DNA of 32,000 nt, from positions 2,670,001 through 2,702,000 of the forward strand of contig NC_009483.1 in NCBI RefSeq assembly GCF_000016745.1, read 5' to 3'. This document shows positions 1 to 32,000 of this stretch, piece by piece (within the stretch, counting starts at the first letter, position 1; the number at the start of each line of letters is the position of its first letter). The position numbers and the translations under genes are program-made. The notes beneath the pieces are model-generated. The model did not search any database, had not been told where the DNA came from, and was given only the letters and a program-made list of their open reading frames with translations. Source of the stretch: Geotalea uraniireducens Rf4. GTDB lineage: Bacteria > Desulfobacterota > Desulfuromonadia > Geobacterales > Geobacteraceae.

Positions 1-712
1 CATCGGCGCCCATCCGCTCGCAGAGATTGGCAATCTGGTTCATGAAGGATATTTTGGTGGCCAACATGGCATTGGCAGCATACTTGGTCATTTCTGCACT
101 TCTGATGTCCATGACGATAAGGCGGTTGGTCTTCCGCATGAAGGGCGCATAGAGCTCCTTCATGATCTCGGCAGTACGTACGTTGTCCGTGCCGATAACC
201 ACCCGGTCCGGCTTCATGAAATCGTCAATAGCAGCGCCTTCCTTCAGGAATTCCGGATTAGACACCACGTCAAATTCAATAGTTGCATGTCTTTTCTCAA
301 GTTCTTCATTAACAACCGCCCGCACTTTATCGGCTGTTCCAACCGGGACGGTGGACTTATCAACCAATATCTTGAAGCTCTCCATATTGCGGCCGATTGT
401 TCGTGCCACGTCCAGTACATATTGCAGGTCGGCGGACCCGTCTTCACCCGGTGGGGTTCCGACAGCGATAAAATTAACCAGGGACGCCTTGACTGCCGAT
501 GCCAGATCGGTCGTGAAGCTAAGTCTCCCCTCTTCGCAATTCCTGAGCACAAGCTCCTTCAGGCCGGGCTCGTAGATCGGAATAACTCCGTTTTTAAGCC
601 CCTCGATCTTTGCCTCATCTACATCGACACAGATAACATCATTGCCGCTCTCGGCAAAACAGGTGCCTGCTACAAGCCCCACATAGCCTGTTCCTATTAT
701 GCAGATTTTCAT
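1..712 (-). CDS. ugd: UDP-glucose 6-dehydrogenase, N-terminal part (C-terminal end runs off the window)
   Basis: My own minus-strand translation from the ATG at 710-712 gives [51 protein letters not shown]...[12 protein letters not shown]...[14 protein letters not shown]. This shows a Rossmann GxGxxG and UDPGDH-family motifs. It is absent from the ORF track because there is no stop inside the window. Confidence 0.85.
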
Positions 713-829
713 GAATGTTTTCTCCCTAGTCAATTAATTTAGCACATTTATATAACACAGAAGATGGTACTTGTGCCAGAGTTTTCCTGATTAATTCCAG
801 CTTTGCCAGTCATGCTGGATGAATGAATT

Positions 830-1008
830 CAGCAGTGTCCGGTTAGATAATTGCACTGGCATCAAAAGCTGTGAAAACTATCTTTTTGCACCCTCCCCCA
901 GCCCCTCCCATCGAAGGGAGGGGAGCTTTTATTCCCTCTCCCCTGGTGGGAGAGGGCTAGGGAGAGGGGGGAATGTGTCGGCTGCAAAAACCTAACCGGA
1001 CACTGCTG
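830..1008. repeat. Nested palindromic intergenic element (MITE/REP-like)
   Basis: A 17-bp perfect inverted repeat, cagcagtgtccggttag (830-846) / ctaaccggacactgctg (992-1008), encloses two internal 8-bp-stem hairpins: cccctccc..gggagggg (about 902-923) and ccctctcc..ggagaggg (about 934-956). Confidence 0.6.
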
Positions 1009-1043
1009 GAATAAATTTCATTATTAATATAATGCCGAACACC

Positions 1044-1871
1044 CTATGTATTTAACTTCCGTAAGCCGAGAATCGCCCGCGTCAACACGGCAAATTCATC
1101 CAGGGAAAGGGTCTCTCCTCTCCTGCTCCCGTCTATTCCACACTTGGTAAGTAATGAGAGGAGGACATCACCATCCACACCCAGTTCTGACGATTTGAGA
1201 CAGTTCCATAATGTCTTACGACGCTGGCTAAAAGCTGCTTTAACGACTTTGCGAAAAAAGCTCTCATCCTCCACATCAACCCTCGGAGCCGGCAAGGGAA
1301 CAAATTTCAGCACGACTGAATCTACCTTGGGAACAGGGGTAAAAGAGCCCGGCTTAACGATCAATACGCGGCTGATATCAAAATGAAGACGGCAAAAAAC
1401 AGAAAGTATCCCGTAATCTTTGCAGCCGGGTGCGGCAATGAGCCTGTCGCCAACCTCTTTCTGCAACATGAGTATGAGCAGCGAAAAGAGCTTCGGGTTA
1501 TCAAGAAATTTGAACAGCACCTGACTGGAAATATTATATGGCAGATTCGCAGCAACCTTCCATGCCCCACTCCAGCGGTCCATGAGCAGTTCGGAAAGGT
1601 TCACCTTAAGGATATCTCCCTGAACGAACTCCACATTTTTTTGCGGGGCAAATTCCCTGGCAAGAAATGGAACAAGCTGTCGATCCAACTCAACGGCCAA
1701 GACCTGTGCAGCGCGCTCCACCAATAAAGCGGTCAGCGCACCCTTTCCCGGTCCTACTTCCAGAATCCTGTCTTCAGCACTAATATTTACAGCGTCAACG
1801 ATCCGAGTAAGGACATTTCTGTCAACGAGGAAATTTTGCCCCATTGATTTTTTAGCGCGAATTTTTTCCAT
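1044..1871 (-). CDS. rsmA: 16S rRNA (adenine1518/1519-N6)-dimethyltransferase
   Basis: 275 aa. Contains MGQNFLVD, the EVGPGKGALT SAM-binding motif and NLPYNISS, which are typical of KsgA/RsmA. Confidence 0.93.
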   Translation of the reverse strand: MEKIRAKKSMGQNFLVDRNVLTRIVDAVNISAEDRILEVGPGKGALTALLVERAAQVLAVELDRQLVPFLAREFAPQKNVEFVQGDILKVNLSELLMDRWSGAWKVAANLPYNISSQVLFKFLDNPKLFSLLILMLQKEVGDRLIAAPGCKDYGILSVFCRLHFDISRVLIVKPGSFTPVPKVDSVVLKFVPLPAPRVDVEDESFFRKVVKAAFSQRRKTLWNCLKSSELGVDGDVLLSLLTKCGIDGSRRGETLSLDEFAVLTRAILGLRKLNT

Positions 1872-2902
1872 TATGATCCCTTTGTCAGACGCGAAGCAAT
1901 GCTATCAAGGGGCCAAACCGGCAGAGCATCGATATCAAAGCCACTGAGAATGTTATTGCTCAGATAGTAGTCTCCCGGCACGGCAATCATGGCAGCATTA
2001 TCAGAGCATAACAGCGGGGAAGGAATGTGTAGTTCAATTCCCTTCAGTTCAGCCAAACGGCTCATCTCACGCCGTAAACCATTGTTGCATGCTACCCCAC
2101 CGGCAACAACCACTCTTTTTATCCCGGTTGCAGAAACAGCGGCCGCTGTTTTACTTACCAAAACGTCGCACACGGCTGCTTGAAATGAAGCACAAAGATC
2201 ATTCAATGCACGACCATCTGCTGCCGCTGGATTTTTCTGGAGATAATTCAAAACTGATGTTTTCAAGCCGCTAAAACTGAAATTGAAGCTTTCGTCGCGC
2301 ATAAGCGGCCGCGGGAACCGTATCGCTTCAGGATCACCCTCGGCGGCCAGTCGGTCAATGAGTGCGCCACCGGGATATGGAAGGCCCAACAGTTTTGCTA
2401 CCTTATCGAAGGCCTCTCCCGCAGCATCATCCAAAGTCTGTCCAAGGGTCTTATAGCGACCAACAGCTTCCACCAAATATAAATGCGTATGACCGCCGGA
2501 AACAGCAAGGGCTACAAAAGGGAATTCAATTGAACGCTCAAGGAAAATGGCCAATATGTGGGACTCTATATGATTGACACCTGCAATGGGTACACCGAGT
2601 GCATAAGCCATGGCCTTGGCCGTGGAAATTCCGACCAAAAGTGCTCCGGCCAAACCAGGCCCCTGAGTGACGGCAATTCCGTCGACATCGGTTAAGGAAA
2701 CTCCAGCTGCCTGCAAAGCCTCCTCGATCACCGTTGAAATTGTCTCCAGATGCTTACGCGAGGCTATTTCCGGCACTACACCGCCGTAGCCGGCATGAAC
2801 GCTGATCTGGGAAGCAACTATGTTGGAAAGAATGATCCTGCCGTCCCTGACAACGGCGGCGGCGGTCTCATCACAAGATGATTCGATAGCAAGCAGCAAC
2901 AT
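1871..2902 (-). CDS. tsaD: tRNA N6-adenosine threonylcarbamoyltransferase
   Basis: 343 aa. Begins MLLLAIESSCDETAAAVV and contains GVNHIESH and VSGGHT. This is the Kae1/Gcp/TsaD family. Its stop overlaps the rsmA start. Confidence 0.95.
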   Translation of the reverse strand: MLLLAIESSCDETAAAVVRDGRIILSNIVASQISVHAGYGGVVPEIASRKHLETISTVIEEALQAAGVSLTDVDGIAVTQGPGLAGALLVGISTAKAMAYALGVPIAGVNHIESHILAIFLERSIEFPFVALAVSGGHTHLYLVEAVGRYKTLGQTLDDAAGEAFDKVAKLLGLPYPGGALIDRLAAEGDPEAIRFPRPLMRDESFNFSFSGLKTSVLNYLQKNPAAADGRALNDLCASFQAAVCDVLVSKTAAAVSATGIKRVVVAGGVACNNGLRREMSRLAELKGIELHIPSPLLCSDNAAMIAVPGDYYLSNNILSGFDIDALPVWPLDSIASRLTKGS

Positions 2903-2911
2903 AAAATAAGA

Positions 2912-2932
2912 AGGGCGTGAATTTCACGCCCT
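2912..2932 (-). terminator. Intrinsic terminator after the PIN-PhoH gene
   Basis: The minus strand reads AGGGCGTGAAATTCACGCCCT followed by TCTTATTTT. Confidence 0.6.
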
Positions 2933-2984
2933 CATACCTTTCACATAGTATTTTGAACTTGAGGAAAGTCGGCAGCAAATAGTT

Positions 2985-4301
2985 CTACAGAAGATTGGCT
3001 GCCAGCTCGGCCAACTCTGAACGTTCACCCTTGGTCATGGTAATATGACTGGAAATCCCCTGACCTTTGAATTTTTCCACCACGTAAGTTAATCCGTTAC
3101 TGGATGAATCCACATAAGGATTATCAATCTGGTACGGATCCCCGGTAAGTACTATTTTGGTTCCTTCGCCGGCCCTGGTAACGATGGTTTTAATTTCGTG
3201 GGGAGTAAGATTCTGAGCTTCGTCAACAATCATGTACTGATTCGGAATGGAACGGCCCCTTATGTAAGTCAAAGGCTCTATATCCATGATACCCATCGCC
3301 ATCAACTCTTTGTAGCCTTTACTATGGCGTTTTTCTCCTTCATGGCCAGTGAGAAGCAGCTCAACATTGTCGAATATCGGCTGCATCCAGGGAGTCAGCT
3401 TTTCTTCAATGTCGCCGGGGAGAAATCCCAGGTCTCTACCCATGGGGAATACCGGGCGCGAAACCAGCAGGCGGTTGTATATGTTTTCCTCGGCAGTCTT
3501 ATGCAGACCCGCGGCAATTGCCACCAACGTCTTGCCGGTACCAGCCTTGCCCACCAGCGTTACCAGTTTGATGTTGTCATCAAGCAGGGCTTCGAGGGCA
3601 AAGGCCTGTTCACGATTTCTCGGGTGAATACTCCAAATCCCATCCTTACCAACCCTTTTTATCTGCATTACTTTCTTTTCACCGGCATCGAATCTGCCAA
3701 TCGCACTATGTGAGTCGTTCAAACGATCCTTAAAGGTAATAAACTGATTAGCGTAGAAATCCGCATCAACATTAACCCAACCCTGGCCATGAAAACGGTC
3801 AATCACGTCAGAATCCACTTCCATTTCGGCAACACCCGAATAGAGTTCTTCAATATCCACCTTGTCGGATTCATAATCCTCAGCCACAAGACCGATGGCA
3901 TCGGCTTTAATGCGCAAGTTGGTATCTTTGGTAACAAATATTAACGGTTGATGCGCATTTTTGGCCTTAACGTCGACGGCTACCGCAAGTATCCGGTTGT
4001 CACCACGCTCCTCCCGGAGTTCCGGTGGCAGTCGTTTCATTACCTGCTCTTCATAAATTTCTACACGAATATTTCCGCCGTTCTCCATTTTAATCCCGTC
4101 GGACAGTGAGCCTTTCTTGCGCAAATCATCGAGAAGACGGGAAATCTGACGAGCATTTCGGCCAGTTTCGTTCATATCTTTTTTGAATCTGTCAATCTCT
4201 TCTATGACAGTAATAGGTATGATTATATTATTTTCCTGAAACTTAAAAACAGCCTGCGGGTCATAAAGTAAAACATTGGTATCAAGAACAAAATTTTTCA
4301 T
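2985..4301 (-). CDS. PIN-domain / PhoH-like ATPase (YlaK type)
   Basis: The N-terminus FVLDTNVLLYD is PIN-like. There is a Walker A GKAGTGKT and a PhoH-type C-terminus (IVDEAQN, VLTGDPYQID). The start is placed at the ATG at 4299-4301 with AAGGTG upstream. The ORF track extends to 4346. Confidence 0.85.
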   Translation of the reverse strand: MKNFVLDTNVLLYDPQAVFKFQENNIIIPITVIEEIDRFKKDMNETGRNARQISRLLDDLRKKGSLSDGIKMENGGNIRVEIYEEQVMKRLPPELREERGDNRILAVAVDVKAKNAHQPLIFVTKDTNLRIKADAIGLVAEDYESDKVDIEELYSGVAEMEVDSDVIDRFHGQGWVNVDADFYANQFITFKDRLNDSHSAIGRFDAGEKKVMQIKRVGKDGIWSIHPRNREQAFALEALLDDNIKLVTLVGKAGTGKTLVAIAAGLHKTAEENIYNRLLVSRPVFPMGRDLGFLPGDIEEKLTPWMQPIFDNVELLLTGHEGEKRHSKGYKELMAMGIMDIEPLTYIRGRSIPNQYMIVDEAQNLTPHEIKTIVTRAGEGTKIVLTGDPYQIDNPYVDSSSNGLTYVVEKFKGQGISSHITMTKGERSELAELAANLL

Positions 4302-4323
4302 TTTCACCTTTCCGTATTCAAGC

Positions 4324-4593
4324 TTATCTCTCTGAGTAAGATACATGCAGTCCGCTGGAAGTTGCCATGATTTTGATATAAACGGGCTGATTCTTATATT
4401 GCGCTTCCAGCACCACCTCCCCCTCCCTGTTCAACGCCGCAAGTACACGCTCAGGTGAGTCCTTAATGGTATAGAAATTGTAAATACCGGTCTTATAGAG
4501 TTCCTCTTTTTTTACCGGCCGCTCGGGTGGGAGAGAACACCCTGATGCAACAAGACCGATGAAGCATAAAAATGAAATTAACAGGTTTTTCAT
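4324..4593 (-). CDS. Small lipoprotein, unknown function
   Basis: Begins MKNLLISFLCFIGLVASGC, a signal peptide with an LVASGC lipobox. A GGGAG RBS lies 5 nt before the ATG at 4591-4593. Confidence 0.6.
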   Translation of the reverse strand: MKNLLISFLCFIGLVASGCSLPPERPVKKEELYKTGIYNFYTIKDSPERVLAALNREGEVVLEAQYKNQPVYIKIMATSSGLHVSYSER

Positions 4594-4607
4594 GTTCACT
4601 CCCATCT

Positions 4608-5750
4608 TTATCGAGAGACTATGGTGCGCATGGCCTCAAGAAAAGCCGCTATGTCTTCTTCGCTGTTAAAATAACCCGGACTCACCCTTATAGTGCCGCC
4701 AGGGTAAGTTCCGATGGTTTTATGGGCAAAAGGTGCGCAGTGCAAACCGACTCTGACACTGATGTCATAATCGTTGTCCAATCGAAAACCGATTGTAGCA
4801 GGATCAAAACCATCAACGGTAAAAGAGACAACACCACCACACTGAGCATGCTTTTCTGGACCGTAAAGGGTAACACCGGGAAGGTCCTTCAAACCATGCA
4901 ACAATTGAGAAACCAGCACCGTTTCCTTTTGTCGGATGCGCTCAAGCCCGGTTTCCAGAATAAATTCAATACCGGCTTTGAGCCCGGCAATGCCCGGGGT
5001 GTTCATGGTACCGCTTTCATACCGTTCCGGCAAAACATCCGGCTGACCTAATTCCGAGGAAAAGCTTCCGGTCCCTCCGACAATGAGTGGCATTAAATCC
5101 ACGCCTTCAGCCATATAAAGAAATCCAGTGCCTTGTGGACCCAAAAGCCCCTTGTGTCCAGGCACGGCAAGCAGGTCAATGTTTAATTTATTCACATCGA
5201 TTGGAATATGGCCCGCACTCTGGGCAGCATCAAGGAGCAATAACACACCGGACTTCCTGGTAAGAATGCCTATTTCTTCAACAGGTTGAATGGTTCCGGT
5301 AACATTGGAACAGTGGGAAAGAGCTACGAGCCTGGTCGTGGGTCGCATCGCAGCAGCAATCTTGTCTGTACTGACAAAACCGTGTCTATCGGCAGTAACC
5401 CAGGTGACTTCCACCCCTCTCTCCTCTGCAGCATGAAGAGGACGAACAAGCGAATTGTGTTCCATGGTGGTAGAAACAACATGGTCACCGGGATGCAATA
5501 AACCGTTTACGGCAAGGTTAAGCGCTTCCGTGGCATTTTGGGTAAAAACCAGGCGAGTGGAGTCCTTAATGGCAAAAAAAGTCGCCAGCAATTCCCTTGC
5601 TTCAAACACCAGTCGGGACGCGGCGATTCCTCTTTTATAACCACCTCTTCCCGGGCCGACACCGATGTCCCTGAGTGCGTGTTCAACGGCAAGATAAACA
5701 GAATCGGGCTTGGGAAAGGTAGTTGCTGCGTTGTCAAGGTAAACTGCCAT
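4608..5750 (-). CDS. Class-V aminotransferase / cysteine desulfurase family protein
   Basis: 380 aa. Contains YLDNAATTFP, SHCSNVTG and PGHKGLLGPQGTGFLY (PLP-lysine context). Confidence 0.8.
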   Translation of the reverse strand: MAVYLDNAATTFPKPDSVYLAVEHALRDIGVGPGRGGYKRGIAASRLVFEARELLATFFAIKDSTRLVFTQNATEALNLAVNGLLHPGDHVVSTTMEHNSLVRPLHAAEERGVEVTWVTADRHGFVSTDKIAAAMRPTTRLVALSHCSNVTGTIQPVEEIGILTRKSGVLLLLDAAQSAGHIPIDVNKLNIDLLAVPGHKGLLGPQGTGFLYMAEGVDLMPLIVGGTGSFSSELGQPDVLPERYESGTMNTPGIAGLKAGIEFILETGLERIRQKETVLVSQLLHGLKDLPGVTLYGPEKHAQCGGVVSFTVDGFDPATIGFRLDNDYDISVRVGLHCAPFAHKTIGTYPGGTIRVSPGYFNSEEDIAAFLEAMRTIVSR

Positions 5751-5774
5751 TCATATTTTCTATCATTTTAACGA

Positions 5775-6842
5775 TTATTTGGCAACCGCTTTCATGAGCG
5801 AACGCTGGATAAGCTTTCGCGGTTTCACCTTTGGCATACCCAACGTGTTCAAAAGTCTGATGGTAAGAAAATTTTCCACAGCCAACATATCTTTTAGAGA
5901 GGAAGATACATGATCCACCTTCCCACCAGCCATCATACCGTGTCCCCCGGCCGTGCCCCTGCCGTCCACAAGAGACTTGATAATTTCTCCTACATTACAA
6001 TCGTGACGAATGGTCCGCATGGAAAGAACCATCTCGTCATTATAGAGCCCCATACACAGAACCGTTTCGATTTCTTCCAGCCTAAGAAGAATGTCAGCCA
6101 ATTCAGCCACAATTTCCGGGAATAATATTTCCCGCAAATTTGCAATCAGGACCTTATCAAAGATTTTTGCATGCTTAAGCGCACTGTTAAGGGCCAGAAA
6201 ATACTCGATTGGTAACTTTGGATGATCAATTTCGTAAAGGAGTTTCTTGTTGCTGAGAGGGAAAAGTCGAAGATAGGCATCCCTGTCAGGACGGTTTGCT
6301 TCCCTGCCGAGGTCCTGTGTCTCTGATTTTATGGCATAAAAGAGAGCTGTCGCAAGTTTGGTTCCAATAGAGATATTCTGGGCAACAAGATATTCGTAAA
6401 GAATTGTGGCTGTCACGCCATATTCAGGACGAATATCCACCCAACGACAACCTTTGCTCAATTTGTGCATGGGATGATGGTCAATAAGAATATCCACCCT
6501 TGTGCCCGGAGGCAAGGAATTGTTTCCAACCCCCGGCTGAGTATCCACCATGCAAATCACCTGAAACTCTTTAATATCCAAAATTGTAAGCGGCGTGAGG
6601 GGAATCTGTAGCTGTTTTGCCATGGTAAGATTTTCACTTCGTACTATCATGCCGGAAAAGGCTATTACTGCCTCCCTGTTCAACTTCATCACGAACATAT
6701 GACTTAACGCCATGGCAGAAGCAAAACAATCGGGGTCAGGATTGTCGTGTACGATTATAAGGATTTTCCCCTTCCCTCTAACCCACGTCAACATGTCATC
6801 AATATATTTTTTAAGATTAGGTATCGGGGCTTCGCCTGACAT
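5775..6842 (-). CDS. DHH/DHHA1 family phosphoesterase (NrnA-like)
   Basis: Contains HDNPDPDCFASA, DHH (ILIDHHP) and GGHGMMAGG (DHHA1). The start is placed at the ATG at 6840-6842, preceded by AAAGGAG. The ORF track extends to 6857. Confidence 0.8.
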   Translation of the reverse strand: MSGEAPIPNLKKYIDDMLTWVRGKGKILIIVHDNPDPDCFASAMALSHMFVMKLNREAVIAFSGMIVRSENLTMAKQLQIPLTPLTILDIKEFQVICMVDTQPGVGNNSLPPGTRVDILIDHHPMHKLSKGCRWVDIRPEYGVTATILYEYLVAQNISIGTKLATALFYAIKSETQDLGREANRPDRDAYLRLFPLSNKKLLYEIDHPKLPIEYFLALNSALKHAKIFDKVLIANLREILFPEIVAELADILLRLEEIETVLCMGLYNDEMVLSMRTIRHDCNVGEIIKSLVDGRGTAGGHGMMAGGKVDHVSSSLKDMLAVENFLTIRLLNTLGMPKVKPRKLIQRSLMKAVAK

Positions 6843-6952
6843 AAAATCTCCTTTCATAACTCAAGGAAACTTTATCATAAATTTTTGCTAAAGGTAAAAT
6901 ATCAACTCAAGGTGGGAATTGTATCGAATAGATAAGTGGCGGGTATACAAAC

Positions 6953-6984
6953 AAAAAAGGGGGACAGGATTGTCCCCCTTTTTT
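6953..6984. terminator. Bidirectional-looking intrinsic terminator
   Basis: The sequence aaaaaaGGGGGACAggatTGTCCCCCtttttt has an 8-bp GC-rich stem flanked by an A-run and a T-run. It lies downstream of the zinc-ribbon ORF on the minus strand. Confidence 0.6.
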
Positions 6985-7010
6985 GTTTACAGTGTACCTT
7001 ATTAACGTGA

Positions 7011-7166
7011 TTAACCTAAATAACTATTATGATTTCTTGCTCTGTTCGCTAATATGGTCGGATCCAGCACTTCGCCACAACAGGTACATTTCCAGGCATC
7101 GAAAGATCTTACAAAGTCATAATATTTCTCAGCAAACATACGGCCTTTACATTTTGGACATTTCAT
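7011..7166 (-). CDS. Small zinc-ribbon protein (two CxxC pairs), unknown function
   Basis: Translates as MKCPKCKGRMFAEKYYDFVRSFDAWKCTCCGEVLDP... A GGAGG RBS lies about 9 nt upstream of the ATG at 7164-7166. The N-terminal extension in the ORF track is unlikely. Confidence 0.55.
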   Translation of the reverse strand: MKCPKCKGRMFAEKYYDFVRSFDAWKCTCCGEVLDPTILANRARNHNSYLG

Positions 7167-7306
7167 AATAATCAACCTCCACGGGATTAAATTAGTAAAC
7201 GAAAGTATCCAAATAGTATTCATTATATATGCCATGTTAGAAAATTTTTATATTACAACCTCCGCTTTCAATCACTTTATCTAATATGTGCTTTTATTTC
7301 AATCAG

Positions 7307-7876
7307 TTACCTACTTGCAAAATATTCGCGAATTTGACTAATTTTACCTTCTGCAATACCAGGCACCCTTTTCAATGCATCCACGGAATAGAAATCGCCA
7401 TTAATTTGACGGTCAAAAACGATCCTTTTTGCCAACTCAGGTCCTATTCCCGGTAAAGCATCCCAGTCGTCCGCAGTAAGTAAATCCGGTTGAAGTGGTA
7501 TACCAAGCACCATCAATTCCTTAGCGTTCATACAACCTATTGTTAATTCAAGTTTTTTCTCCCCGTCAGGCCTTAGACAAATGATATCGCCGGACTTTAG
7601 CAAAGTGCCGGGAGTCCCCTTAACCATGACCTTATCGGCCGAGGCGGCAATCGTCATATTTATGACGCTCGTAATTGTCGTCCCGTCAGGGAATCGATAA
7701 ATACCAGGAGACGGCACAGAACCTTTAATCCGCACAATAATTTGCGCAGGGGAAGGATGCGAAAAGGCCACCGCAGTTCCTTTATTACGGGAACTACAGT
7801 GGCCTTTTATCAACAGCGGAATTATGAGAAGTACTGCTACAAGCCATAAAATGAAGCGTTGGCTGCCAAGGATCAC
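7307..7876 (-). CDS. ComEA-family helix-hairpin-helix DNA-binding protein
   Basis: N-terminal TM segment, then a C-terminal [13 protein letters not shown]...[12 protein letters not shown] tandem HhH. GTG start in a GTGA overlap with the cimA stop. Confidence 0.8.
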
Positions 7877-9459
7877 TTTCTGCGAATCTCTGCTTCTTCG
7901 TCTTTATGAAGCTTATATTCAATGCAATCGATTAAAGCCTGATAGGACGCGTCGATAATATTATCGGATACACCGACGGTGCCCCAGCGGCTCTCCTTAT
8001 CACCTGATTCTATGAGAACACGAGTCGCCGATGCGGTACCCTGCCCAGCAGGGAGGACTCGTACTTTATAATCAAGAAGCTTTACCTCTTTAATCCTTGG
8101 ATAAAACTTCTCCAAAGCCTTTCTTATGGCGTTATCCAAGGCATTAACCGGTCCATTGCCTTCCGCGGCAGTATGCTCAACCTTGCCGCCGACCTTGACC
8201 ATAATAGTGGCCTCTGAAATCGTTTTCTGCTCTTCGTGACGTTTTTCATCAATGACACGGAAACCGATTACCGAAAAAAATTTCTTATGGGTTCCCAGTG
8301 CCCGTTTCATTAAAAGCTCAAAAGATGCTTCCGCACCCTCAAACTGGTAGCCCCTATTTTCCATTTCCTTAATGTTATCAAGTATGTCAAGGGTTACCGG
8401 ATCCTTACTGTCCAGATTTATCTGGAATTCCTCAGCTTTTGCCAGGATGTTTGCCCGCCCGGACAGATCGGAAATCAATACTCTGGTCGTATTTCCCACC
8501 AGTTCCGGCCTTATATGCTCATAGGTCTCAGGATGGCGCTGGATGGCACTCACATGCACACCTCCCTTGTGCGCAAAAGCGGAATTGCCGACGTAGGGCT
8601 GATGCTTGTTCGGAGAAAAATTGGCCAGTTCATACACATAGCGGGATAACTCACGCAATTTTTTCAATTGATCGCCGGAGATGCACTCCTGCTTCATCTT
8701 CAGTTTCAGTGCGGGGATGACGGAACAAAGATTGGCATTCCCGCAACGTTCGCCGAAACCGTTAATTGTCCCTTGCACCTGAACAATCCCTTGGTCCACC
8801 GCAAGGAGAGAATTGGCAACGGCACACTCGGAATCATTATGGGTATGAATACCAAGCGGCGTCTTGATGTGCTTTCTAACATCCTTGATAATCTCCGCCA
8901 ACTCGAATGGCATGGTACCGCCGTTAGTGTCGCACAGCACTATGCAGTCGACCTTTGCATCTTCCGCAGCCTTCAGGGTCTTGATGGCATATTCGGCATT
9001 GGCCTTGTAGCCATCAAAAAAGTGCTCTGCATCATAAAACACTTCGGGAGCGTGGGCTTTCAGATATTCCAGAGAGTCAAAAATCAGTTCCAGGTTTTCA
9101 TCCAGAGAAATACGCAAGGCTTCCCGCACGTGGAAATCCCAGGTTTTACCGAAAATGGTAACAACATCAGGTTCTGCCTGGATCAGGGTGCGAATATTCT
9201 GGTCCTTGTCCGGTGTAATCTTGGCACGCCGGGTTGAGCCAAAAGCAGCAATCTTGGCATGTGACAGTTTTTCCTTCTTGATATCCTTGAAAAATGCCAC
9301 GTCCTTAGGATTGCTCCCGGGCCACCCACCTTCAATATAATGGATACCTATCTCATCAAGCTTGCGGGCAATGCGGATCTTGTCTTCAACCAGAAGTGAA
9401 ATATCCTCCGCCTGGGTACCATCGCGAAGAGTAGTGTCATAAAGTTTTACCAGACTCAT
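7873..9459 (-). CDS. cimA: (R)-citramalate synthase
   Basis: Begins [18 protein letters not shown], with HTHND and a LeuA-dimer-like C-terminal domain. About 528 aa from the ATG at 9457-9459, which has AAGGTG upstream. Long-form CimA as found in Geobacter. Confidence 0.88.
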
Positions 9460-9505
9460 GTTATCACCTTTAATAAATGTATGTAGTTTAGACATATAGA
9501 CAAAA

Positions 9506-9553
9506 AGGCACAGAAAAACAAAATTATTCATCAAACTCTGCGTCTCTGTGCCT
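9506..9553 (-). terminator. Candidate terminator/attenuator between aspartokinase and cimA
   Basis: On the minus strand, AGGCACAGA ... TCTGTGCCT is followed by TTTTTG. The loop is large (about 30 nt), so the call is weak. Confidence 0.35.
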
Positions 9554-9605
9554 CTATGGCAAATAATGTGAAGTAAGGACGTAGCCTTAACTTATACTAT
9601 TCAGC

Positions 9606-10829
9606 CTATGCAGCCTTACCAGACAAACCGAACGCATCATGTAGCACCCGAACCGCAAGTTCGGTATACTTGGCGTCAACCACGACCGAAACTTTTATCT
9701 CTGAGGTGGAAATCATCTGAATATTAATCCCTTCCTTGGCCAGGGCCTGGAACATCTTGGTCGCCACACCGGCATGACTACGCATGCCTACCCCGACGAC
9801 AGAAACCTTACTGATATTCTCATCGGTCAGGACCTCTTTCGCATCGATGTCCCTGGCTACCTCTTTGGTAATTGCAAGCGCCTTCTTAAAATCCGCCTTT
9901 GTCACAGTAAAGGTAAAATCCGTGAAACCCGCTTCGCTTACGTTCTGCACAATCATATCAACAGAGATGTTGGCATCGGACAAAGGCGAAAGAATTTTAG
10001 CGGCTATCCCGGGCTTATCCGGTACTTGCATAACTGCAATCTTAGTTTCGTTTTTATCGTATGCTATTCCTGAAACGAGAACTGCTTCCATATCCTTATC
10101 CTCCTTGGTAACCATGGTTCCGGGATTGTCATTAAAACTGGAACGCACATGTACGTCCACATCATATTTCTTAGCAAACTCCACGGAGCGGATCTGGAGT
10201 ACCTTTGCACCCAAACTTGCCAACTCCAGCATCTCGTCGTAAGAGATCTTCTCGATCTTCTTGGCATCCTCGCAGATATTGGGATCCGTGGTGTAAACGC
10301 CGTCCACATCCGTAAATATCTCACAGACATCGGCTTTAAGCGCAGCGGCCATCGCAACAGCAGAGGTGTCCGAACCGCCACGGCCTAATGTGGTAATATT
10401 GCCATCCTTATCCACACCCTGGAAACCGGCAACAACCAGAATTGTGCCGTCCTTGATATCAGCTCTGATCTTTGTGTCGTCAATACTCTCAATCCTTGCC
10501 TTGCTATAGGCATTGTCCGTTATGATGGGAATCTGCCAGCCGTGATATGACTTAGCCTTGTATCCCATGGATTTCAGGCATATCGCCAAAAGCGCAATAG
10601 AAACCTGCTCGCCGGATGCTACAAGGACATCGTACTCGCGATTGTCCGGAAATTCACATATATCGTTGGCCAGAGCCACCAGCTTGTTGGTTTCACCGGA
10701 CATTGCCGAGACAACGACAACCATATCGTTACCAGCGTCATAGGTTTTTGCGACTCTCTTGGCAACATTCCGGATTCGTTCAACACTTCCCATTGAGGTG
10801 CCGCCATACTTTTGGACCACCAGTGCCAT
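9606..10829 (-). CDS. lysC: Aspartate kinase
   Basis: Begins [14 protein letters not shown], with [10 protein letters not shown] and two C-terminal ACT domains. The start ATG at 10827-10829 has a GAGGAGG RBS. The ORF-track extension is rejected. Confidence 0.93.
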
Positions 10830-10921
10830 GCAAGTCCTCCTCGAATATATATTAATGATTATCAGGCTGATCACCGTCAGCTTCTTTGGAATATCCTTAT
10901 TACCAAGAATACATCTCCTGG

Positions 10922-11410
10922 TCAAAACATTTTTTTATTATCCTCGGCAAAAAGTTGCTCAATTATTTCTACGGCTCTTTCACCCGACGGAGTAAAGGTC
11001 AGGCACCGTTGTTCATTTCCCGCATGGGTCAAAACAACCTCAAGATGTTCCTCCGGCAGCGCATCCTTCAGACGTTCAGCCCATTCAACCAAACAGACGC
11101 CGTTGCCATAAAAATACTCTTCAAAACCAAGATCTATAATATCCTGGTCACCATGCAATCGGTACAAATCAAAGTGATAAAGAGGAAGTCGCCCCTTGTA
11201 GATATTCACAAGGGTATAAGTCGGGCTGGTTATGGGAATAGTCGGATCAATCGCCAGACCGGCGGCAACACCTTTTGCAAATTGGGTTTTACCGGAACCG
11301 AGATCACCGACCAAGGCAATGAAATCACCTGCCGACAAAAACGATCCCAACCGCTCTCCCACAGCAATCGTCTCTTTAACGCTATTGGTGATGAGCGTTT
11401 TCACGGTCAC
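10922..11410 (-). CDS. tsaE: tRNA t6A37 biosynthesis ATPase
   Basis: 162 aa. Has the [14 protein letters not shown]-loop and [10 protein letters not shown]...HFDLYR. YjeE/TsaE family. Confidence 0.9.
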
Positions 11411-11862
11411 GGGTTAATCATCGTACGGATAAGATCAATGCGGCTGATCACCCCTACCAACTTCTTGTCGTCAACAACCGGGACAGCATGAATTTTCTTA
11501 CTGCTCATAATGTCGGCTACCTCACTTAATAAAGATGTCGATTTTACACTTTCAACATCTTCAGTGTAAATATCTCCGACAGTCTGCCCCGTCATTTTTT
11601 TCAACTCTTTTTCAAATTTTTTCTCACTTTCAAGATAAATAACCCAATCAAAGAGAGAAATAACCGTGGGAATATGCAGACTTTTGTCCTGCTCGATCAA
11701 ATCGGTCTCTGTGACGATCCCGATCAGCTCACCGTTATCATCAACCACCGGGAAACTGCTCATGCGGTTAGCGGTAAAAAGCTCGGCAAGCTCACGGACA
11801 GTTGTTCCGGTCTTTACCGTTATAACATCTTTCGTCATCACATCAGCGGCAGTCAGCATCAT
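11407..11862 (-). CDS. CBS-domain pair protein
   Basis: 151 aa with two CBS repeats (VMTKDVITV..., SSKKIHAVPVVDD...). Confidence 0.85.
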   Translation of the reverse strand: MMLTAADVMTKDVITVKTGTTVRELAELFTANRMSSFPVVDDNGELIGIVTETDLIEQDKSLHIPTVISLFDWVIYLESEKKFEKELKKMTGQTVGDIYTEDVESVKSTSLLSEVADIMSSKKIHAVPVVDDKKLVGVISRIDLIRTMINP

Positions 11863-11909
11863 AATCTCCTGTCAATAATAGTATCAATTTTTAAAGTGCT
11901 GCGAGTACC

Positions 11910-13475
11910 CTAAAAGTGCATTGGCAACGCTTCCCTTGAAAGCTTTTTAAAGGCATAAGGGAGCCATTCCTGTACATCTACTGCCGATATTCCGATCTCC
12001 CCCTTTTCAGCAGCCACCAGATCGGCAGAAAAACCATGCAAAAACGCCCCGAGTTTACAGGCAGCAAACGGAGCATATCCCTGGGCTATAAGTGCGGCCA
12101 GAATGCCGGTCAAAACATCTCCCATTCCGCCAGAAGCCATGCCTGGATTACCACTGCCATTGATGGCTATTTCTCCGTCCGGAGTGGCAATAATCGTCCT
12201 TGCCCCCTTTAACAGCAAGATGACATTATACTTGGCGCTGAGATCGCCGGCAATGCCGATCCGGTCTTTTTCTACCTCAGCGGTAGTAATTCCTGCAAGG
12301 TTTGCCATCTCCCCCGGATGGGGTGTGAGAATAACGACAGACGATTTCCTGTGCAACAAAACCTCACGATTCTCAGAAAGAGCATGCAAGCCATCCGCAT
12401 CAATAATCAATGGCTGATCAAGATCGTTGACAACTCTCTGCACCAGCACGGAAGTCGAAGGGTTCCGGGAAATTCCCGGTCCGATGGCTACGGAAGCCTT
12501 GCCGGCTGCAACAGCCATAATCGGGTCATAGGCAGCTTCACCAAGAAAGCCGGCATCGGCATCGGGAAGAGGCAGGGACATGGCCTCTGTGGTTTTTACC
12601 TCCATGATCGCATTAAGACTGGCCGGTATTGCTACGGTAACAAGTCCTGCGCCCGCGCGCACTGCGCTATTGGCAGACATGGCAGCAGCTCCGGTTTTCC
12701 CGGTGGAACCGGCAATGATCAAGGTGTGTCCGCAATCGCCCTTGTGCGCCTGCTTTCTTCGCGGCTGCAATAACATTTGTGCCGCATCATAATCAACAAA
12801 CTCAAAACCGGCCGCTTCGGTAACGACCTCAGCAGGCATACCGATGTCAGCCACCAGCAATCTCCCGCCCAGCTCCGCACCCGGGTAGAGAACGTTCCCC
12901 AGCTTGGCAGCAGCAAAGGTGACGGTCATATGGGCTCGAACAGCTTTACCCAAAACTTTGCCGCTGCCGGCATCAATCCCGGACGGAATATCAACGGCAA
13001 ACACAGGTTTACCACAAACATTAATGATATCAATGACTTCTGCATAGACGCCGCGGACCTCGCTCTTTAGTCCTGTCCCCAAGAGGGCGTCCACAACAAG
13101 CGTTGCATTGGCTAAAGATGTGACGCATTGACAAAGAGTTTCAGTAACCGGGCAAAAAGTCACTATTTCCGTGTCGAGGCGTTGCAGGTTTATGGCAGCA
13201 TCTCCGGCAATCTCGTCACTGCCGGCCACGATAAACACGCGAACGTCCCACCCCTGCTCCATCAACAAACGGGCAATGACATAACCGTCTCCGCCGTTAT
13301 TACCCTTCCCTGCGAGAATGACGGCCTTCCTGAATGAAACGGATCCAAACTCCGCCATAATCGCCTCGGTGCAACGTCGGCCGGCATTCTCCATCAAGGT
13401 AAGACCAGATATACCGAAAGCCTCGATAGTCCGTTTATCCATCAACTGCATTGTCGCGCCGGTGACAACCTTCAT
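11910..13475 (-). CDS. nnr: Bifunctional NAD(P)H-hydrate epimerase / ADP-dependent dehydratase
   Basis: 521 aa. N-terminal YjeF_N (GKGNNGGDG) plus a C-terminal carbohydrate-kinase-like domain (GPG...GSGD/GMASGGMGDVLTG). Confidence 0.9.
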   Translation of the reverse strand: MKVVTGATMQLMDKRTIEAFGISGLTLMENAGRRCTEAIMAEFGSVSFRKAVILAGKGNNGGDGYVIARLLMEQGWDVRVFIVAGSDEIAGDAAINLQRLDTEIVTFCPVTETLCQCVTSLANATLVVDALLGTGLKSEVRGVYAEVIDIINVCGKPVFAVDIPSGIDAGSGKVLGKAVRAHMTVTFAAAKLGNVLYPGAELGGRLLVADIGMPAEVVTEAAGFEFVDYDAAQMLLQPRRKQAHKGDCGHTLIIAGSTGKTGAAAMSANSAVRAGAGLVTVAIPASLNAIMEVKTTEAMSLPLPDADAGFLGEAAYDPIMAVAAGKASVAIGPGISRNPSTSVLVQRVVNDLDQPLIIDADGLHALSENREVLLHRKSSVVILTPHPGEMANLAGITTAEVEKDRIGIAGDLSAKYNVILLLKGARTIIATPDGEIAINGSGNPGMASGGMGDVLTGILAALIAQGYAPFAACKLGAFLHGFSADLVAAEKGEIGISAVDVQEWLPYAFKKLSREALPMHF

Positions 13476-13853
13476 TTATTTCTCCAGAACCAGCATCGCC
13501 ACGGCAAAATTCCCATCATGGGAAAGAGAGAGAAAACTTTTGCTGAGTTCTGCCTGGGCAAACAATTGTAGCGCCCTGCCGGTGAGCCTCATTTCCGGTT
13601 TGCCGAACTGATTGTTCACCACTTCCATATCCTTCCATGACAAGCCATCGCGAAGGCCTGTACCAAGAGCCTTCAGAAAAGCCTCCTTTGCGGCAAAGCG
13701 AAGCGCATAATGTTGGGCGCTGTGCTTCTTTGCAGCACAATAATCCAGCTCAAGAGGCGTGAAAATCCGCTGCAAGAGCGCCACATTCCCATCATGAACA
13801 AAACGCTCGAAGCGTGAGATATCAACTATATCGACGCCAGTGCCGAAGATCAT
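13476..13853 (-). CDS. acpS: Holo-[acyl-carrier-protein] synthase
   Basis: Begins [16 protein letters not shown] and contains [14 protein letters not shown] and SLSHDG. The start forms an ATGA overlap with the upstream ORF's stop. Confidence 0.9.
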
Positions 13854-14083
13854 CTTAAATTCCACTCTCCCATGACATCCCCATTAAACAAGCTTTTCAA
13901 CAACCTGATCTTATACCATGAATTAACAATCTGTTCAAAATCAATTTCCCCACCCGGGACGAATAAATTACAATCATCCGTATCCGGCGCCAATCTTTCA
14001 ATCCGCCCTGATTCCACGTCATTGAACAGATTGTAGCAGATAGTTTTCCAGATTACCGCCCATTTCAACATCAATGTCGGCAT
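13850..14083 (-). CDS. Hypothetical 77-aa protein
   Basis: Support is only the open frame and the ATGA translational-coupling overlap with acpS. I recognise no motif. Confidence 0.35.
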
Positions 14084-14195
14084 TCTTTACAATTAATTTC
14101 ATTAATATGTTTTTGTGTTTCAATTGATATTTTTGAAGGATTTATTGATGGGAATAACCACAAAAGTAAACTTTAGTAAAGCAGGAACAGACCAT

Positions 14196-14897
14196 TTACT
14201 TCACAAACGAAGATTTAAGCAGGATATGCTTATTATCGAGAATTTCAATCTCCCGCTCCTTCACGAAGCGATTCAAAAGTCTCGTTACCGTTTCGCGGGA
14301 GACATTTGCGTATCCTGCGATATCTTTATGCAGCAGTTTCAGCGCTATTATGATACCCCGCTCATCCATTACGCCGTTAATTTTACCAAGCTGCTCCAAA
14401 ACTGCCCTGACCCTCTGCTCTGCACTTGCAAAACTCATTACCTTGAGCATCAACCATGATTCTCTCAATCGGGTACACAGCATGGCTACAAGCTGGTGCA
14501 TCACTTTCTCGTCTTTCAACAAATATTTTTCAAAGTTTTCCCGGGCGATCAACTGCACACGAGAATCCTCCATGGCAATAACGGTTGCAGGTGCAGTTTT
14601 TCCATCGAGCAGAGCCATTTCACCAAAAAAATCACCCTTTTTATGGATGGCAAGTATATGCTCCTTCCCATCTTCGCTCGTCTGCACGACTTTTACTTTA
14701 CCGGAAGAAACAATGTACATATACCTTTGAGTGTCCTCCTCCCACAGAATTACATTGTTTTTGTTGAATTTTTTTTCTTCTATAATATTTCTTAAATCAG
14801 TTAATTGTTCCTCTGATAGACATTCGAAGATCGGAATAGTTTTTATGAAATTATATGATTTCAACTGATCAGATTTAGCTATGCCGGATACACTCAT
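14196..14897 (-). CDS. Crp/Fnr-family transcriptional regulator (CRP-type recognition helix, atypical nucleotide pocket)
   Basis: 233 aa. Has a cNMP-binding-like beta-roll (FFGEMALLDGKTAPATVIA) and a C-terminal HTH, GYANVSRETVTRLLNRF, with the R-E-x-x-x-R pattern. Confidence 0.85.
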   Translation of the reverse strand: MSVSGIAKSDQLKSYNFIKTIPIFECLSEEQLTDLRNIIEEKKFNKNNVILWEEDTQRYMYIVSSGKVKVVQTSEDGKEHILAIHKKGDFFGEMALLDGKTAPATVIAMEDSRVQLIARENFEKYLLKDEKVMHQLVAMLCTRLRESWLMLKVMSFASAEQRVRAVLEQLGKINGVMDERGIIIALKLLHKDIAGYANVSRETVTRLLNRFVKEREIEILDNKHILLKSSFVK

Positions 14898-14994
14898 AAA
14901 TGCCTCGGAATATTACTGATACCTGCTTACGCAGCCTATAAAGATTCTCGTTAAGGCAACGCTAAAAGCGCATATTCTGTCTCCATTCAACTGT

Positions 14995-15010
14995 AGCAAT
15001 TAAATTGCCA
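14995..15010 (-). promoter_or_regulatory. Candidate sigma-54 (-24/-12) promoter for the Crp-like gene
   Basis: The minus strand reads TGGCAATTTAATTGCT, against the consensus TGGCAC-N5-TTGCW. The GG and GC dinucleotides are correctly spaced. It lies about 98 nt upstream of the ATG at 14897. Confidence 0.5.
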
Positions 15011-15134
15011 ATCCCACAACATACCGATATTATGCAGCTTCGCAAAATATTATGGATTTTGAGTATTATATATGTAAAGAAAGTCGACAATAATTTTGCT
15101 ACAGTGCGTGTACTTGTAAAATTCTCCTGAAAAT

Positions 15135-16535
15135 TCACAACTGGGCTTGCTTTGCTTGCAAGGCTGAAAGCTTGTTAAGATTATATTTTTTCATGAGATC
15201 ATAAAAAGTAGGTCTACTCACACCCAGCGCTTCAGCTGCCTTTGCAATATTTCCTTCCTGGCGCTCCAGGGCATAAATAATCATTTCTCTCTCAACTCTG
15301 TCCCTTGCATCCTTCAATGTCACAACATCTGCTACAGGAATCTGCTGCTGTAGCGGCATGTCTGTGAAACCAAGATCATCGGGTTCCAGCAATAACGAAT
15401 CAGACATGATAACAGCTCGTTGCACCCTGTTTTCCAGCTCCCTGACATTACCCGGCCACCGGTGTGATTCGAGCAGATTGATGGTACCCGTGCTGAAACC
15501 CTTCACTTTTTTGTTGAATTCTTCAGTCGATCTTTTCAAAAAGAGATTCGCCAGGAGCACGATGTCATCGCCACGCTCACGCAATGGAGGAAGGTTGATA
15601 TTGATTACCGCTATCCTGTAATACAGGTCTTCCCTGAAAATTCCCTCCTGAATCGCCTTTGAAATATCAATATTGGTTGCAGAGATTATCCTGGCATCCA
15701 CAGCGATGTCCTCCCGCCCACCGACTCGCTGCAACACTTTTTCCTGAAGAAAACGAAGCAGCTTAACCTGGAGGTTGCCGGGCAATTCACCTATTTCATC
15801 GAGAAACAGGGTTCCCTTGTGCGCATACTCCGCTTTTCCTTGTACACGTGCATGAGCTCCGGTAAAGGCGCCTTTTTCAGCACCGAATAATTCAGATTCA
15901 AGCAAATTTTCCGGTATCGCACCGCAGTTTATGGGAATAAAAGGGCCTTCATTTCTAAGACTCATGGTGTGCAGAGCCCTGGCAACCAGTTCTTTGCCCG
16001 TCCCGCTCTCACCGGTAACAAACACGGCAATATCAGATGATGCAACCTTTCTTATGGTAGAAAACACCTGCAACATCTGGGGACAATGTCCGATTATGCC
16101 GCCAAATCCTGTACCGTTATGCTCCAGTGCGGTTTGCAGCCGATTGTTTTCCTCTTCAATGTCCAGTAAATAAAATGCCCTGTTGATAATGACCTTCAAT
16201 TCATTCATATCGATCGGCTTTTGATAGTAATCATACGCACCGAGTTGCACAGCCCTCAGGGCATTGCTTCGTCCGTCATTACCTGTGATCACAATGACTT
16301 TGGCAGCAGGAACATGCCTGAGTATCTCTTTCAGACACCTAAAACCTTCCTCCATACCATCTTCATCGGGGGGCAAGCCAAGATCCAGTGTGATAACTTT
16401 AGGATTGTGCTTCTTGAACAATGATAGTGCCTCACCACCATCGCAAGCAAACAGAACGTCATATTCTTTTCCAAGCCCCCATTTAAGCTGCTTGCGAATA
16501 TCGCTATCATCATCAACGATCAAGAGCTTTTCCAT
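15135..16535 (-). CDS. prsR: Sigma-54-dependent response regulator, PrsR-like (PEP-CTERM-box type)
   Basis: Has a receiver domain (LLIVDDD...[12 protein letters not shown]...KVIVITGN...GAYDYYQKP), an AAA+ sigma-54 interaction domain ([20 protein letters not shown]) and a C-terminal Fis-type HTH. The start is ATG at 16535 or 16538, after AGGAG. Confidence 0.82.
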
Positions 16536-16556
16536 CATACTCTCCTGTTTTCTCAC

Positions 16557-18602
16557 TTAATCCTTAGGCAACCAGACTGTAAAAGTTGTTCCTATGCCGA
16601 GATCACTACTTACTTCGATTCTGCCGTTATGCGCTTCCACAATCTGTTTGCTCTGATAGAGTCCAATACCCAACCCTTTCTTCTTTGTAGTCTTGAATGG
16701 AGTAAAAAGATATTCATGCAAAAAATCGGGAGCGATACCGCAGCCGTCATCAAGAACCTTTATGAAAGCCAGGTTGCCGGCCCCTACTTCAACAGAGATC
16801 TGCCCCCTGCCGTCGGTTGCCTCCACGGCATTCAAGAGCAAATTCAATGCAACCTTTTGCAACTCTTCGCGATCAACCATTGCGATCACGCTGTTACCTC
16901 TGATACATATTTTCCCACCGTCAACAATTTCAGCGGTCTCCTTTACCAATTGTAACAAATCTGCCGGTTCCCGATTTAACGAATGCTTTTCCGGGATAAT
17001 TTTAAGCCGTGAAATAAGAGCCTTCATTTTTGCTACCGTGTTGCCGAGCGATTCGATCATATCCTGCTGAAATTCCGTTTCGGACATATAATGACTTGCA
17101 TTGTCCAGGATCAATGAAACCGTATAGACCAGGTTTTTCAGGTCATGGATCACGAATGTTGAAACTTTGCCGAGTGCTTCCATTTCCCGCGCCTGAGCCA
17201 ATTGCTCTGAAAGCCGCAAGTTCAACAGGGCAGATGAAGTTTGGCGCGCCAGAGTTTTCATAAGATCATAGTCTTCGTAGTTATAAACCTCATCCCGATT
17301 TACTGGTTTTCCGAGAACTATGAAACCGTCCATCACGCCGTTTAAAAACAGCGGGATAACAAATGATATGTCGTTCAGCCTGAAAAAGTCCTTACAGTGG
17401 TCGGACGGTTCAAAAATCCCCTCGCCCATATTGACGACCCAGCTCTTTTCCGTCATATGCTCGATGATAGTGTCATCACGGCCAAATTCTACTGCTCGCG
17501 TCTCCATCTCAAGACTTGCAGCTGTTCTAAACAATCTCCGTTCACCATCATAAAGAAACAGGGCGCAGCCACCCATGCCGAAGGTATCAGCATAACCGCA
17601 CAGGATAGACTGTAACAACTCATCGCCGCTATGTGACGAAGATAGGCGATCGGTAAACTGAAGCCATTGAATTCTGTAATCATACTTGTTCTTGTAAAAG
17701 TTCTTATGCAGATGGACTTTAATTTTGCGTTTCACCGTTTCCGAAAGTAGAACGCATATCAGCCCCGCACCTGATAAAAATGCGATAACAATTGCCATGG
17801 TGCGTTGAAACGAGTCTCCGAAATATTTCATCCCCTCGCCCATCAAACCAAGTCCAAGCAGGTAAAGGCTGACAACGACGAGAACAACCGATTTGTAGGC
17901 TAACTGCCGGGATACGGTAACTTTTACTCCGTTGCCCCTGATGAACCTGGAGTATGCCATCATAAAAACAGCAATGATAATAACTACCGATCTACCCGGA
18001 ACCAGATTCATATTGATTGTTCGATAGAGAAGTCCCTGGCTGTAATAAAAAATCAGGAAACTCAGCAAAAAACCGGCGCCTACTATTTCGTACTTGATTT
18101 TCCATCTTGAAGAAACAGATGCGTTTATAAATGTAGCTTCAAGATTGATCAGGGCGATCACCATATAAATCAGCAAGGCAAAGAAGAAAATGAAACCGTA
18201 GTTTCCGAGGAACAACATGCGCTCGGAAATAAAGTCGGGGGAATAAAAAAATAAATTGACTGGTATTGTGATGACTGCCAGTGGGAATAGACAGGCGATA
18301 GCAATGGTTAATCGTTGAGAATTCGGGATTGATTGCACTTTATACAGTCTAGAACAGGTGAGACTAAACAGGAGCCAGGTGATAGGTAGGGTACATTCGG
18401 CAAATAGCGATAATTGCTTCCACAACATGACCCTTTTCGTGTCGTTAATCGATAACAGATCGAATATTTCCAGAGCACATACAGATGTGAGCGCAGCAAG
18501 GTTAGCGTACGAGTAAACATCTCTTTCTCTTTTATTGAGAAGATAAAAAGAGTAAATACAGCAAACCGATATTGCACCTATGGAAAGTATAGTTTGAAAC
18601 AT
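16557..18602 (-). CDS. prsK: Multi-TM sensor histidine kinase, PrsK-like
   Basis: 681 aa. About 8-10 N-terminal TM helices, a GAF-like middle region, an H-box (VIHDLKN), and N and G boxes (LLLNAVEA, DDGCGI, GLGIGL). It lies immediately upstream of prsR. Confidence 0.78.
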   Translation of the reverse strand: MFQTILSIGAISVCCIYSFYLLNKRERDVYSYANLAALTSVCALEIFDLLSINDTKRVMLWKQLSLFAECTLPITWLLFSLTCSRLYKVQSIPNSQRLTIAIACLFPLAVITIPVNLFFYSPDFISERMLFLGNYGFIFFFALLIYMVIALINLEATFINASVSSRWKIKYEIVGAGFLLSFLIFYYSQGLLYRTINMNLVPGRSVVIIIAVFMMAYSRFIRGNGVKVTVSRQLAYKSVVLVVVSLYLLGLGLMGEGMKYFGDSFQRTMAIVIAFLSGAGLICVLLSETVKRKIKVHLHKNFYKNKYDYRIQWLQFTDRLSSSHSGDELLQSILCGYADTFGMGGCALFLYDGERRLFRTAASLEMETRAVEFGRDDTIIEHMTEKSWVVNMGEGIFEPSDHCKDFFRLNDISFVIPLFLNGVMDGFIVLGKPVNRDEVYNYEDYDLMKTLARQTSSALLNLRLSEQLAQAREMEALGKVSTFVIHDLKNLVYTVSLILDNASHYMSETEFQQDMIESLGNTVAKMKALISRLKIIPEKHSLNREPADLLQLVKETAEIVDGGKICIRGNSVIAMVDREELQKVALNLLLNAVEATDGRGQISVEVGAGNLAFIKVLDDGCGIAPDFLHEYLFTPFKTTKKKGLGIGLYQSKQIVEAHNGRIEVSSDLGIGTTFTVWLPKD

Positions 18603-18696
18603 ATGGTATCATCATATTAAAGGTTGTTTAAACTACATTATGCACAAACCACCTTAGTGACACGTCTAATCCTTGGTTATTACTGCGGCAATTAAA

Positions 18697-20038
18697 GGCT
18701 CTGCAACGAATCAAGTGGGTAGAGGGAATAGCGACTTTAGGTTGAGCTTGCCTGCAACCAGATAAGCCATGCAGATCAAGTTGTCAGGATTCCGATAGCC
18801 TCGTGCCCGAGTTTTGGCTGATTGAATTAGGCTGTTGATGCCCTCAATGAAGCCGCTAGTCAGGCCGCTTTCAAAATGTGCCAGAATGCCATCCCAATGC
18901 TCTTTTACAGATTCGGCCATGTTCTTGATGAGTTGGATTGAGCTTGCGGCGGCTTTCCGATGCCATTTGGTCAACAGGGTTTCTGCCTCCGTTCGGCTTG
19001 AAGCAAAATAGACGTTCTGAAGGTTCAGCTTGTGCATGTAAGCTTCCGTACTCCTTAAGCTTTGACTGGTGATAATGGCATCCAGGCGCTGTTCCTCTTC
19101 CGGTGTCAGGTTCTCTGGATTTTTGAGGAACAGGTTTCTGCTCTTTTTCAGGATTTCAGGAAATAACCTGGCTTCTTGAGCCCTTATCTTACTAAGCTTA
19201 TCGTTCATAAGCTTGATGACGTGGAATTTATCGAAGGTGACCACGGCATGGGGCAACTGCTCTTTGACACCCTTTATGAATGCCTTGGACATGTCAATAG
19301 CAGCGTCTGTGATGCTATCAGGATCGCCGCCATGTGACTTAAGGTCCGCGACGAAGCTCTTGACTGTTTCGTTGTCCTTTCCCGTCGTGCCGAACAAGAG
19401 CTTATGCATGTCGAGGTCGAAGAAGAAGGTGACGAATTTCTCGTCATGACTGCGCCCGGCAAAGGTTTCATCCGCACCGACCCTCTTCACCTCGGAGAAG
19501 TCTTCTGCGGCCCTTGCCTTCTCGACATAGGATTGAATCAACCGCCATAGACGGGTATCGGTAACGGCAAACAGCCTGCTCATGACCTTCACCGGCAAAT
19601 CACGAGCCATGGTCATGGCCAGGGCCTCAAACAGCAGCGTAAATCCTGAGCCTGCGCGAGCCCAGGGTACCTGGACCAACTTCACGCCGCAGTCGCTGTT
19701 AGGGCACTTTACCCGTGGAACACGCGCATGAAGGTAGGCTTCGTACTGGAAGAAATTCAGATGCCGCCACTCTTTCTCCGTGGTGTCATGGACTGGTGAC
19801 AACGTTCCGCAGACCGGACAGGGAAAGGTGGCTCCCCGCTGGAAGTCGATGGTTATGTCCAAACGACTTGACTTCTTGTTGAAGTCAACAGAGGTAACCT
19901 TCCACGGGATGGCAATTCCAAGAGCAGCACCAAAAAGATCTTCAGGATTCATAGCGATTACTAACCTCCAGGCTGAGTGATGGTGGCCTATCTTACATCA
20001 ACCCGGCCCAGGCTACCCACTCAATTCGTCGAGGAGCC
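18697..20038 (-). mobile_element. ISL3-family insertion sequence, apparently intact (1342 bp)
   Basis: Imperfect 26-bp terminal IRs: ggctctgcaacgaatcaagtgggtag (18697-18722) against the reverse complement of ctacccactcaattcgtcgaggagcc (20013-20038). An 8-bp direct target duplication caattaaa sits at 18689-18696 and 20039-20046. It holds a single transposase ORF. Confidence 0.85.
18711..19952 (-). CDS. ISL3-family transposase
   Basis: 413 aa. N-terminal zinc-finger-like CPVCG...CP..C, then a DDE_Tnp_ISL3-like body (GADETF..., FHVIKL...). Confidence 0.88.
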   Translation of the reverse strand: MNPEDLFGAALGIAIPWKVTSVDFNKKSSRLDITIDFQRGATFPCPVCGTLSPVHDTTEKEWRHLNFFQYEAYLHARVPRVKCPNSDCGVKLVQVPWARAGSGFTLLFEALAMTMARDLPVKVMSRLFAVTDTRLWRLIQSYVEKARAAEDFSEVKRVGADETFAGRSHDEKFVTFFFDLDMHKLLFGTTGKDNETVKSFVADLKSHGGDPDSITDAAIDMSKAFIKGVKEQLPHAVVTFDKFHVIKLMNDKLSKIRAQEARLFPEILKKSRNLFLKNPENLTPEEEQRLDAIITSQSLRSTEAYMHKLNLQNVYFASSRTEAETLLTKWHRKAAASSIQLIKNMAESVKEHWDGILAHFESGLTSGFIEGINSLIQSAKTRARGYRNPDNLICMAYLVAGKLNLKSLFPLPT

Positions 20039-20320
20039 CAATTAAACATGTGAACGGTAGGGGCTAGGCTTGCCTCGCCCAATCGGGGCACGGCGCGCCG
20101 TGCCCCTACATCAGGATTGTGATGTTTAATTGCCGGAGTAATAACAGCCGATTACCGAAATTCTACGATTCAAGTTCATTCAGTCGCCCACACTACTCAT
20201 ATCCACAGATTAAACTAAACTATCCACGCAGCTCGCAATTCATTAGCAACACCTAACCACTACACATAATACTAAATTTTGCGATTATTACAATTCATTA
20301 TAACAATTTAAACAAACGAA

Positions 20321-20348
20321 AAGGGTGCCGGAAATTCCCGGCACCCTT
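20321..20348 (-). terminator. Intrinsic terminator after the FN3/Ig/dockerin gene
   Basis: The minus strand reads AAGGGTGCCGG-GAATTT-CCGGCACCCTT followed by TTCGTTTGTTT. Confidence 0.7.
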
Positions 20349-20398
20349 TAATACGGCCATAACTATTCGAATACTACATGTTTTAGGTAAGAATCAGT

Positions 20399-21847
20399 TT
20401 ACCATGTTACCAGCCCGACCGCTCTTTGCAGGATCAAGCGCGCATCATTTATATCGATAACGCCATCCCCCTGCGGCCGGCTGGATGGATCAAGCGGCCA
20501 GACATCGCCCGTTGACATGATCGACGCTGTTTGCAATGACGGATCCAAGGCAGCACGCAGCACCATCAGGGCATCTGCAATAGCAACAGTGCCGTCACCG
20601 TTCGCATCACCCTTGAGAACCACTGGAGGAGTTACGATATTACTTACCGTTACAGTTACGGCTGTTGCCTGACCGACATTGCCTGCCGCATCGTAGGCTT
20701 TGGCAGTCAGGGTGTAGGAGCCGTTGGCCGCCGAAGCGGTATTCCAGCTGAAGCTGTAGGGGGATGCGGTGTCGGTGGCCATCAGTGAACCGTTCACATA
20801 GAACTCGACCTTGGTCACCCCAACGTTGTCGCCGGAGCTGGCGGTGACCGATGCGGTGCCGCTTACCGTTGCACCGTTTGCCGGCGCGCTGATCGATACC
20901 GTCGGTGCGGTGGTGTCGGCGACCGTGTTGTTTACAGTCACCGTCGCCACGGTGGACTGTCCCACGTTGCCTGCTGCATCGTACGCTTTGGCAACCAAAG
21001 TGTAGCTGCCGTTCGCTACCGCCGCCGTATTCCAGTTATAGCTGTATGGCGCCACATTACCTGCGGACAAAAGCACGCCGTTCGCGTAGAACTCGACCCT
21101 GCCCACCCCGACGTTGTCGCCGGCGCTTGCCGTGATCACCACTGTCCCGCTCACTGTCGTATTGTTGCCGGGTGCCGTCAGGGACACCGTGGGAGCGGTT
21201 GTGTCATTGACGACCGTGACGGTCACAGTGCCCGACTCCCCCACATTGCCGGCGGCGTCGTACGCCTTGCCCATCAACGTATAGCTCCCGGCGGCAAGCG
21301 CTGAGGTGTTCCATGAATAAAGATAGGGAGTAGTCGTGTCCGTGGCCTGCAGTGCCCCATTCACATAGAACTCGACCTTTGTCACCCCGACGTTGTCCGT
21401 GGCGCCGGCAGTGACCGAAACGGTGCCGCTTGCCGCGGCATTGTTGAGCGGGGATGTTAAGGAAACCGTCGGGGGGAGTGATTCAGGTATGGCGACAACG
21501 TTCGAATAGGAGCTTTCCTCGCCGGCAGCGTTGTACGCGGTCACAGCAAAGTAGTAGGCATGGCTCGGGTCGAGGCCGTTGATGGTGGTAGATGTCAGGT
21601 TTTGCACATTGATCGGGGAAGCCCCGCTGGTGGCTCCAGTGCCGCTAAAGGGTTGGGTGGATGAATCCGCCTGGTAATATACCTTATAACCGGTAACGCT
21701 CGGGTCCGTTTCAGGATCCCACTGTAGGGTCACATTGGTTGCAAGGCACGTGGCCTGACCGGCAAAGAAAATGACCAATGCGAATATCATGGCACAGAAT
21801 GATTTGGTTGTAATAAGTTGCCCTCTTGATCCGTTTCCAATATTCAT
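20399..21847 (-). CDS. Secreted FN3 + three Ig-like repeats + C-terminal dockerin-like domain protein
   Basis: Signal peptide MNIGNGSRGQLITTKSFCAMIFALVIFFAGQATCLA, then FN3 (VTLQWDP...GYKVYY...YYFAVTAYN). The unit DNVGVTKVEFYVNG...YDAAGNVG occurs three times. The C-terminus GDANGDGTVAIADALMVL...GDGVIDINDARLILQRAVGL is dockerin-like (Ca-binding). The start ATG at 21845-21847 follows GGGAG. Confidence 0.8.
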   Translation of the reverse strand: MNIGNGSRGQLITTKSFCAMIFALVIFFAGQATCLATNVTLQWDPETDPSVTGYKVYYQADSSTQPFSGTGATSGASPINVQNLTSTTINGLDPSHAYYFAVTAYNAAGEESSYSNVVAIPESLPPTVSLTSPLNNAAASGTVSVTAGATDNVGVTKVEFYVNGALQATDTTTPYLYSWNTSALAAGSYTLMGKAYDAAGNVGESGTVTVTVVNDTTAPTVSLTAPGNNTTVSGTVVITASAGDNVGVGRVEFYANGVLLSAGNVAPYSYNWNTAAVANGSYTLVAKAYDAAGNVGQSTVATVTVNNTVADTTAPTVSISAPANGATVSGTASVTASSGDNVGVTKVEFYVNGSLMATDTASPYSFSWNTASAANGSYTLTAKAYDAAGNVGQATAVTVTVSNIVTPPVVLKGDANGDGTVAIADALMVLRAALDPSLQTASIMSTGDVWPLDPSSRPQGDGVIDINDARLILQRAVGLVTW

Positions 21848-21869
21848 CTTTATCTCCCATCTTACTGGC

Positions 21870-21905
21870 AATAAAAAGCCGTGTTGTGATTTCCCCACAA
21901 CCCGG
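21870..21905 (-). terminator. Leader terminator (expression platform of riboswitch copy 1)
   Basis: The minus strand reads GCCGGGTTGTG-GGGAAAT-CACAACACGGC (10 bp, 1 mismatch) followed by TTTTTATT. It ends about 22 nt before the start codon. Confidence 0.65.
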
Positions 21906-21959
21906 CGTGCGCTTCATCATGAATAATAAAGTCTGCCGGGCCATTTATACCTGGTTGGT

Positions 21960-22040
21960 ATTTCGGCGACCCGGCTGTCTCGGTGAGACCCTTTAGGCTT
22001 TCCGTCCCATTCTCGCGAATGGTTTAGTATTTTCGTCTAC
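21960..22040 (-). promoter_or_regulatory. GEMM-I (c-di-GMP-I class) riboswitch aptamer, copy 1
   Basis: The minus strand reads GTAGACGAAAATACTAAACCATTCGCGAGAATGGGACGGAAAGCCTAAAGGGTCTCACCGAGACAGCCGGGTCGCCGAAAT. From memory of the V. cholerae Vc2 aptamer it matches AAACCAUUC-GNRA-GAxUGGGACGxAAAGCC ... AGCxGGGUUxCCGA, including the GNRA loop (GCGA) and a CCUAAAG receptor-like segment. Confidence 0.75.
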
Positions 22041-22060
22041 CGCGTTAATTGTTGAATACC

Positions 22061-22103
22061 GTTATAGCCGAAAGCCGCAGATCGACATGTGACAGAAATC
22101 ACT
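22061..22103 (-). promoter_or_regulatory. Class-II-type promoter: CRP-like box plus -10 (copy 1)
   Basis: The box at 22088-22103 reads TGTGACAGAAATCACT (+) and AGTGATTTCTGTCACA (-). Exactly 21 nt separate it from the minus-strand TATAAC at 22061-22066, which centres the box at about -41.5. Confidence 0.55.
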
Positions 22104-22171
22104 AAAGGAATAGTCTTGATTGCAAAAATCGAAACAGGGGCTCTCAAATCCTTGTTGAACAAATAGCGCAA

Positions 22172-22214
22172 CAGATATCACAGCAGGAATACAAAGAATG
22201 TGATGCAAATCACA
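22172..22214 (-). promoter_or_regulatory. Second, perfect CRP-like palindrome with the same 21-nt spacing to a weak -10
   Basis: TGTGATGCAAATCACA (22199-22214) is a perfect TGTGA-N6-TCACA. The minus-strand TATCTG at 22172-22177 lies 21 nt downstream. Confidence 0.4.
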
Positions 22215-22305
22215 AATGAATGGATTTTGGGGGAAAATTCAAATTCGGCAATTAATACCATTGCACTCAAGCAGAAGGGAAACGGATTACTATGAAAATC
22301 GAGAT

Positions 22306-22329
22306 GGGCACAGGATTTCTCCTGTGCCC
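22306..22329 (-). terminator. Intrinsic terminator after the large FN3/Ig gene
   Basis: The minus strand reads GGGCACAGG-AGAAAT-CCTGTGCCC followed by ATCTCGATTTTC. Confidence 0.55.
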
Positions 22330-22359
22330 GTCTGACCATTAATCCCTAAGCCGCATTTA

Positions 22360-24387
22360 TCACTTCCTAACCGTTATGGACGTTGTGTCCATATTGTTGG
22401 CGGCATCGAAGGCATTCACCGTAATCACATGTGACCCTCTCGCGTAGGAATTCGTATTCCAGGTCCATGCCAAGGTATTGGAGGAGGTCGTTACTTTCAA
22501 CACATTGTCGATGTAGAGCGCCATTTTGGTGACCCCGACGTTATCGGAAGCCGAGGCTTTGATTGTGACGTTCGATCGGACTCTCGAACCCGCTGCGGGT
22601 GAGTTGATAGAAACGGTCGGCGGCGTGGTATCGCTTACAAGGATATTGACCGTGGCGCTGACACTTGACGACACTTTTCCTGTCGCGTCTTTTGCCCAGG
22701 CATAGGCAGTATTCGTTCCAGTGCTGCCGAAGGTAAACGAGGTGTTAGGGGAGCTCAACCAATCGCAGTTAGTCGCCGCGTTGGTGGACGTGACACAATA
22801 TGCCGTTACACCCACGTTATCAGTCGCGGCGAATGCTGTAACAGGAATTGTTAAACTGCTTGAGGTCGCGGGCATGGTAAATATTGTCACAGTGGGTGGC
22901 GTGGTGTCAGCCGCCGTACTGTTTACCGTCACTGTCACATTGCCGGACTGCCCCACATTGCCCGCCGCGTCATACGCCTTGGCCGTCAGGATGTAGGTGC
23001 CGTTTGCCACTGCAGTGGCATTCCAGCTGACGGTGTACGGCGAGGCGGTGTCGGTGGCTTGCAGGACGCCGTTCACGTAGAACTCGACCCTGGTCACACC
23101 CACGTTGTCCGAAGCGGAAGTGGAGACCGTAACCGTGCCGCTCACATTCGTATTGCCGGCCGGCGAGCTGATAGAAACGGTCGGCGGCGTGGTGTCGCTT
23201 ACAAGGATATTGACCGTGGCGCTGACACTTGACGACACTTTTCCTGCCGCGTCTTTTGCCCAGGCATAGGCAGTTTTCGTTCCAGTGCTGCCGAAGGTAA
23301 ACGAGGTGTTAGAGGAGCTCAACCAATCGCAGTTAGTCGCCGCGTTGGTGGACGTGACACAATATGCCGTTACACCCACGTTATCAGTCGCGGCGAATGC
23401 TGTAACAGGAATTGTTAAACTGCTTGAGGTCGCGGGCATGGTAAATGTCGTCACAGTGGGTGGCATGGTGTCAGCCGCAGTATTGTTTAACGTCACCGTT
23501 ACATTGCCGGACTGTCCCACGTTGCCCGCCGCGTCATACACCTTGGCCGTCAGGGTGTAGCCGCCATTCGCAACCGATGCCGTATTCCAGTTATAGCTGT
23601 ACGGCGCCACATTACCTGCGGACAAGAGTACTCCGTTCCCATAGAACTCGACTTTGCTCACCCCTACGTTGTCGCCGGCGCTTGCAGTGATTGCCACTGT
23701 CCCGCTCACCGTAGCGTTGTTACCAGGCGCTGTCAGGGACACCGTGGGAGGAGTCGTGTCATTGACGACCGTTACGGAAACATTGCTCGACTGATCGACA
23801 TTACCCGCAGCGTCATATGCCTTGGCCATTAATGTATAGTTACCGGCTGCCAGCGATGAGGTGTTCCACGAATAAATGTATGGGGTCGATGTATCCGTGC
23901 CATTAAGAACGCCGTTCACATAGAACTCGACCTTGGTCACTCCGACGTTGTCGCCGGCGCTGGCGGTGACCGAAAGCGTTCCACTCGCGGTTGTATTATT
24001 GGCTGGGTAACTTAAGGAAACCGTCGGGAGGACCGATTCGGGGACGGTGACTATATTCGAATAGGAACTTTCCACGCCGGAGGTATCATAAGCGCTTACC
24101 GCAAAGTAGTAAGTACGCCCAGGGTCAAGATTGCTGACGGTCGCGGTCGTCTGGTTGCTAACATCCATTGGCGACCCGGTACCGTTAAAAGGAGTTGTGG
24201 ATGAATCCGCCTGGTAATAAACCTTGTAACCCGCAAGGTTGGCATCAGTGTTCGGATTCCACTGGAGGGCCACATTGGTCGCGAAGCACGTTGCTTGGCC
24301 GGCCAGAAAAAAAGCCGACAGGAATATCGTGACCAGGAATAATTTGGACACGAGATGCCCTTTTCTTGTTGCTTTTCCAATACTCAT
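22360..24387 (-). CDS. Secreted FN3 + multi Ig-like repeat protein (paralog of 20399-21847, no dockerin)
   Basis: Signal peptide MSIGKATRKGHLVSKLFLVTIFLSAFFLAGQATCFA, then FN3, then alternating DNVGV...YDAAGNVG Ig-like units and a second Cys-pair domain (TAFAATDNVGVTAYCVTSTNAATNCDW). The start ATG at 24385-24387 follows GGAGAGAG. Confidence 0.8.
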   Translation of the reverse strand: MSIGKATRKGHLVSKLFLVTIFLSAFFLAGQATCFATNVALQWNPNTDANLAGYKVYYQADSSTTPFNGTGSPMDVSNQTTATVSNLDPGRTYYFAVSAYDTSGVESSYSNIVTVPESVLPTVSLSYPANNTTASGTLSVTASAGDNVGVTKVEFYVNGVLNGTDTSTPYIYSWNTSSLAAGNYTLMAKAYDAAGNVDQSSNVSVTVVNDTTPPTVSLTAPGNNATVSGTVAITASAGDNVGVSKVEFYGNGVLLSAGNVAPYSYNWNTASVANGGYTLTAKVYDAAGNVGQSGNVTVTLNNTAADTMPPTVTTFTMPATSSSLTIPVTAFAATDNVGVTAYCVTSTNAATNCDWLSSSNTSFTFGSTGTKTAYAWAKDAAGKVSSSVSATVNILVSDTTPPTVSISSPAGNTNVSGTVTVSTSASDNVGVTRVEFYVNGVLQATDTASPYTVSWNATAVANGTYILTAKAYDAAGNVGQSGNVTVTVNSTAADTTPPTVTIFTMPATSSSLTIPVTAFAATDNVGVTAYCVTSTNAATNCDWLSSPNTSFTFGSTGTNTAYAWAKDATGKVSSSVSATVNILVSDTTPPTVSINSPAAGSRVRSNVTIKASASDNVGVTKMALYIDNVLKVTTSSNTLAWTWNTNSYARGSHVITVNAFDAANNMDTTSITVRK
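22605..23732. repeat. In-frame tandem duplication, period 564 bp (188 aa), inside the CDS
   Basis: Positions 22605-22990 against 23169-23554 are near-identical, with only scattered single-base differences by eye. The antisense ORFs 22721-22996 and 23285-23560 in the track are offset by exactly 564 nt and are nearly identical. Confidence 0.85.
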
Positions 24388-24409
24388 CTTTCTCTCTCCT
24401 TCTCTTGGC

Positions 24410-24446
24410 AATAAAAAGCCGCGTTGTGATTTTCTCAACAACCCGG
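24410..24446 (-). terminator. Leader terminator (expression platform of riboswitch copy 2)
   Basis: On the minus strand, GCCGGGTTGT...ACAACGCGGC is followed by TTTTTATT. It is homologous to 21870-21905. Confidence 0.6.
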
Positions 24447-24492
24447 CTTGCGATATTTTATGAATAAAAAAAGAAGGCCGGGCCATCTAAGC

Positions 24493-24573
24493 ATTTCGGC
24501 GACCTGGCTGTCTCGGTGAGACCCTTTAGGCTTTCCGTCCCATTCTCGCGAATGGTTTAGTATTATCGTCTAC
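24493..24573 (-). promoter_or_regulatory. GEMM-I riboswitch aptamer, copy 2
   Basis: The minus-strand sequence is nearly identical to copy 1. Differences seen are A to T in the 5' tail and GCCGGG to GCCAGG. Confidence 0.75.
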
Positions 24574-24603
24574 ACTTATTGTGTTGATATATTATTGATT
24601 AAC

Positions 24604-24646
24604 GTTATAGCTGAAGACCGTTACCTTATATGTGACAGAAATCACT
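24604..24646 (-). promoter_or_regulatory. Class-II-type promoter: CRP-like box plus -10 (copy 2)
   Basis: The box TGTGACAGAAATCACT at 24631-24646 is identical to copy 1. Exactly 21 nt separate it from the minus-strand TATAAC at 24604-24609. Confidence 0.55.
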
Positions 24647-24718
24647 AAACAATATTAGAAAATCATGTTCCGCTCTTTCTTAACTTTTTCGAAACCGGCC
24701 CATTTATACCAGGTTGGT

Positions 24719-24797
24719 ATTTCGGTGACCCGACTGCATCAAGGAGACCATCCGTATGCTTTCCCCCCTTCGCAAATGGTCTTGAATTATCAGCGAG
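24719..24797 (-). promoter_or_regulatory. Degenerate/orphan GEMM-I-like leader copy (copy 3)
   Basis: The minus-strand 3' half GCAGTCGGGTCACCGAAATACCAACCTGGTATAAATGGGCCGG closely matches copy 1. The 5' half (AAGACCATTTGCGAAGGGGGGAAAGC) has lost P2 complementarity. It lies upstream of the copy-2 promoter, not inside that transcript. Confidence 0.4.
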
Positions 24798-24871
24798 GTG
24801 ATGGATTTGTGATATATTAGATTAAGCAAATAATGCACCCCTTTCGTATCTATTAACCATGACTATTAATC

Positions 24872-26044
24872 ATGAATGCTACAGCTTTTCCCAAAATGAA
24901 GGTTTTTCATTTCATCTCCGGCGATCTCTGGGCAGGCGCCGAAACAATGGCCTTCAATTTGCTCAGGCGCCTGAAGGGCTATTCGGATCTCGACCTTTCC
25001 GTAATCCTCCTCAACGAAGGGAGACTTGCCGACGAATTAAGGAACAGCGGCCTGACCGTTCACGTTATCGATGAAAGGCGATATTCTTTTTGGGAAATTG
25101 TGCGCAGGATCCGAGCGATTCTTCGTTCTTCCCCTCCTCAACTCATCCACTCTCACCGCTACAAGGAAAACATTTTAGCCATCCTGGCAGCCGGACCCGG
25201 AGGGAGCATAAATCTGATCGCCACCCAGCATGGTCTACCGGAATTCGCCGGGAAAAAGCCCCCCTTCGCCGTTCGTTTCAAGTCCAGGGCAAATTTCCAT
25301 ATTCTTTCCCGATATTTTACGAAAACAGTGGCGGTATCCGGAGACGTCCGAAATTTCCTCGTAAATCACTGCGCATTCCGCAAAGAGAACGTCGAGGTCA
25401 TTCACAACGGCATTGAGATACCCAACGCCATGCCGCCCAAGGGTGGAATCGGTTTGTTCGTGATCGGCTCATCGGGTCGTCTCTTTCAGGTCAAGGATTA
25501 CCCGCTCATGGTCGATATTGCCCGGACAATAGCCGATCTCGATGAGGATAACATACGTTTCGAGCTTGCGGGCGACGGTCCTGAGCGCTCCACCCTCGAA
25601 GCGCTGGTCCAGCGCTACGAGCTGCGAAACCGCTTCGTCCTCAAGGGACACCAAGACGACATGGACACCTTTTATCGGGGATTGGACCTCTACCTGAACA
25701 CCTCGGTTCATGAGGGGATACCCATGACCATTCTCGAAGCCCTTGCCCGTGGTCTTCCAGTCATTGCCCCCGCTGTAGGAGGGATCTGTGAAATCATCGA
25801 GAATGGCGTGGAAGGGTTCCTGATAAACGGCCGCCATCCCCATGATTTTGCAGAAAAGTGCCTGCTCCTTCGGGAGAACAAGGAGCTTCGCGAGAGGATG
25901 TCGAAGTCTGCCAGATATAAGGTAGAACAACTCTTTTCCGCAGAAAGAATGGCCGAGAGTTATTACCGGCTCTATTGCCGTACGTCACGCCCCTCGCGTT
26001 TCGGGTGCCTGAATAATTCCGCCTCCATCAGCCGCGCCAGCTAA
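24872..26044 (+). CDS. Glycosyltransferase family 4 (GT-B, RfaG-like)
   Basis: 390 aa. The C-terminal EGIPMTILEALARGLPVIAPAVGGICEIIENGVEGFL is the E-x7-E GT4 signature. The start is ambiguous (24872 or 24896) and no clear RBS is seen. Confidence 0.8.
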   Translation: MNATAFPKMKVFHFISGDLWAGAETMAFNLLRRLKGYSDLDLSVILLNEGRLADELRNSGLTVHVIDERRYSFWEIVRRIRAILRSSPPQLIHSHRYKENILAILAAGPGGSINLIATQHGLPEFAGKKPPFAVRFKSRANFHILSRYFTKTVAVSGDVRNFLVNHCAFRKENVEVIHNGIEIPNAMPPKGGIGLFVIGSSGRLFQVKDYPLMVDIARTIADLDEDNIRFELAGDGPERSTLEALVQRYELRNRFVLKGHQDDMDTFYRGLDLYLNTSVHEGIPMTILEALARGLPVIAPAVGGICEIIENGVEGFLINGRHPHDFAEKCLLLRENKELRERMSKSARYKVEQLFSAERMAESYYRLYCRTSRPSRFGCLNNSASISRAS

Positions 26045-26066
26045 ACACCATCTTAAGGAGTCACCC

Positions 26067-27197
26067 ATGGAGCTCGTCTTTGCCGCATCGATTTTTTGGG
26101 TCTTCCATGCCTATTTCGGCTATCCATTGACCCTCCGCCTCCTCAGCATCAGATGGCGTAAGACGGTGACCAAAGGCTCTTTCCAACCCCCCGTTTCCCT
26201 GATCATCACCGCTTGCAACGAAGAGCGGAGGATCAGGGACAAGATCGGGAACACTATCGCCCTTGACTACCCCCGGGAAAGACTTCAGGTGATAGTTGCC
26301 TCCGACGGTTCCACTGACGGAACTGACGAGATCGTTCGGAGTTATGCCCACAAAGGCATCGCTCTCCTTGCCTTTCCGGAGCGCCGAGGCAAGGAGAGCG
26401 CGCAGAAAGATGCTGTGTTGCACGCCACCGGCGAAGTCATCGTTTTCTCCGACGTTGCGACCCGCCTGGATCCGCACGGACTCAGGGAAATCATCGCCAA
26501 CTTCACCGATCCATCGGTCGGGTGCGTAAGCAGCGTTGACCGGGTTATCGGCCGCGACAGCACTCCCTGCAGTGAAGGCTTTTACGTCAAATACGAAATG
26601 TGGCTGCGGGATTTGGAGTCGCAGGTCAACTCGCTGGTAGGACTCAGCGGGTCCTTTTTCGCCGCGCGCAAGGAGGTGTGTAGTGATTTCTCGGGGGACA
26701 CGCAAAGTGACTTCAGGACGGTTCTAAACAGCATCAGATTGGGACTGCGGGGGGTAAGCGATCCCGACGCCGTCGGCTATTATCAGGATATCTCCGACGG
26801 CAAGCGTGAGTTCGACCGGAAGGTTCGCACCGTGCTCAGGGGATTGACGGTTTTTTTCCGAAACCTCGAATTTCTCAACGTTTTTCGTTACGGCTTTTTT
26901 TCCTACCAGTATTTCTGCCATAAGCTGCTCCGATGGCTGGTTCCTCTTTTCCTGTTTTCCGCTCTGGCGGCTAATGCAGCTTTGAGCCTGAATTCCGGTG
27001 GGTACTCCGTGCTGCTTCTCCTTCACCTTGCCTTTTACGGCATCGCCATCGGGGGGGGACTGGCAAAATCGCCCCCCACACATGTTGCGCTGAAAATCCC
27101 GATATATTTTGTGACGGTCAACACAGCAATTATTGTGGCGTGGTGGCAATATGTCATGGGGAAGAGGATGGTTATGTGGTCACCGTCAGAGCGATGA
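26067..27197 (+). CDS. Integral-membrane family-2 glycosyltransferase (synthase-like)
   Basis: 376 aa with an AAGGAG RBS. N-terminal TM segment, GT-A core (VSLIITACNEE...ASDGSTDGT...VFSDVAT), an HKLLRW variant of Q/RxxRW, then 3-4 C-terminal TM helices. Confidence 0.8.
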   Translation: MELVFAASIFWVFHAYFGYPLTLRLLSIRWRKTVTKGSFQPPVSLIITACNEERRIRDKIGNTIALDYPRERLQVIVASDGSTDGTDEIVRSYAHKGIALLAFPERRGKESAQKDAVLHATGEVIVFSDVATRLDPHGLREIIANFTDPSVGCVSSVDRVIGRDSTPCSEGFYVKYEMWLRDLESQVNSLVGLSGSFFAARKEVCSDFSGDTQSDFRTVLNSIRLGLRGVSDPDAVGYYQDISDGKREFDRKVRTVLRGLTVFFRNLEFLNVFRYGFFSYQYFCHKLLRWLVPLFLFSALAANAALSLNSGGYSVLLLLHLAFYGIAIGGGLAKSPPTHVALKIPIYFVTVNTAIIVAWWQYVMGKRMVMWSPSER

Positions 27198-27294
27198 AAT
27201 GCTGCGGATATTCATCGAAAATGCCGGAAAACATGTGTCATCACTCTGCGGCCATCGTATTATACGGCCTGCACTCCCACCTGCAAGGTGCTGG

Positions 27295-27329
27295 TTAGTT
27301 TCTCATCCGGGGGTTCCGGATGAAACTAA
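27295..27329 (+). terminator. REP-like hairpin / probable terminator after the GT2 gene
   Basis: TTAGTTTCTCATCCGG-gggt-TCCGGATGA-AACTAA. It belongs to the same hairpin family as 29463-29487. Confidence 0.5.
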
Positions 27330-27342
27330 TTAATAGTTTAAA

Positions 27343-27385
27343 TGTGACTTGAATCACAAAGGGCAACTATGGATTATGCTATACA
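27343..27385 (+). promoter_or_regulatory. Class-II-type promoter: CRP-like box plus -10 (copy 4)
   Basis: The perfect palindrome TGTGACTTGAATCACA at 27343-27358 is separated by exactly 21 nt from TATACA at 27380-27385. Confidence 0.6.
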
Positions 27386-27408
27386 TGACACCAGGTCAAC
27401 ATAATCAG

Positions 27409-27489
27409 GTAGACGATAATACTAAACCATCCGCAAGGATGGGGCGGAAAGCCTAAAGGGTCTCACTGAGACAGCCGGGTTGCCGAAAT
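27409..27489 (+). promoter_or_regulatory. GEMM-I riboswitch aptamer, copy 4
   Basis: Reads GTAGACGATAATACTAAACCATCCGCAAGGATGGGGCGGAAAGCCTAAAGGGTCTCACTGAGACAGCCGGGTTGCCGAAAT. P2 shows compensatory changes relative to copies 1 and 2 (CCATTC/GAATGG becomes CCATCC/GGATGG), with GNRA loop GCAA. Confidence 0.78.
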
Positions 27490-27524
27490 GCCAGATTGGT
27501 TTCGGCCCCGGCTATTTTTGTTTT
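27473..27524 (+). terminator. Terminator overlapping the 3' strand of aptamer copy 4
   Basis: AGCCGGGTTGCCGAAA-tgccagattgg-TTTCGGC-CCCGGCT is followed by ATTTTTGTTTT. Its 5' arm is the aptamer's conserved 3' segment. Confidence 0.65.
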
Positions 27525-27623
27525 GGCGATTCGAATCACATAAAACCATCATCACATCAGCCTCTTCATCTTTTTGAAGCGTTGGACGCAGCACCATGCC
27601 ATCAATGGTGAAAAGGAGTACAT

Positions 27624-28574
27624 ATGAAGAAACGTTTAGGCCCATTTTTTGTGATTTTTTCAGCAGTTTATTTTTTCTGGGTCAACCCGGGTGTTGCCGG
27701 CACAACTCTCTTCCAGGAAAGTTTTGAAGATGGGAATTTCAGCACGAGAGGCTGGTACGATAATACCAGCCCGAAACTGTCCAGTGTGGAACATGTGGCC
27801 AACAGCGCCAAGTCCCTGGAATTTCATTTTGCAAAAGGCGCCGTCACTCCCGATAATGCCGGTGCGTCGATAAGAAAAAAGTTTACCGAAAGCGACTCGG
27901 TGTATGTCAGCTATTACATAAAACACAGCGCAAGCTGGGTGGGATCGGGCGTGGCGTACCATCCGCACCAGTTTTACCTTCTGACCAATCTTGAGGGCGA
28001 CTGGTCGGGACTGATCCCTACGCACATGACGGCCTACATCGAGGAAAATGGCGGGAACTCGGTCGTGGCCATCCAGGACAGCTTGAACGTCAATCTGGCG
28101 AACGTGGGCAAGGATTTGACCGCAGTCACCGAGAACCGGGCGATCGGTGGATGCAACGGAGACAGTGACGGCTACGGCAATGGGGATTGCTATGCCAGCG
28201 GCAGCGGCTATGCCAATGGCAAGCAGTGGAAGTCGGGCACAGCGCTCTTCTCCAACACCGCCGGTGCGTATTACAAAAACGACTGGCACCTGGTCGAAAC
28301 CTACCTCAAGCTGAACAGTATCGTCAATGGCAAAGGCGCCAAGGATGGCATTCTGCAGCAATGGTATGACGGAAAACAGGTTATGAACTACACCAATGTC
28401 GTCTTCCGTACCGCGCAGAATCCGAACATGAAATTCAATCAGCTTCTGATTGGTCCCTATATCGGCGTAGGCTCGCCGGTAGATCAGACCTTCTGGGTGG
28501 ACAACCTGGTGGTGGCGACAACACCCCCCGTCAAAATTTCACCTCCGCAAAACCTGAGGATCATAAGTCGATAG
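27624..28574 (+). CDS. Secreted beta-rich protein, ConA-like/jelly-roll fold guess (possible polysaccharide lyase/hydrolase-like)
   Basis: 316 aa with an AGGAG RBS and signal peptide MKKRLGPFFVIFSAVYFFWVNPGVAG. It is a distant paralog of the next ORF (shared W..E.YLKL...G....W..GK.V ... VD..V..T..P). The functional call is weak. Confidence 0.6.
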   Translation: MKKRLGPFFVIFSAVYFFWVNPGVAGTTLFQESFEDGNFSTRGWYDNTSPKLSSVEHVANSAKSLEFHFAKGAVTPDNAGASIRKKFTESDSVYVSYYIKHSASWVGSGVAYHPHQFYLLTNLEGDWSGLIPTHMTAYIEENGGNSVVAIQDSLNVNLANVGKDLTAVTENRAIGGCNGDSDGYGNGDCYASGSGYANGKQWKSGTALFSNTAGAYYKNDWHLVETYLKLNSIVNGKGAKDGILQQWYDGKQVMNYTNVVFRTAQNPNMKFNQLLIGPYIGVGSPVDQTFWVDNLVVATTPPVKISPPQNLRIISR

Positions 28575-28633
28575 TTTAAAATCATTCCATAGAAAGCCCT
28601 GGAATGTACCAAACGTGCTGTAAAGGAGAATGT

Positions 28634-29458
28634 ATGATAGCTGGAACCAGAAAAATGGTAACTGTACTTGTATCGATAGCATGCCTGAGTGTTGCGGGTC
28701 AGGCATTTGCATGGACGAAGACCGTAAATTTTGATAACGGAACGAATGGGGCTCTTGCAAATGGCGCCGTTGGTTTTGACTACGCCGGCAGCAAGACGAC
28801 CATCTCCGGCGATATGGCTGTCAGTGGCGCCAAGTCGGCTAAAATGGTCTGGGCCAAAGGTGACCCCGGCTGGAACCTTCAGCATGGCGAGATCAACTTC
28901 CCCGCACCGGTAAAAAATGGCGGAGAGGTGTGGATCAGGGGCTACTACTATTTTGCGAATCCCTGGAGCTTTCTTTCCAACAACGGCGATTACAGCGGCA
29001 TAAAAATCATGCGGCTGGCTACGGATGTTGGCGGTTGGCACTCAATTTTCTCGGTGTTCAGTCCGAACATTAGCGCTTCCAACGAAATGGAGCAGGTACA
29101 GATAGATACAAGCGCGCCCTTTATTATCGGCGCCTGGCAAAGCCTGGAGATGTATCTGAAGCTGTCTCCCACCCAGGGGATATTCAGGATCTGGCAGAAC
29201 GGCAAACTGGTCTTTGAGGACCTCAATCACAAAACCATTACCAGCTCAAACGGATACGTTTCAATGGCGTCGGTCATGTCCGTATGGAACAATAACGTCG
29301 GACAGTCGCAGACTCAGTACGTGGACGAGTTCGTCATCACCACCGACCGCCCTGCCCAGGTGGACAGCAAGGGCAATCCGATGATCGGGCCGATTAATGG
29401 CACGAGTCCGGCCACTCTCCCCCCTCCTACCGGCCTGCGAGTAACAGCCACTAAATAG
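28634..29458 (+). CDS. Secreted beta-rich protein, paralog of 27624-28574
   Basis: The start is placed at ATG 28634, after AGGAG at 28624-28628. Signal peptide MIAGTRKMVTVLVSIACLSVAGQAFA. Same C-terminal architecture as the preceding ORF. The ORF track starts at 28604. Confidence 0.6.
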   Translation: MIAGTRKMVTVLVSIACLSVAGQAFAWTKTVNFDNGTNGALANGAVGFDYAGSKTTISGDMAVSGAKSAKMVWAKGDPGWNLQHGEINFPAPVKNGGEVWIRGYYYFANPWSFLSNNGDYSGIKIMRLATDVGGWHSIFSVFSPNISASNEMEQVQIDTSAPFIIGAWQSLEMYLKLSPTQGIFRIWQNGKLVFEDLNHKTITSSNGYVSMASVMSVWNNNVGQSQTQYVDEFVITTDRPAQVDSKGNPMIGPINGTSPATLPPPTGLRVTATK

Positions 29459-29462
29459 TCTC

Positions 29463-29487
29463 CATCCGGAAACTCCGGATGAGAAAC
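29463..29487 (+). repeat. REP-like hairpin, same family and orientation as 27295-27329
   Basis: CATCCGG-aaac-TCCGGATG-AGAAAC, compared with TCATCCGG-gggt-TCCGGATGA-AAC at 27303-27326. Further GTTTC..GAAAC modules lie at about 29494-29509 and 29611-29626. Confidence 0.5.
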
Positions 29488-29677
29488 TATTGGTTTCTGA
29501 TCCGGAAACGAGGGATTTTTCGTCCTGGCAAGGAAATCAAGGGATTGCGCGGAGGCGTACTACTGTACGCCGCACAAGTAATCCCGCAGATTGACGCCGC
29601 CAGGGCGGAAAAGAACCGTTTCCGGACGGAAACTAAGTAACATTCCTGGTTCCAGAGGGAAGGCAAACGAAATAAGA

Positions 29678-29731
29678 GAGCGCTCAAGTGTAAGGTCGCC
29701 TGTGGACCCGACTCTTGAGCGCTCATTTTTT
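29678..29731. terminator. Bidirectional terminator between convergent units
   Basis: GAGCGCTCAAG (29678-29688) ... CTTGAGCGCTC (29714-29724), with ATTTTTT on the plus strand and TCTTATTTCGTTT on the minus strand. The loop is about 25 nt. Confidence 0.55.
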
Positions 29732-29761
29732 GTACATTCAGATTCTTTTCATCCCAATGCT

Positions 29762-30745
29762 TCAACCTGAAGCTCGCACTGGTCTTCTAACAGTGAGGGA
29801 TTGAATGACAACATCGACCATGGATACTGTGCGTGCAGTAATATAGACCATGTAGAGGAAAACGGCGCCCAAAAAGCCGGAACTGAGCTTGCCGCGATAT
29901 CTGTGGATAGCGGCAGCCAGTGATACGCAGGCAAGAAATAGAACATAGGCGCCGGCAAAAGCCCACCAGGGCTGCGGGCAGCTGACAATGCCTATTGTGC
30001 AGGTAACCGCCATGCATAGGTTTGCAAGGCTTAATAGCGCGGGTTTTGAGGATGCAAGCGTCTTGACTGACCGGTAATCCCCTCTGCCATGCCACCGTTC
30101 TCTGGCAAAAAATCGCTTTACACTCTTGGGATATCCCGCATGCACCACTCTCAGGCCAGGATCGTTTTCGATCCGAGCTCCCATCGTCCTTGCCCGGGCG
30201 CAAAATTCGCAGTCCTCGCCGGTCTCCAACTTGGGATCGAATCCTCCTACCGTCGAGAACAGGCTCCGATGGATGATCAGATGCCCGCCATTGATGTAAT
30301 TGATCTGTGTGCGGGTTGTCCGGGGGGCGAACCAGATCCTCTCGATCCAGTTGCTTTCATCGCTGATCCCGTAGAGGGAGCCGGTGATGATATCCGGCTC
30401 AAGATGCAACCTGGCGATGACCGCCCCTATCCGTTCACCCCAGCCCTGTCCCAGGTAAACGTCGGCGTCCAGAAAAATAAGGACACCCGCACCGGCCCGG
30501 GACGCCCCCAGGTTCCTCAGGGACGAGATCGTGCAGCCGGGAGCACGGAGACAAATCGCCCCTTTCTCCACGGCAATCTCCACGGTACGGTCGCTGGAAC
30601 CGTTGTCGACCACGATCACCTCAAAGCTGAAACCATGCCCGGCATGCTCCCTGACGGTATCCAGCACGCCGCCGATATGCGCCTCCTCGTTGAGCGTGGG
30701 GAGAATGAAGGCAATATCCCTGGTCGCAAAATCTTGTAGAGTCAT
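29762..30745 (-). CDS. Family-2 glycosyltransferase with C-terminal TM helices
   Basis: Contains FILPTLNEEAHIG...VIVVDNGSSDRT...FLDADV, followed by hydrophobic C-terminal segments. The start ATG at 30743-30745 forms an ATGA overlap with the upstream stop. The ORF track extends to 30772. Confidence 0.8.
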   Translation of the reverse strand: MTLQDFATRDIAFILPTLNEEAHIGGVLDTVREHAGHGFSFEVIVVDNGSSDRTVEIAVEKGAICLRAPGCTISSLRNLGASRAGAGVLIFLDADVYLGQGWGERIGAVIARLHLEPDIITGSLYGISDESNWIERIWFAPRTTRTQINYINGGHLIIHRSLFSTVGGFDPKLETGEDCEFCARARTMGARIENDPGLRVVHAGYPKSVKRFFARERWHGRGDYRSVKTLASSKPALLSLANLCMAVTCTIGIVSCPQPWWAFAGAYVLFLACVSLAAAIHRYRGKLSSGFLGAVFLYMVYITARTVSMVDVVIQSLTVRRPVRASG

Positions 30746-31917
30746 GATCGGTCCGTGTGTTCCGCAGGGCACATTACCGCCTGGATCGCCTCGACCACCC
30801 GCGGCCAGGTAAACCGTTCCAGCACCCGCTCCCTGGCGCGATGGCCCATCGCCGTCCTGGCATCCGGCCGGCTGTAAAAGTCCACTATCAGCTCGGCTAT
30901 CCGCTGGTGGTCCCCCGGCTCCACGATATAGCCGGTCTCGCCATCGGCGATGATCTCGGGCATCGCGTTAAGACTGGTGCCCACGCAGACCAGCCCCTGC
31001 GTCATCGCCTCGAGAAATACAAAACCGAACGAATCGCAGCGGGATGGAAGCAGGAACAGGTCGGCGCTGCGATAGAGTTTCAGCAACTCCTCCCGGTCCG
31101 TAACCGCACCGATATAGCGGATACCCTCCTGGTCCATGGCCGTGGAATGGTTCGGCCCCACGATCACCAGTTCGAGATCGGGCAGACGTTTGCGTGCCGA
31201 CGAAAAGGCCTTGAGGACATCCGGACCGCCTTTGAGATCGAAGGTGTAACCGACAAACAGACATCTGTTGGCAGGTGAATCGGGCAGGTTCAGGCGCATG
31301 TTCCTGATGAAGAAGTCATCGACCCCCATGCTGACGACCGTGATACGATCGGCCGGAATGCCGTAGTCTGCTATCAGGTGCCGGCGAACAAAATCCGAGG
31401 CCACGAAGATATGTTCCGCGCCGGCATACAGGCGCTGTTCGAGTTCGACGAATTCCTCCCGCTGGTCGTTCTCCGGGACCCATTTGGAATAACCATCCCG
31501 AAAGGCCAGTTTCATCGTATAGGTGAAAAACAGGAAGTATTCCATGCCGGCTGCATCGGGATGCGGCGCATACAGCCCCCCGATCTGGAGGATCTTGTCA
31601 TGCGGCCGGCGAACACGGTCAAGCAGAAGACCGTTGAGCCGGGTGTTCCGTTTCCAGCCGGCGACCGAATAGGTGCCCAGCATCGAGCGCCGATGCGACC
31701 ACCTTTTCCGATCGGGATGGAACGATTCGAGCAGGATGCGAATCTTCGGCAACAGGCACTTCTTCGCATCGATGATCATCATCCGGTGACCAAGATCCGC
31801 CAGGGCATCCCGCAGGTAGATCGGCAGGCCGGATGAAGAATCCTCCTGGCAAACCATGTGAATAGTGGCCATATGCACTCCGTTCCCTGGCGGGTGTTTG
31901 AGACCGCCAGCGGTCAT
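30742..31917 (-). CDS. Glycosyltransferase family 4
   Basis: 391 aa. Contains SRCDSFGFVFLEAMTQGLVCVGTSLNAMPEIIADGETGYIV (E-x7-E). The ATG at 31917 forms an ATGA overlap with the preceding ORF's stop. The alternative internal start is MATIHM at 31872. Confidence 0.8.
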   Translation of the reverse strand: MTAGGLKHPPGNGVHMATIHMVCQEDSSSGLPIYLRDALADLGHRMMIIDAKKCLLPKIRILLESFHPDRKRWSHRRSMLGTYSVAGWKRNTRLNGLLLDRVRRPHDKILQIGGLYAPHPDAAGMEYFLFFTYTMKLAFRDGYSKWVPENDQREEFVELEQRLYAGAEHIFVASDFVRRHLIADYGIPADRITVVSMGVDDFFIRNMRLNLPDSPANRCLFVGYTFDLKGGPDVLKAFSSARKRLPDLELVIVGPNHSTAMDQEGIRYIGAVTDREELLKLYRSADLFLLPSRCDSFGFVFLEAMTQGLVCVGTSLNAMPEIIADGETGYIVEPGDHQRIAELIVDFYSRPDARTAMGHRARERVLERFTWPRVVEAIQAVMCPAEHTDRS

Positions 31918-32000
31918 TTCCTGGGTGACAACCCCAGCAACGCTCCGACATATGCCCGGGCTTCCGCGGCAAACGGGTTCGGGTCTTGCGGATCGTATAC
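31914..32000 (-). CDS. C-terminal 28 codons of an upstream operon gene (unknown product)
   Basis: My own minus-strand translation gives VYDPQDPNPFAAEARAYVGALLGLSPRK*, in frame to the window edge. Its stop is coupled to the next start. Confidence 0.4.
   Translation of the reverse strand, partial: VYDPQDPNPFAAEARAYVGALLGLSPRK

Follow-up and report, generated by a model that had tools for sequence, protein, structure and literature searches.

An altered phosphate-binding cassette and a co-varying tryptophan in a CRP-type regulator of Geotalea uraniireducens, a probable activator of riboswitch-bearing surface-protein genes

CRP-family proteins that work without an effector are by now a recognised class (PMC12040651). 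In DdrI, Tyr113 fills the adenine site of the neighbouring subunit, mimics cAMP and pre-activates the dimer; in CRP, hydrophobic substitutions of T127/S128 give the cAMP-independent CRP* proteins (PMC11253593). Other members of the family are linked to cyclic dinucleotides. In Clp, the contacts with c-di-GMP are made by D70, R154, R166 and D170 (PMC6637768), and for Bcam1349 of Burkholderia no defined c-di-GMP binding site was found in the literature searched. MrpC of Myxococcus is a CRP-like protein with no known ligand; it binds DNA alone, its gene is EBP-driven, and it is tied to c-di-GMP/cGAMP levels (PMC8844925). The combination of a CRP site and a dinucleotide-sensing RNA on one gene has been described for V. 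cholerae gbpA, a surface-attachment (adhesin) gene with a cAMP-CRP promoter and the Vc1 GEMM-I element (PMC4545359).

The window analysed here, a stretch of 32,000 nucleotides of Geotalea uraniireducens Rf4, carries a crp-like gene whose product is compared with these systems below. Taken as a whole, the product is read as a cNMP-independent class II activator with a Trp-plugged pocket of the DdrI/CRP* kind, the expression of which would be tied to PrsR and sigma-54; we put the probability of this complete reading at about 0.5.

The sensor domain and the clade to which it belongs

The gene and the parts of its sensor domain that matter for the argument are the following.

14196..14897, minus strand: crp-like gene, CRP/FNR superfamily, 'TxPAT/Trp' clade; intact ORF of 233 aa
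14574..14624, minus strand: equivalent of the phosphate-binding cassette, GEMALLDGKTAPATVIA, residues 92-108, placed by alignments
14589-14594, minus strand: A102-P103, in place of CRP R82-S83 in two independent alignments
14595-14600, minus strand: K100-T101, 97-99% conserved, in the 'TxPAT/Trp' clade only
14454..14456, minus strand: Trp148 of the C-helix, at the CRP Ser128 / DdrI Tyr113 position, co-varying with loss of the Arg-Ser clamp

Membership of the CRP/FNR superfamily was confirmed by a Pfam search of the 233-aa protein, which identified an N-terminal cNMP-type beta-roll (cNMP_binding, PF00027, residues 42-128, 7.6e-26) and a C-terminal Crp-type winged HTH (HTH_Crp_2, PF13545, residues 161-227, 3.2e-9). 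The AlphaFold2 monomer model has the CRP fold, with a mean pLDDT of 86.7. Its Foldseek matches (GlxR, Mtb CRP, Clr and NtcA) were generic to the CRP family and offered no clue to a ligand; their TM of about 0.5 is ascribed to the domain orientation in the monomer model. Among the NCBIfam models, the protein scored below the cut-offs of both the CRP equivalog NF008732 (68.6 bits vs 266) and the FNR model NF008365 (72.9 vs 228). Since C26 and C141 are its only cysteines, it has no FNR-type cluster of N-terminal and central Cys for a [4Fe-4S] centre, and FNR-like Fe-S sensing was ruled out. HcpR was rejected as an identity, the Geobacter HcpR using a TTGAC-type signal (PMC545781); one Nitrospirota homolog lies 4 kb from hcp, and in the other loci hcp is not adjacent.

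Residue equivalences were taken from an alignment with E. coli CRP and Clp, the Clp sequence having been verified against PDB 3IWZ. CRP G71/E72 corresponds to G92/E93, R82 to A102, S83 to P103 and A84 to A104, and the same register was obtained in a HMMER alignment to T. thermophilus CRP (4EV0), in which 'gktapat' stands opposite 'egersas'. No displaced Arg was found in the cassette, the sole basic residue of which is K100. Of the two residues that read the adenine N6 in CRP, Thr127 is represented by S147 (Ser or Ala across the clade) and Ser128 by W148 (98% Trp). CRP R123 corresponds to R143, which like G92/E93 is invariant in the clade, and the CRP-S62 position is Ala83 (88% Ala). Because the Arg-Ser pair has given way to Ala/Ser-Pro, the sensor domain would be unable to clamp the phosphate of a cyclic nucleotide, and canonical binding of cAMP or cGMP is very probably absent. 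These results agree with the initial annotation, which had reported the exchange of the Arg-Ser clamp for Ala-Pro and the missing FNR-type N-terminal cysteines, and which had named a correctly placed Arg elsewhere in the cassette as one observation that would speak against it. Its view that the effector is unlikely to be cAMP or cGMP holds insofar as canonical clamping is lost. The co-varying Trp148 at the CRP-S128 position had been overlooked there.

The altered cassette is widely shared. An x-P-A-T sequence is present in 119 of the 120 best homologs, at 56-100% identity, and the same number have Ser, Ala or Gln followed by Pro at the CRP R82-S83 positions, which makes the alteration neither chance nor decay. 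When clamp and 148-position are counted together in these 120 proteins, 118 have xP with Trp, one has AP with Leu, one has RS with Leu, and none has RS with Trp; thus, in the aligned sequences, a missing Arg-Ser pair goes almost without exception with a Trp at the CRP-S128 position. The one close homolog that has regained R-S is also without the Trp, implying that clamp and Trp are alternative states. All 29 'xPA' loci have Trp148 together with an EE(D/E)T loop, and the 56 loci of the sister clade keep R-S with Asp, Asn or Ser at the 148-position. Judged by these comparisons, the cassette change marks a widespread clade, so far uncharacterised, with members in Geobacterales, Nitrospirota, Acidobacteriota and Thermodesulfobacteriota, and this clade would descend from canonical cNMP-binding ancestors.

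It could be argued that cAMP or cGMP is still bound, in a non-canonical manner, with Lys100/Thr101 and Arg143 taking the place of the clamp: the ribose 2'-OH binder G92/E93 and R143 are both invariant, and K100 (97% conserved) lies two residues ahead of the lost Arg. However, the phosphate in cNMP-binding domains is bound almost universally by the cassette Arg, the hydroxyl of Ser/Thr is lost with Pro103, and the homolog in which R-S has reappeared has lost its Trp. Moreover, Trp148 takes the place of an adenine-N6 reader and, by analogy with DdrI, would crowd the base site (PMC11253593). Such binding is therefore considered very improbable.

What the pocket does instead is suggested by the position of Trp148, which would sit where CRP Ser128 and DdrI Tyr113 enter the adenine site of the neighbouring subunit. 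There it would fill the pocket and lock the C-helix in the active form, and the output of such an effector-independent regulator would follow the amount of protein made. By this analogy a Trp-plugged, effector-independent regulator is favoured only tentatively, at somewhat less than even odds. The plug of DdrI also uses an Arg at the CRP-S62 position, which is Ala83 here.

The cassette itself is strongly conserved in the clade, D98, G99, K100, T101, P103, A104 and T105 being kept at 94-100%, and with K100/T101 constrained in this clade only it looks, in sequence, more like an anion-binding site than an abandoned pocket. A ligand other than a cNMP is possible. Effector switching is typical of the superfamily, in which NtcA, CooA, CprK and PrfA have non-nucleotide effectors or cofactors, and CooA and NtcA are among the structural matches of the product. 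A carboxylate or phosphate metabolite, a redox signal, or a cofactor (metal or haem) ligated by His85, Cys141 or Met60 would fit the constraint on the cassette and on K100/T101, as well as the clade-specific invariance of His85, Cys141, Met60, Tyr61 and Trp148. Against this, no known cofactor motif matches, and the neighbouring genes include no conserved enzyme that would point to a metabolite. By alignment, the haem ligands of the CooA and DNR type do not appear to coincide with the clade-specific His: CooA His77/Cys75 presumably align to the G92-M94 region and DNR His187 presumably to Tyr196. A non-nucleotide effector is accordingly regarded as rather unlikely.

TGTGA boxes, leaders and riboswitches

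The recognition helix, the boxes that it would read and the leaders and genes downstream of them are listed below; the boxes are given without strand, and their transcription start sites (TSSs) were predicted from -10 hexamers.

14274..14300, minus strand: recognition helix SRETVTRLL, residues 200-208, with R201/E202/R206 equivalent to CRP R180/E181/R185
27343..27358: perfect box TGTGACTTGAATCACA, centred at -41.5 from a TATACA -10 hexamer; predicted to drive the 27411 aptamer and the 27624 gene
22088..22103: box with one mismatch, centred at -41.5 from TATAAC on the minus strand; predicted to drive the 22038 aptamer and the 21898 gene
24631..24646: box with one mismatch, of the same sequence as the 22088 box, centred at -41.5 from TATAAC on the minus strand; predicted to drive the 24571 aptamer and the 24486 gene
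22199..22214: perfect box without a good -10 hexamer, 111 bp upstream of the 22088 box
27411..27487, plus strand: GEMM-I (c-di-GMP-I) aptamer with A at the Vc2-G20 position (RF01051, 49.4 bits)
27473-27513: terminator hairpin which, with a U-tract, follows the 27411 aptamer, from folding
21962..22038, minus strand: GEMM-I aptamer of the A20 type (RF01051, 44.6 bits)
24495..24571, minus strand: GEMM-I aptamer of the A20 type (RF01051, 43.8 bits)
20399..21898, minus strand: secreted fn3/Ig-repeat protein with a dockerin-like C-terminus, candidate target
22360..24486, minus strand: secreted fn3/Ig-repeat protein, paralogous to the 20399..21898 product, candidate target
27624..29458, plus strand: two secreted proteins of unknown family (316 and 284 aa), candidate targets

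In the alignment, the R-E-x-x-x-R pattern of the helix is 99-100% conserved in the clade, and Arg180 has been linked to TGTGA rather than TTGA signals (Rodionov et al. 2004; PMC545781). Since the DNA-reading residues of CRP are kept, the clade is taken to recognise TGTGA-N6-TCACA. Boxes of this form with at most one mismatch occur five times in the 32-kb window against 0.85 expected, a count reached in 0 of 100 shuffles. The centres of such boxes lie at -41.5 or -42.5 from TATAAC, TATACA, TACAAT or TAAAAT hexamers in six promoters of four genomes, the geometry being observed in the window, in G. daltonii and in Nitrospirota and other loci; at two further loci the end of the box is followed, after 21-22 nt, by a -10-like hexamer. 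No full sigma-70 promoter (-35/-10 pair) was found in the box-carrying leader regions. Of 11 close clade loci in other genomes, 6 have a box no more than 400 bp downstream of the regulator gene (P ~1e-9), compared with none of 70 distant homologs. In Nitrospirota-type loci the box target is a small membrane peptide, of which no homolog was found in the 32-kb window. Autoregulation of the crp-like gene was rejected, as its 237-bp upstream region contains no box with up to two mismatches.

DNA binding and activation by the 14196-14897 product are predicted on these grounds: it would act as a class II activator, with the site at -41.5 substituting for the -35 element, and the sequence evidence makes a TGTGA-box class II activator likely. 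The promoters that the clade serves would drive genes for proteins of the envelope and the cell surface. The initial annotation had proposed both a CRP-type, TGTGA-specific helix and a link to the boxes at 22-27 kb. The former is upheld by the conservation of R-E-x-x-x-R and the tie between Arg180 and TGTGA, the latter by the enrichment in the window, the -41.5 position and the boxes near clade genes elsewhere.

The boxes at 22-27 kb could, nevertheless, be read by a paralog from the clade whose gene lies in another part of the genome, the gene at 14196-14897 controlling other promoters. At least three diverged Geobacterales lineages of the clade have the same R-E-T-x-x-R helix (L012, 54% identity; L013, 53%; L014/L015, 45-47%), so that the window boxes could belong to another member. 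The L012 and L013 regulators directly adjoin targets with box and riboswitch, and here a distance of 7-13 kb and an IS element separate the crp-like gene from the boxes. Against this stand the G. daltonii ortholog (78-81% identity), which is found 2.3 kb from a -41.5 box before the orthologous fn3 gene, and the window itself, in which there is no other CRP-family gene within the 32 kb. A paralog at the boxes is held to be rather unlikely. It concerns the assignment of targets only and fits any effector model.

All three aptamers exceed the RF01051 gathering score of 35. The expression platform was missed by a simple terminator scan and revealed by folding, in which the terminator of the 27411 leader overlaps the 3' strand of the aptamer. 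A further riboswitch at about 24698-24790 on the minus strand was rejected; even at E = 1, Rfam gave no match to this element, which is therefore regarded as a degenerate remnant. The L013 ortholog of the 22360..24486 gene (53% identity) has the same leader with box and GEMM-I. The orthologous fn3 target in G. daltonii has a box in front, and no riboswitch was found in its leader. The 14196-14897 product probably activates genes for surface proteins whose leaders also contain riboswitches for cyclic dinucleotides. Among aptamers of the A20 type, some are bispecific. By the rule that A at the Vc2-G20 position marks GEMM-Ib (PMC6140456), the three aptamers of the window are, from their A20 signature, of the GEMM-Ib (3'3'-cGAMP) type. 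Such leaders would work as anti-termination ON switches. With an activator site and an ON riboswitch on each leader, we propose that the regulator (for initiation) and the dinucleotide (for elongation) are both needed.

From this arrangement it is a short step to the suggestion that the pocket, or another surface of the protein, binds a cyclic dinucleotide (c-di-GMP or 3'3'-cGAMP), and that one messenger gates initiation and anti-termination in a coherent feed-forward. CRP-family c-di-GMP receptors are known in Clp and Bcam1349, and in three Geobacterales genomes GEMM-I-type aptamers follow box promoters. The clade-specific, conserved K100/T101/W148/H85 could hold a phosphate and stack a base. 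In a crude phmmer screen, GGDEF/EAL genes were found near 4 of 29 clade loci vs 0 of 56 sister-clade loci (Fisher P = 0.012), as the immediate neighbour in L022, L088 and L090, but the statistic rests on these four loci. The motifs RxxxR, RxxD and W[FLM][TS]R are not evident among the clade-specific positions. Furthermore, the box promoters driven by clade members of Nitrospirota and other origin have no riboswitch, yet the pocket residues of these members are the same, which makes a taxonomically narrow, cGAMP-specific role unlikely. The initial annotation had cited Clp and Bcam1349 as precedents for c-di-GMP and had suggested that, if the same held here, this one messenger would act at both steps. 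The Clp precedent fails at the residue level, because none of the four Clp contacts is conserved: D70, R154, R166 and D170 align to E75, V153, A165 and Q169, positions that are variable or hydrophobic in the clade, and a Clp-like c-di-GMP site was rejected. As for the messenger, the A20 signature is that of cGAMP-type GEMM-Ib, so that the RNA does not point to c-di-GMP as the signal for initiation and elongation alike. Overall, a dinucleotide-binding regulator is held to be unlikely. The more specific proposal, a new class of cyclic-dinucleotide-responsive CRP-type activators, unrelated to Clp and with a remodelled pocket in which K100/T101 would take the phosphate and W148/H85 the base, is considered quite unlikely. 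The GGDEF neighbours and the coupling to riboswitches are hints of a link to dinucleotide signalling.

Expression of the regulator and the prsK/prsR genes

If the Trp-plugged, effector-independent reading is right, regulation would have to be sought in the production of the protein, and the genes upstream of it are informative in this respect.

15135..16556, minus strand: prsR, PEP-CTERM-box sigma-54-dependent response regulator, directly upstream of the crp-like gene (TIGR02915, 672.9 bits vs cut-off 502.6)
16557..18602, minus strand: prsK, histidine kinase of the XrtA/PEP-CTERM system (TIGR02916, 598 bits vs cut-off 300)
14995..15010, minus strand: sigma-54-type -24/-12 element TGGCAATTTAATTGCT, candidate promoter of the crp-like gene, in the 237-bp prsR-crp spacer

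The element TGGCAATTTAATTGCT is the sole exact sigma-54 match in the window, where 0.26 would be expected per 32 kb, and it is a single motif match. The prsR-crp order is the same in G. daltonii, and in the closest relatives (L007 and L001) the gap between the two genes is near zero. With one mismatch allowed, sigma-54 sites were found at 3 of 28 clade loci vs 1 of 56 sister-clade loci, and conservation of the promoter throughout the clade was rejected on these counts; the link to PrsR is therefore claimed for Geobacteraceae only. There, production of the regulator appears to be tied to the adjacent PEP-CTERM PrsK/PrsR system, and PrsK/PrsR together with sigma-54 would set the expression of the crp-like gene, either through an operon or through the sigma-54 promoter.

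Significance and comparison with described systems

CRP-family proteins that ignore cAMP are already known; what is found here is a large, cross-phylum clade with a coupled three-residue switch, in which Arg becomes Ala or Ser, Ser becomes Pro and the residue at the S128 position becomes Trp. The helix that reads DNA is frozen, and so is much of the cassette. The switch provides an easy sequence rule by which thousands of 'cAMP-binding' regulators could be re-annotated, and the clade offers a natural experiment in the conversion of a cNMP domain to one of another kind. For the relatives of Geobacter, it would supply the missing promoter-level input for genes with cGAMP/c-di-GMP riboswitches, a class II site standing before each aptamer. 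With the gene of the activator apparently tied to PrsK/PrsR of the PEP-CTERM system, the logic by which surface-protein and biofilm genes are expressed becomes directly testable. Were the dinucleotide reading true, one messenger in Geobacterales would license both the initiation and the riboswitch anti-termination of adhesin genes, a protein-plus-RNA feed-forward loop; if it were true for cGAMP, the protein would be the first transcription-factor receptor of this molecule.

The product shares with E. coli CRP the two-domain fold, the R180/E181/R185 residues, G71/E72 and R123, and the promoters of the window resemble E. coli class II CRP promoters in having TGTGA-N6-TCACA at -41.5 and no -35 element. 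It differs in that R82-S83 is replaced by Ala/Ser-Pro and S128 by Trp, and dependence on cAMP is not expected.

DdrI of Deinococcus, SdrP of Thermus, CrpPg and CrpGv are effector-independent CRP-family regulators that bind CRP-type sites. The protein is similar to DdrI in having a bulky aromatic residue at the CRP-S128 position (Tyr113 in DdrI, Trp148 here), but DdrI keeps the cassette Arg (Arg73, against Ala/Ser102 here), and its plug is anchored by Arg55 at the S62 position, which is Ala83 here. Sequence identity to regulators of the DdrI type is low, and the 'TxPAT/Trp' clade is hence taken to be independent of them.

With Clp and Bcam1349 the product has in common the CRP fold, the TGTGA-type helix (SREMAGR in Clp) and, putatively, the control of extracellular or biofilm factors and links to c-di-GMP signalling. 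Unlike the 14196-14897 product, the Xanthomonas Clp retains the cassette Arg (R98), and its DNA binding is inhibited by c-di-GMP. MrpC, a developmental master regulator, offers a precedent for a ligand-less CRP-like protein with an EBP-driven gene; the consensus of its binding sites differs from the TGTGA boxes described here.

The arrangement of the target genes is most similar to gbpA, which also combines a site for a CRP-type activator with a cyclic-dinucleotide riboswitch on a single surface-protein gene. There, canonical cAMP-CRP is at work and two clearly different signal molecules are read, whereas here the cNMP clamp is missing, the aptamers are of the A20 type, and the architecture is repeated on at least three genes and in three genomes.

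Cassette substitution and the clade that carries it

The regulator under study has the following gene:

14196..14897 (-), crp-like gene of the CRP/FNR family, 233 aa

The protein matches the cNMP_binding domain (PF00027, 7.6e-26) at residues 42-128 and the Crp-type HTH (PF13545, 3.2e-9) at residues 161-227, and reaches none of the NCBIfam equivalog cut-offs (FNR 72.9 vs 228; CRP 68.6 vs 266; NtcA 62.1 vs 245). Its AlphaFold2 model, built with 55 homologs, shows an ordinary CRP fold with a mean pLDDT of 86.7, and the PDB structures most similar to it are those of GlxR, M. tuberculosis CRP, Clr, NtcA and T. thermophilus CRP. The gene is AT-rich (GC 41% vs ~52% in flanking housekeeping genes). 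The 330-bp stretch downstream of it (13866-14195) holds only a doubtful 77-aa ORF (13850-14083), and a 144-aa lipoprotein-like gene lies at the matching spot in Geotalea daltonii.

The initial annotation had described a protein with Ala-Pro replacing the Arg-Ser pair of the phosphate cassette and lacking an FNR-type Cys cluster. Both strings that it quoted were found, GEMALLDGKTAPATVIA at residues 92-108 and SRETVTRLL at residues 200-208, and the cluster is indeed absent, the sole cysteines being C26 and C141. The protein was aligned by MAFFT with E. coli CRP, Xanthomonas Clp (verified as PDB 3IWZ) and 120 homologs. The numbering of the E. coli CRP sequence agrees with the residues quoted in PMC11253593. 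In this alignment, G71/E72 of CRP correspond to G92/E93, R82 to A102, S83 to P103, A84 to A104, R123 to R143, T127/S128 to S147/W148 and R180/E181/R185 to R201/E202/R206. An identical register was given by the HMMER pairwise alignment to T. thermophilus CRP (4EV0). Since the two registers agree and no Arg occurs elsewhere in the cassette, where K100 is the only basic residue, the Ala-Pro observation is correct.

At E <= 1e-10, 1923 homologous proteins were retrieved; of the named ones, that of G. daltonii FRC-32 is closest (81% identity). Among the best 120 of the 1923 (56-100% identity, Nitrospirota and other MAGs included), 119 carry x-P-A-T in place of the canonical R-[ST]-A-T; on this alignment the substitution marks a clade and does not reflect decay. 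Searching GTDB species genomes added 80 loci with homologs, and loci were sorted by pairwise alignment into those with x-Pro-Ala (xPA) and those keeping Arg-Ser-Ala (RSA). The 29 xPA loci (38-88% identity) come from Geobacter, Geomonas, a Pelobacter MAG, Syntrophaceae, Thermodesulfobacteriota, Nitrospirota and Acidobacteriota, and the 56 loci that retain R-S-A (33-40% identity) mainly from Ignavibacteria and Bacteroidota. From this distribution, the xPA state was probably derived from an ancestral canonical clamp. The two groups differ consistently at M60, Y61, H85, P103 (with Ala/Ser 102), C141, W148, G181, L188/T189 and H190.

W148, a C-helix residue equivalent to CRP Ser128, is 98% conserved in the MAFFT alignment of 120 homologs, and co-varies with loss of the clamp. 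Trp was found there in 28/28 xPA versus 0/56 RSA loci aligned for position comparison. In the 120 close homologs, the pairs of clamp and residue 148 were (xP,W) in 118, (AP,L) in one, (RS,L) in one and (RS,W) in none, so that the sole sequence with an R-S clamp has Leu rather than Trp. In the structure of DdrI, Tyr113 occupies the same Ser128 position and fills part of the neighbouring protomer's anti-cAMP pocket, mimicking cAMP; hydrophobic substitutions at T127/S128 yield cAMP-independent CRP* proteins (PMC11253593). Effector-independent CRPs are a recognised class, comprising SdrP, DdrI, CrpPg and CrpGv (PMC12040651). By analogy, W148 would plug a remodelled pocket, with room provided by the small residues Ala83, Ala/Ser102 and Pro103, and the plug would pre-activate the dimer. 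Within the xPA clade K100 and T101 reach 97-99% conservation, whereas both vary among sister-clade loci. The strong constraint on these two residues and on the other cassette positions suggests that something may still bind at the cassette.

TGTGA boxes and probable target genes

Boxes of the form TGTGA-N6-TCACA with at most one mismatch occur five times in the window versus 0.85 expected, a number reached in 0/100 shuffles; at up to two mismatches there was no enrichment (16 sites vs 13 expected). Four of the five fall in three intergenic gaps. The boxes starting at 27343, 22088 and 24631 are each followed, at a distance of exactly 21 nt, by a TATACA or TATAAC hexamer; this spacing places their centres at -41.5, the class II position, relative to start sites predicted from the -10 hexamers. 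A consensus scan of two window leader regions found no complete -35/-10 promoter, which fits activator-dependent promoters. The remaining intergenic box lacks a convincing -10 hexamer in both directions and could be either an orphan or a class III-like tandem site further upstream:

22199-22214, perfect box TGTGATGCAAATCACA, 111 bp upstream of the 22088 box

The link between clade and box comes from loci in other genomes. Within the 400 bp that follow the regulator stop codon, 6/11 close clade loci have a box with at most one mismatch (background 0.029 boxes per kb, binomial P ~1e-9); for distant homologs the figure is 0/70. In each of the six the box ends 21-22 nt ahead of a TATAAT-like hexamer. 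Arg180 is known to accompany the TGTGA signal (Rodionov et al. 2004). The proposed match between the CRP-type helix and the TGTGA boxes at 22-27 kb is supported by residue equivalence, box enrichment and the clade-locus boxes. HcpR was rejected as the identity of the protein, since the Geobacter HcpR signal is of the TTGAC type (Rodionov et al. 2004). The window boxes could instead be served by another clade member, as same-helix paralogs are present in Geobacterales (loci L012, L014 and L015). The crp-like protein itself probably activates these promoters, which precede surface-protein genes and are also gated by cGAMP-type riboswitches.

The genes behind the clade-locus boxes encode envelope or secreted proteins. 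They are listed with their window and G. daltonii (L001) counterparts:

L003 10832-11062, L005 10950-11189 and L029 7061-7300, conserved membrane peptide of 76-79 aa behind a class II box
L029, HU-like protein
L008, DegP-like protease
L012 6887-8656, secreted subtilisin-like protease behind a perfect box and an aptamer
L013 6831-8873(-), fn3/Ig-repeat protein
window 20399-21898(-) and 22360-24486(-), secreted riboswitch-controlled targets with fn3 and repeated Ig-like domains
L001 7799-8377, G. daltonii homolog of the fn3 targets

In G. daltonii, 2.3 kb separate the ortholog of the regulator from a box centred at -41.5 that precedes this fn3 protein, which has a dockerin-like C-terminus and is homologous to the two large window targets. 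A double 'GDxNGDGxVxIxDA' motif (dockerin-like) ends both it and the 20399 protein. No PEP-CTERM sorting signal was found in the fn3/Ig targets of the window, L001 or L013, though PEP-CTERM regulators adjoin. The membrane peptide, from Nitrospirota-type genomes and encoded downstream of the clade regulator, has an N-terminal TM segment, GGGG and the pattern ...KADSLKEE...WTG.K...; it has no Pfam match and no homolog within the window. It directly follows the regulator in L003 and L005, and in L029 follows the HU-like gene in an apparent shared operon.

Riboswitch coupling and the effector

In the window, a c-di-GMP-I aptamer (RF01051; 49.4, 44.6 and 43.8 bits, gathering score 35) follows each of the three class II promoters, 52-59 nt past the box end:

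27411-27487(+), GEMM-I aptamer, A at the Vc2 G20 position
21962-22038(-), GEMM-I aptamer, A at the Vc2 G20 position
24495-24571(-), GEMM-I aptamer, A at the Vc2 G20 position
27473-27513, terminator hairpin and U-tract after the 27411 aptamer

The unpaired nucleotide 5' of P1 is thus A in 3/3, the signature of cGAMP-sensing GEMM-Ib, some members of which are bispecific (PMC6140456). Folding of the 27411 leader gave a strong hairpin, with AUUUUUGUUUU after it, whose 5' arm is formed by the aptamer 3' strand; because the terminator shares this strand, the leader is an anti-termination ON switch. The cGAMP riboswitch of Geobacter GSU1761, reported to be activating, behaves in line with it (PMC8835794). 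Upstream of the 24631 box, a degenerate aptamer with expression platform, including 'CCGAAAUACCAACCUGGUAUAAAUGGGCC', was seen by eye (24698-24790, minus strand); Rfam yielded nothing for it up to E = 1, and it is probably a remnant of a duplicated fn3 gene leader.

The same layout was found beside clade regulators in two further Geobacterales genomes. L013 has a one-mismatch box, then an A20 GEMM-I aptamer and an fn3 ortholog. The other aptamer is a c-di-GMP-I-GGC variant (RF03167, 66.7 bits) that retains G at the G20 column:

L012 (Geobacter sp. MAG), perfect box 6667-6682, TATAAT and aptamer 6746-6820, directly after the clade regulator gene

It had been proposed that one second messenger gates both initiation and elongation. 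Since the layout recurs in L012 and L013, the two-step gate is real as an architecture; a single shared messenger is unlikely. A cyclic dinucleotide as effector of the crp-like protein is unlikely. GGDEF/EAL genes flank 4/29 xPA versus 0/56 RSA loci (Fisher P = 0.012), which lends it weak support, and PilZ and MshEN genes are also close by in L005. A GGDEF or GGDEF-EAL gene immediately adjoins the clade regulator in three unrelated MAGs:

L088 4206-5975, 25 bp from the regulator on the same strand
L090 5429-5923, 164-aa protein without a GG[DE]EF motif
L022 6727-8802(-)

Against a cGAMP-specific role, identical pocket residues occur in clade members of phyla whose box promoters have no riboswitch. 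The suggested analogy with Clp fails at residue level: its c-di-GMP contacts D70, R154, R166 and D170 (PMC6637768) align to E75, V153, A165 and Q169, positions at which the clade does not conserve Asp or Arg. Moreover, Clp keeps the cassette Arg where the crp-like protein has Ala, and is therefore no model for its loss.

Proposed upstream control and known systems

The genes prsK (TIGR02916, 598 bits) and prsR (TIGR02915, 673 bits) immediately precede the crp-like gene, and both are also found ahead of the ortholog in G. daltonii. There and in L007 (88% identity) no more than ~50 bp separate prsR from the regulator, a spacing that points to co-transcription. In the window, the spacer holds the following site:

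14995-15010 (-), exact sigma-54 -24/-12 consensus match TGGCAATTTAATTGCT in the AT-rich 237-bp prsR-crp spacer, correct strand

No other exact match occurs in the 32-kb window (0.26 expected). Because PrsR is a sigma-54 enhancer-binding protein, production of the crp-like protein would depend on PrsK/PrsR. Another clade locus, L090, lies among PEP-CTERM, PrsT-like and sigma-54 response-regulator genes. An ISL3-family transposase (18711-19952, minus strand; NF033550, 318 bits) lies between prsK and the box/riboswitch targets, and its insertion may have split an ancestral regulator-target cluster.

Within the CRP/FNR superfamily, the protein belongs to a clade that lacks the cNMP clamp, bears the Trp and has CRP-type DNA specificity. 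A functional precedent for a PrsR-driven crp-like gene is MrpC: this CRP-like regulator is ligand-less, and the enhancer-binding protein MrpB drives its promoter. Control at both steps is known from V. cholerae gbpA, where cAMP-CRP and the Vc1 element act on one gene and the two signals are different molecules.

Follow-up and report, generated by a model that had tools for sequence, protein, structure and literature searches.

At class II CRP promoters of Escherichia coli such as galP1, a 16-bp TGTGA-N6-TCACA site at −41.5 overlaps and replaces the −35 element, and 21 nt separate TCACA from the −10 hexamer in galP1-type promoters. The pur operon of Bacillus subtilis pairs PurR with a guanine riboswitch, and tfoY of Vibrio cholerae pairs VpsR with Vc2. 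In V. cholerae gbpA, a cAMP-CRP site precedes the Vc1 GEMM-I riboswitch (Kariisa et al. 2015, PMC4545359). Aptamers of the cGAMP-sensing GEMM-Ib class are defined by A in place of G20 (PMC6140456), and the change A20G turns a Geobacter aptamer c-di-GMP selective (PMC6456294). In Geobacter, GEMM-Ib riboswitches work as ON switches through a terminator, and the characterised members are strongly cGAMP-selective, approximately 1200-fold for the pgcA aptamer (PMC6456294). No Crp-type promoter element was described for them in the literature searched.

The window, that is, the whole 32,000-nt stretch of Geotalea uraniireducens Rf4 DNA analysed here, contains a predicted exopolysaccharide and cell-surface locus, with the sigma-54 response regulator PrsR (15135–16556, minus strand) and the histidine kinase PrsK (16557–18602, minus strand) of the XrtA/PEP-CTERM exopolysaccharide system as context. 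The gene of unit 1 (20399–21847, minus strand) encodes a 482-aa protein in which a signal peptide, an fn3 domain, and three Big_7 Ig domains precede a dockerin-like C-terminus. Its paralogue in unit 2 (22360–24387, minus strand; 675 aa) carries four Big_7 domains besides its signal peptide and fn3 domain, and contains an internal duplication of approximately 188 aa. Unit 3 (27624–29458, plus strand) is a two-gene operon (27624–28574 and 28604–29458), both products of which are secreted and weakly matched the polysaccharide-lyase (PF14099) fold. In all three leaders, a box, 21 nt, a −10-like hexamer, an aptamer, and a terminator hairpin followed one another in this order. Every in-silico test favoured the original prediction of a Crp-family-dependent promoter, a cyclic-dinucleotide riboswitch, and a terminator in front of secreted proteins, and we put the probability that the three units are under two-layer control, with a class II Crp-type promoter and an ON-riboswitch for cGAMP combined as an AND gate, at roughly 0.7. 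The accompanying idea that the leaders precede unrelated proteins applied to unit 3, the sole independent gene family, and failed for units 1 and 2; because the proteins of these two units are paralogues, the similarity of their leaders is partly due to duplication.

The Rfam search revealed full-length matches (model positions 1–87) to RF01051 (c-di-GMP-I) at 21962–22038 (minus strand; unit 1, 44.6 bits), 24495–24571 (minus strand; unit 2, 43.8 bits), and 27411–27487 (plus strand; unit 3, 49.4 bits), all exceeding the 35-bit gathering score, and no further Rfam matches in the window. Significant matches were thus obtained at all three sites where aptamers had been predicted, and the predicted coordinates agreed with them to within 2 nt. 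All three aptamers carried A instead of G at position 11 of the Rfam model, the equivalent of G20 in Vc2, and were therefore assigned to the Geobacter GEMM-Ib (A20) type. They were 87–96% identical to A20-type aptamers of Geobacterales (BLAST hits of 77–117 nt), and the pattern AATACTAAACC..GGRCGGAAAGCC matched hardly any genomes outside Geobacterales and Desulfuromonadales. The assignment to the GEMM-I family therefore stood, whereas c-di-GMP was replaced as the presumed ligand by 3',3'-cGAMP, which the A20 type makes most likely. The same architecture might instead sense c-di-GMP, or c-di-GMP and cGAMP equally: the matches are to the c-di-GMP-I model, protonated A20 can bind c-di-GMP and some natural A20 aptamers are reported to be bispecific (PMC6140456), and in two loci (L050 and L096) A20 aptamers stand in tandem with G20 aptamers before the same gene family. 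However, with A20 in all three aptamers, their close identity to the Geobacterales A20 type, and the cGAMP selectivity of the characterised Geobacter members, we regard this as unlikely.

Each leader contained a hairpin with the 3' strand of the aptamer as its 5' arm, followed by a T-rich tract. In unit 1, this hairpin (T1; 21921–21975, minus strand) was followed by the weak T-tract AGACTTTATTATTC, and a second, terminator-like hairpin (T2; 21870–21906, minus strand; GCCGGGTTGTG...CACAACACGGC) was followed by TTTTTATT. Unit 2 had the same succession, with T1 at 24462–24508 (minus strand) overlapping the aptamer 3' strand and followed by CTTCTTTTTTTATTC, and T2 at 24410–24447 (minus strand) followed by TTTTTATT. 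In unit 3, a single intrinsic terminator (27474–27524, plus strand) used the aptamer 3' strand GCCGGGTTGCCGAAA as its 5' arm and was followed by TATTTTTGTTTT. In free folding, the minimum-energy structures placed the aptamer 3' strand in the hairpin with the U-tract after it, and the T1-type hairpin was lost once the aptamer was forced. When the ligand is absent, the aptamer 3' strand would thus pair downstream to form an intrinsic terminator; when it is bound, the strand would be kept in the aptamer and the polymerase would read through, which would make the element an ON switch. T2 of units 1 and 2 persisted in the minimum-energy fold with the aptamer forced, and the proposed anti-terminator pairing was isoenergetic in unit 1 and 8 kcal/mol worse in unit 2, so the read-out of these two leaders is not fully explained. 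A decayed copy of the whole aptamer plus T1 (24695–24791, minus strand) lies upstream of the unit 2 box and is the relic of a tandem riboswitch.

Before all three aptamers lies a 16-bp palindrome of the TGTGA-N6-TCACA type. The box of unit 3 (27343–27358, plus strand; TGTGACTTGAATCACA) is perfect (10/10), and the proximal box of unit 1 (22088–22103, minus strand) and the box of unit 2 (24631–24646, minus strand) are the same 9/10 sequence, TGTGACAGAAATCACT on the plus strand and AGTGATTTCTGTCACA on the gene strand. Another perfect box (22199–22214; TGTGATGCAAATCACA), 111 bp upstream of the proximal box of unit 1, might serve as a second upstream site or belong to a weak second promoter. Five boxes with at most one mismatch were found in the window against 0.85 expected, a count that none of 100 shuffles reached. 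In the sequence, exactly 21 nt separate TCACA from the −10 hexamers TATAAC of unit 1 (22061–22066, minus strand; without a −35), TATAAC of unit 2 (24604–24609, minus strand), and TATACA of unit 3 (27380–27385, plus strand). From its −10, we infer a start site at approximately 22053–22054 for unit 1, and the centre of its box would then lie 41.5 bp upstream, a position that itself derives from an inferred −10. The unit promoters would accordingly be of the sigma-70 type with a −10 only, no −35, and a box centred at approximately −41.5, as in class II geometry, where a Crp/Fnr-family activator would occupy the box and recruit RNA polymerase.

We compared the window with 140 GEMM-Ib aptamers from other Geobacterales genomes, each with its upstream DNA. 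Box scores upstream of them were bimodal: 15 of the 140 had a 9–10/10 box at −69 to −83, against 0.14 expected (Poisson P ~1e-25). At the −35 place, TTGAC was absent from all 15 box-bearing promoters, one of which (L096) has TTGAC just upstream of the −10; within the 140-aptamer set, 64 of the aptamers lacking a box have TTGAC upstream. A logo built from 24 unique box promoters revealed nATAAT exactly 21 nt past TCACA and nothing conserved between them. Perfect boxes numbered nine in 883 kb of loci (0.84 expected), six of them at the position upstream of a riboswitch and one more (L038) before a variant GEMM aptamer. The targets of the box promoters were all extracytoplasmic, and the box was enriched before fn3/Big_7 genes (odds ratio 10.5, P = 7e-5). 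The pairing found in the window is not a local accident, and the idea of a regulon is borne out in that box, 21-nt spacer, and −10 recur before GEMM-family aptamers in approximately 15 other Geobacterales genomes, far more often than by chance; the arrangement is conserved there before surface and matrix genes.

This recurrence bears on whether the leaders merely record the recent local duplication of a single promoter–leader–gene cassette, with no regulon behind them. Such a history would fit units 1 and 2, neighbouring paralogues whose boxes are the same down to the N6 spacer and whose aptamers are nearly identical, as well as the decayed aptamer copy upstream of unit 2. However, unit 3 differs in gene family, N6 spacer, 21-nt spacer, and platform, and the same box geometry recurs in 15 other genomes, where the spacers are unrelated and the genes belong to several families. 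Duplication as the sole explanation is thereby largely refuted, and we consider it very improbable. The palindrome might also work in RNA, as a small hairpin in a longer leader begun further upstream: it lies between tandem riboswitches in two loci (L047 and L085) and at the relic upstream of unit 2, so it could be transcribed from an upstream promoter. Its GTGA/TCAC half-sites are nevertheless conserved in sequence with no compensatory changes over the 24 promoters, the N6 loop is free to vary, a 5-bp stem would be weak, and the −10 element stands at a fixed 21 nt, all of which make a function in RNA extremely unlikely.

A Crp/Fnr-family regulator encoded at 14196–14897 (minus strand) is the best candidate activator of the boxes, which fits the prediction that a Crp-family factor acts here. 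The protein matched E. coli CAP (E = 2e-11) and has the recognition helix SRETVTR (within VSRETVTR), with the DNA-reading residues R-E-x-x-x-R as in E. coli CRP; CRP reads TGTGA, with Arg180 tied to the G at position 3 (PMC545781). It has Ala-Pro in place of the phosphate-binding Arg-Ser of CRP, and because these cAMP-phosphate contacts are missing, its effector is probably not cAMP. Among its orthologues, SRETxxR was found in all 15 with a C-terminal domain (the 16th, L134, is truncated before it), and the phosphate-binding Arg was missing in 15 of 16. Orthologues sit inside the riboswitch loci L096, L057, and L113. In five metagenomic loci (L126, L129, L130, L132, and L133), a 9–10/10 box either overlaps the crp stop codon or comes directly after it, with a −10-like hexamer 21 nt past it in all but L129 and GEMM aptamers after it in L126 and L132. 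Box promoters adjoining crp orthologues in L129, L130, L133, and L122 lack a riboswitch; coupling of the two layers is thus not obligatory.

The palindrome could still be a real operator for another protein (a Crp/Fnr paralogue, a repressor, or PrsR), with the 14196–14897 protein unrelated to the promoters. Its gene is not adjacent to the units but approximately 6–13 kb away, bacteria of this order have many Crp/Fnr paralogues, others with the same helix may exist in the genome, and PrsK/PrsR orthologues are syntenic with an fn3/Big_7 gene in L066. Yet the box overlaps the stop codon of this protein's own orthologues in five independent loci, and its recognition helix is identical to that of the TGTGA reader CRP. 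PrsR is a sigma-54 activator, whereas 21 nt downstream of the box the conserved element is a −10 of sigma-70 type, and no GG-N10-GC (sigma-54) element was found at the box promoters; the missing −35 speaks for activation and against a repressor. Another binder therefore appears rather doubtful.

With the candidate Crp-family activator at the box and a cGAMP riboswitch in the leader, the fn3/Ig-domain and lyase-like proteins would be made only when the Crp-type signal and cGAMP are present together; as each layer would be required, expression would follow an AND gate. This putative double lock recurs in related genomes and has a published precedent in V. cholerae.

The original prediction had presented the pairing as undescribed for matrix or adhesin genes, a claim that falls with gbpA, where a CRP site with a GEMM-I riboswitch has already been published (PMC4545359). 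Like the window units, gbpA combines a promoter CRP site with a 5'-leader GEMM-I riboswitch at a gene for a secreted adhesin or colonisation factor, bringing two nucleotide second messengers to one gene. It differs in being a single gene under global cAMP-CRP with a G20 (c-di-GMP) aptamer. The arrangement described here instead involves three units of one locus and at least 15 further loci across other Geobacterales; its aptamers are of the A20 (cGAMP-type) or a variant kind, its box keeps strictly to the predicted −41.5 position with no −35, and its activator would be a dedicated Crp paralogue that lacks the cAMP-phosphate Arg. The window riboswitches resemble Geobacter GEMM-Ib riboswitches such as pgcA/GSU1761 (Kellenberger 2015; Nelson 2015, as cited in PMC6456294 and PMC6140456) in their A20 aptamer, predicted terminator-based ON platform, frequent tandem copies, and taxon, as well as in their association with genes for surface structures, pili, and polysaccharides. 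However, most other GEMM-Ib aptamers retrieved have ordinary TTGAC −35 promoters, and the window units encode fn3/Big_7 and lyase-like proteins, not cytochromes. The window promoters share the core, the predicted −41.5 centre, and the 21-nt gap with E. coli class II promoters such as galP1, whereas the candidate activator would be a divergent Crp-family protein with an altered nucleotide pocket. As in the pur operon and at tfoY, a protein would control initiation and a leader aptamer elongation or translation on one transcript, but those systems differ from the window units in their signals, transcription-factor families, and biological outputs.

A scan of the entire window against Rfam matched a single family, RF01051 (c-di-GMP-I / GEMM-I), at three sites, one in the leader of each unit: 21962-22038(-) in unit 1 (20399-21847, -; 44.6 bits), 24495-24571(-) in unit 2 (22360-24387, -; 43.8 bits), and 27411-27487(+) in the two-gene unit 3 (27624-29458, +; 49.4 bits). 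All three matches span positions 1-87 of the 87-position model and exceed its gathering score of 35 bits, which confirmed the GEMM-I-like aptamers of the original prediction. The RF01051 alignments revealed the GEMM-I two-helix architecture in each of them, with a GNRA loop (GCGA or GCAA) in P1/P1a and one or two non-canonical pairs in P2.

All three aptamers carry A, against the consensus G, at model position 11, an unpaired position directly 5' of P1 that corresponds to G20 of Vc2 (A14 in Gs1761). In Geobacter, the GEMM-Ib subclass, which senses 3',3'-cGAMP, is marked by an A in place of G20, with bispecific cases among A20 aptamers (PMC6140456), and an A20G change turns a GEMM-Ib aptamer c-di-GMP selective (PMC6456294). 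A motif scan for AATACTAAACC-N8-18-GGRCGGAAAGCC with one genome per species yielded at least 120 loci, and among the matches listed nearly all came from Geobacterales/Desulfuromonadales, whose loci showed 87-96% identity to the window aptamers over BLAST matches of 77-117 nt. Given the A at the G20 position and the taxonomy of the matches, we classified the window aptamers as GEMM-Ib, and cGAMP is their likely ligand.

Upstream of each aptamer lies a TGTGA-N6-TCACA-type palindrome, hereafter the box. That of unit 3 (27343-27358, +; TGTGACTTGAATCACA) matches at 10 of 10 positions, and those of unit 1 (22088-22103, -) and unit 2 (24631-24646, -), which read AGTGATTTCTGTCACA on the gene strand, match at 9 of 10. 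The distance from the box to a TATACA or TATAAC hexamer is exactly 21 nt in all three promoters, and the aptamer begins 20-30 nt after the hexamer; the predicted leader layout of palindrome, fixed 21-nt spacing, hexamer, and aptamer was thus found in every leader. With at most one mismatch, the box motif occurs five times in the window versus 0.85 expected, a count that no shuffle reached. A search for the sigma-70 consensus found no match at the three promoters, and no sigma-54 TGGCAC-N5-TTGC-like site lies within them; sigma-54 control of the units was rejected, as such matches occur at chance level (38 versus 32 expected).

Several further elements were observed around these promoters. A further perfect box (TGTGATGCAAATCACA, 22199-22214), one of the five motif matches in the window, precedes the unit 1 box by 111 bp and comes after the terminator hairpin of unit 2 (22306-22329). 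The only -10 candidate 21 nt downstream of this box is weak (TATCTG), and the box could act either as an auxiliary site further upstream or as part of a weak second promoter. Between the GT2 gene and the unit 3 box, a strong hairpin without a T-tract (27297-27327, +; AGTTTCTCATCCGG...CCGGATGAAACT) may terminate or insulate the glycosyltransferase operon that precedes it. The unit 2 box is itself preceded by a full-length but decayed copy of an aptamer and its adjoining hairpin at 24695-24791(-), which aligns to the unit 1 aptamer from end to end, with P1a destroyed. Having no Rfam match even at E <= 10, this copy was rejected as a fourth functional aptamer and probably remains from a former tandem series of riboswitch, terminator, box promoter, and riboswitch, an order that is still intact in two of the compared loci (L047 and L085).

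To evaluate the box in other genomes, we scored the best TGTGA-N6-TCACA match within a span of 35 positions (-95 to -60) ahead of each aptamer. Among the matches listed, the scores were bimodal, with 123 aptamers at 3-7 of 10, two at 8, and 18 at 9-10. The counts, drawn from at least 120 loci, are a sample rather than a census; boxes of 9-10/10 comprised the three window copies and at least 15 from other genomes, compared with 0.14 expected (Poisson P ~1e-25). Perfect boxes numbered nine versus 0.84 expected in 883 kb from the compared loci; six occupy the riboswitch-upstream position, and a seventh, in Geobacter sp. OR-1, lies upstream of a variant GEMM aptamer.

Among the matches listed, none of the 15 box promoters from other genomes carries TTGAC at the -35 position (one, in L096, has it just upstream of the -10), and the aptamers without a box include 64 with TTGAC upstream and 20 that are second members of tandem pairs. 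A logo of the 24 unique box-anchored promoters among these matches revealed only two conserved elements: the box, whose 5' flank is T-rich, and nATAAT, set exactly 21 nt downstream of TCACA. Placing this -10 at -12 to -7 would centre the dyad at -41.5 relative to the predicted start site, the position typical of class II promoters activated by CRP/FNR. Among box promoters, no covariation occurs between the half-sites, and the spacers bear no relation to one another, which argues for a protein-binding DNA site and against either an RNA hairpin or a copied cassette.

Downstream of the aptamers, folding analysis revealed in each of the three units a hairpin (T1) that uses the aptamer 3' strand as its 5' arm, so that the predicted terminator and the aptamer are mutually exclusive. 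In the free minimum-energy fold of unit 3, the aptamer 3' strand GCCGGGUUGCCGAAA pairs with UUUCGGCCCCGGC, followed by UAUUUUUGUUUU, and this terminator hairpin vanishes once the aptamer fold is forced. Units 2 and 3 have a good T-tract after T1, and unit 1 has a weak one. A terminator-based ON design of this kind is standard and has been described for the GEMM-Ib riboswitches of Geobacter (PMC6456294).

Units 1 and 2 carry a second terminator-like hairpin (T2) with a good T-tract, at 21870-21906(-) and 24410-24447(-), respectively, placed after T1 and just before the ribosome-binding site. The closest homologous leaders, those of L047 and L057, also keep T2 in this position, with stems of different sequence. 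The 3' arm of T1, GGCCCGGC, is able to pair with the 5' arm of T2, and this anti-terminator pairing is the minimum-energy fold in transcripts truncated ahead of the 3' arm of T2; within the complete leader, it equals T2 in energy in unit 1 and is less favourable by 8 kcal/mol in unit 2. A simple thermodynamic anti-terminator was therefore rejected, being of minimum energy only in truncated transcripts and unfavoured in unit 2, and the anti-terminator model for T2 is only partly supported by these folds. Because its 5' arm GCCGGGTTG resembles an aptamer 3' strand, T2 may be a terminator left behind by a second riboswitch that has been lost.

The products of units 1 and 2 are secreted paralogues with a signal peptide, one fn3 domain, and three or four Big_7 Ig domains, and the unit 3 operon genes (27624-28574 and 28604-29458, +) both encode secreted proteins with weak matches to the polysaccharide-lyase fold PF14099. 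The claim that the shared leaders precede unrelated proteins therefore stands for unit 3 against units 1 and 2 and fails between units 1 and 2, whose identical boxes and near-identical aptamers are, given the paralogy, partly the result of a duplication. At its C-terminal end, the unit 1 protein has a double Ca-binding repeat of dockerin-like type (GDANGDG...DGVIDINDA; 20399-20620, -), and the unit 2 protein (22360-24387, -) contains an internal, nearly exact duplication of ~188 aa, with identical DNA features at 22692 and 23256, 564 bp apart.

Among the matches listed, fn3/Big_7 homologues lie behind 10 of the 15 box aptamers compared with 20 of the 125 non-box aptamers (odds ratio 10.5, P = 7e-5). 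Lyase-like genes also occur behind box promoters, including an orthologue of the first gene of unit 3 (in L001), and further targets are a right-handed beta-helix protein, a SCPU pilus subunit, a pseudopilin, and a GH18 enzyme; all of the box-promoter targets among these matches are extracytoplasmic. Most GEMM-Ib aptamers among the matches listed use ordinary promoters, and four boxes adjacent to crp genes have no riboswitch, so the two layers are not obligatorily linked.

Mixed tandem riboswitches were observed before fn3/Big_7-type genes in five of the compared loci (L050:5295-5533, L096:831-1168, L068:3342-3600, L126:1011-1373, and L038:1330-1740). They combine an A20 GEMM-Ib aptamer followed by a G20 GEMM-I aptamer (79-86 bits), or either of these beside an RF03167 (c-di-GMP-I-GGC) variant; in L038, the locus of Geobacter sp. 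OR-1, the order is two GEMM-Ib aptamers, box, and variant aptamer. These arrangements suggest combined sensing of two dinucleotides.

The units lie in an exopolysaccharide locus with four glycosyltransferase genes. Between crp and unit 1 sit genes for the sigma-54 response regulator PrsR (15135-16556, -) and the histidine kinase PrsK (16557-18602, -) of the XrtA/PEP-CTERM exopolysaccharide system, both above the NCBIfam cut-offs (TIGR02915, 673 bits against 503, and TIGR02916, 598 bits against 300, respectively). PrsK/PrsR homologues also adjoin a box-riboswitch fn3/Big_7 gene in another genome (L066). The C-termini of unit 1, unit 2, and the second unit 3 product showed no PEP motif, transmembrane segment, or basic tail of the PEP-CTERM type. 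An ISL3-family transposase gene (18711-19952, -) is inserted between prsK and unit 1, and this insertion may have set the riboswitch units apart from the regulators. The best nucleotide match to the window among the at least 120 loci was an uncultured 'Pelobacter' MAG (L057), with 74% identity over 441 nt.

The candidate binder of the boxes is a Crp/Fnr-family regulator encoded at 14196-14897(-), with a cNMP-binding-fold N-terminal domain (PF00027, 7.6e-26) and a C-terminal Crp-type helix-turn-helix (PF13545, 3.2e-9); it also matches 4EV0 (7e-25). Its recognition helix reads VSRETVTR, compared with SRETVGR in E. coli CRP, in which Arg180 has been linked to position 3, a G, of TGTGA (PMC545781). 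SRETxxR is present in all 15 orthologues (45-60% identity) that have the C-terminal domain, a 16th (L134) being truncated ahead of it. At the positions of Arg82 and Ser83, which bind cAMP in E. coli CRP, the window protein has Ala-Pro and thus lacks the cAMP residues; in the alignment of the orthologues with E. coli CRP, the phosphate-binding Arg-Ser is replaced by (A/S/Q/E/V)-Pro in 15 of the 16 orthologues. Members of this subfamily are therefore unlikely to be cAMP receptors, and the name cAMP receptor protein does not fit the window protein.

Orthologues were found in the loci L096, L057, L113, and L122-L134. In the first three, they lie within 8 kb of riboswitches, with a 9/10 box in L096 and L057 and at most a 7/10 match in L113. 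In five of the 13 metagenomic orthologue loci (L126:900, L129:5744, L130:10719, L132:1288, and L133:2063), the crp stop codon is either overlapped or immediately followed by a 9-10/10 box, and a -10-like hexamer lies 21 nt after it in all of these except L129. The box is followed by RF03167 and RF01051 aptamers in L126 and by an RF01051 aptamer in L132, and the next genes encode a secreted beta-helix protein, a small membrane protein, a pseudopilin, a secreted protein, and a SCPU subunit. Helix and synteny together provide strong circumstantial evidence, short of proof, that this subfamily reads the box.

Upstream of the window crp gene, no autoregulatory box was found at up to two mismatches. 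A sigma-54-like sequence (TGGCAATTTAATTGC, 14996-15010, -) lies ~100 nt upstream of the crp start and would fit control of crp by the neighbouring PrsR; it was rejected because it is not conserved upstream of the 16 crp orthologues and because such matches in the window are at chance level.

Crp-type proteins that sense c-di-GMP include Xanthomonas Clp and Burkholderia Bcam1349. The putative box-reading Crp paralogue, which has lost the Arg that contacts the cAMP phosphate, might itself sense cGAMP, c-di-GMP, or another non-cAMP signal, forming a protein-plus-RNA feed-forward loop, a reading that we regard as improbable. If it sensed a dinucleotide, both initiation and elongation of matrix genes would be gated by dinucleotide signalling, and the cGAMP pathway of Geobacter would gain its first transcription-factor arm.

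In the mechanism that we infer, initiation would require a class II Crp-type activator and elongation a cGAMP ON-riboswitch, and the two inputs would combine as an AND gate on surface and matrix proteins. The observed elements of this scheme are the aptamers, the promoter geometry, its conservation, and the helix and synteny of the regulator; the start site, protein binding, the ligands, and the direction of regulation are predicted. To our knowledge, GEMM-Ib riboswitches are the only route of Geobacter cGAMP signalling known so far. A conserved Crp-type class II promoter on a defined subset of riboswitches would provide a concrete second input to the cGAMP regulon, with a named candidate regulator and the prediction that the Crp signal and cGAMP act together by AND logic. 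The genes of this subset encode fn3/Ig-domain, lyase-like, beta-helix, pilin-like, and SCPU proteins, all of the cell surface or matrix, and the box and riboswitch would together constitute a compact two-input genetic part.

Geobacter GEMM-Ib riboswitches are established upstream of cytochrome, pilus, and polysaccharide genes (PMC6456294), and we found no description of a Crp element at them in the searchable literature. In Vibrio cholerae, a CRP site and a GEMM-I riboswitch precede the adhesin gene gbpA (PMC4545359). The concept of the pairing is therefore not new, and the original suggestion that it had not been described for matrix/adhesin genes was too strong. Three features appear undescribed in the searchable literature: a conserved, strictly positioned Crp-type box on a subset of the Geobacterales cGAMP/c-di-GMP riboswitch regulon, a dedicated Crp subfamily without the cAMP-binding Arg, and the threefold use of the module within a single locus.
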